A stretch of 64,000 nucleotides of DNA. Origin: an uncultured Candidatus Poseidoniales archaeon (GTDB lineage: Archaea > Thermoplasmatota > Poseidoniia > Poseidoniales > CAYMED01). The translations under genes were made by a program, and so were the position numbers. Under the pieces are notes generated by a model. It saw only the letters and a program-made list of their open reading frames with translations. It was not told the DNA's origin and did not search any database. How positions within the stretch are numbered: the stretch's first letter is position 1; each line of letters starts with the position of its first letter. The stretch covers positions 1 to 64,000 of the forward strand of contig CAYMED010000004.1 in the NCBI GenBank assembly GCA_964389655.1, written 5' to 3'. Shown one piece after another: positions 1 to 64,000 of the stretch.

Positions 1-22
1 AGCAACCACTGGTGCCAAATTC

Positions 23-373
23 ATGTCAATCATAACAGCATATAACGCCGCATGGGAAAATGGAGATATTGAAGCACTTGCCAAAGTGCTTCATGACGAA
101 TTTATATTCAATCCTCACGTTGGCGGAATAACCATGAGCAAATCCGATGCTTTGGGCTTTGCTGGTAACAGTGGAACCACTTCAGAAAATAATCGAATCC
201 TGTTCGAAAATGATGAATTTGGAGTGGCTCACTCAATAGTACACTTTGCCAATGGCTCTACCTCAGAAGCAGTACTCTCCTTCCTTAAATTCAAAGATGG
301 AAAAATTATCTTGATGGAAACCGGTGCAACCCCTCTATCAGATGACTATAATCTGATAGGAAACGAAACGTGA
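23..373 (+). CDS. SnoaL-like / NTF2-family protein
   Basis: 116 aa with the pattern 'YNAAWENGDIEALAKVLHDEF...FKDGKI' typical of SnoaL/NTF2 folds. Confidence 0.7.
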   Translation: MSIITAYNAAWENGDIEALAKVLHDEFIFNPHVGGITMSKSDALGFAGNSGTTSENNRILFENDEFGVAHSIVHFANGSTSEAVLSFLKFKDGKIILMETGATPLSDDYNLIGNET

Positions 374-460
374 TGCCCGTTTAGTGCGAAAATACCACAG
401 GGCCATCTCATCTGACTCGCAAGCAATACTTTGCAAACTCGAGGATTGGGCCTTTGAGGT

Positions 461-1828
461 TTAATAATCATATATGTTATCCCAATAATTATCCAAAATT
501 TCGAGGGCTTCATCGATGGATAAGACAGATAAAACGCCATCTTCTGCCTTTTTTAGGAGGCTCATGGACTCTAATTTTCCAAGCGCATCATCAACTTCAA
601 AGTCAATGTCATGCCCAAACGTCTGCAATAGCCACCCTTCAATTCGATGATCGAGTTGTTCTTCAGTGTAGTGATTTTTAGACTCTACAAGAAGGAATGT
701 ATAAGCTAGAAGGGCTTCTTTGACTTCTTGTTCTTCGCCTAAATCAACAATCATATTGAGAACTGCTGCATTATTCGCTTGACCTTTGAAATACAAGTCC
801 TTTGAAACTTGAGTTTGGTATGCTTCTCTCGTTTTTTGATAGGAAATATATGTTTTTAGAATGTAAGATCCCAAAGCAGCAAGAACGCCACCAAGTAAAG
901 AGGTTGAAGTATCTCCAGACTCTCCACCTAACAAAAGCGGACCAAATTTCATTGCTATTGTTACTAATCCCCCAATAAGGGGTGCTGCAATTTTGATTTG
1001 ATCTATGCTTCTCATCTGAGGGGATGTATTGGGAAAAATAGTTTCAAGATCTAGTTTAGGAACAATTTTGAATAAACGAATGTGGAGGCCTTTTCCATCA
1101 TCACCTTGGTAGTGCTTCATCCTTTTTTTCTCTGCAAACCAATGTTCATCGTGAAACACAATGATCTGAACAATTCGGTCAAAAGCATCAATTGTGACTT
1201 TCTCTTTCTTTAGGCCAAACATGGAAGTGCGTTCATCTTCTACTGATACTTCGCCTAATTTGTATAACTTCATCACTTTAAACTCATCAAAGCGGACATC
1301 TAAACTGATGGGAAATACATCCTCTCCATCAAGTGCATCTTGCATCTCTTCGTCGCTTATTTCCTCCCAATTTCCATCAACAAGACACTGTTCAAATGTC
1401 TGTAGAAATGCTTCGCTAGCATCGGAATTCGGTACTTCTATTTGATCCGGATCCATGGCTTCATAGAGTTGCTTCAAATTTTCCAATGAAGCATGAGATG
1501 AATGGTGCCAAATTGCCTCTAACATTTCACTAACTCTAGCAAGTCCTTGTCGCATATCATCATCAACTCCAGATAATTGGAAGACGGCATCTCGAACTTT
1601 CGCGCGAGATATTGGGATATATTGTTGACGATTATCGTCTTGATTTTGAAAAGAGGATTCTGGTGAAGAAGGTTCATTGTTTGAGACCCATTTCCCCCCA
1701 TCCCACCTTAATTTCCCATCATCAGAGATCAATCCAATATTTGATGGTGGGAACTCTGATTGTTTATTTGGTATCCAGTTTGAGCCATCCCACTTCCAAT
1801 TCCCGTCTTCGGAAATGAGATCGCCCAT
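461..1828 (-). CDS. DUF3754 / TMEM143-family membrane protein with N-terminal WDG repeats
   Basis: Motifs 'LFKIVPKLDLETIFPN', 'LYFKGQANNAAVL', 'EEQEVKEALLAY', 'IDFEVDDALGKL'; two central TM helices; likely start ATG 1828 (MGDLISEDG). Confidence 0.75.
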   Translation of the reverse strand: MGDLISEDGNWKWDGSNWIPNKQSEFPPSNIGLISDDGKLRWDGGKWVSNNEPSSPESSFQNQDDNRQQYIPISRAKVRDAVFQLSGVDDDMRQGLARVSEMLEAIWHHSSHASLENLKQLYEAMDPDQIEVPNSDASEAFLQTFEQCLVDGNWEEISDEEMQDALDGEDVFPISLDVRFDEFKVMKLYKLGEVSVEDERTSMFGLKKEKVTIDAFDRIVQIIVFHDEHWFAEKKRMKHYQGDDGKGLHIRLFKIVPKLDLETIFPNTSPQMRSIDQIKIAAPLIGGLVTIAMKFGPLLLGGESGDTSTSLLGGVLAALGSYILKTYISYQKTREAYQTQVSKDLYFKGQANNAAVLNMIVDLGEEQEVKEALLAYTFLLVESKNHYTEEQLDHRIEGWLLQTFGHDIDFEVDDALGKLESMSLLKKAEDGVLSVLSIDEALEILDNYWDNIYDY

Positions 1829-1892
1829 CTTTGAGCGGAGATAAATATATGAAATAAATTCTTCATTCAAGGAATTAATCAGAATTATGCAC

Positions 1893-4451
1893 TCAATCTT
1901 CGTGCCGCCGAGATACAAAAGGTGCAGCGACAAATGCCGTAATTGCTATGACTATTAGGAGAATAATGAGAAATATTGCAATGGGTGGCGCTCTAGAATC
2001 CGTCGCTGGAGACGATGTAGATACAGATGTTGCTGTTGTGTCATCAATCAAAGAATCTGGAGAGACGATCGATTCAGTGGTTGTTAATACTTCTAAAAGG
2101 CGGGCGGGCGATTCATTACAAATCACCTCACCATTTACAATTGGAGAAATTCGAATACTCGCCGCAGTTACAATTCCGCCACCCACTATGCTCCAATTAT
2201 TTCCATATTGGTCTGTTAATATGAGGCAATCATCTGATTTTTGTGCCCAAGTTGCATTCACAATTATTGGTGCGGCATCGTATATGGGTATTCCACCTTG
2301 TGATTCTGAACAACCAGCGTCATCAACTGGATCTGTTTGATTTGTCTCTGGGCAAGAATCTGCGAGATTTAGAACACCATCGTTGTCATCGTCACTAAGG
2401 GGTGATGAAATGTTAAATTCCCTGCATTTAATCCAAGCTTGCCCGGCTATGCCTTCTACATATGGACAAGCTAATTTGTTTCCATGAGATGTATAGGTGA
2501 TGGTAAATTCGGCTATTGTTTGATTGGAAAAAGAGATGATACGGGTGGTGCTATTTTCATGGTGTATTGCGGTTTGATTCGATACAGAAACAAGAATACG
2601 AACAATACCACCTGAAGAGGAAGGTGTGATATCTAGGGAAATTATTTCTGCTTCAAGAGAGGGAGGGCGATGGTTGACGTGTATGCAATTTTCTAAATCA
2701 TCGCCGATGAGGGCGACTGCTGGGCTAGAAGGATCTAGTGATACACAAAGTGTTTGTTCCCCGTATGGTAATGTTTCAACTAAAGAAGAGGTCATGTCAG
2801 CCAAAATTGATGTTGTGCTTGTCCAGCCATCCCGGTTCGATTTCCAAAGAATATCTGAGGAAACGTTCTCAGAATAGACAGACAATACCGTACTAGATGC
2901 TTGCCATGAACTTCCAGGCCAAGGTGAAATAATTTGTAAAGAAGTGGGTTCAAGAAGCGTCGTAAAGGTCATGATTGAACGGCCTAAGCTTACTGATGCT
3001 GGGCCTACGCTAAGACCATTTTCGCTTTCGACTAAAAGATGGATGGATCCATCATTTCCAGATTCAATATCTATGATTTGATCAATGCCACTTCCTTTGA
3101 GAAGAGATTGGGTTGTCCATTCGCCATTTGGTTCCATGATTGCAAGAAGAGACTCAGATAATGTCGCACCACCAAGAGTGAGGTCGGTCGTTGCTAGAGA
3201 AATTTTAGCATTGATCACTGGAGTGGGACAATTATTTGAATCAAGGCAACCAACACTCATCGCTACTGCAATTCTCCCTTCTGGACGAAGGGAAAGGCCT
3301 TCGATGCGGACTGAGTGATCGCCCGTAATTCCATTTTGCCAACTGCAAGAATTAATTGCAGCCCAACTGCTAACAACTGCTATTGGGATGCCTTGGGGCG
3401 TTTGAGATGTAGGACAACCATTGATTGGTGAATTTCCACCGATCAGCAAACCACCAGATGGATTTGCTTCAATCGTTGTCGCATTTGGAACCTCATTGAT
3501 GCCAATCCAAGCGCCATCTGAAATTCGAAGCGTTCCGACAAGAGTATTTCGAGGAGCATTATTGGTGAGAGAAAAACCACCAAAAATAGCATTTGGCCTG
3601 GAGCGGGATGTTGTGTCCACACCCAATGGTGTTATGCTATGCTCAATTAGTACATGTGCCTGTTGTGAAATTTGGTCCACTGCAAGATCAATGACTTGAT
3701 CTTCTAAATCACTACCACCCACCTGTGTCCAAAGGAGAGTGCCATCATTCGAAGAAAATGCAAAGATTGCAACTTCACCTGCTTCGTGAGGGCCATTTTG
3801 AAGACCCGCGGGCCGAACAGAAGTGCCTAGATGTGATGTTGTGTTATGGATCGTTGTTGCGACTAAAATTGTCGAAGAGTCGGCCACAGCAATGTGCAAG
3901 GAAGGGGGAGGGGATTCTAGAAAAGAAAGAGAAGTGGCCCACTTCCAAGTTCCATCATCTGATTGAAGCCCAATCCAATGGTCAGTTGATCCTGTGAGGG
4001 AAATTGCATCAAAGAGGTGTGTCCCATCTAAAGGACCCGTCATGACTAAACCCCCAGAAACAAGGGGGACAATGTTTGACACCTCCCCACTGACGCCTGT
4101 TGCGGAAGTTATCGAAGTCCCATTCCAATAACTCATGAAGCCCGGATCGCCCGTGGCATTCTTCAATGCCCCACTGTCCAAGCGACCCGCAATTGCGATT
4201 GAAGAAGGAAGAGGGGCAATATCTGCTAAATGTTGACCGGCCCAATCTTTCTGGTTTGAAAGGGGATTAAGGGAAATTATAGTGGGGCGAAGATATTCAA
4301 TCGGATTGCCAATATTTGAAGAGGGGCTTTCTAATCGGTCTTGCATTCTAATTTCTTCATATTGGAGGGGAAGAAAAAGGAGAATGGTAAGGGCAAAAAC
4401 GAAGCGCGCGCGACATGAGAGCGCAGAGGTCATGGGGGTGGGTCGCGTCAT
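1893..4451 (-). CDS. Large secreted, membrane-anchored protein with beta-rich region and a thrombospondin type-3-like Ca-binding repeat
   Basis: N-terminal hydrophobic segment; 'DDDNDGVLNLADSCPET...VDDAGC' motif; S/T linker and C-terminal TM plus basic tail; start uncertain (4451 or 4481). Confidence 0.6.
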   Translation of the reverse strand: MTRPTPMTSALSCRARFVFALTILLFLPLQYEEIRMQDRLESPSSNIGNPIEYLRPTIISLNPLSNQKDWAGQHLADIAPLPSSIAIAGRLDSGALKNATGDPGFMSYWNGTSITSATGVSGEVSNIVPLVSGGLVMTGPLDGTHLFDAISLTGSTDHWIGLQSDDGTWKWATSLSFLESPPPSLHIAVADSSTILVATTIHNTTSHLGTSVRPAGLQNGPHEAGEVAIFAFSSNDGTLLWTQVGGSDLEDQVIDLAVDQISQQAHVLIEHSITPLGVDTTSRSRPNAIFGGFSLTNNAPRNTLVGTLRISDGAWIGINEVPNATTIEANPSGGLLIGGNSPINGCPTSQTPQGIPIAVVSSWAAINSCSWQNGITGDHSVRIEGLSLRPEGRIAVAMSVGCLDSNNCPTPVINAKISLATTDLTLGGATLSESLLAIMEPNGEWTTQSLLKGSGIDQIIDIESGNDGSIHLLVESENGLSVGPASVSLGRSIMTFTTLLEPTSLQIISPWPGSSWQASSTVLSVYSENVSSDILWKSNRDGWTSTTSILADMTSSLVETLPYGEQTLCVSLDPSSPAVALIGDDLENCIHVNHRPPSLEAEIISLDITPSSSGGIVRILVSVSNQTAIHHENSTTRIISFSNQTIAEFTITYTSHGNKLACPYVEGIAGQAWIKCREFNISSPLSDDDNDGVLNLADSCPETNQTDPVDDAGCSESQGGIPIYDAAPIIVNATWAQKSDDCLILTDQYGNNWSIVGGGIVTAASIRISPIVNGEVICNESPARLLEVLTTTESIVSPDSLIDDTTATSVSTSSPATDSRAPPIAIFLIILLIVIAITAFVAAPFVSRRHED

Positions 4452-4473
4452 CGGGTGAAGAAATATTCGTGTG

Positions 4474-5205
4474 TCAAGCAAGTGTGTAAGTTAGTCGTTG
4501 GGTCTGCTTTCCTTTTGATCGGGGGGGTGAAATCCATTCCATGTGGCCAATTTCACCTAAACTTTTGACATGTGTTCCGGCACATGGGCACAAATCAAAA
4601 TTATCTCCAATTCTGATCACCCTTAAATTGTTGATATGATTTGGTATTAAATCAAGATTTGTGCGTTCCACTGGCATTAATTGATTAAGTTCAGACCTTG
4701 TCATCTGTTCAACATAAACAGGTAAATCATCGTCTATCAATGAATTAGCTGATAATTTTATTTCTTCAAGAACTTCTGAGGAAAATTGAACGGGTTGGAA
4801 GTCAATCCTGCTGCGTTCCGCATGAATCTGGTTACCTACTGTTCTAGCACCATTCGTACATTCGCCAACCACTGCAGAAATTAAATGTTGAGCTGTGTGC
4901 ATCCTCATATGGGAATAGCGCCTTTTCCAATCTATTTCACATACAACAGATTCACCAAGTTCAAGCCCATGTCCTTCACCGACGGTGTGAAAAATCTCAT
5001 CCCGGCCACGTACTTCACTTACTTGAACAAGAGATCCTGACTCTGATTCAAGGGTGCCAAGATCCCATTCTTGTCCACCGCCAAGTGGATAAAAGTGTGT
5101 TCGGTCAAGAGTTACTTGATCAGAGAAAATGGAGGTTATTTTAGCATCGAATTTCTGAATATAGGCGGCTTCAATTGAAGGCATCCACAACCGTTCTGCA
5201 GACAT
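4474..5205 (-). CDS. alaX: Alanyl-tRNA editing protein (AlaX-M type)
   Basis: 'FYPLGGGQEWDLG', 'HMRMHTAQHL' (HxxxH) and 'CPCAGTHV' (CxxxH) zinc ligands; 243 aa. Confidence 0.9.
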   Translation of the reverse strand: MSAERLWMPSIEAAYIQKFDAKITSIFSDQVTLDRTHFYPLGGGQEWDLGTLESESGSLVQVSEVRGRDEIFHTVGEGHGLELGESVVCEIDWKRRYSHMRMHTAQHLISAVVGECTNGARTVGNQIHAERSRIDFQPVQFSSEVLEEIKLSANSLIDDDLPVYVEQMTRSELNQLMPVERTNLDLIPNHINNLRVIRIGDNFDLCPCAGTHVKSLGEIGHMEWISPPRSKGKQTQRLTYTLA

Positions 5206-5258
5206 GATTCACGGAGAGAGGTTATCGCTATCAACCAAGCGCGTTATTCTCGCCAGAG

Positions 5259-6008
5259 ATGACTTCCCCATTCGATGCTGTGGCGGGCTGTTATCAATTA
5301 GGGCGGCACCCCTTGCCCGAAGATTTGTGGATATTAATTCAAAATTATATCGGTGAGAAAGAAATTGATGTGGCTATTGACATTGGATGTGGAACTGGAG
5401 AGTCAACGGTTGGTGCTGCGAAATTTGCCAATTCCGCCATAGGAGTCGACTCATCCAAAAAAATGGTAGAAATCGCTAGAAAAAGGCATATAAATGCTAC
5501 TTTTTTGCTGGATGATGGAGAACATAGTGCAATTCAAAATGAAAGTTCAGATCTTGTCACTTTTGGTTCATCTTTACATTGGATGAATGCATCATCTGCG
5601 GTTTCGGAATCCACTAGAATTTTGAAACGTGGGGGCATTTGTGCTATTTGGTGGGTCTTGTTTCCAGAATTAAATGAAAAATTAGGCATGCTTATTGATC
5701 GACACATGAAATTATGGAACATGAAACAATTCCCTAAACCAGGTCCAATCGCAGACATAATTCAAATTCTAGAATCCTCAAATTCATTTATTGATATTAC
5801 TCAATTAGAAGGGAGGGAAAATGCATTATGGGAACCAGAAAATTTGCTTGCATTTCTTGATTCTACTGTTTTTTTTAAGACATACCTCTCAAAAATTCCT
5901 TTCCCTGAAAAATATAGGGAAAAAATAACTCGGGAAATTCATGAATCCGGGGGAGATCAATTCAAAGTCGGCTTCGAAGTGAAAGGGCTTTTGGCGAGAA
6001 AAAAGTAG
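5259..6008 (+). CDS. Class I SAM-dependent methyltransferase
   Basis: 'AIDIGCGTG', 'GVDSS', 'SSLHW', 'LKRGG' motifs. Confidence 0.85.
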   Translation: MTSPFDAVAGCYQLGRHPLPEDLWILIQNYIGEKEIDVAIDIGCGTGESTVGAAKFANSAIGVDSSKKMVEIARKRHINATFLLDDGEHSAIQNESSDLVTFGSSLHWMNASSAVSESTRILKRGGICAIWWVLFPELNEKLGMLIDRHMKLWNMKQFPKPGPIADIIQILESSNSFIDITQLEGRENALWEPENLLAFLDSTVFFKTYLSKIPFPEKYREKITREIHESGGDQFKVGFEVKGLLARKK

Positions 6009-6066
6009 AGATATGATGCATTATCCATATATTCAAGCCACCGCGCGGCGGCTAATGGGATATTGA

Positions 6067-6753
6067 ATGCGCCGGACACCATTGACCAACGATCCTTTGG
6101 CGAGAGCGCGGGTTGAGGCTTTATTCATCGTATCAATTTTGGTGATGGGTGTCATGATTGTTGTCCTCTCTGCAACTGGCTCTGTAACCCGGGGCCTTGA
6201 TGAGGGACAATTACCCCCCGATTTTACTGCTCCAAGTCATGAGTTTGGCACCCCTCCATCAACATGGACGGATTACAGGCTCTATGACCATTTTAATGCC
6301 GATTGGGAAGAAGGGGAAAATGGTTCATGGATGCTCCTTCAATTCATAGATACGGATTGTCCCTTCTGCTGGGAAGAAGGAGAAACCATGTCATATGCAC
6401 ACATACAATACAAGCATCTTGTTGATTTCATCTCCATCGCCATTGAAATTTCATCCATTGGTGGGCATGAATCGTCGAGGTCCGAAATTGTTGCATTTCA
6501 AGAACAAAGTCCGCGTGATGGATGTAGAGCAGGGAGTATAGAAGGCCCTGCAAATTGTGCTGAAAGGCCTGGACAACCACATGAGTTTCTCTATATCGAT
6601 GACTTAAATCAAAACGTTGCAGATTCTTGGAAAGTTACTGGAACACCTACATTTTTCATCCTACAACCTGATGGTAAAGTTGCTTGGAACAGTCAAAATC
6701 ACAAAGGCGTAACTGTGGATCAGGCCCTTCAAAGCACAGTAGGGGGTGTTTGA
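6067..6753 (+). CDS. Membrane-anchored thioredoxin-like (redoxin/TlpA-like) disulfide oxidoreductase
   Basis: N-terminal TM; 'PPDFT', 'CPFC' CxxC, 'WKVTGTPTFFILQPDG' cis-Pro loop. Confidence 0.8.
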   Translation: MRRTPLTNDPLARARVEALFIVSILVMGVMIVVLSATGSVTRGLDEGQLPPDFTAPSHEFGTPPSTWTDYRLYDHFNADWEEGENGSWMLLQFIDTDCPFCWEEGETMSYAHIQYKHLVDFISIAIEISSIGGHESSRSEIVAFQEQSPRDGCRAGSIEGPANCAERPGQPHEFLYIDDLNQNVADSWKVTGTPTFFILQPDGKVAWNSQNHKGVTVDQALQSTVGGV

Positions 6754-6756
6754 TCA

Positions 6757-7371
6757 ATGGGGGAAATGGGCGCCATTGGGGGATGGTGGATCATATCCGT
6801 CACCCTCATATTTATCGGTTTTTTGTTAGCATCCAGCCATGGAGAAAAAATTGTAGAAAAAATTGGTGGTGGTCTTGGTGCTTTGTGGTCAACGTCTCAA
6901 AGCCGACTTCTATGGGCATGGGGAATTACTGCAGGAGGGACATTCCTTGCAGCAAGCCGGATCTATCTATTACAACAAAAATTGAACTCAGATACGGGTG
7001 GATTGGGATGTGAAAGAACAGCTTCTTTCACATGTAATGATTGGTTATTCCATCCTTCCTTCATTACAGCTCCAATATTATCCATTGATTGGGGTTTTCT
7101 CCTGCTTTTTGGCGCAGGATTAATCCTGTGGGGGGGGATTTCAATTGGAAGAGACCCTTCAGCAAAGTGGGTAAAGAGTGTTCTTCAAATCACCACAATA
7201 GGCGGGTTAATATTCTCAATTAGCATGTTAATTGTGAACATTTGGGCATTAATTACGATTGGAATGACGCCTTCGGCATATGGGATCGCTGCTCTTCTAG
7301 GGTTTTCAATTTCCACTTATTTAACTAGGCCAATCTCAGCACATCATGCCTCAAACAATTGGGGAAAATAA
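6757..7371 (+). CDS. VKOR-like membrane protein lacking the active-site CxxC
   Basis: Multi-TM; loop 'GCERTASFTCNDWLFHPSF' resembles the VKOR loop cysteine pair; only 2 Cys in the protein. Confidence 0.55.
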   Translation: MGEMGAIGGWWIISVTLIFIGFLLASSHGEKIVEKIGGGLGALWSTSQSRLLWAWGITAGGTFLAASRIYLLQQKLNSDTGGLGCERTASFTCNDWLFHPSFITAPILSIDWGFLLLFGAGLILWGGISIGRDPSAKWVKSVLQITTIGGLIFSISMLIVNIWALITIGMTPSAYGIAALLGFSISTYLTRPISAHHASNNWGK

Positions 7372-7376
7372 AACGT

Positions 7377-7913
7377 TTATTCCTCTGAAAAAGAGGAATT
7401 ATTTGATTGTGTAATCAATAAAAGAGAGATTATCAAGAAAAACGAGGACAATGCCATAAATGGGATGGTAATAAATCCAAACATTTCAATATATTTCCCA
7501 GTACATGGAACCCCTCCTTTGCACTCGTGGTGACCCGATGATGGAAGCCATTGGAGTCTTAGGTGCCAAAGAGAAAGGAAAAAGCCAGAAACGGAAAGAA
7601 GAAGGGCATAAGGCCGAATTATCAATTCATTCCGCAAAACTGCGAGCGTCAAAATTCCTGCTAATGAGTACATTGCAATTCTCTGATACCAACAATATTC
7701 ACATGGAAGAAAGCCCACTACATCTGAATAGTATAAACTCCCCAACATTGCAACAAGAGCAACTGCGGCAGATCCTTGAAATGCAAAGGGTCGGATATGT
7801 TCAATTAGTGCTGTTTTTTTCCCTAAATATGCTATTATGATAACTGTTCCAAGAATAGCATATAGGATGCTCCCGAGAGAAAAAAGAGTGCTGATTAGGT
7901 TAATCGAATCCAT
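7377..7913 (-). CDS. dsbB: Disulfide bond formation protein DsbB/BdbC
   Basis: 'GSLYYSD..GFLPCEYCWYQRIAMY' signature, second Cys pair 'CKGGVPC', 'FGFITIPFMAL'. Confidence 0.9.
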   Translation of the reverse strand: MDSINLISTLFSLGSILYAILGTVIIIAYLGKKTALIEHIRPFAFQGSAAVALVAMLGSLYYSDVVGFLPCEYCWYQRIAMYSLAGILTLAVLRNELIIRPYALLLSVSGFFLSLWHLRLQWLPSSGHHECKGGVPCTGKYIEMFGFITIPFMALSSFFLIISLLLITQSNNSSFSEE

Positions 7914-8005
7914 TCTAATCAAGCCTCCCGTAACCGATCATGAATACGTCACTTTCGGTTCCCCGCGACAGATTCATGCGTTTCACCCGTCGCAGATGCG
8001 TTACG

Positions 8006-9535
8006 ATGCGGTTTTCTGTAATGGGGGCGGTCCTCATGTTTCTAGGCACTGCAATGCAAGGCTGCTTCGGCTCAGATGTGGTTGAAAGTCTGGATGAAAT
8101 CACAGGGAATGGTCTTGTTTGGTTAGAACCAATTTACATGCCGAGACATTCAGAATGTATAGATGAGAATAATGGGCAAGATGCTGGCTTTGAGGGATTT
8201 GGAATCGGATATGAGCCTAGTCTTTCGATTGATAGTAAAGGAAACATGTTCATTACTGCCCACAAAGATTTGCGATGGGGTGGTGAATCAAATCCATTCT
8301 TCCCTCTTCTGGGGGGAAATCCGGGCCCATGGTATGCTTGTCAAGAAGGGGAAATGACAAGTTGGGATTATTGGGCAAGTTGGTTTTGGGTTTCAAATGA
8401 TAATGGATCTACATGGCAGCACGGTTCTGAATTTGGGCCTACTCCCGGAAATTCATTTGCTGCTAATTATCTAGCCGGGGGCTCTGAATGCCTTGGAGAT
8501 GAGGGGGATATCTCCGTTGACAATTACGACAGAATTTACTATCTCGATACAACATTAGAAGATAATTGGTGGCATGTATTTACAGAAGGAGGGAAGACCT
8601 ACGAAATGGGAAGTTGTCAAAGAATGAATACAATGGCTGCTGATGATAGGCCTTGGGTGGCGGCACAAGGAGATGGAATCATACATTATCTCGGGAATTC
8701 TGGGGCATCTCCACCTGAATGCACTGCAGATACTGGAAGATACTGGTATTATCATTCAGAAAATGGGGGAAATCTCTTTTCACAATGCTATGCGATGCCA
8801 GGAGGGTGGTCGACGATTGCAAGTCAAAGAAACGGTTCGTTTGTCTATGTGGCTCAAGAAAATGCTGATTCAAACTCCGGTACGGTGCATGTGAGAATAA
8901 GTGATGATTATGGAAGAGGGACTGGGCCGGGGCCCTCTGATGGGTCTTGGCAAACTCCAATTGATGTTGGAGAAAGGAAAGGAAATTGCCCTGAAGGATA
9001 TCCCGTAGTTAATACAAATGAAGGGGGAACAGTTGCTGTGATTTGGGCTGATTGTCCTGCAGGTGATGTGGGACCTTGGGAAATGAATTTTGCAATATCA
9101 TATGATCATGGTGTTAATTGGTCATCATGGAACATTACCCCTTTTGAAAGGGGAATCAACATGTATCCGTTTATTTCAATTACCGATACAGATCTTATCT
9201 CTGTCGCGTTCTATGGATTAGATTATGACCAAGATGGGGCAAAAGATGGATATGTCAAAGGAAAAAAATGGCATTTATATGCGGGAGTAATGCAAAGTCC
9301 AATAGAAGGAGATCAATGGGATTTCTCAATCGCTGACCCCGCTCCTTTGCACAATGTCACTCAATATGAAGAGGATAATGGAGATGTGCACGCACTTCAT
9401 GACTTCTTTGAAACAGTCCTTTCACCAAATGGAGAATGGATGGGAATTGCCTATCAACAAAATGTTGGGAGTCATCCATTTGAAGAGCAAGAAGAGCAAA
9501 GATACATCAAATTTGTTCGGGGAAACTTGTCATAA
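8006..9535 (+). CDS. BNR/Asp-box repeat (sialidase-like beta-propeller) lipoprotein
   Basis: Lipobox-like 'AMQGC'; Asp boxes 'SNDNGSTW', 'SENGGNLF', 'SDDYGRG', 'SYDHGVNW'; likely start ATG 8006 (ORF from 7940). Confidence 0.75.
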   Translation: MRFSVMGAVLMFLGTAMQGCFGSDVVESLDEITGNGLVWLEPIYMPRHSECIDENNGQDAGFEGFGIGYEPSLSIDSKGNMFITAHKDLRWGGESNPFFPLLGGNPGPWYACQEGEMTSWDYWASWFWVSNDNGSTWQHGSEFGPTPGNSFAANYLAGGSECLGDEGDISVDNYDRIYYLDTTLEDNWWHVFTEGGKTYEMGSCQRMNTMAADDRPWVAAQGDGIIHYLGNSGASPPECTADTGRYWYYHSENGGNLFSQCYAMPGGWSTIASQRNGSFVYVAQENADSNSGTVHVRISDDYGRGTGPGPSDGSWQTPIDVGERKGNCPEGYPVVNTNEGGTVAVIWADCPAGDVGPWEMNFAISYDHGVNWSSWNITPFERGINMYPFISITDTDLISVAFYGLDYDQDGAKDGYVKGKKWHLYAGVMQSPIEGDQWDFSIADPAPLHNVTQYEEDNGDVHALHDFFETVLSPNGEWMGIAYQQNVGSHPFEEQEEQRYIKFVRGNLS

Positions 9536-9576
9536 TTCATCGATGAAATTTTATCTGATTGATTTTTGGGCAGGAC

Positions 9577-11493
9577 ATGACTGGCCGAAAATTGACTGTA
9601 GTCGTACTAGCATTGATGATGGCCCCCTTGGCATTTGCTGTACCAGCACAAGCACAAGATGGGGCTTCTCCAAGCCATACATGGGGCGTTCAATATGAAT
9701 GGAAACATCTTTCAGAAGATGTTGAAGCACTCACTGGATTATCCATCCCCTCCCTCTTAGAGGATATTATGGAGTCTGCTGATGAAGCTAATATCGATAT
9801 GTCTGTTGGACAAGATTTTGACGGTACAACCTTCATGATTGTTGAACAATATGATACGGTATCAGGAGAGACAATCAAAGATGCAAGTGGGAATGATGTA
9901 ACCGTCGACATGCGAAGGACCGTTGTTTCAATGCGGCACGGACTTCGGTCTGATTTCCAATTGCAAGCGGAATGGGAAGATAATGATGCAAAATTCAATA
10001 TTACTGTAGATCAAGATACAGAATCCTTCCTTAAACTAGATGTGAATTTGAAAGAATATATTGATGCTGATTTCAAACTCGTTGGGGCGGATGCCGAAAT
10101 AGATGCCGCAGTCGAAGGAGAATGGGGCGCGCACATTTCAGGACCCGTTACAGGAGGTACAGATACAGTAGACCTCGATATGGGTGTAAATATGAATTTC
10201 AGTTGGATGGGATCCGATATGACATCGACTTGGAGAATGCCAACTTCATCGAATATCTACAATGAAATTTCGAGTGGGAACTATGATGCTATTGCATGGG
10301 GATGCACAAAGGGAAATGCGTCAAGTGATGTCGAGGATGGACCTATCAAAGCAATCTTTGTTGAAGATAATTGTGGGAAAGCAACCGGCGGCTACACCTC
10401 CACATTTGCTTTCGATGTATCCTTGGATGGGTTCCCAACTGAGGCGTTTGGAATGGATGCCGAAGATAATATTGATTTCAAAGTTGCTTCATCGAAAACA
10501 ATGACAAAAACATTTGAAATGGACTTAGACGATATGGAAATTCTTGGTGGTTGGGCTTTCAATAAGGCAGTAGATGATGAAGTGGAAGACGAAATTGGAT
10601 ATAATCCACCCATGGCTGATCAAACAATTGATGGGAAAGCTCTGCGACCCATGGTTGGTGTACCCGTTCCTGCAAGTTATGCACCAACAGTGATTCCTGC
10701 GCTTATTCAATCCATAACTGCTGATGAAGAGCTGTTTGAGGATCTCTTTGAAGAAATGGAAGATGTGGGTAGATCATTCGATGATGGTGGAGATATGTTT
10801 ACTTGTAATGATGGGTCTGAGATACCTCAAGAATACGTAAACGATGGGATGGATGATTGTCCAAATGGAGAAGATGAAGGCGTTTCTCAATCAGATGACG
10901 ATGATTCTGATGAGGGTGACTCACCTGCTGCCCGAATTGTTGAAAAATTCATGGATAGTGATTTTGGAGCAGACTTAGAAGAATTTGCTGATGAACTCGA
11001 AGAGAGACTAATAGAGAAAGAAGACACATTCGATCTTGCTTATGATGGCGTTTGGGCTAATGCACTATGGGATGATAATTCAAAACAAACCCTAGGCGTT
11101 CAAATTCTAGTTTCAAGTAACGGGGGAGAAACTTGGAACACCATGGTCGGTCCAGAATCAACACTGTACCCAGTTACCACTGGAGTAAAGGCTCATCTCG
11201 AGTACATTGATGGTGCGGAAACCGCTGAAAAAGCAGCGGCAGTTCAAGCTGTGAAAAGTGCCAAATCAATTGAAGATCTTGCACGTCCATTAATGCCCGT
11301 AATGGCAAATAAAGCAGGAGTTTCTGGAGGAACTACAACAACCACCAACACCACATCAGATGCATCTTCATCGACAGATGCATCTTCATCGACAGAAGCA
11401 GATGGGGGATTTGTGCCTGCGCCTTCGATCATGATGACAATTTCGATGATTGGTATCGCAGCGTTGTTACAATCCCGCCGACGGCGGGTCTGA
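9577..11493 (+). CDS. Acidic secreted surface protein with an LDL-receptor class A-like motif and a C-terminal sorting signal
   Basis: Signal peptide 'AVPAQAQ'; 'FTCNDGSEIPQEYVNDGMDDCPNGEDE'; T/S linker then 'GGFVPAPS'-TM-'RRRR'. Confidence 0.7.
   Translation: MTGRKLTVVVLALMMAPLAFAVPAQAQDGASPSHTWGVQYEWKHLSEDVEALTGLSIPSLLEDIMESADEANIDMSVGQDFDGTTFMIVEQYDTVSGETIKDASGNDVTVDMRRTVVSMRHGLRSDFQLQAEWEDNDAKFNITVDQDTESFLKLDVNLKEYIDADFKLVGADAEIDAAVEGEWGAHISGPVTGGTDTVDLDMGVNMNFSWMGSDMTSTWRMPTSSNIYNEISSGNYDAIAWGCTKGNASSDVEDGPIKAIFVEDNCGKATGGYTSTFAFDVSLDGFPTEAFGMDAEDNIDFKVASSKTMTKTFEMDLDDMEILGGWAFNKAVDDEVEDEIGYNPPMADQTIDGKALRPMVGVPVPASYAPTVIPALIQSITADEELFEDLFEEMEDVGRSFDDGGDMFTCNDGSEIPQEYVNDGMDDCPNGEDEGVSQSDDDDSDEGDSPAARIVEKFMDSDFGADLEEFADELEERLIEKEDTFDLAYDGVWANALWDDNSKQTLGVQILVSSNGGETWNTMVGPESTLYPVTTGVKAHLEYIDGAETAEKAAAVQAVKSAKSIEDLARPLMPVMANKAGVSGGTTTTTNTTSDASSSTDASSSTEADGGFVPAPSIMMTISMIGIAALLQSRRRRV
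11357..11396 (+). repeat. 18-bp tandem repeat (cagatgcatcttcatcga x2 plus partial)
   Basis: Exact duplication in the sequence; encodes DASSST x2 in the linker. Confidence 0.9.
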
Positions 11494-11494
11494 T

Positions 11495-12661
11495 GTGAAT
11501 AAGGCCAATACCATCAGACGACCTTCAAAATGGATACGCGCCATTTATCTGACCTGTTTAGTGACTGCGTTGCATGAAGTTTGGGCACACTGGAGTCTAG
11601 AATTAGATTATACTCAAGGTTCTCCTGCTGGGAGTTCTTTGCGAGGAGATATAGAAATTGATGCAAATGCTGAATCATATCACATTGAACTGGATGGGGC
11701 ACTTGAATTTCTTATCTATTCAGCAGAAAAATCAGTTCACTCCTCTTTCAGTAATGAAACAGAGGGGGAAATTGAAGACGTAGGTGAGAAGGCCAGGTCT
11801 TGGGGGAGAAGATGTGCTTTTCTCGGAGTGGGAATTGTAATTGTCTTAGCATTCAAAGAAAGGAGGGCCCCAATCTTTTCTTCAATGGGGTGGACTTTAG
11901 CAATCATTGGAATGACAATACTTACTCCAATGGGAATTATGCTAGATCTTGCTACATCTTCGCCTGAAGATGCAATAAAAGGGGAAGATAGTGAAGAAGA
12001 AATCCAAGGATTTGTACAGGGAAACCAAAGTTTTAGCCCATATTTTGGGATTGATGGAGTGGGGATCGAAATTAAAGAAAATGGGTGGGAACTCGCACTA
12101 ATGGATGAAGAAGTAAGAAAACTAGCAGAAAAAGAGGACCTGAACCGATGGAATGGTACACATGCTTTCATACTTGAAGCACCAAATGGTAGCACACAAA
12201 GATTTGAAATTCAACGTGATGATAAAATTAAATTCCACCTTAAAGATGTTGGAAATTGGACATTCTCCTCGGACAATTTTGAAATGATGGTTCCATGGAC
12301 ATTTCAGGTTATTGAGAATCCCCATAGGCGAAATGAAAGTTACGGTCTAGATTATTTCCTTGTTGTACGGGGATATGCGATGGGAATGCGTATTGATTCA
12401 GATACATCTGATGAAGATGCATTGCTGAAAAAATATGGCTGGCAGCCCGATCAACACCTACTACGAAGTATCTCAAATAATGACACAATTATTCTTGAAA
12501 ATGACGAAAGAAAGCCCGTTGCATATTCATTAAAGGCGATTATCCATCCACCTAAAGCACTTCAATGGTGGGCAATTGGAGCGGGATTAAGTTTGATTTC
12601 TTGGATTTTAGAAAGGAAGAAAGTTGGGGAAGAACTCAAAAAAGACCTCGGCTCAAAGTAA
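11495..12661 (+). CDS. Hypothetical multi-pass membrane protein
   Basis: Several TM segments; likely GTG start 11495 immediately after the upstream stop. Confidence 0.65.
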   Translation: MNKANTIRRPSKWIRAIYLTCLVTALHEVWAHWSLELDYTQGSPAGSSLRGDIEIDANAESYHIELDGALEFLIYSAEKSVHSSFSNETEGEIEDVGEKARSWGRRCAFLGVGIVIVLAFKERRAPIFSSMGWTLAIIGMTILTPMGIMLDLATSSPEDAIKGEDSEEEIQGFVQGNQSFSPYFGIDGVGIEIKENGWELALMDEEVRKLAEKEDLNRWNGTHAFILEAPNGSTQRFEIQRDDKIKFHLKDVGNWTFSSDNFEMMVPWTFQVIENPHRRNESYGLDYFLVVRGYAMGMRIDSDTSDEDALLKKYGWQPDQHLLRSISNNDTIILENDERKPVAYSLKAIIHPPKALQWWAIGAGLSLISWILERKKVGEELKKDLGSK

Positions 12662-12664
12662 TAC

Positions 12665-13057
12665 ATGGAAAGGCGCGTCTTCTTTGTTGCACTATTGATG
12701 GTTACACTTGCTGGATGTACGGGTGAAACTGAGAATGATGAAAAAATTACTGGTGATTCAGAAGTAGATTCAACTTCAAATTCTACGAATAACTCAACTA
12801 ATTCAATGATTGTCACCATTATCATTGAAGGAATGGAATTTACACCAACAAATATCGACATTTCAAATGGAACCACTGTTCGTTGGATCAATGAAGATTC
12901 AATGAGTCATACTGCTACTTCAGATGAAGGAAAGTTTGACTCTACTAGTTTAGAAAAAGGAGAAAGTTTTGAATTTACATTTGATGAAACTGGATCATAT
13001 CCTTACCATTGTAACTTCCATACAGGTATGAAAGGCACAATCACCGTAACGGCCTAA
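12665..13057 (+). CDS. Plastocyanin/halocyanin-like blue copper lipoprotein
   Basis: Lipobox 'TLAGC'; copper ligands in 'HTATS' and 'YHCNFHTGMKGTITV'. Confidence 0.9.
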   Translation: MERRVFFVALLMVTLAGCTGETENDEKITGDSEVDSTSNSTNNSTNSMIVTIIIEGMEFTPTNIDISNGTTVRWINEDSMSHTATSDEGKFDSTSLEKGESFEFTFDETGSYPYHCNFHTGMKGTITVTA

Positions 13058-13083
13058 TCTTCATCAAATAGGAGAAGGTCATT

Positions 13084-13611
13084 GTGGGGAATATCGTGCT
13101 TGGTGGGGGTTGTTTTTGGTGTTTAGAGGCAATTTTTGAACAAGTAAAGGGGGTACTCAAAGTTACACCTGGCTATGCTGGGGGGGAATGTGAAAAACCC
13201 ACCTACGAAATGGTGTGCTCAAAAAATACTGGTCATGCTGAAGTCGTAAATATTGATTACAATAAATCAATAATTAAAATGGATATGCTTCTCGAGATTT
13301 TTTTTGCTATCCATAATCCTACAACTATTAATCAGCAAGGAAATGATATTGGACCACAATATCGGTCAATTATTTTGACAAATTCTGAAAGTGAAATAGA
13401 ACTTTGCAAGAAGAAAATGAAAGAAATAGAGGAAGAAAATCTATGGGAAAATGAACTGGTTACTGAAGTTTTTTTATTGGAAAAGTTTTGGCCTGCTGAA
13501 GATTATCATTGGGGATATTTTAGGAAAAATCCCAATCAGGGATATTGTGCAGCCGTGGTGAATCCAAAATTATCAAAGTTTAGGAAACAATTCGCTGAAC
13601 TGATTTATTAA
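13084..13611 (+). CDS. msrA: Peptide-methionine (S)-S-oxide reductase
   Basis: 'GGGCFWCLE', 'GHAEVV', 'GNDIGPQYRS', 'AEDYHWGY'. Confidence 0.95.
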   Translation: MGNIVLGGGCFWCLEAIFEQVKGVLKVTPGYAGGECEKPTYEMVCSKNTGHAEVVNIDYNKSIIKMDMLLEIFFAIHNPTTINQQGNDIGPQYRSIILTNSESEIELCKKKMKEIEEENLWENELVTEVFLLEKFWPAEDYHWGYFRKNPNQGYCAAVVNPKLSKFRKQFAELIY

Positions 13612-14939
13612 TCAGAGTCAAAAATTTGATTCAAAATCCAATCTGCATCGAAGACTTTCAGATCATCGTATTCTTGCCCTGTACCAATCAAAACAATAGG
13701 GCGGCCGGTTGCGTGCGCGATTGACAAAGAAGCTCCCCCTTTAGCGTCTGTATCAAGCTTTGAGAGCACACATCCATCAAATGCTAGCATGCGTTGGAAT
13801 TCAACTGCTTGTTCAACTGCATCGTTTCCTGCCAATGCATCGCCAACAAAGAGGACGAGATGAGGAGAAGAAACGCGGTGCACTTTCCGAAGTTCTTCCA
13901 TGAGGTTTGATTTATTTTGCATCCGACCAGCAGTATCAATTAGAACAACATCCATTCGTCGCGCTCGAGCGTGCTCAATTGCATCTCTTGCGATTGCGGC
14001 AGGGTCCCCGCCACGTTGACTTGAGACACAACGAATATCAAGTCGGTCAGCGTGACTTTGCAATTGGTCGATTGCCCCTGCACGAAAAGTATCTCCTGCG
14101 GCCAACACAACTCTCTTCCCTTGAGACTTCAGGGCATGAGCAATTTTGGCGGTAGTTGTTGTTTTCCCAGTACCATTTACACCAACCAACATAATCGAAA
14201 CTGGCGTATCTCCTTCAGCAAGAAGTGAATCTACTGTTGAAAAGAAATCCCAGGAAGATGATGTCAAAAGAGAACGAAGAGAACGAATGACTGATGCTTC
14301 GATTACTCGGCTAAGATCGGCTCCTTTTCGAAGGCGCCTACCAATTAATTCACTTCGAATCAAATCAGTGAGTGCCTCGGTTGCTCGTTGACTCATATCT
14401 GCTTCTAAAAGAATTGTTTCAATTTCCTCCAATAATTCATCAAGGGCTTTTCCGTTTTTGATAATGCGCCCGCCAGATTCGACAATTCCTCCGCCCAAAT
14501 CAACTTCCATCGTTGAGCCAGATTCAGACAAAAATTCTCGTTGTATAGTTGATCCACGAGGACTTGAAGAAACATCAACTAATTTTCTGCCAGTTGTTGA
14601 GCGTTGTACGCGCAAATGGATGGCGGATCCTTCTGGAATTATTTCTGATGATTCGAGAGGTTTCTTGATTTCCTTAGCCAAACGGCGCTTTTCTTTACGA
14701 GTTAATTGGCGGGGGGGAGAAATTTCTTCGTCATCCCAATCATCCCATTCTTCATCTGCCAAAGGAATCGGGCTAGGTTGGTTTATTGGAAGTTTAATCT
14801 CAGTCTTGCGCCGCATTTCCTGACCCAAGCGAACGGCTTCCTTTGCATCTTCACTTCCTTCATCAGTTGATATTTCGGAAACTTCGGCATCAGCAGCAGC
14901 CTCGCGAACTCGGCGGCGGAAGCGGTCAAAAAGGCCCAT
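13608..14939 (-). CDS. ftsY: Signal recognition particle receptor FtsY
   Basis: 'GVNGTGKTTT', 'DTFRAGA', 'DTAGR', 'KLDTDAKGG', 'GTGQEYDDL'. Confidence 0.97.
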   Translation of the reverse strand: MGLFDRFRRRVREAAADAEVSEISTDEGSEDAKEAVRLGQEMRRKTEIKLPINQPSPIPLADEEWDDWDDEEISPPRQLTRKEKRRLAKEIKKPLESSEIIPEGSAIHLRVQRSTTGRKLVDVSSSPRGSTIQREFLSESGSTMEVDLGGGIVESGGRIIKNGKALDELLEEIETILLEADMSQRATEALTDLIRSELIGRRLRKGADLSRVIEASVIRSLRSLLTSSSWDFFSTVDSLLAEGDTPVSIMLVGVNGTGKTTTTAKIAHALKSQGKRVVLAAGDTFRAGAIDQLQSHADRLDIRCVSSQRGGDPAAIARDAIEHARARRMDVVLIDTAGRMQNKSNLMEELRKVHRVSSPHLVLFVGDALAGNDAVEQAVEFQRMLAFDGCVLSKLDTDAKGGASLSIAHATGRPIVLIGTGQEYDDLKVFDADWILNQIFDSD

Positions 14940-14948
14940 TCTTTCACT

Positions 14949-15476
14949 TCAGTCATCAAGAGTTAATCCCCCCCCAAATGATCGCCTCGACGATCTAATT
15001 GGTGGGTTTAAATTGTCCAAATCTAATCCTTTTTCTTTTCCATTCAAATCCACAGATTCATCTGTTTTTTCAATAGTCTTCGTAGTTTCTTCAAATTGAA
15101 GAGCAAACTTTCTGAGAGCGACTTCTGTTCGGTTGATTTCCTCATCGAGTTGATTAAGAAGATCGTCTAAATCTTTTATTCGAAGTTTGAGTAAATCTGC
15201 TGCGCGGGGAAAGGGCATCTGAGCATGAATTCCACTCCCCACATCAAGCAGCGTTGAACTGCTGGAATCCAATTGAACGCGCAGTGTTGCGCCAGCTCCA
15301 ATCGGAATAAGGGCTGCTTCTTCTTTACCTGAAAATGAAAGAAGCGCACGAATAGTATCTGTATGCTCATCGTGTACTGTCTTTACTCGAGACCTTTGGG
15401 ATTGCAATTCGGTCATCCTATCGCGGTTTAATTCGATAAGTTTCGCAAGGTTTTGTAGTTCATCGCTAGAGGACAT
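14949..15476 (-). CDS. pfdA: Prefoldin subunit alpha
   Basis: Coiled coil, 'LIPIGAG...LLDVGSG' hairpins, coiled coil; conserved archaeal order rpl18a-pfdA-ftsY; start ATG 15476. Confidence 0.85.
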   Translation of the reverse strand: MSSSDELQNLAKLIELNRDRMTELQSQRSRVKTVHDEHTDTIRALLSFSGKEEAALIPIGAGATLRVQLDSSSSTLLDVGSGIHAQMPFPRAADLLKLRIKDLDDLLNQLDEEINRTEVALRKFALQFEETTKTIEKTDESVDLNGKEKGLDLDNLNPPIRSSRRSFGGGLTLDD

Positions 15477-15483
15477 TCGGGCT

Positions 15484-15720
15484 TCACCCGGTAGAGTGAG
15501 ATTTGAAATGATGCTGCACTGAAGGATCTGAAGATTCTGTCGGGTCAATTGATTGGGAAGAATCAATAGAAATTTGACGGCGAGAAACGCGGTGCCGGCT
15601 GCCGAGGAGGGATTTTACTTTCTCAAGGGCACCATCTTCATCCGCAGCTACAACATCAATAGAGAAGGGTTGCTGAGCACGCCCGCTTGAGAAGGCCCCA
15701 GCTATTCGCCATGCTTTCAT
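15484..15720 (-). CDS. rpl18a: 50S ribosomal protein L18Ae (LX)
   Basis: 'MKAWRIAG.F...ALEKVKSLLGSRHRVSRRQISI'; synteny with pfdA-ftsY. Confidence 0.9.
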   Translation of the reverse strand: MKAWRIAGAFSSGRAQQPFSIDVVAADEDGALEKVKSLLGSRHRVSRRQISIDSSQSIDPTESSDPSVQHHFKSHSTG

Positions 15721-15780
15721 GTATGCACCCACAAACGAGGCCCCCTTAAACGCGCCGCGGGGAAGACAGGTTCAATCGTA

Positions 15781-18700
15781 ATGCTAGATCTCGAAGGGTT
15801 AGTGAACAATAGAATCGGACTGAGCATGGCCCTTGTTATGCTATTTCATTTACTAGCACCGGTAATAGCTAATGAAAGCAATTTAGCGGAAGAATATTCT
15901 GAAAATTATGGCTTTGGGATTGAAGTAATTGTGGAAGCAAATGATTCAAGCGAGATTCAAGAAAAAGGAATGATACCTTTGCGATATCTTGGAAATGGGG
16001 AATGGAACGCGTGGATGTCATTTGGAGAAGATAAAGGGGTGCGAAAAGCACCGGATGCGGAAATTCGAGATACGGAAGTTATACAAAACGAAAATCTACC
16101 AATACGGGTTGTTCTTGAGCCGAATTTACCACCACATATTGCTAAAGAACGAGTCGAAATAATCTCACAAAGATTGGGTTTTCAGTGGGAGGAAATAGAT
16201 GATATCGAAGGAAGAGAAGGTGAAGATGAGAAAATTTATGCATCGATTCCCCCTGATGGATCTGCAAGAATTGGTGTTATTCAAATTCCAGCAATGGGAG
16301 ATCAAGCAATCGTTTTTGTTCAAGAATTTGCGAGTATTCAAGGCGTATTATGGATAGAACCGGACTTGCCTGCACATTCACGAAATTCAGCTGCGGCAGC
16401 ACAACTTGCAGAAGGGATGGAAAATATTCAACCCTCGGCTGCATGGGAATGGGGATTAAACGGGTCGGGTATTATTTTGGCATCTGCTGACACTGGAATA
16501 GATCGTGATCACGCTTGCTTTAGACAAGGAGTTGAAGATCCAAATGATGCTGGAAACATGACAGGGGTTCCTGGAGAAAATCACCGGAAAATCCTCATTC
16601 TCAATGAAACAATTGACGATTGGGATGATCCAGGGCCAGACCACAGACATGGAACCCACACTGCGGGATCACTTGCTTGTTGGCCGATTGATGAAATGCA
16701 AGCAATGGAGCGAGGTGAAGTTGGAGGATCTTATCCTTCAGCGATAACTGCTGCAAGTCATGCTGCTAAACTTGTAATTCAAGATATTGTACTAGACTCG
16801 TGGGCTCCACCTGAAATTGACAGGATTTTGGTAGAGGGAGGGTTAGGTGGGGCCGTAATTCATTCTGAATCGTGGGGTGATGATACAACAGCATATTCTC
16901 AACGGAGTGCTGATTTGGACTCTTGGCTAAGGGAGCATCCTTGGTCAATTGCAGTTATAGCGCCTGGAAATCAAGGTTCTACTGTTTTAGAACCTGCTAA
17001 TGCAAGAAATATACTCTCTATTGGGGCTGCAAACAGAAATAATGACCTCTATTCGTGGTCAAACATAGGGCCCACTGCCGATGGAGAAATTGGAATTCAT
17101 TTAGTCGCCCCAGGAATGGGCATAAAATCTGCACAAGGGGATGGAGACCACACCTCGTTTAATGGAGGAGAAAGAACCAGTACTGGAACTTCAATGGCTG
17201 CTCCAGTGACTGCTTCAACTCTAGGGCTCTTACAACAAATGGTTGAGCAAGGTTGGTTGATTGATGATGAAATACCAAATCAAAACGTCGAAGTTTCCTC
17301 ATTGCGCCCTATTTGGGCTACTGGTTCAAGCAAAGGGGGGGAATTATTGCTTGGTAAGGGTTTCACGCCCAGTGGGTCTTTGATTAGGGCGTTAGCAACA
17401 GCATCTGCAGATTCACTTGAGGGAGGGAATCATGGTTCAAATCAAATTGGACATATAATTGATGAGCGTCAAGGTTGGGGGAGAATTAATCTCTCAAAAA
17501 TCATAGATTGGGACGAATTAGACGGGAAATTAGTTGATTCTGATTCTTCTTTAATTCCTGCGCCGGGGGTTTGGATTCATGATTCATACCGGATCAAATC
17601 TAATTCAAGTCCAAAAGATCTTTTGGCAAATCGAATGGAACAGGGGTCGGGTTCAAGGCCGTTAGATCGCATAACCACAGCCCCCTTAGACCCATCGGGT
17701 TTAGATGGTCCATTTCTTACTAATGGGAAAGAAGTTTCATGGAGTTTAGTGCCAGATTATGATACACTAAATCGTACTGGCGAATTGATTATTCAATTGG
17801 CCTGGCCAGATAGACCTAGATTTTCATCCGCTCATGATGACCTTGATTTATGTGTGTCATTGGACGACCAATGGCACACATGCGGGAATTTACTGAACAA
17901 TGGAAAATCAATCATGGATTCATCGTTAAATGATTCAAGAGCAAGAGGGGATATTTTATCTTCGATTGAAGGCATCAGAATTCCGGCAGTAGATATACAA
18001 GGAATTAATCGGATCATTGTACGAGTACTTGCAGATGATATTGGAACAGGGAATAAAACTGGAACCCTAGGCATCAATGGAGATAAAATTGGATTTTCAT
18101 TAGTTACAATTGGTGCAAGACCGGCACAAATGAGAGGGGAATGGAATCAATGGCCAAATTGGTCTCGCGGAACTCTGAACCAGATGGGCACATCTTCTTT
18201 TGAAAATTTAGGAGGGGATGTAACAATCAACTGGAGGGAAAATGAGGGAAACGTTGAAATTAATGTAGAAGAAGGAATGGGTGTTAATGCAATCAATGGG
18301 CGAGAAAACAGAACTGGTGCTGTCATACCAATTACACGTATAGTAAATATTTCAGATGTTTCTCGTATTGTTTTAGGAATAGAAGAAATAACTAATGATT
18401 CTCCATGGGAATTCGGAAATAATCCAGTATTAGCAGAGATTGTAAAATGCAGTGCTGGAATTCTTGGATGCACCTCAAACGGAACTGATGTAACTAATCT
18501 TGATGAGAATTCTATGCTTTCGATTTCTTGGCCTGTTGAATTTTCGGGACAAGCAATTATTGATGTATCAGTAATTTGGAATAATGGAAGCAATCTAAAT
18601 GCTCTAATTAGCACTATAATTGCACGGAACTGGGATGGAAAATTATCAACAATAGAAGTCTCAAATATTCTAGATTGGAATTGGTATCCCGATGATGCAT

Positions 18701-19890
18701 TAGGAAATGAACCTACTATAGAAATGCAAAATGGTGGTGCAAAATTCAACTTAGAGGGCGTAAAAGGGAGTGGGAGGTTGGTTATTTCCATGCCACTAGA
18801 TGTGAATTCAAGCACCATCGCGCAATGGACATGGGTGGAAGGTGGTTCTACCCCTCCTGATCCACACCATGATTCTGCTAGGCAGCTAAGGTGCTTCGAA
18901 GTAGAACCACTTATGGAAAATGGACCTACAAAAAATGTTACTGATAGAGATCATGGGTGGTCACACCCTGGTTTACATGATTGTGAAGGCATTCGTGTTA
19001 TCTTTGATATGGTCTGGAAAAACAAATCCGATCTTATCCAGAGTGTCGGAAAACCTTGGAATGATTTGGCTGGAAATTCCGATGGGGCCATTCGAGGACT
19101 TATCATTGGAACTTGGACCCCTGATCTCTCTCAAATGCCGTGGGAAATTTCCTCTAACAATGGACCAGAGGAAGTAACTTGTTCTATGATCGTTGCTGGA
19201 ATGTCAATGTCCTGCCAAGAAAAATTAAATTTAGAAGTTGGTGGAGAAGTTATTATTCTTCATTCATGGGTAGAAGGAAATGAAATTAGGAGCACTGCAT
19301 TACCACTTATTTCTCCTTTGATAAACATTTTAGATTCATCTTCAATTTGGATTTCAATTAATTTAACATCATCATTAATTCAACTTGATGGGCCCGACAT
19401 ACCATTACCTTTGATATTCGAAACAACGCCAAAAAAAGATCAAAAAATAATCGAATTAGATATTTTTTGGCCTGATAGGTGGCCAATTAAAATTGAAAAA
19501 TTAGAATGTGATGATTTACGAATCTTGCTCCCCGATATAGCCGAAATTTATGGAAATGGAACAAATATGGTTATTCGACCAAACAGTTCATGGAAATGGA
19601 CTATATCGAATAATGAAATTTTAGGGGAAAATAATGAAAGCCACATTCGAGCCCCATTAATTTCTGCTGGACGGGTTCTTGCCCCTGACTCGTGTTTAGA
19701 TGAAATTGTTGAAGATCATTCTTCATCAAATAATTCCACGGACGATTCTCGTGATGTCTCGGCAAATCAATTTAGTGAGTTAGGAGAGGGATTACGCGTA
19801 CCAATAATCATTGCTTGGGTGGGCATCTCTTCAATCATGCTTGGAATGATAATTCGAACAAAAATAAACAAAAAAAAAGTAAAAAAATAA
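15781..19890 (+). CDS. Large membrane-anchored S8 (subtilisin-like) serine peptidase
   Basis: Triad 'ADTGID', 'HGTHTAG', 'GTSMAAP'; oxyanion 'APGN'; signal peptide and C-terminal TM plus Lys tail; start possibly GTG 15802. Confidence 0.9.
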   Translation: MLDLEGLVNNRIGLSMALVMLFHLLAPVIANESNLAEEYSENYGFGIEVIVEANDSSEIQEKGMIPLRYLGNGEWNAWMSFGEDKGVRKAPDAEIRDTEVIQNENLPIRVVLEPNLPPHIAKERVEIISQRLGFQWEEIDDIEGREGEDEKIYASIPPDGSARIGVIQIPAMGDQAIVFVQEFASIQGVLWIEPDLPAHSRNSAAAAQLAEGMENIQPSAAWEWGLNGSGIILASADTGIDRDHACFRQGVEDPNDAGNMTGVPGENHRKILILNETIDDWDDPGPDHRHGTHTAGSLACWPIDEMQAMERGEVGGSYPSAITAASHAAKLVIQDIVLDSWAPPEIDRILVEGGLGGAVIHSESWGDDTTAYSQRSADLDSWLREHPWSIAVIAPGNQGSTVLEPANARNILSIGAANRNNDLYSWSNIGPTADGEIGIHLVAPGMGIKSAQGDGDHTSFNGGERTSTGTSMAAPVTASTLGLLQQMVEQGWLIDDEIPNQNVEVSSLRPIWATGSSKGGELLLGKGFTPSGSLIRALATASADSLEGGNHGSNQIGHIIDERQGWGRINLSKIIDWDELDGKLVDSDSSLIPAPGVWIHDSYRIKSNSSPKDLLANRMEQGSGSRPLDRITTAPLDPSGLDGPFLTNGKEVSWSLVPDYDTLNRTGELIIQLAWPDRPRFSSAHDDLDLCVSLDDQWHTCGNLLNNGKSIMDSSLNDSRARGDILSSIEGIRIPAVDIQGINRIIVRVLADDIGTGNKTGTLGINGDKIGFSLVTIGARPAQMRGEWNQWPNWSRGTLNQMGTSSFENLGGDVTINWRENEGNVEINVEEGMGVNAINGRENRTGAVIPITRIVNISDVSRIVLGIEEITNDSPWEFGNNPVLAEIVKCSAGILGCTSNGTDVTNLDENSMLSISWPVEFSGQAIIDVSVIWNNGSNLNALISTIIARNWDGKLSTIEVSNILDWNWYPDDALGNEPTIEMQNGGAKFNLEGVKGSGRLVISMPLDVNSSTIAQWTWVEGGSTPPDPHHDSARQLRCFEVEPLMENGPTKNVTDRDHGWSHPGLHDCEGIRVIFDMVWKNKSDLIQSVGKPWNDLAGNSDGAIRGLIIGTWTPDLSQMPWEISSNNGPEEVTCSMIVAGMSMSCQEKLNLEVGGEVIILHSWVEGNEIRSTALPLISPLINILDSSSIWISINLTSSLIQLDGPDIPLPLIFETTPKKDQKIIELDIFWPDRWPIKIEKLECDDLRILLPDIAEIYGNGTNMVIRPNSSWKWTISNNEILGENNESHIRAPLISAGRVLAPDSCLDEIVEDHSSSNNSTDDSRDVSANQFSELGEGLRVPIIIAWVGISSIMLGMIIRTKINKKKVKK

Positions 19891-20005
19891 GAGACTGAGT
19901 CCCATATTTCTTGCTACAATATATTTTTCACTAAAAAAAAAAGAAGAACTAATTCGCCCATAATATCAAAACCTCGACTTCACTCCCTCTATTGAAGGTG
20001 AAAGA

Positions 20006-21019
20006 ATGACTGAGAGACTCTACCTTGGAATCGATTTAGGCACATACCATTCAGTGATCATGGGAGACAATGATTCAAATGTTCGAATTGAGACTGTTGT
20101 TGGGCGACCAAAAGACCCAATTGCACGAAATTTCTTAGGGCGGGATGTTCTATTTGGAGCAGAGGCATTGAAAAATAAACTTGCTTGTAAAATCTACAGA
20201 CCTCTTCGATCTGGTGTTGCACAAGATGATGAAACAAACCGAGCGGCTGCTCGATCGTTCGTACAGCACTTGATTGAAGAAATTGGACCCGAAGAATATG
20301 ATGAGGTATACGGGGTAATCTGTAGCCCATCAAGCATATCTTTTACAGATAAGAGCAATTTAATGTCTTTCTTAAAGGGACAAGTGAATGCATTGATGGT
20401 TGTTTCAGAACCTTTTGCTGTTGCATTTAGTATGGATGAAATTGGTGGATCAATTATCGTTGATATCGGTTCTGGAAGCACAGATATTGCAAGAATATAT
20501 GGTACCTTCCCAAAAGATGAAGACCAATTAACAATAGAAAATGCAGGAGATAATGTTGATGAATTACTCGCCGATATGATTCGTAAGAAATTTACTGGAG
20601 CACAAGTAACTATTGACATGGTGCGTAAATGGAAAGAAGAAAATTCCTATGTTTTTGAAGATAGCCCCCGTGTTGTGGAAGTCGAATTGGCTGTTGAAGG
20701 AAAAACACAAACTGTTGATATTGGTGATTTAATTATGCAAGCATGTGATTCATTAGCAACACCAATTGTAATTGGGCTAAAAGAAATCATTGCAAATGCA
20801 GATCCTGAATATCAGCCCCTTTTGAGAAATAATATCATCCTTGCAGGAGGAGGTTCACTAATTGAAAATCTCGATAAACGAGTTGCAGCAGAGTTAGCAG
20901 ATATTGGTGACATTACAATTAGTTGTGTTGACGATCCATTCGTACGAGTTGCTGACGGTGCATTGAAGTTGGGTTTAATCATGCCGGATGATCAATTCGT
21001 TGAAGTCCCATCTGATTAA
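20006..21019 (+). CDS. Actin-like ATPase of the MreB/MamK family, MamK-like
   Basis: Phosphate-1 'LGIDLGT', 'VVSEPF', phosphate-2 'VDIGSGSTD', adenosine 'NIILAGGGS'; MamK-like segments 'VVGRPKD', 'GTFPKDEDQLTIENAG', 'PEYQ'; SD-like gaaggtga upstream. Confidence 0.9.
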   Translation: MTERLYLGIDLGTYHSVIMGDNDSNVRIETVVGRPKDPIARNFLGRDVLFGAEALKNKLACKIYRPLRSGVAQDDETNRAAARSFVQHLIEEIGPEEYDEVYGVICSPSSISFTDKSNLMSFLKGQVNALMVVSEPFAVAFSMDEIGGSIIVDIGSGSTDIARIYGTFPKDEDQLTIENAGDNVDELLADMIRKKFTGAQVTIDMVRKWKEENSYVFEDSPRVVEVELAVEGKTQTVDIGDLIMQACDSLATPIVIGLKEIIANADPEYQPLLRNNIILAGGGSLIENLDKRVAAELADIGDITISCVDDPFVRVADGALKLGLIMPDDQFVEVPSD

Positions 21020-21101
21020 TTCTATTGAAACCAACACTCAACGCCCCAATCTTGAGGGGAGGATTGAAAGGCGGTTGAAGGTGCATCCACCTTGATTCGC
21101 T

Positions 21102-22256
21102 ATGAGTGCTGTGGCTCGACCCGATTCTGTCGATGTCTCTACTGCTGGTGAACTAGACAATGCTGAGAAGGCAGCCCTAGCAGGTATGCTTGAAGGATAT
21201 CCAAAAGAACAACTTGTATCTGAAGTTCTTTCTGCTTGGACAGATTTAGGCGGAGCAAATTCAGAATTAGCTGATTTAAAGCAAAGGGTTCGGATGCTTG
21301 AACTTGATCTTGAAGAAAGAGAAGAAGAAGGTGCACCAGACCGTGCTTTGCTTGATCGATCAGAAGCTGAGCGGCGGGACTTAGAAGCGAGAGTTTTGCA
21401 TTTAGAAAGATTACTTGAAGATGCAAGAGCGGAGCGAGAGGCACTCTCAGGCTCTATGACTCAACAACGAATGATTCAACTTGAAACAGATCGAGATCGA
21501 TTGCAGATTCTTTCAGATGAACAACAACAAGTCATTGAAGAAATGGAAAGTCGTTTATCCGAACTAGTTGAAGCATTGCAAAATGCTGCAGATGCTGGCT
21601 TAACATCATTATCTGCTGAACAGGTACGATTTCTTGAAGCTGCATTATCCGATTCAAATACAAGAATAGCAGAACTAGATGAAGAAATGCGATCTACAAA
21701 TTCTGAACGAGACCGTTTGCGAGAGATTACCGAACGATTGAGGACTCTTGTTGAACAAAGGGATGAACGAATTTCTGAACTGGAAACTATTGTAGATGAA
21801 ATTCGTCATGGGCCACGAAGTATTAGTGCAGAACATGACTATTTAGTAGAACAAATTGAAGAATTAAAACGCAGGTTGCTTGAGCGAAATCGAGAATATG
21901 AATCATTAAGGCGGAGAGAGAGAAAACTGCACAAAGATGTATTTGAGCGAGATGAACGATTGGCTCAACTCCAATTAACAATTACTGACTTTGAAGCTGC
22001 TTTACAGGATAGGATGGCTGAACTCAAAGAAATCGAAATTCGTCATGATAAAGCACTGAACGAACTTCAAAGACTCAGAGATGATGCGCGAACTCGTGAT
22101 GTTGTAGATAGAGCATTTATTGACAGCCTTACTGTTCGAAGATCTGCTGAAGAAAAAAATCGATCTGATAATTCTGAAGAAGAAATCACTTCATCTAATG
22201 ATGCGCCAAATTTACCCGGCGGTTATGCTCCGCCAGCCGATTTAGATGATGATTGA
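21102..22256 (+). CDS. Long coiled-coil protein (filament/SMC-rod-like, no ATPase motifs)
   Basis: About 290 aa of E/L/R/Q-rich heptad sequence with short non-helical head and tail; no TM. Confidence 0.75.
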   Translation: MSAVARPDSVDVSTAGELDNAEKAALAGMLEGYPKEQLVSEVLSAWTDLGGANSELADLKQRVRMLELDLEEREEEGAPDRALLDRSEAERRDLEARVLHLERLLEDARAEREALSGSMTQQRMIQLETDRDRLQILSDEQQQVIEEMESRLSELVEALQNAADAGLTSLSAEQVRFLEAALSDSNTRIAELDEEMRSTNSERDRLREITERLRTLVEQRDERISELETIVDEIRHGPRSISAEHDYLVEQIEELKRRLLERNREYESLRRRERKLHKDVFERDERLAQLQLTITDFEAALQDRMAELKEIEIRHDKALNELQRLRDDARTRDVVDRAFIDSLTVRRSAEEKNRSDNSEEEITSSNDAPNLPGGYAPPADLDDD

Positions 22257-23056
22257 ATGGCATCAGAAATCACTTTTACTCGTTTTTGAATTGCTGAAGC
22301 ATTTTCACTTTCTTCAATTACAGTTCCTATGACAATCCAATGTGCTCCTGAATTTGCTGCGGCAAGTGCAGATGTTGAATTAGTAATGCCACCACCTACC
22401 AAAATGGTAAGGCCATCAACATTGGCTGATTTAATCAATTCAGGAGAAACTGGAGTTGGTGATCCACTACCTGCTTCAAGATAGAGAAATTTCATCCCAA
22501 ATCCCTTCGCTGTCAAGGCTAGAGCTCGAATACGCTCAACATCAGAGGGCATAACTAAATCTGCTTCACCAACTTCTCCTGCTTTCATCCCAGGTGCACA
22601 AATTACGTATGCTGTAGGTAATGATTCAATTCCAAATTCTGTGATCAATGGAGCACCAATAATTTGTTCTGAAATAATATATCTAATCGATTTGCTATTC
22701 AAAAGCGACATGAAAAGAACGCCATCCGCTAAGGAGCTTAAAGCATTAGCAGTATTTGGAAATAATAATACAGGTACTCGCCAATAATTCTCATCAGAAG
22801 AAGGATCTTGAGATGCTGCCGAACACATTTCTTCCAAGGAAAGTTGTATCTCTTCAACTGTTCGATCAACTAAACTTACATCGTCAGAAGTTGATCCCCC
22901 AACAAGAATTAATCGGGCGCCACCCATAACTGCTGCAATAGCATTTTTAGCACCTTCATGAGGAAGTTGGCATTCAGGATCAATTAATACAGCAACGCGG
23001 GAAAGAAAAAAATCATCACACATGTAATTAAATATCGAATTGCTATCAAATTTCAT
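22223..23056 (-). CDS. Geranylgeranylglyceryl phosphate synthase (GGGPS/PcrB family)
   Basis: 'LIDP', 'LVGGS', 'ADGVLFMSLLNS', 'YLEAGSG', 'VGGGI', 'IVIGT'. Confidence 0.93.
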   Translation of the reverse strand: MKFDSNSIFNYMCDDFFLSRVAVLIDPECQLPHEGAKNAIAAVMGGARLILVGGSTSDDVSLVDRTVEEIQLSLEEMCSAASQDPSSDENYWRVPVLLFPNTANALSSLADGVLFMSLLNSKSIRYIISEQIIGAPLITEFGIESLPTAYVICAPGMKAGEVGEADLVMPSDVERIRALALTAKGFGMKFLYLEAGSGSPTPVSPELIKSANVDGLTILVGGGITNSTSALAAANSGAHWIVIGTVIEESENASAIQKRVKVISDAIQSSSKSAGGA

Positions 23057-23760
23057 TGTATCTCACCAAAATTAAAATTTTTTGCTAAATTTATTCCATG
23101 ATTAACAGATAATGAAATACTACCTGGAAATTCTCTAGATCGCCATGTTTTCATTTTTTCTAGCCATCCTGAAGTCGGTTCTCTGATTTCTTCCCCAGAT
23201 CTAAACCAAACTTCGCATGTTCCATCTTTTCTATGTATAATAGGAAAAGAAATAGAAATTGGGCATTGAGATTCGAGAACTAGCCCTCCATTCCATTCTA
23301 TAATCATAGGATTTTCAACTAAAGATCGTGCTCTTGCCCCGGGTACTGGAGGTTGAGTTCCTGAAGCATCTATGATTTGATATTGGTCAAGAGAAAGAGG
23401 CAATGGTGTGCCCCTTAATGCTTGATGATGATCTAATTTTTCTAACCAACACTTTGGATATATCCGTCCACCTTTCTGTGTAAATAGTATTGCTAAATTT
23501 TTTTCTACCCATTCTGGTCTCGCACCAGAAATGAAATTCTTTGGGGGATTTTGACTCCAACAAATGTGATCAAGAATTAAATTTTCAGAAAGCCAAGACA
23601 ATCCATTTTTGTTTATACCAATATTTCCTGATCTTCTAATTGGATTGCCAATTTCTTGACGATCATCAATTAATATAACCTCAAATTTCTTTTCAAGTAA
23701 TAAAATTCCAGCTACAAGGCCAGATATGCCACCACCACATATCAAAATCGGTTTATTCAA
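23053..23760 (-). CDS. FAD/NAD(P)-binding protein resembling a shortened geranylgeranyl reductase
   Basis: 'ICGGGISGL' Rossmann motif, 'DRQEIGNP' (GGR-like), 'IIDASG'; lies between ferredoxin and GGGPS. Confidence 0.6.
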   Translation of the reverse strand: MNKPILICGGGISGLVAGILLLEKKFEVILIDDRQEIGNPIRRSGNIGINKNGLSWLSENLILDHICWSQNPPKNFISGARPEWVEKNLAILFTQKGGRIYPKCWLEKLDHHQALRGTPLPLSLDQYQIIDASGTQPPVPGARARSLVENPMIIEWNGGLVLESQCPISISFPIIHRKDGTCEVWFRSGEEIREPTSGWLEKMKTWRSREFPGSISLSVNHGINLAKNFNFGEIQ

Positions 23761-23951
23761 GAATTTATCACCTCATTAATTTCAATTGCTTTAACAGGGC
23801 AACCGGGTAAACATAATTTGCATAAAGTACATTTTTTAATTTCAACTTCTGCTAATTGATTTTTTAAGATTAAAGCATCTACTGGACAGATCATGATGCA
23901 TGCTGCACAACCATAACAAAGATCGGATATGATCTCTAAAATTTCTGTCAT
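23757..23951 (-). CDS. 2x[4Fe-4S] ferredoxin
   Basis: 'CYGCAACIMICP' and 'CTLCKLCLPGCP'. Confidence 0.93.
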   Translation of the reverse strand: MTEILEIISDLCYGCAACIMICPVDALILKNQLAEVEIKKCTLCKLCLPGCPVKAIEINEVINS

Positions 23952-23993
23952 TATTACTACTGAATCGACTCCTATGGATGATTATATCGGACC

Positions 23994-24171
23994 AACCCCT
24001 ACTCTTCCATTGGAAATCAATGAATAATTCTGAATTTCATAATAAAATGATATGATATACTAGAATTCAATGATCATCTATACTGATAGTTCATAATTAT
24101 AGTTACAATTTTTATTTATAATTAATTAAATGATTTTGAGTATTACATTTTCCAATGGAAAAGTAGGGGTT
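23994..24171. other. Probable replication origin (oriC): two inverted ORB elements flanking an AT-rich unwinding element
   Basis: Reverse complement of 23994-24016 (tttccaatggaagagtaggggtt) matches 24149-24171 (tttccaatggaaaagtaggggtt) at 22/23; both fit the ORB pattern TCCA-N2-GGAA..-GGGGT; 132-bp very AT-rich spacer; intergenic between divergent genes. Confidence 0.8.
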
Positions 24172-24221
24172 CCTGATTAATTTGATCCATCGATTCAAGA
24201 GATGTTATTGTTTCCCAATTT

Positions 24222-25523
24222 ATGATGTCAAGTTCACAATACCAAGAGTCCAATATTTCTTATCGATTTTTGGGAGGTGGAGAAGAAATTGGTAATGTTG
24301 GAATTTTATTTGAAAATTCATCTCCTCATCCTCTTTTAATTGATTATGGATTAGCTCCAACTAATCCTCCAAGATATCCAATAACATCTCCAAATGTAAA
24401 AACAGTTATACTAACTCATGTTCATTTGGATCATGTTGGAATGGCCCCTTGGTTGGTTTCTAAATGGAATTCAAATCTTTATTGTACTTCAATCACTGCA
24501 GCATTGTTAGAACGAATGTGGAGAGATACTCTCAAAGTGAGTCAATTAGAAGGATATCCTCTCATTTGGGATATCCGTGATTTAGAAGATGCCTTAGATC
24601 ATCTAAAGATTTTTATTCATGAAGAATGGAATGTTACAGAAAATTGGAAATGGCGATCACATTCAGCAGGACATATTCCTGGTGCATCGATGATTGAAAT
24701 TGATGTGGGGCCTAAAACCATTTTAGTTACTGGAGATTATGATACTAGAGATTCACCAATTACATTTGGAGCTAAATCAATAGAAACAGATGTGCTATTT
24801 ACTGAAGGCACATATGGTGGTCGTGAACATCCATCACGTTTAGTAGAAGAATCTCGCTTTTTAGCGGAGATAGAACGAATAATAGCAAATGGTGGCACAA
24901 TATTAGTTCCCGTTTTCGCGGTTGGTAGAACTCAAGATATTTTGATAATTTTAAATCGACTTTCACCAGAAATAGAAATTCATTTGGATGGAATGGGAAA
25001 ATATGTAACTGAGGTAATGCTTGAACATCCTAGTTTTATCCGTAATCCGCAAGAATTAGAAATGGCATATCGCAGATCTCGAAGAGTTATTTCAAAACAA
25101 GATCGACGAAAAGCAATTGAACGAGCCAATGTAATTGTTTCGACTAGTGGTATGCTAAATGGTGGGCCGGCTCTTTGGTATTTAGATCGTTTAAGAAAAG
25201 ATCCAAGAAATGCCATATTCTTAACAGGTTATCAAGCGCAAGGATCTGGGGGCAGGAACTTAATTGAAAAATCAGAAATAGAAATTTGGAATAAAATAAC
25301 TCCAATTGACCTTTATGTAGACATCTTTGATTTCTCGACACACGCTGGAAATCAAGAAATTATTGATTTTGCATCTGATTCTAAAGCATCTGAAATCATT
25401 ATTTACCATTCAGAACCCCAATTATCTAGACCACAACTTGCATCACAATTACGTGACAATGGCCATGTTGTACATGAACCAATGAATGATTCTGTATATA
25501 GAATAAATCTCGGGCAGGATTGA
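24222..25523 (+). CDS. Metallo-beta-lactamase/beta-CASP ribonuclease (archaeal CPSF-like, no KH domains)
   Basis: 'LGGGEEIG', 'THVHLDHVG', 'AGHIPGA', 'TGD', 'EGTYG', 'FAVGRTQ', 'SGMLNGG', 'FSTHAG'. Confidence 0.9.
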   Translation: MMSSSQYQESNISYRFLGGGEEIGNVGILFENSSPHPLLIDYGLAPTNPPRYPITSPNVKTVILTHVHLDHVGMAPWLVSKWNSNLYCTSITAALLERMWRDTLKVSQLEGYPLIWDIRDLEDALDHLKIFIHEEWNVTENWKWRSHSAGHIPGASMIEIDVGPKTILVTGDYDTRDSPITFGAKSIETDVLFTEGTYGGREHPSRLVEESRFLAEIERIIANGGTILVPVFAVGRTQDILIILNRLSPEIEIHLDGMGKYVTEVMLEHPSFIRNPQELEMAYRRSRRVISKQDRRKAIERANVIVSTSGMLNGGPALWYLDRLRKDPRNAIFLTGYQAQGSGGRNLIEKSEIEIWNKITPIDLYVDIFDFSTHAGNQEIIDFASDSKASEIIIYHSEPQLSRPQLASQLRDNGHVVHEPMNDSVYRINLGQD

Positions 25524-25548
25524 AGCACTCAGGCTGTTTCCCCCATCT

Positions 25549-25857
25549 ATGGCTGGTCGTCCTCCTAGCACTGGGGCCCCCCCCCCTAAGGCTCCTCGAA
25601 AACGAAAAAAGCGTAAAGTCAAATTAACTTTGAAAAGCCGTTCCCTGAAAGAAGATACTTATGTTGACCGAAGAGGTTGGACAACAAATGCAACGAGCCG
25701 CAAGTTAACTGATGATGAAACCCCTAAATCTCAACCAGATTTTATCAAACATCAGTGTACTGGTTGTGGATATGTCCTCAAAGTTCCAAGACCAAAACGA
25801 GATCGCTATGTAGTTGAATGCCCTTCCTGCGAAACAAAAGACGAATTTGGAATATGA
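25549..25857 (+). CDS. Small basic protein with a C-terminal zinc ribbon
   Basis: K/R-rich N-terminus; 'CTGC' and 'CPSC'. Confidence 0.65.
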   Translation: MAGRPPSTGAPPPKAPRKRKKRKVKLTLKSRSLKEDTYVDRRGWTTNATSRKLTDDETPKSQPDFIKHQCTGCGYVLKVPRPKRDRYVVECPSCETKDEFGI

Positions 25858-25878
25858 TGTAATCAGGCCGGTCCTCAA

Positions 25879-27087
25879 ATGGAACAGTGGGTTAATTTGG
25901 CACAAGCCCAAGAAATCTGTCAACAACTTGAGGTATCACCTAAATCAGTAAATCAAGTATCACTGGACGATGCTTATGGTCGTCGCTTAGCATCCCAAAT
26001 TGTGGCAGTTAGGGACGATCCTTCTTTTGATCAAAGTGCAATGGATGGATTTGCAGTAAAGATTTCTGACACAATTAATGCTACTAAAAAAAATCCAATA
26101 CGACTTTCTCTTGTCGGTCAAATTGAAGCGGGTCTTCCAGCATCATTTCCTGAATTATTGGACGGCACAGCAATTAGTATCATGACCGGGGGAGCCGTTC
26201 CTCCAAATGCCGATGGGATTGTAATTGTAGAAGATACAAAAAAAATTGATTCTAATAGCATAGAAATTATGGCACCAGCTCAAAAACACATTAGGCGCAA
26301 AGGTGAAAATTTTTCTTCAGGTTCTTTTCTTGTTACTGCAGGCACTCGCTTATTGCCAGAACATATTGGCTTAATTGCTACTACTGGTTCCACCATGATA
26401 GAATGTTATCAGCAATTAACAATCGCAGTAATTCCTACAGGAAGTGAATTAGTTGAACCCGGATCATCTCCAGAATTTGGTCAAATATATGAGTCAAACG
26501 GCCATGGGATTTCATCTGAAATAATTCATGCAGGACATATTCCCCTTCGATATTCCCCAGTTAAGGATGACATTAATTTGCTACGAAAAGTTTTCGACGA
26601 AGCCTCTTCAAAAGCCGACGTCATCTTGACATCCGGGGGCGTTTCAATGGGCGCTTTTGATTTTGTTAGATCTTTGATTATTGAAGAAGGAGATGCCTTA
26701 TTTTGGAGAATTCGTATGAGGCCGGGCTCGCCTCCAATTGTCGGATGCTGGAATGGAACACCGATTTTTGGATTACCTGGAAATCCAGTATCATGTCATG
26801 TTTTATTTCGAGTTTTAGTCGAACCTTGGCTTTGTTATCAATTTGGATCCTCCTCTTCTGTCCAATTTATCCAAGCCCGTCTTGGGTCTCCAATTCGATC
26901 TCGGCATGATCGTCTTTGTCTTGATCGTGTTATACTAGAAAGAAATGGAGCAGAGATGGTTGCTTATCCAATTCCGCAACAATCATCAAGCCATCTTCGG
27001 GGTTTAGCAATTGCAAATGCTTTGGCATGGATAGATCCCGAATCTTCATCAGATAAGGGAGATATCATTCCTTGTTTTCTTCTATAA
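25879..27087 (+). CDS. moeA: Molybdopterin molybdotransferase MoeA
   Basis: 'SAMDGFA', 'IMTGG', 'TGSEL', 'TSGGVSMG', 'GLPGNPVS'. Confidence 0.95.
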
Positions 27088-27128
27088 ATTGCGATCGTTC
27101 AATAGCCGTCGCTGCTAGGGTCGGTTTC

Positions 27129-30038
27129 GTGCTTGAATCGCCTGATCCCGCTTCGCTCAGTCGAGATGGAGGAATCATTTCAGTTCGAGGAGCTCGTACC
27201 CATAATCTTGCAGATATTGATGTTGATATTCCTCGCGGAAGATTTGTTGTTGTTAGTGGTGTATCGGGTTCTGGGAAATCAAGTTTGGCTTTTGATACAC
27301 TCTATGCGGAGGGACAACGCAGGTACGTTGAATCTCTTTCAGCTTATGCAAGACAATTCTTGGGTCAAATGAAAAAAGCAGATTGTGATGGTATTGAAGG
27401 GCTTTCTCCGGCGATTAGTATTGATCAAAAGCAGGGCAGCCATAATCCTAGGTCCACTGTCTGCACAGTTACCGAAATTATGGACCATTTACGTCTTCTT
27501 TGGGCTCGAATTGGCATCCCTCATTGTCCTGAATGCGGAAAAGAAATTGCTCGTAGAACAGTTCAGCAACTAGTAGATAATATCCTTTGGCGCCACGATG
27601 GAAAGAATATTTCATTATGGGCCCCAGTGCTTCGTAGCCGCAAAGGATCGCATCATGAATTGATGACATCTTTGCATGACTCGGGCTATGTCTCTGCAAG
27701 AATAAATGGAAGAGAATCGGATCTTTCTTCCCCGCCCTCTTTAGAGCGTAATTTGCGACATGACATTGATGTCCGAATTGATCGTTTGAGTGTGTCAAAT
27801 CGCACAAAACAGCGATTAACAGAAGCCGTTGAAGATGGTCTTCGCCTAGGAGACGGTTCAATCATAATTGAAGCTCCTGAAGAAGATAAACAATCTATTC
27901 AAGAATTGCTCAGTGAAGAATTTGCTTGCCATGATCATGGATCATTCCTTCCTGAAATGAGTCCTCGCGTATTTTCTTTCAATAATCCGCTAGGTGCTTG
28001 TCAAAGGTGCGAAGGCCTTGGAGTTGTGCGACAATTTTCTGAATTTCTTGTAACGGATTCGAGTCGCTCTCTTATTGAGGGCGCAATTCGCCCATTTTCT
28101 TCTTCAGCATCATCGAATTGGTATAGAAGTATGATGCAAGGTCTAGCGGCATATTATCAATTTCCTTTTGACCAACCATATGGTGAACTAGATGAAGATT
28201 CATGTGATCTTATCCTCTGGGGTAGCGGAACGACCCCCGTTCCTATTGAAGTAGCGACTGGATCAGGTGGGCAGTATAGAACAAACCGCCCATGGGAAGG
28301 CGTAATTCCACGTCTTGATCGTCTCCTCCGTGAAACAACATCCGATCGTAACCGGCAGCGCCTGATGAGTTACATGGAAGAACAGACTTGTATAGAATGT
28401 GGTGGAAGAAAATTGAATCCATCTTCATCGGGAGTTTTAGTTGGCGGGATTAATTTACCGCACTTTAATGATGCTACTGTAACAAAGGCACTTGAAATTG
28501 TATCTTCTTGGTTGAATGGTCCGAATTTACTTGATGAACGATCTCATCACATTGGCAAAGAAGTCATCAAAGAAATACAAACAAGGTTGCAATTTCTCCA
28601 GTCGGTAGGGCTGGGTTATCTTTCTCTTGACCGTAGAGCCAATACATTATCAGGTGGGGAGAGTCAGAGAATTAGATTAGCAACTCAAATTGGTAGCCAA
28701 CTTACTGGTGTGATGTACGTACTGGATGAACCATCTATTGGTCTCCATCAAAAAGATAATCAGAGACTTCTTGAAACCCTTCGTTCTCTCTGCAATTTAG
28801 GAAATACCCTTATCGTAGTAGAACACGATGAAGAGACATTGAGACAAGCAGATTGGATTGTGGATATTGGACCGGGAGCAGGAAAGAATGGGGGACATGT
28901 TGTTGCTTCAGGGCCACCTGATTATGTGATGAGTATTGAGGATTCTATTACGGGGGCTTATCTCTCAGGTCGGACTTCAATCCCGCTTCCCGAAATACGT
29001 ACCCTTCCAGATTTTAAAAATTCGATAAAATTATGTGGGGCCAGACATAATAATCTCTCTTCGATTGATGTTGTATTTCCACTTGGGTGTATGATTTCAG
29101 TTACGGGTGTATCTGGTTCAGGTAAGTCGAGTCTTGTCACTGCAACCCTTGCTCCCGCATTAAGGAAAGAAATTCATGGCATAGATGTAATTCCTGGAAG
29201 ATATGACCGAATAGATGGTATTGAAAATATCGATAAAGTAGTGGTAATTGATCAATCTCCAATTGGGCGCACTCCTCGTTCTAATCCAGCAACTTATACC
29301 AAAGCATTTGATGAAATACGCAATTTATTTTCTCAAACTCAAGTATCAAAAGAGCGAGGCTGGAAACCGGGTCGTTTTTCGTTTAATGTTCGTGGAGGGA
29401 GATGTGAAGCCTGCCGGGGTGCTGGCCAAATTAAGTTAGAGATGAATTTCCTTCCAGATGTATGGATCACTTGTGAAGAGTGCAAAGGAAAGCGCTACAA
29501 TCGCGAAACACTTGAAGCAACTTGGAAGGGACGGACTATACACGATATTCTTGAAATGTCTATTTCACATGCTTATGATTTTTTCAAACCAATCCCGAAA
29601 TTAGAGCGCATTCTTGGAACTTTAGTTGATGTTGGACTAAGTTATATCCATCTAGGACAACCAGCTACAACACTATCGGGTGGCGAAGCACAGCGCGTTA
29701 AATTGTCATCAGAACTCAAGAGACCTGCAGGCCGTCATACGGTATACATTCTAGATGAACCAACGACGGGTCTTTCTCTGCATGATATTCGTCAATTAAT
29801 TGGTGTCCTCCATCGTTTAAGGGATAAGGGGCACACGATAATTGTCATTGAGCATCATCTTGACGTGATTAAATCAAGTGATTGGATAATAGATCTCGGT
29901 CCCGAAGGAGGAGATGGTGGAGGTTGGCTGATTGCTGAAGGTCCTCCAGAAGTTATTTCCCATCATGCAACGAGTTATACTGGTGCGGTTTTGGCCCCAA
30001 CTCTTGATTTTAGAAAAAATGTATCATCACAGGATTGA
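27129..30038 (+). CDS. uvrA: Excinuclease ABC subunit A
   Basis: Two '[10 protein letters not shown]' Walker A motifs, two 'LSGGE' signatures, Zn fingers, '[20 protein letters not shown]'; likely GTG start 27129. Confidence 0.97.
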
Positions 30039-30086
30039 AATATTGTGCCAACTCCGCAACCCCGAGTTAACTAGTGAGGTAGTCAG

Positions 30087-30383
30087 ATGAGCATTGGAAT
30101 AGAACCCCTTGGATCAATGGTCCTTGTCGAATTGGAGCAAGCCGCAGAAAAGACGATTTCAGGCTTGTTATTGCCAGAAGAGGCAAGAGAAAAGATGAAT
30201 GTTGGCAAGGTAATTGCCATTGGACCGGGTGGAATTGACGCCGACGGAAATAGACAACCCATGTATGTGGCTGTCGGCGACCGCGTCATTTATCGCAAAT
30301 ATGGTGGTACTGAAATTGAATGGCAAGGGACAGATTATTTGCTCATAAAGGAAGAAGACCTCCAGGCAAAAGTTGTAGCCTGA
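30087..30383 (+). CDS. groES: Co-chaperonin GroES
   Basis: 'EPLG..VLV', mobile loop 'TISGLLLP', 'VGDRVIYRKYGGTE'; SD-like gtgaggt upstream. Confidence 0.96.
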   Translation: MSIGIEPLGSMVLVELEQAAEKTISGLLLPEEAREKMNVGKVIAIGPGGIDADGNRQPMYVAVGDRVIYRKYGGTEIEWQGTDYLLIKEEDLQAKVVA

Positions 30384-30411
30384 GTTAAGATTAGTATGGA
30401 GAATGATACAG

Positions 30412-32088
<1,677 letters not shown>

Positions 32089-32168
32089 TCCCCCTATCTT
32101 TCGATAATTTTGGCCAACTCTTCCGGTTGATTCATTGACGGCCTTCGCCGGAGCCTTTTCCTAAGGGA

Positions 32169-35100
32169 TTGGTAGTGTCACCTGACATTAATTGTCATTG
32201 TATTGAGGTTATGCCCCGAATTGGGGACGGCCTAATTGATGCACGTGCAGAATCTATCCGCCGTCAATTAGCCATCGATCATTCCCTTATTGTTGGTGAA
32301 ATACGCAGTACCCTAGGGTATTTAGTCAAGGGAGATTTGACAGATGATGAGAAAAGTCAGGCTGCTATAGACCTTTTTTCTGATCCAATAATGGAAACAG
32401 TCTCAATTGACCTTTCTTTTCTGGAAGGATCAACTTTTGATACTGATCCGGATATCTCCATCCTTATCGGGTTTAAGCCAGGAGTCACAGATAATCGGGG
32501 ACAAGCGGCTTTAGATGGTTTGCATACCCTTTTCCCATTTTGCCCAGATATGGCAGTATCAACAACAATTGGTTATCATTTTTGGGATGTTCCATCTGAA
32601 GTGGATGTTGATTGGTTAGCCAGACAACTCTACAATCCTTTGATTGAACGTGTGGATTCAACCGATCGTAGGTTGGATGTAAATCAGGCTTGGCCTTCCT
32701 TGGCTTTTCCTAGCCACCTTGAATTGGAACAAAAACCCCCATCGATTATTGATTTAGAGGTATCTGACGAAGAACTTCTTCAAATCAGTGAAAAAGGTCT
32801 TTTAGCATTGAACATGGAGGAAATGAAAGCAATTCAATCGCATTATAGAGACAAGGAAATTCAATCAATGCGTGAATTTAGGGGCTTACCACCCAAAGCA
32901 CCCACAGACGTTGAATTGGAGTGTTTAGCCCAGTCTTGGTCTGAGCATTGTAAGCACAAAATTTTCGCTGCAAAGATACACCATATTGATAGACAAACTG
33001 GTGAAGAAAGTGAGATTGACTCTTTGTTCAAGACACATATCATGCGCCCCGCTTTAGATATGCAAGAGAACTTTGATTGGCTTCTTTCGCTTTTCCATGA
33101 TAATTCCGGCGTTATTGAATGGACGCCCGAATGGAGTCTTTGTATCAAAGCAGAGACACATAACTCCCCTTCTGCATTAGATCCATTTGGTGGAGCAATG
33201 ACTGGTATCGTTGGTGTCAATCGAGATATCTTAGGTACTGGCCTTGGTGCACGACCAATAGCCAATACAGATGTTTTTTGTTTTGGTCCACCAGATTATG
33301 ATGGAGATTTACCAGAGGGTTTGTTCCACCCATCGCGTGTTATGCGGGGCGTCCATGCAGGAGTGCGTTCTGGTGGAAATGAAAGTGGTATTCCAACTGT
33401 CAATGGTGCTATAATTTTCGATGAGCGGTATATAGGGAAACCCCTTGTTTACTGTGGAACCGTGGGGATTCTCCCCCGTTATTTGCCAGATGGCCGAGAG
33501 AGCCACATTAAGACACCAAATCCCGGAGATTTAGTTTACATGGTTGGTGGTAAAGTAGGAAGTGACGGGATACATGGAGCCACGTTTTCTAGTCTAGTGT
33601 TAACCGATGATAGCCCAAACAGTGCAGTGCAAATTGGGGATCCGATCACCCAGAAAAAAATGCTAGATATGCTACTCGTAGCTAGAGATTTAGGCTATAT
33701 ACAAGTAATCACGGATAATGGAGCAGGTGGATTATCCTCTAGTATTGGAGAAATGGCTGAATTAACAGGTGGTGCTGATTTAGATTTGTCAAAAGTTCCT
33801 CTTAAACAATTGGGTTTGAATCCATGGGAAATTCTAGTATCAGAATCACAGGAGAGAATGACTGTTGGTGTTAATGAAGATGATGCTACAGCATTCGAAT
33901 CCCTTGCCCTTTTACATGAGGTTGAGGTGACTGAAGTGGGACAATTTACCAATTCTGGGACATTCTTAGTTCATTATGGGAATGAAGTAGTCGCAGATTT
34001 ACCAATTTCTTTCCTCCATGATGGATGCCCCCAACTAAATCTAAAATCCGAATGGATTCCTCCTTCGCATGATGCAATTGAATTTCCAGATAATTTGATT
34101 ATAAGGCCAAAGGAAATGGGCCAGATCCTTCGACGGCTTCTGGCTAGGCCAAATATTGCCAGCAAGGAATGGTGGATTCGTTCTTACGATCATGAGGTCA
34201 TGGGCCAATCAGTCATCAAACCATTCGGGGGCCTTCATCATGATGCACCAGGGGATGCAGCTGTTATTGCCCCAATTCAAGGAGATACTCGAGGCGCAGT
34301 AGTGTCTTGTGGAATTGTTCCAAGATATTCGGATATAGATGCTTATGCGATGGTCGCAGCTAGTGTCGATGAAGCCGTTAGAAACGCAGTATGCGTTGGA
34401 GTTGATTTGAATCGTATTGCGGGATTAGATAATTTCTGTTGGCCCGATCCCGTAGAAAGCGAGAAAACACCCGATGGCAGCTTCAAACTCGCTCAATTAG
34501 TCAGAGCCAATCGTGCACTGGAAGATATTTGTAGAGCATATTCTTTACCCTGTATTTCAGGCAAGGATTCTATGAAGAACGATGCGATTTTAGATAACAA
34601 GAAAATCAGTGTTCCCCCTACTTTGTTATTCAGTTTAATAGGCGATCATCCAGATGTGAGGCGCGCAGTTTCTTCCGATTTCAAAAACTCTGGCGATGCA
34701 ATCTATCTTATCGGGGAAACGAAGCAGGAACTCGGTGCTAGTGAACTAGCCTACATGCTTCGAGATGAATCAAGAGGTAGAAGTGGAATTGGGGGATTGG
34801 TTCCTTCCATAGAACCAGAACGAAATCTTTTAGCATACAAATCTCTCACCAAGGCGATGCATTTGGGATTGATTGCAAGCGCCCATGATTGTTCAGATGG
34901 GGGTTTATCAGTTGCAATTGCCGAGTCATGTTTTGGAATTGATGCAGGTGCTGAAATCGATATTTCCTTGCTTGAAGATCATGGTGGGAATCTCGATTCA
35001 TGGGGTGCTCTTTTTGGAGAGAGCCTTGGACGTATCTTAGTAAGTGTAGCGCCCGAAAAGATAGAAGAATTTGAGATTGAAATGGAAAATATAGTTTGTA

Positions 35101-35231
35101 ATTTTATAGGTAAGGTTGGGAATAGTGACCACTTGGTTATAATTGACCATGGAAATACGATTTTGGAAGCATCAATCACCGAATTACGTTTAGCTTGGAA
35201 AGGTACATTGGATGGAGGTGCCCCTGAATGA
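32169..35231 (+). CDS. purL: Phosphoribosylformylglycinamidine synthase PurL with N-terminal PurS-like extension
   Basis: 'QSWSEHCKHKIF', 'KAETHNSPS', 'DNGAGG', 'SESQERM', 'HDCSDGG'; N-terminal 'KPGVTD'. Confidence 0.93.
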   Translation: MVVSPDINCHCIEVMPRIGDGLIDARAESIRRQLAIDHSLIVGEIRSTLGYLVKGDLTDDEKSQAAIDLFSDPIMETVSIDLSFLEGSTFDTDPDISILIGFKPGVTDNRGQAALDGLHTLFPFCPDMAVSTTIGYHFWDVPSEVDVDWLARQLYNPLIERVDSTDRRLDVNQAWPSLAFPSHLELEQKPPSIIDLEVSDEELLQISEKGLLALNMEEMKAIQSHYRDKEIQSMREFRGLPPKAPTDVELECLAQSWSEHCKHKIFAAKIHHIDRQTGEESEIDSLFKTHIMRPALDMQENFDWLLSLFHDNSGVIEWTPEWSLCIKAETHNSPSALDPFGGAMTGIVGVNRDILGTGLGARPIANTDVFCFGPPDYDGDLPEGLFHPSRVMRGVHAGVRSGGNESGIPTVNGAIIFDERYIGKPLVYCGTVGILPRYLPDGRESHIKTPNPGDLVYMVGGKVGSDGIHGATFSSLVLTDDSPNSAVQIGDPITQKKMLDMLLVARDLGYIQVITDNGAGGLSSSIGEMAELTGGADLDLSKVPLKQLGLNPWEILVSESQERMTVGVNEDDATAFESLALLHEVEVTEVGQFTNSGTFLVHYGNEVVADLPISFLHDGCPQLNLKSEWIPPSHDAIEFPDNLIIRPKEMGQILRRLLARPNIASKEWWIRSYDHEVMGQSVIKPFGGLHHDAPGDAAVIAPIQGDTRGAVVSCGIVPRYSDIDAYAMVAASVDEAVRNAVCVGVDLNRIAGLDNFCWPDPVESEKTPDGSFKLAQLVRANRALEDICRAYSLPCISGKDSMKNDAILDNKKISVPPTLLFSLIGDHPDVRRAVSSDFKNSGDAIYLIGETKQELGASELAYMLRDESRGRSGIGGLVPSIEPERNLLAYKSLTKAMHLGLIASAHDCSDGGLSVAIAESCFGIDAGAEIDISLLEDHGGNLDSWGALFGESLGRILVSVAPEKIEEFEIEMENIVCNFIGKVGNSDHLVIIDHGNTILEASITELRLAWKGTLDGGAPE

Positions 35232-36046
35232 CTGTGAAGGTGGTTATTCTAACAGGATTTGGAATCAATTGTGATAGAGAAACAGCAGCAGTATTTGAGA
35301 TGGCGGGTGCACAATCCGAACGTATTCATGTGAATCGATTTGTGAATGGAGAACGAAATTTATCTGAGTTTCATATCATGGCAATACCCGGTGGTTTTTC
35401 TTTCGGTGACCATTTAGGAAGTGGCCGTTTGTTGGGCAATCGTCTCCGTTTTGGGATGCGGGATCAAGTTAGAGATTTCATCAAGAATGATGGTTTAGTG
35501 ATTGGTATTTGCAATGGTTTTCAGGTTTTAGTCAAGATGGGGCTTTTACCTGGAGACGATGAAATCACTTTAACTCAAACAGCATCATTGACGTTGAATG
35601 ATTCAGGACATTATGAGAATAGATGGGTTACATTAGAATTCGACGCCAAGTCCCCCTGTGTTTGGACAAAAGGCCTTCAAAGAATTAGAGCTCCAGTTCG
35701 CCATGGTGAAGGGAAATTTGTCTCAGTAGACCCCCAACTTCTAGACCATTGGTCCTTTAATGGGCAAGTTGTAGTTAGGTATGTAGATCCAAAAGACGCA
35801 TATCCATCATCTTCTAATGATCCTTTAGATTACCCATTGTCTCCGAATGCGAGCATGCGTAATATAGCGGGAGTTTGTGACCCAACAGGCAGAGTATTCG
35901 GGTTGATGCCGCATCCTGAAGCAAATCATTCTACTTGGCTTGGAGCAACATGGACTAGGGAAATAACCCATTCTGAGCATGGCGAAGGCGAAGGCCTAAT
36001 CATCTTTAGAAATGCAGTTGAATATGTTGAATCTTCTCTTTCGTAG
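35228..36046 (+). CDS. purQ: FGAM synthase glutaminase subunit PurQ
   Basis: 'PGGFSFGD', 'GICNGFQ', 'HGEG', 'MPHPE'. Confidence 0.95.
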   Translation: MTVKVVILTGFGINCDRETAAVFEMAGAQSERIHVNRFVNGERNLSEFHIMAIPGGFSFGDHLGSGRLLGNRLRFGMRDQVRDFIKNDGLVIGICNGFQVLVKMGLLPGDDEITLTQTASLTLNDSGHYENRWVTLEFDAKSPCVWTKGLQRIRAPVRHGEGKFVSVDPQLLDHWSFNGQVVVRYVDPKDAYPSSSNDPLDYPLSPNASMRNIAGVCDPTGRVFGLMPHPEANHSTWLGATWTREITHSEHGEGEGLIIFRNAVEYVESSLS

Positions 36047-36073
36047 ATACAAGATCCTTCTATTCAAAAAATT

Positions 36074-36703
36074 CTACAATAAATCATCAAATAAATCTTC
36101 AACAGCAATTTCCGAAGCCAAGCGTTCTAATTCTACTTCCAGTAAATCCTTTCGCTCTTTATCTCCAACTATTCTCTCAATTAAACGTGAATCTTCCCCT
36201 TTTCTTTGAGTTCGATCACTTTCTTTAATTGGCCGACTTGGTATTGTCCGTCGACCTAGGTGGTTTAGATCAGGCGACGGTAACCATGAACTAAGACTTT
36301 CAATTGTCTCGTGTTGTAAATGAGAGTTAGAACGATTTGCAATTTCAGAAATTGGGGTTGGCTTCTTTCTTTCAGCTGCCAAAGAGAACGCTTTTTCAAC
36401 ATCTTCAATCGTGTCATTTTTTACATTCTCTAATCCCTTCCGTAGAGAAACATATCCGCTTAAAATATCTCCATGAACTGCATCGTGTTCAAACCGTTCT
36501 GGGTGTGCTAGATATCGTGTCATTTCTTCTGCCAACACCCTTGCCCTACTCCCTTTTGGCATTTTTTTGATACGCACCCTGATTGATCTGTAGGAGTCAA
36601 TACATTTTTTGCATCTGCTAATGCCTGGTTCATCAGGTGCGTCACAGAAGATGCAGATGAGATCAAATCCCATCTCCTTCATCGCCCTTCTAGGAATTGA
36701 CAT
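36074..36703 (-). CDS. Hypothetical protein with an N-terminal Cys4 zinc-binding motif
   Basis: 'CIFC...CKKC'; likely start ATG 36703. Confidence 0.6.
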   Translation of the reverse strand: MSIPRRAMKEMGFDLICIFCDAPDEPGISRCKKCIDSYRSIRVRIKKMPKGSRARVLAEEMTRYLAHPERFEHDAVHGDILSGYVSLRKGLENVKNDTIEDVEKAFSLAAERKKPTPISEIANRSNSHLQHETIESLSSWLPSPDLNHLGRRTIPSRPIKESDRTQRKGEDSRLIERIVGDKERKDLLEVELERLASEIAVEDLFDDLL

Positions 36704-36793
36704 ATTATTGCGCGAGACCCTATAATGAATCAAGTCTTTTCTCAATTGCTCTTAGTCGGATAGTTGAAACATAATTCCCTCAGCAGTAACCAT

Positions 36794-37639
36794 ATGGCCC
36801 CTTCGCGCAGGAATGAGCCAGATCCCCGCGCTCGTTCATTAGAGGTGAACACTCCCTTCAATGATCAAACAACCCATAGACAACAACCACGTGTCGTTCA
36901 AATTCAATTCATGCCCTTCACATCCATGCTTGATGCACTCCCTGCACAAATGCATACTGGATCGATTTGGCATTTTAGTCGCACAGAAATAGAGCATCTT
37001 GCTATGGCAACTTGTGCTTTTACACTAGCACTTGGGTTTATGATGGGAGGTGGAATTGGATCTATCCAGGCATATGGCTTTTCAACTTGGATTATGATTG
37101 TACTTACAAGCATGCCATTGATGTTAGTAGCAGTTGGACCAGCGTTCTTGCTGCATGAAATGGGACACAAAATTGTAGCAAGATATTATGGGTGTTGGGC
37201 AGAATTCAGAGGCGACCCATCTGGTCTTCGTTTCGGCATACTGATTTCATTATTGCTTGGAATTGTTTTCATGTCTCCCGGTGCAGTTATGGTTGCTGGA
37301 TCAATTAACCGCAAACAAAATGGACATATTGCAATTGCAGGACCGGTTGTTAATCTTATTCTGTTATTTATTGGAATTATTGGTGGTGGAATTCTACTGG
37401 GTATTGTTGGGATGGGTGGAATATTAGAATCAATCATTTACTTTTGGATTATATCAAATTTGATTCTTGGTTTATTCAATATGCTCCCATTCGGCCCACT
37501 AGATGGGGTAAAAGTGAAAGCTTGGTCGGAAGAGATCTACTGGACTTTATTTCTTATTTTTGCAGTGCCCGTAATTTTTCTTTTCCTTGGATTTGGTTCC
37601 CCATATGATCTTGCTTATTGGATTGCAGTAAGAATATGA
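36794..37639 (+). CDS. Site-2 protease (M50 family) intramembrane metalloprotease
   Basis: 'HEMGH', 'IAGPVVN', 'FNMLPFGPLDG'. Confidence 0.92.
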   Translation: MAPSRRNEPDPRARSLEVNTPFNDQTTHRQQPRVVQIQFMPFTSMLDALPAQMHTGSIWHFSRTEIEHLAMATCAFTLALGFMMGGGIGSIQAYGFSTWIMIVLTSMPLMLVAVGPAFLLHEMGHKIVARYYGCWAEFRGDPSGLRFGILISLLLGIVFMSPGAVMVAGSINRKQNGHIAIAGPVVNLILLFIGIIGGGILLGIVGMGGILESIIYFWIISNLILGLFNMLPFGPLDGVKVKAWSEEIYWTLFLIFAVPVIFLFLGFGSPYDLAYWIAVRI

Positions 37640-40446
37640 TCTCCTGCTGGACGAATCCCCTGTGCGATTGGTAAATTAACCACTTTTACCAATTTTTCAA
37701 CTTCTTGGCTGAGTATAGTTAAATTATCATTTGATGGAAGTGCGAAGGTATCTGGACCTAAAGGAAGCGCGATTCCAGGGCCTGGGATTCGTTGAAGTAA
37801 TGTTCCAAGTCGTTCGCTACGGCGCAATGGATCTCCCCCCGTTGATGTTCCCCTTGCTTCAAGTCTCTTCTTTGTCCAAGCATCGATTTCAGAAATTGCC
37901 TTCGTAAGCGTCAATAGCAGCCCTTCCCGGTCCTCATCATCTTCAGAAGTTGCACTAATTCGCAAAGCAAGCCGAAGAATTCGATCAATTCTCAAATCTC
38001 TATTTTCAGCCCCAATTTTTTTTGCAATTTTTGTGCGAATATGTTCTCCACTTTCGTATTTTATTTCTAATGCAGTAGCAATATGTTGTAATCCAAGTCC
38101 AATTTCAGATCCAACTTGCTCATTCTTTTTCTCAGTTCGATGAATATCATCTTCAACAGCATCCGTATTTTCTATTTTTGCGATTATATTCCCTTTTGAT
38201 TCATGATTTTCTAGTTTTTCAGTGATATGTATCTCTTTTTTATTTTGTTGAAGCATAATAGAATCTGAACTTTCATAACGCCCCCTAGACTGAATTTCTG
38301 ATTTTGATATTTTTTTCCGCTTAACTTTCTTTACCTTGCGAACTCGTTTTTCATTTTCAACTGGTGAATTTCGGGCACCTATACTTTCTTCTAATACCCC
38401 CATTTGAGGAACATTTCCACCCATACTTTCTTTGTCATTTACGACTACATTTTCAATTTCATTGGTCATGGGCATCCAAGGATTGAAATCAAATAATTCA
38501 TCATTTTTGTTCACCAAAGCCAGTCTTTTAGCGAGATCAGGTAAGGCAACCTCTAGAGCCTCTAGGCGATTTGGTCTCCGCAAATCAGCCAAAATTTGTT
38601 CTGCAAGTACTGGATCACGAGTCCAAGGAAGCCGCTTTAAACGGTCGACAAGTCCCGCGTGTCTATCCATTGCTCTTCGTATCGATGGTAGCCTTTTTCC
38701 AAAATTGATTGGATCTACTTTGATTCGTTCTTCAATCTCTTTAACATCCCATCCCTCTTCAGAAAAAACTTCTATTTCGATTTTAATTTGTTCAAGAGCA
38801 TGTTGAAGAAGTGGGTGTAATTGAACAATTCTTTCCTCTACTTCTTCCTCATTTTTATTCAGTGACCGAATCAGGTGAGTTTTTCCACCTTCAGCAGCGC
38901 GCACAGCATTTCTTAGTTCCTGTAAATTTAAATTATTAATATCAATTAAGTGATCCCATTTTTTCTTATTCTTTAATTCAATAATCGCTTCCATAAGCCT
39001 ACTTCGATGTCTTGAGATACGCGACCTTGCACTTCTCAACCACGCTTCAGCATCCAGCAAGGCAGGTACATCACGATCTTCCAACAACCTTTTTTTCCAA
39101 ATGAGAACTTCTTCTTCACCTTGGATCGAAGTATCTATCCGTTCAAGTTCAATTCGTATTGATTTTGCTCTCTCAACTAAATCATTTTCAATTCTGAGTC
39201 GTGAAATAATATTCCTCGGATTCTTTTTGAATTTTTCATCCCAGTTATTTATCTCCATTTCTTCATTTTTCCATCTTTTAAATATTAACTTTCCTTCATG
39301 TATGATGGCATTTCTTTCCATTTCAACATCTTCAATTCTTTCCATTAGCCATGCCGTTGAGTTTAGATGGGGAAACCTCACTTTCATTTCTTCCGCTTGT
39401 TCTGGCCATTCATCTTCAATAATGCCTATTCTTTCAGCAATATTCATATGAATAATGGTTTTTTTTTCAGCATCAACCAATCTTTCAGACCAAATATCAA
39501 TATCTTCTAATGGAATCCGAATAGGTGCCTCAACAATCCACCCATTTGCTCGCAATTTAGTCCATCCTTCTTCTACAGAAACATGCTCTTCATGTAGTAA
39601 AGATGCGCTTTTTCTTACTCTTCGCAAAAGGTCATCAAGTTTTTTTCTCTCTCCTTTGAATTGCATTTTCTTTCTTTCAAGTTCAAACTCTTTTGCTAAT
39701 TTAGGGTCAAGTGGATTTAGGAGTGCATGAATAACATCTCTTGCCTTGAACCAATCATTTTCTAGTTCCCGAAGAGTTTCAATGTGTGCAATCCGAACAT
39801 TCAATTCCCCATTTTCAGCTATTGATGTATCAAAACCCCTTTTCCTAAGTAAATCTAACATTTTGTCAAGGCGTAAGTGGCGTGCAGCTTCGCGTTCTTC
39901 AAGACGCACAATATGATCTTCAATTATCGAGTATTTTTTTGGATCTTCAAGAAGATGTTGCATCCCCCTTCCTTCTTCGACTAAACTTGGATCGATTTTA
40001 TCTAATCTTGATGTTAGTGAATTGATGATTTCCCCCATCCCCCTGTCAATCCACCGCTGCTTATTTTTCCAAGCAACAGTAGCCCAAGGCCTTCTTTCAT
40101 TATTTATTTTTTCAATTCTTCCGCTTACACTTTCAACATTCTCAACAGAAATCAAATCAGTAAGCATTTGTTCTTTTTCATGATTAAGTGTAGTTGGCAA
40201 TGCCTCAATCTGCTCACGTAATTCTTCTGCTTTGAGAAATCTCTCTTCAACTTGCAAGAGAATTTCAGATGCGACTTCGGGGTCTTCTTGGATCCTTTGC
40301 CACACCCAATCGATTTTCCATCCTTTGTTGGCCCAAGCATCAAGTCGCTCGGCCCACCAAGGCGATTGAACTTCATCCGTCACTGAGACACCCACGGGGG
40401 GTGGGTACGAAATAACCGCCGGGAGTTCCGCCATGTTAGAAGTCAT
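37615..40446 (-). CDS. Large alpha-helical/coiled-coil hypothetical protein with internal repeats
   Basis: 943 aa, E/K/R/L-rich, recurring G[WF] motifs. Confidence 0.65.
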   Translation of the reverse strand: MTSNMAELPAVISYPPPVGVSVTDEVQSPWWAERLDAWANKGWKIDWVWQRIQEDPEVASEILLQVEERFLKAEELREQIEALPTTLNHEKEQMLTDLISVENVESVSGRIEKINNERRPWATVAWKNKQRWIDRGMGEIINSLTSRLDKIDPSLVEEGRGMQHLLEDPKKYSIIEDHIVRLEEREAARHLRLDKMLDLLRKRGFDTSIAENGELNVRIAHIETLRELENDWFKARDVIHALLNPLDPKLAKEFELERKKMQFKGERKKLDDLLRRVRKSASLLHEEHVSVEEGWTKLRANGWIVEAPIRIPLEDIDIWSERLVDAEKKTIIHMNIAERIGIIEDEWPEQAEEMKVRFPHLNSTAWLMERIEDVEMERNAIIHEGKLIFKRWKNEEMEINNWDEKFKKNPRNIISRLRIENDLVERAKSIRIELERIDTSIQGEEEVLIWKKRLLEDRDVPALLDAEAWLRSARSRISRHRSRLMEAIIELKNKKKWDHLIDINNLNLQELRNAVRAAEGGKTHLIRSLNKNEEEVEERIVQLHPLLQHALEQIKIEIEVFSEEGWDVKEIEERIKVDPINFGKRLPSIRRAMDRHAGLVDRLKRLPWTRDPVLAEQILADLRRPNRLEALEVALPDLAKRLALVNKNDELFDFNPWMPMTNEIENVVVNDKESMGGNVPQMGVLEESIGARNSPVENEKRVRKVKKVKRKKISKSEIQSRGRYESSDSIMLQQNKKEIHITEKLENHESKGNIIAKIENTDAVEDDIHRTEKKNEQVGSEIGLGLQHIATALEIKYESGEHIRTKIAKKIGAENRDLRIDRILRLALRISATSEDDEDREGLLLTLTKAISEIDAWTKKRLEARGTSTGGDPLRRSERLGTLLQRIPGPGIALPLGPDTFALPSNDNLTILSQEVEKLVKVVNLPIAQGIRPAGDHILTAIQ

Positions 40447-40516
40447 CTGTAATCGCTACTGAATCGATCCTTCCACCCCATATCTTGAAAGTCGATTGAA
40501 AAACGCTCGACACTAG

Positions 40517-42754
40517 ATGATTGAGATCATCGCAATCGGATTGCTCGCTTTTGGGATATCTTTGATCCTTTTATTTCAGATTCAAGCACGTCGGCAAATG
40601 GTTGAATTATTGAATTCCCACCAAATCAGTCAAAGTGCAGCGATTGATGATATTGAAGTCCGGATGACGGATATTTCTCAAACGACTCATGATTTAGCCA
40701 AAATGGACCCTCACGCGTCAATAATTTTAGCAGCACGCTCTTTACAAAGGGGCGAACTCCCCCCTTCTCGTACACAAGAGACTCTTGCTTCTTTGTCGAT
40801 TGACTTTCCATTGCCACCAGATTCATTTTCAGATTCTGAAGTATCTGCGGCAACCCTTTCAATTTCCTCATCATTATTAATGAGCAAAACAATCGAGAAA
40901 GAATTGTTGAAACTCCCGCCTAAATCTCGCTTGGCATGGGCAAACTTTGCATCCGAAGAGCGCCATCTCGACTTGGCTGGATTTTTAGTAGACAGTGTTC
41001 TAATTGAAATCCCTGGCGACTTGTCTGCACTTCATTTAACCGCATCACTTGCCGCTTCTGCAGGGGACTTGTATGGTGAAGCAAAAGCCCTTGACCGCAT
41101 TTTATCCCAAACACCCGACGATGCCCTTCTCCTTCGCCGACGAGCACGCTTACGAATTGTTGATGAAGATACGGATTCTATTACCGAAGATGTACGCCTT
41201 CGTGCCTTAGGAGCAGATAGTGTAGAAGACCGAATGCTCCTAGCGGAGATCGAACAATTGCGGGGAGAATCCGAATTAGCAGAATCCGATTTGTTGTTGG
41301 CGGCAGAAATTGACCCCGGGCGATGTGATACGTGGATCAATTTAGCCACAATTCATGCTGAAAGAGGGCGGCCAGAAAGTGCACTGGAAGCTCTTGATCG
41401 CGCCTTAGCCTTAGACCGACGTAGTGGTCCTGCTTGGGCACTTCGTGCCCGTATGCTAAAAGAATGCAATATCGATCTTGAATCAGCGATCAAAGCCTGT
41501 GTCCACGCCCAAGCTTTAGGAGAACAGCCAATTTCTATGCTTTTATTGAGATTAGAACTTCTTGATCTTTGTGGGCGAAGTGATGATGCTCATGTTTTAC
41601 TGAGTGAATCAATTATGGAACAACCAAATGAGGGTTCATTACGGGCATCTCTGATTCGTCGGATGCGAATTGCAGGTGATTATTCATCAGCATGGAAAGA
41701 GATTGAAAACGCACCCCAAACTACACTCTCAACAGTTTCGATGTGCTTAGAAATTGGGCATTTGGCATTAATCGATGCAGATCTCCGAAGAGATGGGGGT
41801 GGCCGACCCCTTTCATCTGTTCTTTCCTCTGCAAAACAGGCATATGAGGGGGCGATTGAAATCGATCGTGAATGCGCACCCGCTTGGGCTGGATTGGCCA
41901 GCGTATATCGCCAACAAGGAGAGTTAGAGGCTTCAACAAAAGCATTGGAGCGGGCGCATAGATTAGACACAGAATCCATCACAATTCATACTGAAGCAAT
42001 TCTTCAAGCAATTTCAATTTCAGATATGGCAGAGGCCGAAGAATTGTGCGTACGCCTTGAGTCTCTAGAAAAAGAAGATCCTGGAAAACATGCCTGGCTG
42101 AGGGGGATGATTGAAATGAAAAGGGGGCGTTTAGACTTGGCTCGAACGCACTTTAGTAGGACTTTGGCTATTGAACCCGATCATATTCGCTCGCGCATTA
42201 ATCGTGCCCGCGCTCATTTTGCTTTAGACGATCTTGATTCTTCTTTAGATGATTATAGGCATCTTCTTGATTTATCAGATGCACTTGTGGTATGTCATGT
42301 TGGGCTGATCGATGTATTGATGTCTCTTGGGCAATGGGGTGAAGCACTTTCACGAGTAGAGAGTTTAGTTGAGGAAAACCCCCTCGACGGTTCACTCCTT
42401 CGCCGGCGCGGAGAATGCCTTGTTTCCATTGGTAGGCCAGAACAAGCACTTGGTCCCCTTAACGATGCGATTTCGTTAGAGCCAGATGTGGCAGAACATT
42501 GGCATCAACGCGCCCTAATGTATCTTGACTTGGATGAAGCAGATGCAGCCCTTGCAGATTTTGAAACCGCATTAAAAAGCGAACCCCGCCATCTAGATGC
42601 CCTGATTCATCGTGCAGCTTTGCACCATGATGCCGAGCGTTGGGATGAAGCCAGAGATGGATGGCGAGCAGTTCTGGACGCCGATCCAGACCATAGTCCC
42701 GCCAGACAGCGCCTTGAAGAAGTTGAAACGACCATTTCCATCATGCGCGATTGA
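40517..42754 (+). CDS. Membrane-anchored tetratricopeptide repeat protein
   Basis: N-terminal TM; many TPR units such as 'W..LA......G....AL....RAL..D'. Confidence 0.85.
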   Translation: MIEIIAIGLLAFGISLILLFQIQARRQMVELLNSHQISQSAAIDDIEVRMTDISQTTHDLAKMDPHASIILAARSLQRGELPPSRTQETLASLSIDFPLPPDSFSDSEVSAATLSISSSLLMSKTIEKELLKLPPKSRLAWANFASEERHLDLAGFLVDSVLIEIPGDLSALHLTASLAASAGDLYGEAKALDRILSQTPDDALLLRRRARLRIVDEDTDSITEDVRLRALGADSVEDRMLLAEIEQLRGESELAESDLLLAAEIDPGRCDTWINLATIHAERGRPESALEALDRALALDRRSGPAWALRARMLKECNIDLESAIKACVHAQALGEQPISMLLLRLELLDLCGRSDDAHVLLSESIMEQPNEGSLRASLIRRMRIAGDYSSAWKEIENAPQTTLSTVSMCLEIGHLALIDADLRRDGGGRPLSSVLSSAKQAYEGAIEIDRECAPAWAGLASVYRQQGELEASTKALERAHRLDTESITIHTEAILQAISISDMAEAEELCVRLESLEKEDPGKHAWLRGMIEMKRGRLDLARTHFSRTLAIEPDHIRSRINRARAHFALDDLDSSLDDYRHLLDLSDALVVCHVGLIDVLMSLGQWGEALSRVESLVEENPLDGSLLRRRGECLVSIGRPEQALGPLNDAISLEPDVAEHWHQRALMYLDLDEADAALADFETALKSEPRHLDALIHRAALHHDAERWDEARDGWRAVLDADPDHSPARQRLEEVETTISIMRD

Positions 42755-43344
42755 ACCGAAAATATGACCACGTATCCCCCTTAGCCCCTCCCATGTCGAG
42801 TGTGCTAGGTCTTGAGCCGGGTGATTCTGCCATACCATTTGATCTACCAAACGCAAACCCATCGATTGGTGGCACTAATGTCCGGTGGGAAAATATAATC
42901 ACAGATTTAGGGGCTGCTGTCTTATTCACCTGTAACCACTGTCCGTATGTGATAGGGTCTATTTCTAGAATACGTGATCTTTCAGCTAGAATGATTACTC
43001 TAGGATTTGGTTTCGTATCTATAAATTCTAATGATTCTACTCGATATCCCGAAGATGGCTGGGATCATATGGTGAAAGCATCAGGAGGTATGGATCATCC
43101 CTATCTCCATGACGAAAGTCAGGCAGTTGCTTCTGCGTGGGGGGCAGAGCGAACTCCCGAAATTTACCTCATAGATTGTGACGGGATAATTCGTTATCGA
43201 GGAAGGATTGATGATAGCCCTCAAAACCCCTCCAATATTTCCTCACATGATTTTGATAATGCATTTAGACAATTACTCAACGACGAGACTATTGATACTC
43301 CAAGAACTGATTCCATTGGGTGCTCAGTGAAATGGAAGGCTTGA
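42751..43344 (+). CDS. Thioredoxin-family (AhpC/TSA-like) redoxin
   Basis: 'FTCNHCPYV', 'INSND...YPED', 'YLHDESQAVA...GAERTPE', 'YRGRIDD', 'IGCSVKW'. Confidence 0.9.
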   Translation: MNRKYDHVSPLAPPMSSVLGLEPGDSAIPFDLPNANPSIGGTNVRWENIITDLGAAVLFTCNHCPYVIGSISRIRDLSARMITLGFGFVSINSNDSTRYPEDGWDHMVKASGGMDHPYLHDESQAVASAWGAERTPEIYLIDCDGIIRYRGRIDDSPQNPSNISSHDFDNAFRQLLNDETIDTPRTDSIGCSVKWKA

Positions 43345-43346
43345 TT

Positions 43347-43946
43347 GTGCATACAGATATTCGGTCTCTTTTTATCACAATACTTGGAAGTGTTTTTCTT
43401 CTCGTATTAGTGATGGGTCTCAAAGGGTATTCTGGCAAAGGTATTGAAGAAGTCCCAATCCCACCCTGTGAAACAACAGGAGGTTCTTTTCCCTTTCAAT
43501 CATCTGAGACCACATGTTTAGCGGGCATGTCCAAAGATGCATTTCACCCCCCTTCTTACGGCGCATGGATTTCAATTGAAGTGAATATTGAATGGTCTAA
43601 ATCAGGAGCGTGGGTTGGAATTACAGAAAATATTGAATCAACAAAGTGTGAAGATCGGGGAAAGTATCTTTCATGCGATAAGAATGATCTTTCTTTTTTA
43701 GCTGGAGGCCCAAGTTCAGAGGATTCCTTTGTCTGGCAGCCATCTGAAAGCCCTATTCGATTTGTTTCTGGCGGTCTTGCCTCAGATTCCCTCCATGTTC
43801 ATCCAATAACGTATTCTTGGTCGGCCCATCTTTCTCCCCTCCCTTCATTTATACTAGCAGTGATTGGTATTGGGCTAATTGGACTTGCTCAAAGGCCAAG
43901 AACGATTACCCATGATCAATCAAATAATGATGTATTAGGTGATTGA
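43347..43946 (+). CDS. Hypothetical membrane protein (two TM segments, Cys-containing ectodomain)
   Basis: N- and C-terminal hydrophobic helices; four Cys; start uncertain. Confidence 0.6.
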   Translation: MHTDIRSLFITILGSVFLLVLVMGLKGYSGKGIEEVPIPPCETTGGSFPFQSSETTCLAGMSKDAFHPPSYGAWISIEVNIEWSKSGAWVGITENIESTKCEDRGKYLSCDKNDLSFLAGGPSSEDSFVWQPSESPIRFVSGGLASDSLHVHPITYSWSAHLSPLPSFILAVIGIGLIGLAQRPRTITHDQSNNDVLGD

Positions 43947-43978
43947 TTTTCCCCCGTGGGTTCAAAGGTAAGCGAGAC

Positions 43979-44431
43979 ATGAGCGGTTTTGTGAGTACAG
44001 TCAGCGCGCCCCCTGTAGAACTCCATCTTCGGGATTTTTTAGATAAATTATGTGATCATTCATTCCCGCCCGACGTGCAAAAGTGGTACAATGTTGATGT
44101 ACGATCAATTTTGGGTGATGTGCTGATTGAATCTCACGACGTTGACCCAGATACTGGTTCATCCCTTCTTTTCTGCCCCAAAAGTGCAATCTATTGTGAT
44201 CCCTCAACTACCGTTGTTCATCATTTTCCTCGTCATTTGATTCACTGTTTTGTAGATGATTTGCGCCATTCACCTGATCCATCAGACCCCAATTCTATTT
44301 TTCGTATTGAAATGTTTTCAGTATCGCCCCGTAATGAGCAATTAAGTTGGCATAGATGTACTGAGCGCGTAGAAGACATCCCCGGCCTTCAGGCACAAGC
44401 ATCTCGTTGGCTTGATTGGCTGAATCGTTAA
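43979..44431 (+). CDS. Hypothetical protein
   Basis: ORF fills the gap in a co-directional gene run; start 43979 or GTG 43991. Confidence 0.55.
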   Translation: MSGFVSTVSAPPVELHLRDFLDKLCDHSFPPDVQKWYNVDVRSILGDVLIESHDVDPDTGSSLLFCPKSAIYCDPSTTVVHHFPRHLIHCFVDDLRHSPDPSDPNSIFRIEMFSVSPRNEQLSWHRCTERVEDIPGLQAQASRWLDWLNR

Positions 44432-44437
44432 TGGAAT

Positions 44438-45325
44438 ATGGTGTTTGATGAAAATTTTTCTAACAATAGGGCAATACAGATGTGTAATTCTATTGTCGCA
44501 GATTACATGGAGAACTGTGGCCCGAGGGGCTCTTCTTTTGGGGAACTTCGAAGAGGCCCTTTAGATTTGGAATATCAATGGGTTCCATCATCTATTGTGG
44601 AAGTCGGTGAAAACCGGGGTTCTTTCATTTTTACAACGGAGCGCCCCCGCCATGAGGTGCGAGTCTCAGGCTTTTGGGTGAGCAAATATGAAAGTGACAC
44701 TGACTTGGACATTAATTTAACAGATTTCGAGGAAAAATTGCACCAAAACCCCCCAAAAGCCGGGGGTATAATTCGTCTACCAACTGAAGCAGAATGGATC
44801 TCAATTATACACCATACTGAATATCGACCTATTCCGGGGGCTTGGACAAGTGACGAATACTTTGTTCCTCGATGGGGCGCACCAATTGACGGCCGTCCCA
44901 TAACTTCTTCCCGCCTAGGGAGCCCTCATATTTCGATTCAAAATCCTCCTCCATTGATCGTATTGTGGAATGGGAAAAGGGTCAAGAGGGCCCCCCTAAT
45001 AATAAGAAAGAGCAATGCGAACTTCCCCAAATTTATAGTGTGGATACCAGATCCCTCATTAGATCAATCCCCCCCATTTGAAACCTTACCAATCCGCCCA
45101 TCGTCAACGGGGCGCCGAGTCAAAGAGGAATTGCTTGTCTTTCTTTTCATAGGAGCCCTTCCTTCTATGACTATAGCTCTCTATAATTCACCTGAATATG
45201 CATTGAGCCAACCCTTGAACATTCTTCTCGGAGGTTTATTTGTATCTATTTTCTCTGGCTTTATTTGGCGCCCACGGCACCCGATAATTCGACAAACTAT
45301 TTCTTTTCAAGATGAATCTGAGTGA
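44438..45325 (+). CDS. Degenerate FGE-sulfatase (SUMF1-like) domain protein with two C-terminal TM helices
   Basis: 'ERPRHEVRVSGFWVSKYE' and 'RLPTEAEW' hallmark motifs. Confidence 0.65.
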   Translation: MVFDENFSNNRAIQMCNSIVADYMENCGPRGSSFGELRRGPLDLEYQWVPSSIVEVGENRGSFIFTTERPRHEVRVSGFWVSKYESDTDLDINLTDFEEKLHQNPPKAGGIIRLPTEAEWISIIHHTEYRPIPGAWTSDEYFVPRWGAPIDGRPITSSRLGSPHISIQNPPPLIVLWNGKRVKRAPLIIRKSNANFPKFIVWIPDPSLDQSPPFETLPIRPSSTGRRVKEELLVFLFIGALPSMTIALYNSPEYALSQPLNILLGGLFVSIFSGFIWRPRHPIIRQTISFQDESE

Positions 45326-46083
45326 ACTCTTTTCACACAAGATTATCAATCAAAGTTGAGCCCATTATTTTGATGGCAAGTCCCCTTCCAGTTCTATTCG
45401 CTTATGCTTCTTGCCCATACTGTTGGAAAGTCCGTAGTTTGCTGAGTCATATTGGGTTGGAGTATGAACTTAGACTCGTAAACCGAATGAAAAGAAAAAA
45501 AGAATTACCAGAAGCTGATGGATGGGAGAAAGTCCCAATTTGGCAGGAAGTTGGTGGCGAGATTGTTGTTGATTCCACCCCAATTATGCGCTATATCGAT
45601 TCCAAACACAATAATGGGTCTTTATTTTCCCTTGAGAAATCTACAAATAAAGTGGACAAATGGATGACGTGGGTTGATGATGAATTGTCAAAAGCTACAG
45701 TTCCCCTGATCTATGGGTCACTTGGTAGGGCAATCAGGACTACACGACAAATACTGAAAGTCGAACGTTTTGGGTTTTTCCATCGATGGATGATCGCTTT
45801 TGGGGGTTTTTTCGTCATGTGGTTCATTTTAGGACGTCGTCGAACAAAGAAATTACCAACAAAGCCCGAAATTTATTGGACTTCATTAATTGATGATTGG
45901 TGCCAAGAAATTGGCACCAATCAATTTTTCAACGGTGAAAACATCAGTGGTGTAGATCTTGCTGTATTCGGTATTTTTCACTCAATTACTGATCTCCCAG
46001 GTTCGCATATACTACCATCTCATAAATCAGGTTCAGCATGGTTTGAACAAGTTCGTCTGGGAATGAAATCATCTTTCCCCTGA
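45322..46083 (+). CDS. Glutathione S-transferase family protein, prostaglandin E synthase 2-like
   Basis: 'YASCPYCWKVRSLL', 'KVPIW', 'VDSTPI', 'DLAVFG'; start may be ATG 45373. Confidence 0.8.
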   Translation: MNSFHTRLSIKVEPIILMASPLPVLFAYASCPYCWKVRSLLSHIGLEYELRLVNRMKRKKELPEADGWEKVPIWQEVGGEIVVDSTPIMRYIDSKHNNGSLFSLEKSTNKVDKWMTWVDDELSKATVPLIYGSLGRAIRTTRQILKVERFGFFHRWMIAFGGFFVMWFILGRRRTKKLPTKPEIYWTSLIDDWCQEIGTNQFFNGENISGVDLAVFGIFHSITDLPGSHILPSHKSGSAWFEQVRLGMKSSFP

Positions 46084-46122
46084 TTCTCATATTTTTATAC
46101 CCAAGCATAAGTCATCTGATTC

Positions 46123-47259
46123 ATGAATGCGGAAAATGAGACTTGGATAAGGTCCATACCAAGCTGGGACAATCCCCTTTTTGGTACACAAACAGGAATT
46201 CTTGTATCCCTCTTTTCCATTTTCGTGATTGGTCTCATTATTCGCTCAATTGTGATTTTTTTACTTCCTCATCTTTTTTCTCCAATCGCAAAACGTTCGG
46301 AGAGTGTTGATGATTTTGAACTTCGTTCCCGTATTTCGTTTGGTGCTTCAGCAGCAGGTTTGGTTTGGTGGCGCTTCAATGAATTATTGCGCAAAATAGC
46401 AGAATCAGATGACATGATCCATTATCCCGAAATCCTCGCATTTTGGGTTTCATCACTTGCTCAAGCCGTCTTTCTAATTGGATTAATCATTGGTTTAATG
46501 AGGCTGGTCGATCTTGTTCAACATGCCGTAAAATATTGGGATAAGGATGGAACCCTTGATGGAACAGAAAGAACCCTGATTACGGCAGTGGAAAGTGCTC
46601 TCAGATTTACAATTTTGATAGGAGGGGTCGTGCTTCTTGCCGAAGCATTTGGTTTTGATCTCAAGACCCTTTTAGCAGGACTTGGGGTTGGTGGATTAGC
46701 AATTGCATTTGCAGCGAAAGACACGGTTGGAAATTTATTTGGTTCAGTTACTCTACTCCTTGACCGACCTTTCAGAATTGGTGATTGGATTCGTGTCGGA
46801 TCTGCCGAAGGAGAAGTTATTGAAATTGGAATCAGAACAACTCAACTTCGAACAAGTCAAGATACAATCATAACTTTACCAAATGGAAGTTTAGTTAACA
46901 AAGATATCGAGAACTTTGGAAAACGCCGATGGCGGAGATATCTTCCTACATTTTACCTTGACCTCTCAAGTCCTGCTTCAAAATTAGATAAATTTTGTAG
47001 AGGAATTGAGGATCTCATCCATTCTCACCCCCAAACGCAGAAAAAAGAAGATTCTTACGCACATATTTCTGTAATTTCCAAAGATTCATTTGAAGTAGGG
47101 TGTAATTTGTATTGGGATGTCGAAGGTGGTTTAGAGGAAAAAGAAGCAAGAGAGAAATTCCTTCTCGATGTCACACGCCTCGCAGAAAAATGCAATTTGG
47201 ACTTCTTTGAACCACGCCGCCGCACCACCAATCTTGGCCCATCAAATGAATCTGAATAA
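46123..47259 (+). CDS. mscS: Small-conductance mechanosensitive channel
   Basis: 'LLAGLGVGGLAIAFAAKDTVGNLFG', 'DRPFRIGDWI', 'GIRTT', 'PNG'. Confidence 0.92.
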   Translation: MNAENETWIRSIPSWDNPLFGTQTGILVSLFSIFVIGLIIRSIVIFLLPHLFSPIAKRSESVDDFELRSRISFGASAAGLVWWRFNELLRKIAESDDMIHYPEILAFWVSSLAQAVFLIGLIIGLMRLVDLVQHAVKYWDKDGTLDGTERTLITAVESALRFTILIGGVVLLAEAFGFDLKTLLAGLGVGGLAIAFAAKDTVGNLFGSVTLLLDRPFRIGDWIRVGSAEGEVIEIGIRTTQLRTSQDTIITLPNGSLVNKDIENFGKRRWRRYLPTFYLDLSSPASKLDKFCRGIEDLIHSHPQTQKKEDSYAHISVISKDSFEVGCNLYWDVEGGLEEKEAREKFLLDVTRLAEKCNLDFFEPRRRTTNLGPSNESE

Positions 47260-47264
47260 GGTCA

Positions 47265-48359
47265 TCATCTCATCCTGTGAATGGTGCCATGAGCGTATTC
47301 ACCCCAATACAAGTCGCCGTTTTGATGAAATGCAAGTCCCAAAGGCGTGGCTAAGTTTTCAACAACGACGGATACCTCTCCCCTCCACCCCATTGTCGCA
47401 TTTTCATCACGAATAAAGTCAACCCGAACAATTTCTTTTCCAACTGGAATGACTGAATTCCATGACCCATAATTTGTTACATACACTGTTTTATCCCCAC
47501 CGGGGAGTGACGAATTAGGTGGTCGAAAATCAATACTATTTGCTGAGGCATGTGGCTGAATAACTGCAATTGGTCCTAATGTTCCATCAGGAATTGGCAC
47601 ATCAGGTGAGGTATTTGGCCACCCATAATTTCCACCTGGTGAAAGGAGGTTGATTTCTTCATAAGGGAAATCCCCCCCCCAATCTTTCCCATTATCAGTG
47701 AATACATATCCAATATTTGGTACCCAGCAACCATCAAATGAATTTCTGACCCCAGATGCTAAAATTGTATGTTCCCCCGTCCACGGATTTACTTCAAGTA
47801 ATGCTCCATTTCTATCATCATTTTCTTCATCAGCGTTTGATGTCGACCCAGAATGCCAAATCAAAGTATCATTCTTGCTTGCAGATATTGCGTTAGTTTG
47901 GTGATTTCCAGCAGGAATTCCTTCGATGAGAAATTGCCTTTCACTTAGGCCCCAATTACTTGGCCCATCTCCGATATTTGATATATCCCACGCTGATAAT
48001 TGTCCGCGTTCAGATATGAATAATCTACTGCTCTCATTTTTGGAGTCTTTCCAGACAAGGACCCCATGAGGGTCATTTAAATTCGTTAGAATAGGAACCG
48101 GTGTTGCGAACTTATCATCTGTAGAATCGTATCTTACGGAAAAGATATTGCCACTTCGATCACAAATAAGGAGATATAAATTGTTGTACCATTCAAGGCA
48201 CGTTGGATTTCCAATTCCCTCAATGACCACTTCAATGATCATTCCATCAACCGCGCTTTGCGGCTCTGGAATTTCTAAATGTGCATGAAACAAACGAAAA
48301 AGAATCAGGCTAGCAAGAATACTGACGGCGAATATGCTGAACATGATTATTTTCTTCAT
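47265..48359 (-). CDS. PQQ-dependent sugar/sorbosone dehydrogenase family beta-propeller
   Basis: N-terminal TM; 'GNHQT', 'GSTSN', 'ASGVRNSF', 'TDNG', 'EEIN..GGNYGWP'. Confidence 0.8.
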   Translation of the reverse strand: MKKIIMFSIFAVSILASLILFRLFHAHLEIPEPQSAVDGMIIEVVIEGIGNPTCLEWYNNLYLLICDRSGNIFSVRYDSTDDKFATPVPILTNLNDPHGVLVWKDSKNESSRLFISERGQLSAWDISNIGDGPSNWGLSERQFLIEGIPAGNHQTNAISASKNDTLIWHSGSTSNADEENDDRNGALLEVNPWTGEHTILASGVRNSFDGCWVPNIGYVFTDNGKDWGGDFPYEEINLLSPGGNYGWPNTSPDVPIPDGTLGPIAVIQPHASANSIDFRPPNSSLPGGDKTVYVTNYGSWNSVIPVGKEIVRVDFIRDENATMGWRGEVSVVVENLATPLGLAFHQNGDLYWGEYAHGTIHRMR

Positions 48360-48367
48360 TCAACCCC

Positions 48368-48991
48368 TCAAGATTTTCTCCGAATTCTTGCTGCAATCGT
48401 AATCCGAAGAAAGATCATGATTGCAGTAAGAATTACCACTATCCCAGCAGCCAGTCCAGCATATCCATCCCCCATTCCCTCACTTGTGGCGTTTATTCCC
48501 CTTACATTGAATGTGGTGATGTTCCATTTATCTCCTGAAACTTCCCCATCTCCATTTACGGAATTGACCGAAATCCGAACCTCTATCTCGATTGTATCAT
48601 CTTCCGGCCCTTTCCAAGTCAGGTTCCATTCTCTTCTTTCATTTCCTTGTAAAGTATGGGTTGCTTCTAATCCATCGTCTGTGATATGAATGTGATTTTC
48701 TACACTGTAAAGGTGACCTGTATTAACCCTGATGTTGAATCCCCCTGAAACTCCTTCCCCGGTATCAGGGCCGCCCCGAATGGATATTGTAATGTTGTAG
48801 TCTTCATTAGATCTGAATTGATCCGGCCAACCAGTTGTTTCTATCACCACTTGATTAGATTTTGAACCATGGCACATACATCCATTTTGGACTTCCATTC
48901 CACTTATTCCTTCAGGGCGTGCACTTAGAATTGGTGAAATAGTCAAAAGGCCAAAAACCAAGACAACATAGATCTTAGATGAATAGATCAT
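48368..48991 (-). CDS. Secreted reeler-like domain protein with a C-terminal TM anchor
   Basis: Signal peptide; 'GCMCHG', 'GGFN', 'ATH', 'WNLTWKGP', 'NSVNGDG..SGDKW'. Confidence 0.65.
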   Translation of the reverse strand: MIYSSKIYVVLVFGLLTISPILSARPEGISGMEVQNGCMCHGSKSNQVVIETTGWPDQFRSNEDYNITISIRGGPDTGEGVSGGFNIRVNTGHLYSVENHIHITDDGLEATHTLQGNERREWNLTWKGPEDDTIEIEVRISVNSVNGDGEVSGDKWNITTFNVRGINATSEGMGDGYAGLAAGIVVILTAIMIFLRITIAARIRRKS

Positions 48992-48999
48992 GTTATCCC

Positions 49000-50253
49000 T
49001 CAGAAATGCGGGTCAAATCCTTCCACTTCTTCAGCAATTCGCAATAGTTGATTGTATTTGGCAGTCCTGTCGGACCTTGCAGGGGCTCCCGTTTTAATTT
49101 GTCCACATCCACAACCAACTGCTAAATCGGCAATTGAAACATCTTCTGTCTCTCCAGACCTATGGGACATAATGGTTGAAAATCCGGCATTTTTTGCTAA
49201 ACGAACCGTTTCTAATGTTTCAGTAACTGTTCCGATTTGATTTGGCTTTACTAAGATTGCATTTGCAGCCTTTTCCTCAATCCCTCTTGCCAACCTTTCG
49301 ATGTTTGTTACGAAGAGGTCGTCTCCCACAATTTGGATTCGATTGCCAGCCCGTTTTGTGAATTCCACCCATGCGCTCCAATCATCTTCTGCAAATCCAT
49401 CTTCTATTGAGACAATCGGGTATTCTTCAATCCAATTCACATAAATATCCGCTAATGCGTCAGAACCAATTTTATCTCCATCGAATGAATATGTTTTCCC
49501 GTCATAGAATTCTGAAGCAGCAACATCAAGGGCAATTGAGAGATCCGAGCCGGGGACATATCCTGCTTGTTGTATTGCGCGAACTAACATTTCAAGCCCT
49601 TTTTCATTTGTTGAAAGGTCTGGTGCAAACCCCCCTTCATCCCCAACTCCCGTCAATAGTCCTTCTTCATTTAGCACTGACCGCAATGCATGATAGGTAT
49701 CAGTTCCTGCCCTTAGAGCAGTTCCAAAATCGTCAAATCCATGGGGTATAACCATGAATTCTTGAATATCCACTCTGGTCGCTGCATGTGCGCCCCCATT
49801 GAGAATATTCATCAGTGGGACTGGAAGACTAGCTGAAGCCAAACCCCCCACATATCGCCATAATGGGATTGCAGTGGTATTTGCCCCACCATGCAAACAA
49901 GCAAGACTTACAGCGAGAATTGCATTTGCCCCTAATTCTGATTTATTTTGGGATCCATCAAGGCTGAGAATAGTTTCATCCAGTAATTCTTGTTCAGTTA
50001 CGGGCATACCAACAATCGCAGGTTGTATGACCTCCAACACATGATCAACGGCTACTTCAACGCCTTTTCCACCCCAATCCTTTCCCCCATCTCTACGTTC
50101 TACTGCCTCGTGCTTTCCAGTCGATGCCCCTGAGGGAACTGCTGCTCTTCCGGCCAAAACTCCATCAACATATACATCGGCTTCTATAGTAGGGATACCT
50201 CTACTATCGAGGATCATCCTCGCCACGAGCCCACTAACCAATCCAGTTGCCAT
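49000..50253 (-). CDS. eno: Enolase
   Basis: 'DSRGIPT', 'VPSGASTG', 'GDEGGFAP', 'VGDDLFVTN', 'SHRSGET', 'KYNQLLRI'; start ATG 50253. Confidence 0.98.
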   Translation of the reverse strand: MATGLVSGLVARMILDSRGIPTIEADVYVDGVLAGRAAVPSGASTGKHEAVERRDGGKDWGGKGVEVAVDHVLEVIQPAIVGMPVTEQELLDETILSLDGSQNKSELGANAILAVSLACLHGGANTTAIPLWRYVGGLASASLPVPLMNILNGGAHAATRVDIQEFMVIPHGFDDFGTALRAGTDTYHALRSVLNEEGLLTGVGDEGGFAPDLSTNEKGLEMLVRAIQQAGYVPGSDLSIALDVAASEFYDGKTYSFDGDKIGSDALADIYVNWIEEYPIVSIEDGFAEDDWSAWVEFTKRAGNRIQIVGDDLFVTNIERLARGIEEKAANAILVKPNQIGTVTETLETVRLAKNAGFSTIMSHRSGETEDVSIADLAVGCGCGQIKTGAPARSDRTAKYNQLLRIAEEVEGFDPHF

Positions 50254-50296
50254 ATGATCCCCTCGCATAGATGGTGCTTCAATACAATGTATAATA

Positions 50297-51442
50297 TCAT
50301 TCTAAACTAATATTTTCTAACCATTCTTCTAATTTTGACAATCCTTCTCTGATCTTTTCTTCATTTGTTGCATATGAGAGTCTGACCCATCCTTCACCAT
50401 GCTCCATTAATCCCCCAGGAATTAATTGAACACGTGCCTCTTCTAATGCCCGTCTACAAAACTCTATTGAATCCATTCCTGTCTCTTCAATGTTCATAAA
50501 TGCGTAAAATGCTCCTTCCAAACTCGGCGCATGAATTTTTTTCAGACGCTTTAAGTGACTTTGAACCAATTCCCTTCTTGCTGAAAAGGCCTCTATAATT
50601 TCTTGATTTAGTGATTCATCTTCCAATGCCAATGCGGCAGCCCCTTGGAGGAAAGTTGGTGCATGTGTAATTGAATTTGCTTGAACCTTTGCCACTGCAT
50701 CCATTGCATCGGATGGCCCGAAAATCCATCCCAACCGCCAACCAGTCATTGCCCACCCCTTTGACCAACCCCCAATTACCATTGTTCTCCCTTTACCTCT
50801 GGGCAAGGAAGCAGGAGAAATGTGCCCTTCTTTTGTCCAAATCATTGGTGCATAGATTTCATCAGAAATAATCCACAAATCCCTTTTTTCCGCTAAACAG
50901 ACAAGAGATTCCATTTCTTCCCTAGAATAGACAGCTCCTGTTGGATTATTAGGTGAATTCACCACAATCGCTGAAGTTTTTTCATTACACGCTTCTTTGA
51001 TTGCCTCTAAATCAAGGTGGAGGCTTGAATTATTTACTGGGACGTGAATTGGTATAAGTCCAGAAAAGCGGATTTGAGGATCATATGATGGCCATGCAGG
51101 TGCAGGTACAATGACATTTGTTCCAGGGTCACAACACGCAAGAAATGCAGAAAGGAGGGCCTGTTTTGCCCCACTTGTGATAATTACATTTTTCCATGAG
51201 GCTTCAATTCCTTGTGGACCAAGATAGGATGCTACCGCTTTACATGTTCTTTCCAATCCCCGTGCCCGCGAGTAGTGCGTCATTCCAGTTTTTATATCTT
51301 GTATTGCAATATCTTTGATTGGCCCAGGGGTTTCCATATCTGGCTCGCCAATTGTAAATCGAATTACATCTGCTGGCGGTGGCTGGAAAAAGTGGGCAAA
51401 CCCAGAACCAATTCCATCAAATCTCGCGGAGGGTTCTACCAT
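50297..51442 (-). CDS. PLP-dependent aminotransferase class I/II (aspartate aminotransferase-like)
   Basis: 'IGEPD', 'GAKQA', 'NSPNNPTG', 'SDEIY', 'SKGWAMTGWRLG'. Confidence 0.93.
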   Translation of the reverse strand: MVEPSARFDGIGSGFAHFFQPPPADVIRFTIGEPDMETPGPIKDIAIQDIKTGMTHYSRARGLERTCKAVASYLGPQGIEASWKNVIITSGAKQALLSAFLACCDPGTNVIVPAPAWPSYDPQIRFSGLIPIHVPVNNSSLHLDLEAIKEACNEKTSAIVVNSPNNPTGAVYSREEMESLVCLAEKRDLWIISDEIYAPMIWTKEGHISPASLPRGKGRTMVIGGWSKGWAMTGWRLGWIFGPSDAMDAVAKVQANSITHAPTFLQGAAALALEDESLNQEIIEAFSARRELVQSHLKRLKKIHAPSLEGAFYAFMNIEETGMDSIEFCRRALEEARVQLIPGGLMEHGEGWVRLSYATNEEKIREGLSKLEEWLENISLE

Positions 51443-51554
51443 TGTGCACCCTCCGGGGTTGGTTTGGGCCTCTCCCCCCTTCTAGCATCAAGGCTTCGGC
51501 TACTTACTTCCGTTACACACCGTTCAAAAGTACTTGGCGAACCGAGATATTGCT

Positions 51555-51628
51555 GCACGGGTAGCAAAGCGGTTATGCGCGGGACTGCAGATCCTGATAC
51601 GGGAGTTCGAATCTCCCCCCGTGCTCCA
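51555..51628 (+). tRNA. tRNA-Cys(GCA), intronless, CCA encoded
   Basis: Acceptor stem GCACGGG/CCCGTGC, anticodon arm cggga-ctGCAga-tcctg, T-arm gggag-ttcgaat-ctccc, discriminator U then CCA. Confidence 0.96.
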
Positions 51629-51675
51629 TTAAAAATAGTGATTATTTCCGTTTAATCATGCAGTTATTGCTTAAT

Positions 51676-52377
51676 TTATGGATTTAGTAGAATGTGTCGC
51701 ATTCCTTCTTTTTTTGAAAGATTCGAGAGTTTTTCCTCATTTAGTCTGACAAATTCAGAAACACTTTTTTTGGAAGTTTTCGAATATTCTCGTAATGCCC
51801 ACCCTATTGCCTTGCGGATAAAAAAATCAGTATCTCCCGAGCAACGCAAACAATAGTCAAACAATTTTTCTTCGTCAGTATTTTCTTTATGGCGGTTGTA
51901 AGAAAGAATAGCAGTTCTTCGAATCCATAAATTCTCATCACTAATCCATTGACCGAGAATCTCATTCATTTTCAATTGATTTTTTGCAAGCAATCTACCA
52001 ATTAAGTGTTGAGCAATCTCATCAACAAAATCCCACCATTCCCCCTCACGAATCATTTTTTCATAGATTGGCAGTGCTTCTAGAGTGATAAACGCGGCCC
52101 ACTCCCTTGCTAGAGATATTGAAATATATTTTTCTTCACGATGTTCAAGTTCCCAAATTTCAGAGATGAATTGATTGTATTTTTTTTGACAATCTATTGG
52201 AAATTTCTTTTTTAGCTCCTTTACAATTTTCTTTCTTTTGCCAGAGCGAACGCCATAAAACGGCATTTCTGTTTTCATATAAGCCTGCATTTGCTTGACA
52301 TCCTCTGGAATTGCCGCCTCAATCAGTTTTTTTTGGATGAATTCAACAATTCCTCTCGAATCGGCGTGCTTTTCCAT
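51676..52377 (-). CDS. DNA alkylation repair protein (AlkD-like HEAT-repeat glycosylase)
   Basis: 'MQAYMK..MPFYGV', 'WWDFVD', 'WIRRTAI', 'FFIRKAIGWALREYSK'. Confidence 0.9.
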   Translation of the reverse strand: MEKHADSRGIVEFIQKKLIEAAIPEDVKQMQAYMKTEMPFYGVRSGKRKKIVKELKKKFPIDCQKKYNQFISEIWELEHREEKYISISLAREWAAFITLEALPIYEKMIREGEWWDFVDEIAQHLIGRLLAKNQLKMNEILGQWISDENLWIRRTAILSYNRHKENTDEEKLFDYCLRCSGDTDFFIRKAIGWALREYSKTSKKSVSEFVRLNEEKLSNLSKKEGMRHILLNP

Positions 52378-52489
52378 ATATATCACATAAGTATCCAATA
52401 CAAGAAATGATTGCAATATTAAGAGGCATTTTCTTAATTTGACTTGCCTTCATTAATGATCTCTTAAAAATGGGGAATTTGAAATTTTT

Positions 52490-53326
52490 TCATTCGTCCC
52501 CTACAACATTCATATTTTCAGTTAGATCAATGAAAGGAATATGCTCATCTATTTCACCACCTTCATCCCACATTTCTATCTCTTTACTATTGCCCACCCT
52601 TTCTTCTCTTCCCTTCCAAACAGCCATTTCCATTCCTAATTCCCTCATTCTTCCTTTAAGGTTTGAATGATGATATACCCCATCTTGTACATTCATTTCT
52701 AATGGTTTGAGAATGAACCATTGATATGAGTGTTCAGCAGTCCATGAATGAAACAACCTTCTTCTTTTTTGCATCCACTTCCTCAAAAATCCATTTGGCA
52801 CAATTGCTCTTTCTGGTAATTTTTCTCCAAATAATATGATTAGAAGTGATTGTCCCATCCTCCTCAACCATTGAATTGCTGCAGTTCTAATCCGTATTTT
52901 TGCACCACGACCAAGTACATTGGTGGGAGTAAAACCAGATCGTATTAATGATGAGGCCATAGCAATTGATCGAGTACGTGCAACAAGATCTAGTGGCACT
53001 CTTTCTTTCTCTTCTCGATCTAACTGCCCTAAAGGCCGCCCGGATAAAATTGGATCTGAATTCCATCGTTTACGCACTTTTTCAACCAATATGTGTGATA
53101 CGCCCTTTCCACGAATTTTTGGGTCAACAACAACTGTTTCTAACACAACGACCCCCCCCATTCTCTTCATTTCAGCGATTCCAAGGATATGTTCCTCCTC
53201 CCGCAAAACGATTTGAACAACACCATCTTTCGGTTTCCGTTCATTTCGGTTTGGGGATCTAAGGTCAAGATCTTCAAGACAGCGTTTTTTGATCCACCTT
53301 TCTACATCATAGTCTGCTTTCATCAC
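52490..53326 (-). CDS. GNAT-family N-acetyltransferase
   Basis: Acetyl-CoA motif A 'VVVDPKIRGKGVSHILV'. Confidence 0.7.
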   Translation of the reverse strand: MMKADYDVERWIKKRCLEDLDLRSPNRNERKPKDGVVQIVLREEEHILGIAEMKRMGGVVVLETVVVDPKIRGKGVSHILVEKVRKRWNSDPILSGRPLGQLDREEKERVPLDLVARTRSIAMASSLIRSGFTPTNVLGRGAKIRIRTAAIQWLRRMGQSLLIILFGEKLPERAIVPNGFLRKWMQKRRRLFHSWTAEHSYQWFILKPLEMNVQDGVYHHSNLKGRMRELGMEMAVWKGREERVGNSKEIEMWDEGGEIDEHIPFIDLTENMNVVGDE

Positions 53327-53897
53327 TTTCGTCCCCTGCGGGTTTCCACATTGATTGATGAATTCCTATTCCTTCAACTAGGTATGTTGGCCCATAAGGA
53401 AGCCATCCACACATTTCATAGAAATCTATGGCCCCCTTTCTTGCCTGTAACCATCCACTTCGTACTCCCCATCGCGCACATACTTCGTCTTCTAAGGCAA
53501 TTAACACGCGTCTTGCATAACCTTTCCTACGGGATTCCTGAAGTGTCCCCATTTGGCGAATCTGGAATGCAGGACGCAACTCCAAAGGTGTGGGAAAATC
53601 ATCCACTGCTTCGATCAATGGGATGAAAGGCGGGCATTGTGCTGATTCACTACCGGCGCGATCCGGCCCCCCTCCAAATTCGCCTTTTGGAATGAGGTGT
53701 GCCCTCCCTACAGAACAAATCCCGTTGTTCTTTTCCTCTACCCATGCATGAATCGCAATGCCATCATCAACTAGTCGCTCACTTCCCCTTGCAAGGCCGA
53801 GAGGCTCACGTAGAGTTTTCCACCTTGTTTCATACATATTATTTGGAATATTATCCCCCGGTCTTCCGAGAACGATTCGTGCCGAAGGAACTGACAT
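53307..53897 (-). CDS. GNAT-family N-acetyltransferase
   Basis: 'QIRQMGT..SRRKGYAR', 'WLQAR..AIDFYEMCGW', 'GIHQSMWK'. Confidence 0.85.
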   Translation of the reverse strand: MSVPSARIVLGRPGDNIPNNMYETRWKTLREPLGLARGSERLVDDGIAIHAWVEEKNNGICSVGRAHLIPKGEFGGGPDRAGSESAQCPPFIPLIEAVDDFPTPLELRPAFQIRQMGTLQESRRKGYARRVLIALEDEVCARWGVRSGWLQARKGAIDFYEMCGWLPYGPTYLVEGIGIHQSMWKPAGDESDESRL

Positions 53898-53906
53898 TTC
53901 CCATCC

Positions 53907-55229
53907 TCAAGGAGATAATCCGCGAAGGGGGGTGATCCCATGAATTCCATGAATGGCACACGAAAGAATGGGTCCGGGCGCCATTTCTTCAAATGACCAT
54001 GTCCAAATTCTTCCATCTCCAAGTCCCCCCCACATCCAGTTTCCGTCAATTGAGGGAATTAGGTTAGACGTCCAAGTGTCCCCGACAGCATCAGTAAATC
54101 GAACCGTGCGCGTACCTATATCCCTAAATTGGATTACTCCATCCCCCCCGCTCGATATAATCCATCCATTTTCTTCATCAACATATACTGACTCTACCCA
54201 TGCGTTGTGGCCCTCTAATATTTCTTCAAGAAGACAAGTATCCGCATCTATGAGCGCAATGGTGCCATCCCCTAATGCAGCAAAAATCCGTCCGGCTTTA
54301 GTCCATGCAAGATCATTGATTCTTGATCCTAATTCTATTTTTTTCTGAGTTCTCCTATTATCATAATCGATAATTGAAATGTTTCCATATTCATCACCAA
54401 TTGCCATTAGACTAGTTTCATATCGTGGCGAAATACAGGTAACTTCTCCATTAATTGATCCAATTTCCTTTGACCTTCCATCTTTGACAGAAATCTCAAC
54501 TACTAACCCATCTTCCCCCCCACTGCATATTTTTCCTTGACCTAGATTTGCTAATGTACCCACCCATCCTTGATGTGCTTCGATGACAAATCTAGCCCGT
54601 CGCTCTTCTAGATTCCATATGCGCACAGTTCCATCTTCTCCCGATGTTGCAGCTTCTGTGCTGGAGAGTGATAGAACCTGTAGGGCCCGCCCTTCATGGC
54701 CACTAAAAACCTCTAGAATTGCCCCCCCCAATGCTTCATGAATCCTCATTTTCCCATCATCACAAACAGTTAGTATTCTTCTATCAGCCTGCAAAATTCT
54801 TGCATGTGATCTCCTACCCCGCCTTAACCTGTCTTTTACAACAGACCTTGCCGCAGAAGCATCTTCAGCAGATTTTGCAGATGGCACTTTGCTACATGCA
54901 ACCGATGCCTCCTCCCTCGCCTCCTGAATTTTTTCACCTAATTTTAAGAGGCTTGGAAGTGCGGGTTCTTCCGCTAGATGGGCAATTATTCGTGCACAAT
55001 CCCGCTCAAGAGATTCAAGTGCCGCCAAATCTTTTCTTGCCTTTGCAGTAAGTGCGCGAATTGGCCCCTGTTCAACAACCCCCATAGTTGCCGCCTCTCC
55101 TAATAATTCAATACCATCTAAGTCCTCATGGGGATGTAATTCTGCCCCACAGCGCGGGCACCATGACCACCCGATTTCCGCCCTATTGTCGCACGCCGGA
55201 CAACTGATCACATTATGATCAAGCACCAA
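53907..55229 (-). CDS. Zinc-ribbon, helical linker and WD40 repeat protein
   Basis: 'CPAC...CPRCG'; WD40 units 'GHEG...SGEDGTVRIWN', 'AHQGWV', 'GHNAWV...SSGGDG'. Confidence 0.85.
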   Translation of the reverse strand: MVLDHNVISCPACDNRAEIGWSWCPRCGAELHPHEDLDGIELLGEAATMGVVEQGPIRALTAKARKDLAALESLERDCARIIAHLAEEPALPSLLKLGEKIQEAREEASVACSKVPSAKSAEDASAARSVVKDRLRRGRRSHARILQADRRILTVCDDGKMRIHEALGGAILEVFSGHEGRALQVLSLSSTEAATSGEDGTVRIWNLEERRARFVIEAHQGWVGTLANLGQGKICSGGEDGLVVEISVKDGRSKEIGSINGEVTCISPRYETSLMAIGDEYGNISIIDYDNRRTQKKIELGSRINDLAWTKAGRIFAALGDGTIALIDADTCLLEEILEGHNAWVESVYVDEENGWIISSGGDGVIQFRDIGTRTVRFTDAVGDTWTSNLIPSIDGNWMWGGLGDGRIWTWSFEEMAPGPILSCAIHGIHGITPLRGLSP

Positions 55230-55328
55230 TGATGCTTAATCTCAACGCATTGAGACCCTTAATATTCTAGATTCTGAGGCCAAACACATTCGACCAAAGG
55301 TGAAAAATCATCCCCCTTTGCGTAGGAT

Positions 55329-56114
55329 GTGAGTGAAGACCGCCGGGCACGAGCACAAGCTCTTCATGCATTGATTGTGATATGCAAAGACCTTGACATT
55401 AAAGATGGAGTCGAAGCCAAAATAATTGAAGATGCACAGGCATACATGGGGGTTTCCCCATCTCACCGTAACGATGCATCAAAACACGTTGAAAAATCCT
55501 ATGATGGTGGTTCGTGGGGGGGGCACCGATCATCAGTGATTCAAAGATCAAAAAGCCGCATCGAAGATGCAATAGAGAATGAATATCTTCCCGATACCGA
55601 ACACCTTGGGCAAGGATTATTGCGCCTCCTTTCAAAAATAGAGGAACTATCTTTCACCGAGGAATTTGATGAAGATGATGATGAAAACCTCCTAAGTATC
55701 CTTCTTCCAGAAGGCGGAGTGGCAGAAATTGGTATGACAGGATCAGATCTTCTTGACTCATTGATCGATGATGATGATATTGACCCCCCCCCTCTTGATG
55801 AAACTACATTTGTTAAGTCAGTAGCAATTGAACCTACAGTATCTGAAGATGTGATCGAAGTTCCAGCCGATGATGACCCCCCTATACCCGAGCTACCGCT
55901 TGCTAAAGCAGCGTCCCTAAAAAATGAGGATGAATTGAAATTCAATGGTGAACGCGCCCTTCAAACTTATCGCCTTCTCCTTGAAACTGTTTGGGTTGAT
56001 GATGTCCTTGACCCAGCAGAAATAGAACTTCTTGCGCGTAAACGTAAACAATTGGGGATTGATTTTGAGACTCATCTATCTTTAACTCGTGCGATGATGG
56101 GGGCGGATGACTGA
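55329..56114 (+). CDS. Hypothetical protein with TerB-like helical motifs and an acidic linker
   Basis: C-terminal 'YRLLLETVWVDDVLDPAEIELLARKRKQLGI'. Confidence 0.55.
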   Translation: MSEDRRARAQALHALIVICKDLDIKDGVEAKIIEDAQAYMGVSPSHRNDASKHVEKSYDGGSWGGHRSSVIQRSKSRIEDAIENEYLPDTEHLGQGLLRLLSKIEELSFTEEFDEDDDENLLSILLPEGGVAEIGMTGSDLLDSLIDDDDIDPPPLDETTFVKSVAIEPTVSEDVIEVPADDDPPIPELPLAKAASLKNEDELKFNGERALQTYRLLLETVWVDDVLDPAEIELLARKRKQLGIDFETHLSLTRAMMGADD

Positions 56115-56116
56115 AT

Positions 56117-57226
56117 ATGCATCCGTTTGAACATGCATGTACCCTTGCATGGAAGGACGGCGGTCTATCTCGAGACGGCGCAAAATTACTTGATCAATTA
56201 CAAACCCATTTTTTTATGTCGGATACGGATCGAGCAGCAATCGAAGAGCCATGGTTAATGGCGAATTTGCCAGGGAAAACGAGATCTGGCTTTGGAGCCG
56301 GTTATCGTATACTATCAACTTGGGTGAAACACTACGCATCACTTGATTCAGAACTTAATGCAGCAGCAGTTCGATCAATGGGTCGTCGCTTTTCTTATAC
56401 TGGCATTTCAAGACAAAAGATGCGTACAGCATTAACTTGGCTAAAACCATGCGGTTTAGATCGCCCATTTCTTGAAGGATCTTGGATCCCTAATGGGAGG
56501 CGGGACCTAAACACCCCCCCCGGCCTTGAACCATTAGATGCAATTCTTGGCATTACAATGGAAATGGAAGATGCATCTTCACTTCCTTCAGAGCCCCTTG
56601 AATCCGTTACGTCTCAATTACAGAAAGCAGGATCCAAAATATCGATTGATGGTCCCTTACCTTGTATTCGCCTTTCATCAGAATGGTCCGAACGTGCACA
56701 AAATGCAGAAATAAATTGGTTTGACCGCCTTGAATCTTATACGGATGAATTATCCATGATTTGGTTGGACCCTGAAGGAATAGCAAAAGGGATAGACGCA
56801 TCAAATTCAGATCTTTCAATTTCTGAAGACGTCATCTCGGTTCATATTCGTTCAATTCTTGAATCTGGAGATATTGGGGGGCACGAATTGAATGAGATTA
56901 CAAGATGGCGACTTGGGGGGGAGCCCATCGATATCCACCTCGATTCCCTTTCTTTGTCATGCATAGAAGATGAAATTCATCTTTCTTTAGAAAGCAGTGA
57001 GGGAAAGGGCCGTGCAGTTATTGGCATTTCAAGTAACGATGAATGGCCCCCTAAACCCCCCATCAATCGAACAGCATCAGCCATTACTACATTTGTGGCC
57101 GAATTACTTTCTCTTTCGATCCCCAGCCTTCCTCATCAAATCGCTCATGCAATTGGGATTAAGGCAAATGCAATTGGAGCCCATATTCGCCCCAATCGCA
57201 TTGACTTTTCTTTAGAAGAAATTTGA
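56117..57226 (+). CDS. Hypothetical protein with an N-terminal TerB-like motif
   Basis: 'FEHACTLAWKDGGLSRDGAKLLDQLQ'; starts 2 nt after the upstream stop. Confidence 0.55.
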   Translation: MHPFEHACTLAWKDGGLSRDGAKLLDQLQTHFFMSDTDRAAIEEPWLMANLPGKTRSGFGAGYRILSTWVKHYASLDSELNAAAVRSMGRRFSYTGISRQKMRTALTWLKPCGLDRPFLEGSWIPNGRRDLNTPPGLEPLDAILGITMEMEDASSLPSEPLESVTSQLQKAGSKISIDGPLPCIRLSSEWSERAQNAEINWFDRLESYTDELSMIWLDPEGIAKGIDASNSDLSISEDVISVHIRSILESGDIGGHELNEITRWRLGGEPIDIHLDSLSLSCIEDEIHLSLESSEGKGRAVIGISSNDEWPPKPPINRTASAITTFVAELLSLSIPSLPHQIAHAIGIKANAIGAHIRPNRIDFSLEEI

Positions 57227-57232
57227 TCAAAT

Positions 57233-59605
57233 TTATTCATCATTATTAGGACTGGAACTAGTAGTGGCCATTACGGGTTCAATTGATTCTCGGTAGATAC
57301 TAGTACTTACCTTTCCAGGCAATTTAATTTCATCTGTTTGTGTAAGATTTTCAGTCCAATGTACAGTCACTGCAGCATCAGAAAATGCGTAAATATAATT
57401 TCCCATGAAAATCGACCTTCGTATTGAGATGTCTCCACCCCACCAAGTGGATGTTAATCCATCCTTTCCAAAGTGTCCGGAATGGTTTATGTTCCCCTGA
57501 ACTGCTAGATTTCCTTCACTCGCGTTGACATCTATCATCATTAATTTGCTAACATATTCATACCCGTAATTTGCGTATGTTTTCCCATTTATTTCGACTT
57601 CATCATATGTCCACCTTGATGTGGAAATTGGAACAGCAAGTAAAGATGAAGCTTCCCAATATGTGAATGCTTTATGCTCATATGTTGCTTCAGAATTTGA
57701 CCACTGCCAACCACACCACCGTATCTGCAAACAGTTTGAATCAGTATATCCTGGTGTTAAGGGCAATGCCTTGGCTAACTTTGGATCACTGACATTTGAA
57801 ATATCAAATAGGGAGATCTGGGTCGTCGACCAATCTAATCCAAGACCATCATCACCTCCTGGAAATCCTATGGTGAGCAAATGATTTCCATCAGATAGTG
57901 GATGGATATATGTGGAAACACCGGGCACTTTTAATTCGCCTAAAATCGATGGATTTTGAGGATCAGAGAGATCTATCGTCCATAGTGGGTCTGTTTGTCG
58001 AAATGTAACAATATATGCTCGATCACCCACAAACCTTGCAGACCAGATATTTTCATTTTTGGCAATTCCACCCAAATGACCAATTTCACTGAGGTATTTT
58101 TCACCCGCCCCATCAATGGCGATTTCCAAACAAATTACGTGATTTTGTATTGGTTCTGGATTTTCCAACCACCACCTCCCCCACTGGCCCGTAGTTGAAG
58201 CAACCCTCAATATTTCTTCGTGTTCAGATAGGGAAAATTGATTTAGAATCGTTCCATTTATCCTTCCCGATGCAACATATGTGGTTTGGCCCGATACCGA
58301 TATATCGAATGTATGGAGATTTGTAGTCTCTTTTTCGTTCTGGTTGCCCCAGTACCACCACCACTCATTTGTTTTTTCAGATAGCACTAGTAAATCACCT
58401 GACGCGTAAATTTGTGGCCAATTTGTTCGAATGTGATCTGCAGTAAACGATAATTCTGTCTGGTTCAAATCAATTGAAAGAATGGATGTAACTCCTCGGC
58501 TCGATGCATCTTTTGCCCCCGCAAATCCTTTGCAGTCATCATCTCCATATGATTTCACATCTATCGAACCATTGTCTGTACGCTCGTAAATACGAGGTAC
58601 CATGTCGTTAATCTCTAGTTTACTCAACGTATCTTCATTATCTAGGATTGTATAATCTATTGCGCGATTCCACATACTCTTTTTTTCATCATCATTTGCT
58701 GACCAATATGCATCCCAGTCCGCCAATTCAACCCATGACTTCAGATAGGGAATATCGATCCACCCATGAGTAATCATCCGCACGGTGCCGTTAAATTCAC
58801 GACCCGTGAGTAGATCTCCCTCAATGTATATTTCACGATTAATGATTGGATCAGACCGATTTTCAATATCAACGAGAGTCAATTTAGTGAATGTTTCCCA
58901 TCTCCAGTTTTCCTCCTCTTCCTGCAATAGCATACTTGTGCGCAATGAATCACCTTCTGAAAGTGTCCATGGATGGACCATTGAGGCCACAACAATTCGA
59001 TTTCCTGACATGAGCATTTGAGTTGGTTCTCCCTCGATGGAGATATTTGCGGAATGTTCTATGGAACCAAATTCAGGAACGCCGAGTATGAAAAGGTGCC
59101 CAGCATTTAGCACGTAGATATTGTTCCCGTCAGTTTTGATAAAATCCGCCTCATCGACGCCTGCTTCTTGGTTATTTGTCCCTGAGAAATCTTCTCCTTC
59201 TATCAAGGACTTTACCTCATTGGATGACATTCCCGGGCTCTTAGATTGGGAAGCGGTATTAGATGAAGTCGCCGCCTCGTCAGCCATTGCAAGTTCGGGA
59301 ATTCCCATATCTAATATGTCATTTTGACGATGCCCATAGGCATAATAACCATTCCAATGATCTCGTTGATCTTCAAGGATTGCTCTTGCCTCATCCCCGA
59401 AAGATTTGCGCAAATCTTCTAGAAGTGGGGCGCAACCAGCATAGGTCTGCAATTTTGGCGAAGATCGTTGGACTGTGTTATAATTTGGAAGAGGAATAAC
59501 ACCCCCTTCTGTCGGTTGGGAATTGCGTTCATCATTTTTTTCAAAAAAACCCAAACATCCCGGCAAAAGAAGTAAAAATACTAGAAGTGATGCAACTTTT
59601 TTCAT
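57233..59605 (-). CDS. Beta-propeller domain lipoprotein (Beta_propel/PF09826-like), paralogue B
   Basis: Lipobox 'LLPGC'; 'SGTNNQEAGVDEADFIKTDG', 'ILNQFSLSE', 'YIVTFRQTDPL', 'GELKVPGVSTYIHP'. Confidence 0.85.
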   Translation of the reverse strand: MKKVASLLVFLLLLPGCLGFFEKNDERNSQPTEGGVIPLPNYNTVQRSSPKLQTYAGCAPLLEDLRKSFGDEARAILEDQRDHWNGYYAYGHRQNDILDMGIPELAMADEAATSSNTASQSKSPGMSSNEVKSLIEGEDFSGTNNQEAGVDEADFIKTDGNNIYVLNAGHLFILGVPEFGSIEHSANISIEGEPTQMLMSGNRIVVASMVHPWTLSEGDSLRTSMLLQEEEENWRWETFTKLTLVDIENRSDPIINREIYIEGDLLTGREFNGTVRMITHGWIDIPYLKSWVELADWDAYWSANDDEKKSMWNRAIDYTILDNEDTLSKLEINDMVPRIYERTDNGSIDVKSYGDDDCKGFAGAKDASSRGVTSILSIDLNQTELSFTADHIRTNWPQIYASGDLLVLSEKTNEWWWYWGNQNEKETTNLHTFDISVSGQTTYVASGRINGTILNQFSLSEHEEILRVASTTGQWGRWWLENPEPIQNHVICLEIAIDGAGEKYLSEIGHLGGIAKNENIWSARFVGDRAYIVTFRQTDPLWTIDLSDPQNPSILGELKVPGVSTYIHPLSDGNHLLTIGFPGGDDGLGLDWSTTQISLFDISNVSDPKLAKALPLTPGYTDSNCLQIRWCGWQWSNSEATYEHKAFTYWEASSLLAVPISTSRWTYDEVEINGKTYANYGYEYVSKLMMIDVNASEGNLAVQGNINHSGHFGKDGLTSTWWGGDISIRRSIFMGNYIYAFSDAAVTVHWTENLTQTDEIKLPGKVSTSIYRESIEPVMATTSSSPNNDE

Positions 59606-62307
59606 CCTTCATCCTCTTCATTTCCATCATCGGGCTTGGGATCTGGAGCAGTTCCCCCCGAGGACTCACTTTCACCACTTTCTGAATCACCTTCCACCAC
59701 ATCAACGGTATTTACTCCCCCATCAGATTCCACAGGTAGCCTCCATCGATCAATTCGACCAGGCAATTCAACTTCACTTGAGAATGTCAGGTTGTTAGTC
59801 CAATGGACGGTAACCGCTGCATCGGAAAATGCGTAGATATATTCCCCCATGAAAATTGATCGCCGAATTGAGATGTCTCCATTCCAATAAGATCCCGCAC
59901 CCGAAAAATGTGCCGAATGATTTACATCTCCGTGAATTGAAAGAGATCCATTTTCAGCATCTACATCAACAAGGACTAATTTACTAATATATTCATACCC
60001 ATAGTAAGTATAGGTCCTTCCATCTACTACCACTTCATCATATGTCCATCGGTATGTGGAAAGGGGTACTGCAAGCAGCGAAGATGCTTCCCAAAACGTG
60101 AATGCTTTATGCTCATATGTTGCTTCAGAACTAGACCACGACCACCCACACGTTCTGATATTTTCACATTTCACATCAGTATATCCCGGAGTTAGGGGCA
60201 ATGCAGCAGCCAATACTGGGTTGGAGACATCACTCACATCAAAAAGAGAGATCTGTGTTTTTGACCAATCAAGGCCAAGACCATCTTCCCCACCAGGATA
60301 CCCTATCGTCAAAAGATGATTTCCATCAGAAAGAGGGTGTATGTATGTGGAAACACCAGGAATTTCTAATTCACCCAATATTTTTGGATTTGTTGGATCT
60401 GCAATATCGATTGTCCATAGAGGATCCACTTGCCTAAATGTAACAAGATATGCGCGTTCTCCAACAAACCGAGCCGACCAAATCCTCTCCCCTTCGGCAA
60501 TTCCATCTAGGTGTCCAATTTCAGTAAACACCCCGCCCCCAACTTGTTCTACTAATTGCAGACAAATAATGTGGTTTTCCATTGGTTCTGGTTCATCCAT
60601 CCACCACCTTCCCCACTGGCCAGTGGTTGAAGCAACACGCAATACACCACCATATTCTGAGAGTGAAAATTGGTCCAAAATGGTTCCATTTATTCTTCCA
60701 GAGCCCATATACTCTGTGTGCCCAGAAATAGAAATATCGAATGCATGAACATTTGTGGCCTCAACAAAATCAGGGTTATGCCAAAACCACCACCAATCGT
60801 TGGCCTGTTCAGTTACGACTAACATATCATGTGATGCATATATTTGTGGCCAATTTGAGCGAATATGATCGGCTTCAAATTCAAATTGGTTTTGAGTCAG
60901 GTCAATTGAGATGATGGAAGTAATCCCCCTGCTTGTCGCATCAGCAGCAGCGGCAAAGCCATCACAATCAGAGGATGTGTAAGGATGAATGACAATTCCC
61001 CCTTCTGATCGTTCATACATTCGTGGAACAAGGTCATTGAGTTGCACACTTTCCATGCTTGCCTCGTTCCAGTTAATCGTGGCATTGATACTTTCATTCC
61101 AAATGATTGATTGTTCTGTCTCATTTGCTGACCAATATGCATCATAATCTTCAATTTGGACCCAGGTTCTGAGATCCTGTGCATCAATCCACCCATAAGT
61201 AACCATTCGTACAGTACCATTCACTTCCCGTCCTGTAAGGAGATAACCTTCGATGTAAACTTCATCCATTAAGGAGGGGTTTGTACGATCCGTAATGTCG
61301 ACAACACTGATTTTTGTGTATGATTGCCAGCGATATCCACTATTGTCAGTAAATAGAATACTTTCTCGCAATGGATCATTGCCCTGTAAGGACCAGATAT
61401 TTACTGTTGATGCGATTACAATTTTGTTGTCAGACATCAACATTTGTTGGGGGTCACCCTCAATTGAGATATTTGAGGTATGTTCGACCTGCCCAAATTC
61501 GGGCACTGCCATGACGATCAAACGGCCCCCATTTAGCAGATATATATGGTCTCCATCAGTCTTAATAAAATCAGCTTCATCGACGCCCTCTTCTTGATTA
61601 TTTGTACCTGAATAATCTTCTCCTTCTTTTCTTTCTGATCCTGGCGGGGGTGCAGAAGCTGATGCACTATCCCCCCCCATATTTGCAGAATCAGCAACGG
61701 TCACGGCGCCGTCACTCTCCATGACCATATCATCCATGTAGTAAATTCCATATCGCTGATTTCTTTGTGCTTCTAGATTTGATCTTGCCTCTGAAAGAAG
61801 ACTTTCTTTAAGGTCGGATTCTAATCGATCACAAGCGTTGTAATTCGATAATTTAGGGGAAGAGCGTCCCGAGGTTGTGCGGGGGGTTGGATTTGTATAA
61901 TCAAATATGTACGGGTCTTCTGGATTTTGGTTTGGTTTTGCAATACCCCCTCCATCCAATGCGCGCTGAATTTCAGAAAGTAAGCCATCGACATCGACGG
62001 CGATACGCTCTAGCGTTGAAGCCGCCTCTGGTGATGTGAGATCAATAATACTCAATTCATCGCGTATAACCGCAATTTTATCCTCGAAAGATGCTTTTTC
62101 TTTTTCATCCTCAAGATCTTTGATCAATACTTCAAAGGACGCGAGTGAATCTTTTATTGCCTCAACAGAACTATTGGTCCCCGTTGTATTATCATCTAAT
62201 TTTGTAGGGGCATTTGGCGATATTTTTTCTTCATCACCACCAATGCAGCCGGCGATTCCAGCGACCAACATCAATAATACCACAAGGGGTGCCGACCTTA
62301 TCTCCAT
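59602..62307 (-). CDS. Beta-propeller domain lipoprotein (Beta_propel/PF09826-like), paralogue A
   Basis: Lipobox 'IAGC'; same motif set as paralogue B plus an extra N-terminal helical segment. Confidence 0.85.
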   Translation of the reverse strand: MEIRSAPLVVLLMLVAGIAGCIGGDEEKISPNAPTKLDDNTTGTNSSVEAIKDSLASFEVLIKDLEDEKEKASFEDKIAVIRDELSIIDLTSPEAASTLERIAVDVDGLLSEIQRALDGGGIAKPNQNPEDPYIFDYTNPTPRTTSGRSSPKLSNYNACDRLESDLKESLLSEARSNLEAQRNQRYGIYYMDDMVMESDGAVTVADSANMGGDSASASAPPPGSERKEGEDYSGTNNQEEGVDEADFIKTDGDHIYLLNGGRLIVMAVPEFGQVEHTSNISIEGDPQQMLMSDNKIVIASTVNIWSLQGNDPLRESILFTDNSGYRWQSYTKISVVDITDRTNPSLMDEVYIEGYLLTGREVNGTVRMVTYGWIDAQDLRTWVQIEDYDAYWSANETEQSIIWNESINATINWNEASMESVQLNDLVPRMYERSEGGIVIHPYTSSDCDGFAAAADATSRGITSIISIDLTQNQFEFEADHIRSNWPQIYASHDMLVVTEQANDWWWFWHNPDFVEATNVHAFDISISGHTEYMGSGRINGTILDQFSLSEYGGVLRVASTTGQWGRWWMDEPEPMENHIICLQLVEQVGGGVFTEIGHLDGIAEGERIWSARFVGERAYLVTFRQVDPLWTIDIADPTNPKILGELEIPGVSTYIHPLSDGNHLLTIGYPGGEDGLGLDWSKTQISLFDVSDVSNPVLAAALPLTPGYTDVKCENIRTCGWSWSSSEATYEHKAFTFWEASSLLAVPLSTYRWTYDEVVVDGRTYTYYGYEYISKLVLVDVDAENGSLSIHGDVNHSAHFSGAGSYWNGDISIRRSIFMGEYIYAFSDAAVTVHWTNNLTFSSEVELPGRIDRWRLPVESDGGVNTVDVVEGDSESGESESSGGTAPDPKPDDGNEEDEG

Positions 62308-62428
62308 GATTTCCCCACGCGTTCTTGTACATTAAGCAACTTGGTTCATTGATTTTACTTTTTATTAATAACAGCAATATATACATTCACCATACTAAAA
62401 CGAGAGCATCAACCTCAAGCGAGAGAAA

Positions 62429-64000
62429 GTGTTGGGGAGAATAGTGGGTAGATCGCTGGGCACTTGGCTTTCTGGATGTTTCATCATCATCATTCTTGTT
62501 TTTGCAATTGTAAGGCCGGCCTTTTATGACTCAAATAAAACTGATGAAATTCCTTGGTGGGCCATTCCTCTTGACCAACGCGCGTCGATGGACTTGAATC
62601 TAACAGGATCGAGATCTCAATTGCACGTTCAAGGACAATACGCGTGGACAGGCCCAACAGAACATTATGTTTCAGTCGACCTTCCCCTTTCAGAACAAGA
62701 CGTTGGTTATCCCGAAGATTCTGTCATGCATATTGCTCTTTGGCTTCCAGACGTCCTTGAAGGGATGAAAGTTCCAGTTATCGCAACGATACACCCGTAC
62801 TACGACTTCGGGGGGGAAGGGATCATAGGAATTGGAGGGGATTCAGCACCAAACACAGTCCCCGATGGTGGGGTGGGGGAATGGGTTCTCGATCAATTCG
62901 TTCCCCACGGCTATGCTTTGGCACAGGTCTCAACATTTGGGACGGGGAAATCAACTCATTGCCAAGATGTGAAAGGATTAGGGGAACAAATAGGAATCCA
63001 GAAAGCAGTGGATTGGCTTGGCAAACAAGAATGGTCGAATGGAAATGTTGGTGTCATTGGGAAATCCTATGCGGGGACTACTACGTGGGAAGCGGCACAA
63101 AACCCATCAGAACATCTCAAAACGATTGTTCCGATTTCTGGCAGCATAGGTGTTCAACAGATGTTCTATCGAAATGGCTCATCAGAATCAAGGGCAATGG
63201 TTTATGATGCACTCTACCAAGGAGCAACGACTGATGCAACATCTGATGATCTGAGAATGTGTTCTGATGATCTGATTGGTCCGGCTTCTCCTTTCACAAC
63301 GTGGATGGGTGCAGAATTTGGGGGCGCCCAGTGGAATGACTATTGGGAAGAAAGGCATCATCTCCCAGATGTCATCGAAAATTATGAGGGGAGTGTGTAC
63401 CTTGTTTGGGGCATGCAAGATTGGAATGTTGATCCATATCACGCCTTTCCAGCATTACAGCAGTTGAAAAACGCAGGGATTCCCGTTAGGGGGATTATGG
63501 GCCAATGGGCACATGATTATCCCGATCAGCCCGATAAGCACGGAGAATTAGAAAGCGGCTACGGGAAAGAAGCATATCCCTCGATGTCTCGAATGGACTG
63601 GGCAGTTGATCTGTTTTGGTGGTTTGAATATTATCTCAATGAATCAGGTCCTAAACCAGGAAATCATGTGCAAATGCAACGAAACGACGGGCTTTGGAGA
63701 GTTGAGGAGACATGGCCGCCTGTAGATATCGAGTGGGAAATGATTGGATTTGATGAAATGAATGGACAAGGTGGGCTTGTATCTTCAACCAATTCCGTCG
63801 TACTAGAAACTGAACCACTTCAAGAATCCATTCATATTTCAGGTCTCCCTACTTTACACTTAACGGTACAATTGGGGGCATGTAATGGGGGACAAATATT
63901 TGCCACACTCAGAGATATAACCGATGATATGAGACTTGGTCATGCCGTTATGGATGTGCGCTACAGGGAGGGTGGATACGATGCTAATCCAGCCCTCCCC
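62429..64000 (+). CDS. CocE/NonD (Xaa-Pro dipeptidyl peptidase, S15) family hydrolase, truncated by the window end
   Basis: Missing from the ORF track because there is no stop in the window. Manual translation from GTG 62429/62444 gives an N-terminal TM, 'VPVIATIHPY' and the nucleophile motif 'GVIGKSYAGT' near 63050-63080. Confidence 0.85.
   Translation, partial: MLGRIVGRSLGTWLSGCFIIIILVFAIVRPAFYDSNKTDEIPWWAIPLDQRASMDLNLTGSRSQLHVQGQYAWTGPTEHYVSVDLPLSEQDVGYPEDSVMHIALWLPDVLEGMKVPVIATIHPYYDFGGEGIIGIGGDSAPNTVPDGGVGEWVLDQFVPHGYALAQVSTFGTGKSTHCQDVKGLGEQIGIQKAVDWLGKQEWSNGNVGVIGKSYAGTTTWEAAQNPSEHLKTIVPISGSIGVQQMFYRNGSSESRAMVYDALYQGATTDATSDDLRMCSDDLIGPASPFTTWMGAEFGGAQWNDYWEERHHLPDVIENYEGSVYLVWGMQDWNVDPYHAFPALQQLKNAGIPVRGIMGQWAHDYPDQPDKHGELESGYGKEAYPSMSRMDWAVDLFWWFEYYLNESGPKPGNHVQMQRNDGLWRVEETWPPVDIEWEMIGFDEMNGQGGLVSSTNSVVLETEPLQESIHISGLPTLHLTVQLGACNGGQIFATLRDITDDMRLGHAVMDVRYREGGYDANPALP

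Follow-up and report, generated by a model that had tools for sequence, protein, structure and literature searches.

We propose that two neighbouring genes of an uncultured Candidatus Poseidoniales archaeon, one for a MamK-like actin and one for a long coiled-coil protein, encode a two-part cytoskeletal module specific to the Poseidoniales lineage (Marine Group II archaea), a reading to which we assign a probability of roughly 0.6. Both open reading frames are present as first listed in the window, i.e., the whole stretch of 64,000 nucleotides that was analysed: the actin gene at 20006..21019 (+), encoding 337 amino acids, and the gene for the coiled-coil protein, here called the rod, at 21102..22256 (+), encoding 384 amino acids. 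The rod gene lies downstream of the actin gene on the same strand, after a spacer of 82 nt. In the literature on MamK, MreB or actin in Poseidoniales or Marine Group II we found no description of this module, and the pair probably represents an undescribed internal skeleton; to our knowledge, nothing is known of the internal cell organisation of Marine Group II archaea.

The first gene encodes, by its sequence, a full-length actin-fold ATPase that falls, as a divergent member, within the actin-like ATPases of the broad MamK clade and is not an MreB. Its scores against the NCBIfam models descend from MamK (NF040964; 316.7 bits, query residues 5-333 on model positions 1-329) through BeeR (209 bits), MreB (79 bits) and salactin (50 bits) to ParM (19 bits) and crenactin (17 bits). 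The MamK score remains below the curated cut-off of 400 bits for NF040964. Against the MreB model TIGR00904 the protein reaches 67 bits, with the cut-off at 365.75; it does exceed the loose threshold of Pfam MreB_Mbl (PF06723; 76 versus 27 bits), so that a label taken from PF06723 alone would read MreB. The best match among PDB sequences is to the MamK chains 5jyg and 5ljv (HMMER, E 1e-57, residues 3-329, about 35% identity). Every motif pair quoted in the initial annotation, which had seen all actin-fold motifs and a likeness to MamK over the whole length, was found in this alignment. The conserved catalytic residues E135 and D153 align in HMMER with E143 and D161 of MamK, which we take to be positions of ATPase mutants, and both are invariant in the actin alignment. 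The AF2 model of the protein (pLDDT 89.3) finds its best fold match in the MamK filament 5ljv_A (TM 0.92/0.95, rmsd 1.6 A), ahead of BeeR (TM 0.89) and MreB (TM 0.79).

The phylogeny agrees with this placement. In the tree, from which the Magnetospirillum MamK sequence is absent, the protein branches with MamK-type proteins and outside MreB: the Poseidoniales actins form one starred clade that is nested among proteins above the MamK cut-off and lies far from MreB, and a starred branch of great length sets off the MreB outgroup. Against the MamK model, relatives from bacteria and other archaea reach 378-432 bits. The nearest bacterial relatives include MamK-like proteins of the Planctomycetota type (37-41% identity), and several of these relatives exceed the MamK cut-off with 408-432 bits, whereas the Poseidoniales clade stays below it. 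The earlier judgement that the protein fits MamK better than MreB, ParM or crenactin is thus borne out by the NCBIfam scores, the PDB match, the tree and the fold. Most of the order Poseidoniales retains a strongly conserved MamK-clade actin, with 60-69% identity between families, and the copy in the window belongs to a type here called A; a canonical MreB was not found in the genome. These observations portray the MamK clade as a general-purpose prokaryotic actin family and not a magnetosome speciality.

Of the known systems, MamK of Magnetospirillum (partners MamJ, MamY and McaA/B; PDB 5jyg, 5ljv, 5ljw) is the closest by sequence and fold. The two actins are of equal length and agree in their nucleotide-binding and catalytic motifs, and both go with an acidic partner; the Poseidoniales actin differs in falling under the family cut-off, in its archaeal host and in the lack of magnetosome genes among its neighbours, and its partner, a coiled-coil rod, has no relation to MamJ. 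Saltatorellin, a MamK-like actin of the non-magnetotactic Saltatorellota that forms filaments in E. coli and Magnetospirillum (bioRxiv 10.1101/817700), is likewise a MamK-clade actin from outside the magnetotactic bacteria, but it is bacterial, and no coiled-coil partner has been described for it. The tubule-forming actin BeeR (PDB 8r2n; NF053558) is the second-best match in both family (E 1.5e-36) and fold; however, our protein falls far under the 530-bit cut-off, shares only 28% identity with BeeR and is about 18 positions short of the BeeR model (query 5-331 on model 1-345). Salactin, Ta0583 and archaeal MreB are archaeal actin-fold proteins too, and one study names salactin as the protein most closely related to MamK (PMC10746226), but the salactin model gives the Poseidoniales actins only 42-50 bits, and these are much closer to MamK proper.

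The rod had been described as almost entirely coiled coil with a short head and tail, and the predictions agree: AF2 places helices at residues 20-31, 35-164, 172-235 and 242-358 and leaves the ends disordered, and heptad periodicity over residues 20-358 is pronounced (z = 11). A disordered head is followed by three helical segments with two invariant linkers and by a disordered tail, in which a variable linker precedes a terminal, conserved PGG...acidic motif. The block at residues 237-293 is near-invariant and locally basic; near-invariant blocks would be unusual if the coiled coil were purely structural. The suggested resemblance to intermediate filaments or crescentin holds for the architecture of head, segmented rod and tail but not for the sequence, which does not match the Pfam crescentin model significantly (PF19220; E 0.44, 10 bits versus a cut-off of 100); that the nearest named language-model clusters are crescentin (score 0.93, 150 shared features) is a weak lead only. 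No known family for the rod emerged from Pfam or NCBIfam, where the matches are coiled-coil noise (SMC arms, Rad50), and its profile finds nothing among PDB sequences at E <= 0.01. The database label "chromosome segregation ATPase" was discounted, as it fits SMC coiled-coil noise. Within the sampled genomes, matches to the rod profile are confined to the Poseidoniales, with none in 238 other Thermoplasmatota genomes. Long charged proteins encoded 3' of MamK-like actins in other Thermoplasmatota show no detectable homology to the rod (hhalign probability 0.7%) and have no Pfam family.

The linkage of the two genes is conserved in relatives, with the rod gene directly 3' of the actin gene in 28 of 30 type-A loci. 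Insertions part the two genes, still on the same contig and strand, in genomes G107 and G001 and also part them in G101; in G001, a sister species, about 8.4 kb lie between them. A full-length rod without a type-A actin was seen in no genome of the order sample. In six genera that lack the actin, only a frame of 140-190 amino acids is left at the same locus, matching rod residues ~20-162, and the C-terminal two-thirds of the rod are absent exactly where the actin is absent; these adjacency and joint-loss data are not independent of phylogeny, and the losses may go back to a single event, or a few, within one family. The type-B actin, a sister paralogue, is adjoined by a zinc-ribbon protein in 17 of 18 loci, so that each actin copy has its own dedicated neighbour. 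(The other actin copies of the same genome score 339.6 and 357.5 bits against the MamK model.) Two actin paralogues, each with a dedicated partner gene, suggest that a tiny, coccoid archaeon has a filament system as yet unstudied.

The alternative that survives best is that the genes are neighbours and nothing else: the actin would act alone or with other partners, the rod would do an unrelated job, and the adjacency would reflect regional synteny. We regard this as unlikely, though it is the most serious competitor. Pfam identifies an S8 peptidase, a GGGP synthase, a ferredoxin, a beta-CASP protein, MoeA and UvrA around the pair, and a block of about 20 kb (S8 peptidase, actin, rod, three small genes, an ORB pair, beta-CASP and UvrA) is kept in three families. 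As the whole region is strongly syntenic, with the flanking genes conserved in order just as strongly, the adjacency of actin and rod alone is weak evidence. The two genes are also probably on separate promoters, given here as a further point for mere neighbourhood together with the 82-nt spacer, the insertions in three genomes and the survival of the N-terminal third of the rod after actin loss. What favours the module is the loss of the C-terminal two-thirds in step with the actin, the parallel one-actin, one-partner pattern of the type-B copy, and a sequence element common to both genes.

This element appears in the window as TTGAAGGTG at 19992..20000 (+), just 5' of the actin start, where it overlaps a Shine-Dalgarno-like GGTGA, and again at 21075..21093 (+), within the spacer between actin and rod, where TTGAAGGTG is followed by a near-palindromic partner (AAGGTG..CACCTT). 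It is a degenerate relative of the 8-nt core AAGGTTCA, of which the window holds no exact copy, and which occurs at fixed positions 5' of both genes in relatives from other families. The exact core is present at the two positions in 13/27 and 15/27 loci, the latter count being that of the spacer, versus 1/189 control windows. In the spacers of relatives the core lies 55-75 nt past the actin stop, with at most one mismatch in 26 of the 27 loci. Part of the shared core may be just a ribosome-binding site. The 13-mer around it is not enriched genome-wide relative to a reversed control, and the core is a local element, neither a general promoter motif nor a definable regulon.

Under the two-part module reading, the actin most likely forms ATP-dependent filaments and the rod most likely forms an elongated coiled-coil dimer, about 50 nm long if fully extended, that would bind, bundle, anchor or regulate these filaments. 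The contact would be made through the C-terminal two-thirds of the rod, via the block 237-293 and/or the C-terminal PGG...acidic peptide. An actin gene beside a dedicated small partner or adaptor gene is also the arrangement of crenactin-arcadins, ParM-ParR-parC and AlfA-AlfB, and in the crenactin, ParMRC and AlfA systems the partners bind actin via a short terminal peptide. The crenactin and ParM models themselves give the Poseidoniales actin only 17-19 bits. The two-component filament system that had been suggested is supported as far as a MamK-type actin with a linked, dedicated coiled-coil neighbour is concerned; the role at the chromosome or origin that came with it is not supported.

That role was suggested by an ORB-type inverted repeat pair (TTCCAATGGAA[A/G]AGTAGGGG) at 23994..24171, which we confirm 1.74 kb from the end of the rod gene. 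Its two repeats (23994-24016 and 24149-24171; 23 nt each, 96% complementary) enclose a 132-nt AT-rich spacer. The pair occupies the same Fdx/beta-CASP spacer across three families and probably marks a replication origin or an Orc-binding site without an adjacent orc1/cdc6; the orc1 gene is found on contig C1, where a single ORB lies 5.3 kb from it. Proximity to the ORB pair holds in part: the actin/rod pair is 1.7-2.5 kb from it in the window, G000:C24, G002, G004, G036, G040 and G009, which span three families, but about 17 kb from it in genus g3, where the actin/rod pair is nevertheless intact.

One could assume from this proximity an origin or chromosome segregation machine like type II ParMRC, in which filaments push or pull origins and the rod serves as the DNA adaptor near the ORB pair, and both the locally basic, near-invariant block of the rod and the core repeated 5' of the two genes would fit. 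We consider this improbable. A conserved site near the ORB pair does not show that the actin and rod move chromosomes: three unrelated genes (GGGP synthase, a short reductase-like protein and ferredoxin) intervene, the closeness is part of a syntenic housekeeping block and is broken in one genus, the ORB pair persists in genomes that lost the actin, and orc1 and another ORB are located elsewhere. The partner, too, is of a different kind, a long acidic rod with a net charge of -38 and not an RHH DNA binder; Pfam and NCBIfam find no DNA-binding domain in it. No centromere-like repeats or repeat array were found, and the ParM model gives the actin 19 bits versus 417. More doubtful still is the specific version in which the block 237-293 couples MamK-like filaments to DNA by the ORB pair and the position at about 2 kb is functional, although, if true, it would give archaea their first chromosomal partition system based on actin (type II-like).

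Least likely of all, and very improbable in our view, is a membrane- or surface-organising or division scaffold whose filaments position the membrane-anchored S8 (subtilase) peptidase encoded 5' of the actin (15781..19890 (+), 1369 amino acids, Pfam Peptidase_S8) or serve division or shape change: a homologue of this protein, which ends in a membrane anchor and a short basic tail, does precede the actin at all loci examined, but it is poorly conserved (31-44% identity over part of its length), neither actin nor rod has a membrane-binding sequence feature, and the cells are simple cocci of about 0.7 um (PMC6864105). The coccoid form also makes rod-shape control unlikely. The initial description of the archaeon as wall-less is not to be taken for granted in this order. 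A Pfam scan of the nine neighbouring ORFs found no MreC, MreD or magnetosome families, in keeping with what had been noted at the outset.

The actin and rod of the proposed module are small and soluble-looking and could be tested as recombinant proteins, for polymerisation, binding and structure, without culturing the organism. A further copy of the locus on contig C24 was considered as a true duplication of the module within the genome. This was rejected because the single-copy block recurs on C24 in its entirety, with FtsY, prefoldin and the ORB pair and with proteins 30-62% identical, and because the actin on C24 is not sister to that of the window in the tree. C24 is probably a co-binned contig; the contamination of the MAG is 5.7%.

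The two open reading frames proposed in the initial annotation are present as described: an actin-like protein of 337 aa (P0001, 20006-21019, plus strand) and, after a spacer of 82 nt, a coiled-coil rod protein of 384 aa (P0002, 21102-22256, plus strand). The assignment of P0001 to MamK rather than to MreB, ParM or crenactin holds. The MamK chains 5jyg, 5ljv and 5ljw match residues 3-329 in a PDB sequence search with an E-value of 1e-57, compared to 1.5e-36 for the BeeR filament protein 8r2n and 1e-14 for MreB, and every motif pair quoted in that annotation is found in the PDB MamK alignment. On the NCBIfam models P0001 scores 316.7 bits for MamK (cut-off 400), 209 for BeeR (530), 67-79 for the MreB models (293-366), 50 for salactin (400), 19 for ParM (417) and 17 for crenactin (630). 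The AlphaFold2 model (pLDDT 89.3) has its closest fold in the MamK filament subunit 5ljv_A (TM 0.92/0.95, rmsd 1.6 A, 35% identity); superposition gives TM 0.89 for BeeR and 0.79 for MreB. Residues E135 and D153, both invariant among relatives, align with E143 and D161 of MamK, the positions mutated in ATPase-deficient MamK. P0001 exceeds the loose Pfam MreB_Mbl threshold, so that a label drawn from this model alone would say MreB; no canonical MreB was found in the genome of the window.

By its named relatives the window belongs to Candidatus Poseidoniales, Marine Group II (MGII). The actin occurs in 75 of the 121 genomes sampled from the order Poseidoniales, that is, in all 59 genomes of family f3, 14 of 60 in f2, and also in the small family f1, to which the window belongs. 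Carriers mostly have two copies; type A actins are about 60-69% identical to P0001, and those of the sister paralogue, type B, about 45%. In the phylum sample (301 genomes) none of the eight genomes of the sister order carries the actin, and more distant copies (35-41% identity) are found in seven scattered, larger genomes. In a tree rooted on MreB, types A and B share one starred clade, which suggests that the gene was duplicated at or close to the root of the order; the sister of P0001 is the copy in G001, a genome from the same genus. The sister group of the clade, with weak support (SH-aLRT 90), consists of MamK-like proteins from bacteria (Planctomycetota, Acidobacteriota, Nitrospirota and others). 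Since seven of the ten scored relatives from bacteria and other archaea pass the 400-bit MamK cut-off, the Poseidoniales actins are a divergent offshoot within a broad MamK clade. MamK-like actins beyond magnetotactic bacteria were already known: saltatorellin assembles into filaments in heterologous hosts (bioRxiv 10.1101/817700), some archaeal proteins were placed on the MamK branch by an older survey (PMC2651865), and salactin was reported as MamK's closest relative (PMC10746226). The module of actin and coiled-coil protein is real, conserved and undescribed; we found no description of the Poseidoniales actins or the rod protein in the literature. Poseidoniales-type actins (62-63% identity for type A, 45-46% for type B) also appear at L086, L092/L107 and L099, on contigs filed as Verrucomicrobiales (ARS100), Deltaproteobacteria (AH-558-G13) and Yoonia sp.; these are probably mis-binned archaeal contigs and not gene transfers.

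We favour the interpretation that actin and rod are a functional pair, based on their adjacency, their joint absence, a common upstream core, and the fixed neighbour of the type B actin, points drawn from related genomes and therefore not independent of one another. The pairing proposed for the window extends to its relatives, where a P0002 homologue lies directly 3' of the type A actin in 28 of 30 loci. Insertions of 1.6-3.9 kb part the two genes in G107 and G101, with the strand unchanged, and in G001 the rod N-terminus is found 8.4 kb downstream of the actin, at the contig end. No genome in the order sample has a full-length rod gene without a type A actin. The actin-less genera (f2, genomes of 1.3-1.7 Mb) retain only a frame of 140-190 aa that matches rod residues ~20-162, and in the genomes G026 and G022 this remnant sits at the same chromosomal place (G026:C1:183993-184418 and G022:C1:684978-685391). 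In these Thalassarchaeaceae-type genomes it is an ORF of ~165 aa that corresponds to the N-terminal third of the rod, and their ORB pair is 1.8-2.2 kb away from it. The rod head and first segment may have an actin-independent role.

In the relatives, the core AAGGTTCA is found in reverse orientation 59-66 nt before the actin start (exact in 13/27 loci) and in forward orientation 55-75 nt after the actin stop (exact in 15/27, and in 26/27 with at most one mismatch), compared to 1/189 control windows; a longer motif around it shows no genome-wide enrichment. In the window the core element is degenerate, and TTGAAGGTG, which may in part be a ribosome-binding site, precedes both genes. In 17 of 18 loci the type B actin adjoins a zinc-ribbon protein of 339 aa. 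The type B actin of the window's own MAG (L003, C15:58162-59151) is 47% identical and scores 357.5 bits on the MamK model; its 339-aa neighbour precedes it, with zinc-ribbon motifs at each end, and the gene that follows, on the opposite strand, encodes a small membrane protein whose C-terminus carries a zinc ribbon.

P0002 matches no curated family in Pfam or NCBIfam beyond coiled-coil noise, which includes SMC arms and is consistent with its source database label, "chromosome segregation ATPase". A search of the PDB with its family profile yields no match, and among genomes the profile was found only in the Poseidoniales (0/238 other Thermoplasmatota genomes sampled). The AlphaFold2 model (pLDDT 79.5) has helices at 20-31, 35-164, 172-235 and 242-358 with disordered ends; the 3.5-residue hydrophobic periodicity has z = 11 in 172-235, 6.7 in 242-358 and 0.9 in 35-164. 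Both helix breaks coincide with invariant motifs (AGLTS and GPRS.S), and a short PGG...acidic motif ends the protein after a variable linker. P0002 carries a net charge of -38, which makes it very acidic. Conservation is highest in 237-293; this stretch hardly varies between families, and its charge is neutral to slightly basic (net +1, with +3 within 250-280). Of the suggested likeness to crescentin and intermediate filaments, the architecture of head, segmented rod and tail stands and homology is not supported, as the Pfam crescentin match has an E-value of 0.44 and a language-model score of 0.93 is a lead only.

The ORB pair near the two genes is also real. It is inverted, has an AT-rich spacer and lies at 23994-24171, within a block in which S8 peptidase, actin and rod genes are met by convergent GGGP synthase, reductase-like and ferredoxin genes, followed by the ORB pair and then by beta-CASP, orf102, MoeA and UvrA. 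This order recurs in the window, on contig C24 of the same MAG, and in G002, G004, G036, G040 (f2) and G009 (f3), with FtsY and prefoldin further upstream in the window, C24 and G009. Because the order and a rod-to-ORB distance of ~1.5-2.5 kb recur in every such locus, the position next to the ORB pair is a feature conserved across the order. One could assume from this that the pair segregates the origin; however, the entire block is syntenic, the pair and the ORB are separated by unrelated genes, a rearrangement in genus g3 placed the pair ~17 kb away yet left it intact, and actin-less genomes retain the ORB pair. Neither a repeat array nor a DNA-binding domain was found. Moreover, the ORB pair and spacer are kept between ferredoxin and beta-CASP in three families, never with orc1 beside them, and the best orc1/cdc6 gene (C1:89152-90240) is on a different contig, where a lone ORB (C1:83850) lies 5.3 kb away. 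The complete genome G003 is arranged likewise, with the ORB pair at 203.7 kb and orc1 at 1.83 Mb. We read this as a sign of two origins, or of one origin plus an Orc site, and the ORB pair may mark one of two origins. The proposed segregation role is thus not supported beyond position, and we consider it improbable. A role in rod shape is unlikely because MGII cells are cocci ~0.7 um across by microscopy (PMC6864105).

Contig C24 (positions 1-14000, L048) repeats the whole block of window 13600-30000 at 30-62% protein identity (FtsY, prefoldin, S8 peptidase, actin, rod, GGGP synthase, ferredoxin, ORB pair, beta-CASP and MoeA). We rejected a paralogous region of the same genome, given that the whole block is repeated and that the C24 actin is not sister to P0001; with MAG contamination at 5.7%, C24 most likely belongs to a different lineage of Poseidoniales and was co-binned.

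MamK-like actins have other neighbours elsewhere in the Thermoplasmatota. In another family (L042, G261:C71; L044, G226:C15) the actin (35% identical, 378 bits) lies within a putative chemotaxis operon, judged by eye from CheY-, CheA-, CheD- and CheC-like products, and adjoins an uncharacterised protein of 320-340 aa. In other large genomes (L039, whose actin is above the 400-bit cut-off, L040, L041 and L046) it is followed by a highly charged protein of 430-630 aa; these proteins have no Pfam family or detectable homology to the Poseidoniales rod, and have a common N-terminal "..HVST..YG" region. Throughout the Poseidoniales the actin gene is consistently preceded by that of the S8 subtilase, a protein poorly conserved in sequence; in the window (15781-19890, 1369 aa) it carries a membrane anchor at its C-terminus together with a lysine-rich tail, and its gene ends in an A-rich low-complexity tract (19857-19890).

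Follow-up and report, generated by a model that had tools for sequence, protein, structure and literature searches.

Marine Group II archaea (Poseidoniales) are among the most abundant planktonic archaea and, to our knowledge, none has been cultured. A preliminary description of a 64-kb stretch of Poseidoniales DNA (the window) proposed, from the letters alone, that an inverted repeat at positions 23994 to 24171 is a chromosomal replication origin without an orc1/cdc6 gene beside it. Adjacency to orc1/cdc6 is typical of archaeal origins of this class but optional, and it is absent at this locus. Can two short boxes between a ferredoxin operon and a nuclease gene be the place where a Poseidoniales chromosome begins replication, and if so, how is such an origin served by a distant initiator? 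The analysis described here indicates that the locus is very probably a chromosomal origin of the oriC1 type (Orc1-1/ORB), in the minimal form ORB(−)/DUE/ORB(+) (origin recognition box, duplex unwinding element, origin recognition box), and that this form is characteristic of the Poseidoniales.

Sequences and comparisons

The window is part of contig C4 of a 104-contig MAG (93% complete, 5.7% contaminated). Boxes were compared with the published pan-archaeal and Methanomassiliicoccales consensus sequences. The gene for a metallo-beta-lactamase/beta-CASP nuclease served as the anchor for locating the locus in relatives, by a search with a beta-CASP alignment over genome contigs. The resulting set comprised 111 loci (the window, contig C24 of the same MAG, and 109 loci from relatives), in which an arm was accepted with ≤3 mismatches to the search pattern. 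Strand bias was analyzed for all of genome G026 (1,598,520 bp, one contig) and for the first 1.2 of 2.06 Mb of genome G003 (CM001443.1), with simple longest-ORF gene calls (93% coding).

Anatomy of the inverted box pair

The 23-nt inverted repeat was recovered by a repeat finder and by direct reading, with arms that match at 22 of 23 positions (96% complementary) and lie 132 nt apart (Table 1). It is clearly distinct from the other inverted repeats of the region, which are mostly 70 to 87% complementary or just 10 to 14 nt long. A 22-mer search allowing ≤3 mismatches found two sites in the 64 kb, which are the two arms, and found none in 100 dinucleotide-preserving shuffles. Both arms have the composition of an ORB, i.e., the dyad TCCAnTGGAAA, a short gap, and GGGGT, and ORB-L fits both the order-wide consensus derived below and the pan-archaeal consensus CTTCCAGTGGAAACGAAAGGGGT, as quoted from Pelve et al. 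2013. The consensus published for the Methanomassiliicoccales is GTTCCAGTGGAAATGG-AGGGGT (Borrel et al. 2014, PMC4153887).

Table 1. Features of the window and positions of ORB pairs and initiator genes in four related genomes
Feature	Position	Strand	Remarks
Leftward operon, three genes, transcribed away from the pair	22223..23951	(−)	Pfam
PcrB-family GGGP synthase	22223-23056	(−)	Pfam
Short Rossmann/GGR-like protein, 235 aa	23053-23760	(−)	Pfam
Ferredoxin, 64 aa, 2x[4Fe-4S]	23757-23951	(−)	Pfam
TATA-like word ATATAA, putative ferredoxin-operon promoter	23982..23987	(−)	~31-36 nt before ferredoxin start codon
ORB-L, left origin recognition box	23994..24016	(−)	Arm, AACCCCTACTCTTCCATTGGAAA; minus-strand reading, TTCCAATGGAAGAGTAGGGGTT
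Spacer, presumed duplex unwinding element (DUE)	24017..24148	(.)	132 bp, 17.4% G+C
ORB-R, right origin recognition box	24149..24171	(+)	TTTCCAATGGAAAAGTAGGGGTT
TATA-like word ATTAATTT, putative beta-CASP promoter	24176..24183	(+)	~40 nt before start codon
Metallo-beta-lactamase/beta-CASP nuclease, 433 aa, transcribed away from the pair	24222..25523	(+)	Pfam
G003, ORB pair and initiator genes	pair 203.7-203.9 kb; orc1-1 1,829.6 kb; orc1-2 701 kb		Distance 438 and 497 kb
G026, ORB pair and initiator genes	pair 186.2-186.4 kb; orc1-1 523 kb; orc1-2 622 kb		Distance 337 and 436 kb
G022, ORB pair and initiator genes	pair 682.7 kb; orc1-1 372 kb; orc1-2 272 kb		Distance 310 and 410 kb
G043, ORB pair and initiator genes	pair 7.1 kb; orc1-1 455 kb; orc1-2 on other contig		Distance 448 kb

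In both boxes the dyad adjoins the spacer and the G-string points outward, which gives the order ORB(−)/DUE/ORB(+). The preliminary description had worried that outward-pointing G-strings are unusual; the literature and our scan of the phylum identify this as the canonical polarity. Across the 91 Thermoplasmatota genomes scanned, ORBs paired within ~5 kb have, in nearly all cases, the (−) box on the left and the (+) box on the right. Structural work on known systems found that the winged-helix domain of the initiator protects the conserved core of the box and that the AAA+ contact falls 3′ of this core (PMC3089459), and that at opposed boxes the winged-helix and lid domains face each other across the DUE (PMC6742236). 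In a recent preprint, ORB(−)/DUE/ORB(+) is described as the minimal functional archaeal oriC (bioRxiv 10.64898/2026.08.15.744077). The weaker symmetry thought to continue beyond the arms held in part: ATCCAT and CGATTC are present as short words on either side, while ungapped symmetry of the flanks is at the null level (0.40 versus 0.381) and is not conserved across the order (0.389).

The spacer is as AT rich as first supposed, and no other 132-bp window of the 98.6-kb contig C4 is as unstable (z = 5.0 by nearest-neighbor stability). Windows of equal instability make up 3.8e-6 of all 132-bp windows in the 2.1-Mb MAG. A search inside the spacer across relatives for an analogue of ucm or for mini-ORBs found neither, and T-tracts are its sole conserved motif. 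The number of boxes is two, with no third ORB or mini-ORB detected at the locus, and Rfam gave no match in the region at E ≤ 1.

The neighbors named initially, a ferredoxin/lipid operon on one side and a beta-CASP nuclease on the other, are supported by Pfam, and C24 and G003 have the same three genes, for ferredoxin, the Rossmann/GGR-like protein, and GGGP synthase, beside the pair. Two TATA-like words are the putative promoters of the ferredoxin operon and the beta-CASP gene. Both sit outside the ORB pair, and each G-string ends 4 to 6 nt from one of them; a T-rich block ~19 to 22 nt outside the ferredoxin-side arm is kept across relatives. This geometry bears on the first alternative to an origin, in which the boxes are operators through which Orc1-1 or a paralogue, e.g., Orc1-2, co-regulates the divergent promoters while replication starts elsewhere. 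An initiator bound so close to the TATA-like words could affect access of TFB/TBP, which counts in favor of this alternative. Against this, both putative promoters lie outside the pair, so that the spacer would need no promoter role, and regulation requires neither a strictly inverted pair nor an AT-rich spacer of conserved length (126 to 156 bp; see below).

Conservation across the Poseidoniales

The preliminary description had suggested looking for the repeat between the same genes in relatives, and it is there. Of the 29 loci first obtained from relatives, 27 show two inverted ORBs immediately before the beta-CASP orthologue, with the (−) box on the left and the (+) box on the right. In the full set both arms are present at 105 of 111 loci, or at 105 of the 108 that include upstream sequence, with the ferredoxin-GGGPS operon on one side of the cassette and the beta-CASP gene on the other. 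The other six comprise three loci without upstream sequence, one cut at a contig end after one arm, and two with one clear arm.

The order-wide box consensus is yTCCArTGGAAAyaaRGGGGT, with positions that are near-invariant. Two of them, the T after GGGG (203/210 arms) and the pyrimidine before TCCA (201/210), lie outside the search pattern. The spacer is 126 to 156 bp long, mostly 142 to 147 bp (136 bp is listed for the window locus), and its sequence varies freely. Its G+C content in relatives is 0.356 compared with 0.465 in the flanks; in relatives of higher G+C content it is just moderately AT rich (~0.40 versus 0.52). The beta-CASP orthologues themselves are 49 to 54% identical. Conserved boxes around a free spacer, in lineages with proteins ~50% identical, point to selection on the boxes and on their spacing.

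The same observations weigh on the idea that the repeat is a mobile-element remnant, either the terminal inverted repeats of a MITE or IS element or a replication origin left by an integrated plasmid or virus. Terminal inverted repeats of 23 nt around a short AT-rich core do look superficially MITE-like. Nevertheless, the pair occurs as a single copy per genome scanned, it occupies a fixed syntenic site between core genes throughout the order even though their proteins are ~50% identical, and its arms are the pan-archaeal ORB instead of an element-specific repeat. The genes on either side have housekeeping functions, with neither an integrase nor plasmid genes found near the pair, and the multiple copies, variable sites, and element-specific repeats of MITEs or IS elements were not seen at the locus. 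A mobile origin for the repeat is therefore hardly credible.

The location between the ferredoxin operon and the beta-CASP gene is specific to the Poseidoniales among the genomes sampled: beta-CASP orthologues in five other Thermoplasmatota genomes have no ORB nearby.

Uniqueness of the pair and location of the initiator genes

A scan for ORBs, one of the checks proposed at the outset, found the locus to be the sole close (−)/(+) pair in the genomes scanned. G026, which is closed, and the 1.2 Mb of G003 each contain a single example. The MAG has such pairs on C4 and on its syntenic twin C24, and a further match on C12 that is degenerate, lies inside a 1,564-aa ORF, has 45% G+C, and was taken as chance.

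Profile searches of the window found no Orc1/Cdc6, in agreement with the earlier statement that no initiator gene occurs within the 64 kb; a weak TIGR02928 match at 14112-14216 (20 bits) is the P-loop of FtsY. The 24 kb of C4 leftward of the pair and the 74 kb rightward of it contain no orc1/cdc6 gene. The same separation holds order-wide. Each Poseidoniales genome checked has two Orc1/Cdc6 genes, and in G003, G026, G022, and G043 they lie 310 to 500 kb from the pair (Table 1).

A suitable initiator is encoded elsewhere. An Orc1-1-type initiator is present in all 91 Thermoplasmatota genomes sampled, and the Orc1-1 orthologue of the MAG (C1:89044-90282; TIGR02928, 425 bits) aligns to Aeropyrum pernix ORC1 (2v1u; 3e-90), solved on an ORB, and to Sulfolobus solfataricus Orc1-1 (2qby_A; 1e-88), with the SRGRYG wing motif included in the structure alignments. 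Beside orc1-1 and orc1-2 of the MAG, neither an ORB nor an AT-rich intergenic region was found, the intergenic regions being 98 to 149 bp long with 43 to 64% G+C.

The composition of the MAG has to be considered when its own contigs are compared. Contig C24 carries a syntenic copy of the locus (MoeA, a small ORF, beta-CASP, the ORB pair, and the ferredoxin operon), and the genes shared with C4 continue beyond the operon with a coiled-coil protein, an actin-like protein, an S8 peptidase, prefoldin, and FtsY. Protein identity between the two copies is ~50 to 65%. The beta-CASP protein of C24 is 97% identical to that of MAG UBA226 and the one of C4 is ≤53% identical to anything found, while UvrA of C4 is 67% identical to UvrA of the same-genus genome G001. 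The divergence of C4 and C24, together with these identities, indicates that the bin mixes two lineages, C4 being from a deep-branching one. Contigs C1 and C8, which carry the orc1 genes, may thus come from another organism than C4. The order-wide results are unaffected by this mixture.

Strand bias at genome scale

If forks have long departed from this junction, coding-strand bias should switch there, and this is what was found in one complete relative and in 1.2 Mb of a second, in support of the interpretation as an origin. For G026, the curve of cumulative coding-strand bias is lowest, over the whole genome, at 185,952 and highest at 941,667; the ORB pair lies at 186,219-186,390. In G003, the pair occupies 203,746-203,929, and the minimum over 1 to 1.2 Mb coincides with its first base; the maximum lies near 997 kb. 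The chance of a minimum at the junction that holds the pair is 1 in 232 divergent junctions for G026 and 1 in 169 for G003 (~0.5% each), two coincidences that are not fully independent because the genomes are related. This evidence comes from relatives, the MAG itself being fragmented.

Other measures on G026 agree. In a symmetric two-replichore scan, the share of coding DNA on the leading strand is greatest (60.5%) when the origin is set at 180 kb. When leading- and lagging-coded genes are compared, the orientation-corrected G-C and third-position A-T differences peak at 200 to 220 kb. The cumulative curve forms one V and does not reverse a second time, and a switch of this kind at the pair is what a single bidirectional origin leaves behind. 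In plain GC skew G026 shows a weak signal, whose raw cumulative maximum (192.6 kb) shifts after detrending. GC and AT skew and the Z-curve components of this genome were set aside, as their extremes are unstable to detrending and confounded by giant genes. On the window and contig C4 there is no clean switch of gene orientation or GC skew at 24 kb; skew on the window changes sign near 36 kb and tracks gene orientation, and the scale is uninformative.

Solitary boxes and other candidate sites

ORBs also occur singly in Poseidoniales genomes, so that the presence of an ORB does not by itself mark an origin. One is at 305,934 in G003, ~50 bp upstream of the MCM gene. Another is intragenic, and all Poseidoniales genomes checked have it 4.2 to 5.4 kb from orc1-1; its position in the MAG is C1:83,851, inside an 861-aa ORF, where it encodes VSSGNEGV. 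This orc1-linked box has no partner box and no AT-rich spacer.

These sites might suggest that the pair is one of at least two origins, or is dormant, with a main or second origin near the orc1-1 ORBs or at an array of GCGTTAA. Multi-origin chromosomes are common in archaea, an ORB is kept ~4.2 to 5.4 kb from orc1-1 in all Poseidoniales checked, and G026 has a GCGTTAA cluster near orc1-2. The strand curve of G026 tells against all of this. At the orc1-linked ORB the plus-strand coding fraction is 0.61 on the left and 0.66 on the right, so that no switch is seen. At the GCGTTAA cluster (614.4 kb) the curve has a local maximum nearby, which marks a convergent point instead of an origin-like switch. 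Between 186 and 519 kb there is no reversal, as two active origins would require. The orc1-linked box, moreover, is inside a reading frame and lacks both the partner and the spacer that the pair has. We therefore consider a multi-origin or dormant state very unlikely. Strand bias records long-term usage, and a weak or conditional second origin may exist.

The solitary boxes are more likely to be regulatory Orc1 sites than origins, and the one before mcm probably acts in this way on the helicase gene. Such conserved boxes at promoter-like positions, e.g., before mcm in G003, lend some weight to the operator interpretation of the pair introduced above. However, the coding-strand switch occurs exactly at the pair and at no solitary ORB, and where a solitary regulatory ORB is a lone box set at a constant distance before one gene, lacking both partner and DUE, the locus has two boxes around a DUE. 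Taken with the position of the putative promoters and the conserved spacer, this makes a purely regulatory role improbable. Operator and origin functions are compatible, and the boxes may do both.

Proposed mechanism and significance

For the preferred interpretation, a chromosomal origin, we predict the following. (i) One Orc1-1 monomer, encoded elsewhere on the chromosome, would bind each box, with its winged helix on the TCCA-TGGA dyad beside the spacer and its AAA+ initiator-specific motif on the distal GGGG. (ii) The two opposed initiators would recruit MCM hexamers onto the 132-bp, 17% G+C spacer. (iii) The spacer would melt and forks would depart both ways. (iv) The ferredoxin-GGGPS operon and the beta-CASP gene would be transcribed outward, and since their putative promoters are just outside the boxes, transcription would be co-directional with the forks. 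Orc1 binding, MCM loading, and firing at the pair are thus predictions from the arrangement of boxes, spacer, and genes.

A broader reading of the data, which we offer as tentative and rather doubtful, is that origin and initiator have been permanently separated in the Poseidoniales, that the chromosome has one two-box origin, and that Orc1-1 runs a DnaA-like regulon via solitary ORBs. If this were true, the Orc1-1 regulon (the box in front of mcm and the intragenic boxes) would couple initiation to the supply of helicase and initiator. Further, current origin finders would then probably miss or misplace the Poseidoniales origin, since they rely on an adjacent initiator gene or, when none is adjacent, on at least three boxes.

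Full-text literature searches, most subscription journals aside, yielded no publication that locates a Marine Group II or Poseidoniales origin; a prior database annotation may exist. The novelty lies in where the element sits and in its distance from the initiator gene throughout the order; the element is otherwise canonical for the oriC1 type, in its minimal form. An origin marker enables estimates of growth rate from metagenomes (the origin-to-terminus coverage ratio in closed MAGs) and is a natural start coordinate for Poseidoniales genomes. In addition, the locus adds a well-supported case, constant throughout the order, of an archaeal origin that lies apart from its initiator gene, which bears on origin-prediction tools.

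Comparison with known origins

Within the phylum, linkage is the common condition. Most other families of the Thermoplasmatota have boxes on both sides of orc1-1 or directly beside it, as in G124, G087, G062, G069, G063, G070, G077, G068, G123, and G129. In families f5, f29, f17, and f26, box type and polarity are identical and orc1-1 is on another contig or ~23 kb away; these families differ from the Poseidoniales in having beta-CASP orthologues without an ORB. One example is G109, in which orc1-1 is ~23 kb from a textbook pair whose spacer, 266 bp long, is very AT rich. In f5 two boxes ~4.5 kb apart lie beside the genes for the PolD small subunit and an HflX-type GTPase, which is a classic euryarchaeal origin neighborhood. 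Unlinked pairs in several families indicate that separation of origin and initiator arose more than once in the Thermoplasmatota.

The closest published counterparts in this phylum are the predicted origins of the Methanomassiliicoccales, a neighboring order (PMC4153887). Our scan of G099, with ORBs at 79, 139, 1979, and 2047 and orc1 at 739-1833, reproduces the table given for “Ca. M. alvus” by Borrel et al. (PMC4153887). The Methanomassiliicoccales share with the Poseidoniales a near-identical ORB, the 4-nt gap before the G-string, and the (−) left/(+) right order, and they too have a pair of orc1/cdc6 paralogues and a few single boxes at other sites. They differ in that their ORBs bracket or abut orc1/cdc6.1, whereas in the Poseidoniales the boxes are ~160 bp apart, the DUE alone lies between them, and the gene neighborhood is unrelated.

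The oriC1-type origins, i.e., ORB2-DUE-ORB3 of Sulfolobus/Saccharolobus oriC1, Pyrococcus oriC, and Aeropyrum ori1, have the same class of box (TCCA-TGGAAA, ~4 nt, GGGGT), inverted around an AT-rich DUE with the same polarity, and an Orc1-1 orthologue is present. Unlike them, the Poseidoniales locus has two boxes alone and no conserved spacer motif like the ucm of Sulfolobus, and the initiator gene is 310 to 500 kb off instead of next door.

In this last respect the nearest parallel is oriC of Hyperthermus butylicus, which, by its description in the preprint, has an origin without an adjacent initiator gene (bioRxiv 10.64898/2026.08.15.744077) and shares the ORB(−)/DUE/ORB(+) cassette. Hyperthermus butylicus belongs to a different phylum, and in the Poseidoniales the unlinked layout is order-wide and supported by strand bias.

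Two copies of the probable origin region in one bin

The MAG (G000) contains two syntenic copies of the entire origin region, one within window positions 13600-26850 and the other on contig C24 (C24:1-14500), with a protein identity of only ~50 to 65%. The beta-CASP protein of C24 is 97% identical to the copy in MAG UBA226, the best identity of the window beta-CASP to anything found is ≤53%, and the window UvrA shares just 67% identity with its counterpart in G001, a genome of the same genus. Given these diverged duplicate regions and the beta-CASP and UvrA identities, the bin is, by sequence comparison, a mixture of two Poseidoniales lineages. Contig C4, which carries the window, may be foreign to the bulk of the bin.

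Genes flanking the probable origin

The protein encoded between ferredoxin and GGGP synthase matches only the N-terminal Rossmann part of the FAD/NAD-binding families HI0933_like and NAD_binding_8. Typical geranylgeranyl reductases have 390 to 450 aa, far above the length of this protein. Relatives conserve its size: the C24 protein has 236 aa, and that of G003, the MG-II chromosome, has 240 aa. At a distance of 2 to 4 kb from the origin, a 337-aa protein of the actin/MreB fold, which scores 76 bits against Pfam MreB_Mbl, 50 bits against Actin, and 42 bits against Salactin, precedes a 384-aa protein that matches no Pfam family. This origin-proximal pair, a candidate for a cytoskeletal or segregation role, occupies the same place on C24 (58 to 66% identity in the main tblastx segments).

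Features located in the window and in related genomes
Feature	Location	Remark
Actin/MreB-fold and 384-aa genes	window 20006-22256	Pfam
Gene between ferredoxin and GGGP synthase	window 23053-23760	235 aa; Pfam
Solitary ORB	L211:5934-5952 (G003:305934)	~50 bp upstream of mcm
MCM helicase gene	L211:5985-8159	
Solitary perfect ORB, TCCAGTGGAAATGAAGGGG	G000 C1:83851-83869	outside window; within 861-aa reading frame
Its counterparts	G003:1824165; G026:519055; G043 C1:461664; G013 C1:326987	Poseidoniales relatives
ORB(-)/DUE/ORB(+) cassette	L264:1501-1804 (G109 C1:24798-25101)	another Thermoplasmatota family
Two identical ORBs, ~4.5 kb apart	L262/L267 (G104 C23:120492 and 124968)	families f5 and f29

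Solitary ORBs

The ORB upstream of mcm, probably an operator through which Orc1 acts on that gene, is separated from the origin by ~102 kb in G003, and the closed genome G026 has a similar box at 307,180. The intragenic ORB, which encodes VSSGNEGV in its reading frame, lies 4.2 to 5.4 kb from orc1-1, a position kept in every Poseidoniales checked. A partner box, an AT-rich spacer, and a strand-bias switch are all absent at this site.

ORB pairs in other Thermoplasmatota families

The G109 cassette has the textbook form, with an extremely AT-rich spacer of 266 bp and extended G/C strings external to the boxes, and the closest orc1 paralogue is ~23 kb away. The ORBs of families f5 and f29 adjoin genes for a radical-SAM protein, an HflX-type GTPase, and the PolD small subunit, an arrangement found in G104 and repeated in G094, G119, G098, G081, and G113. 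Here, orc1-1 and the ORBs are on separate contigs, and the arrangement appears to be a second case within Thermoplasmatota, independent of the first, in which origin and initiator became unlinked.
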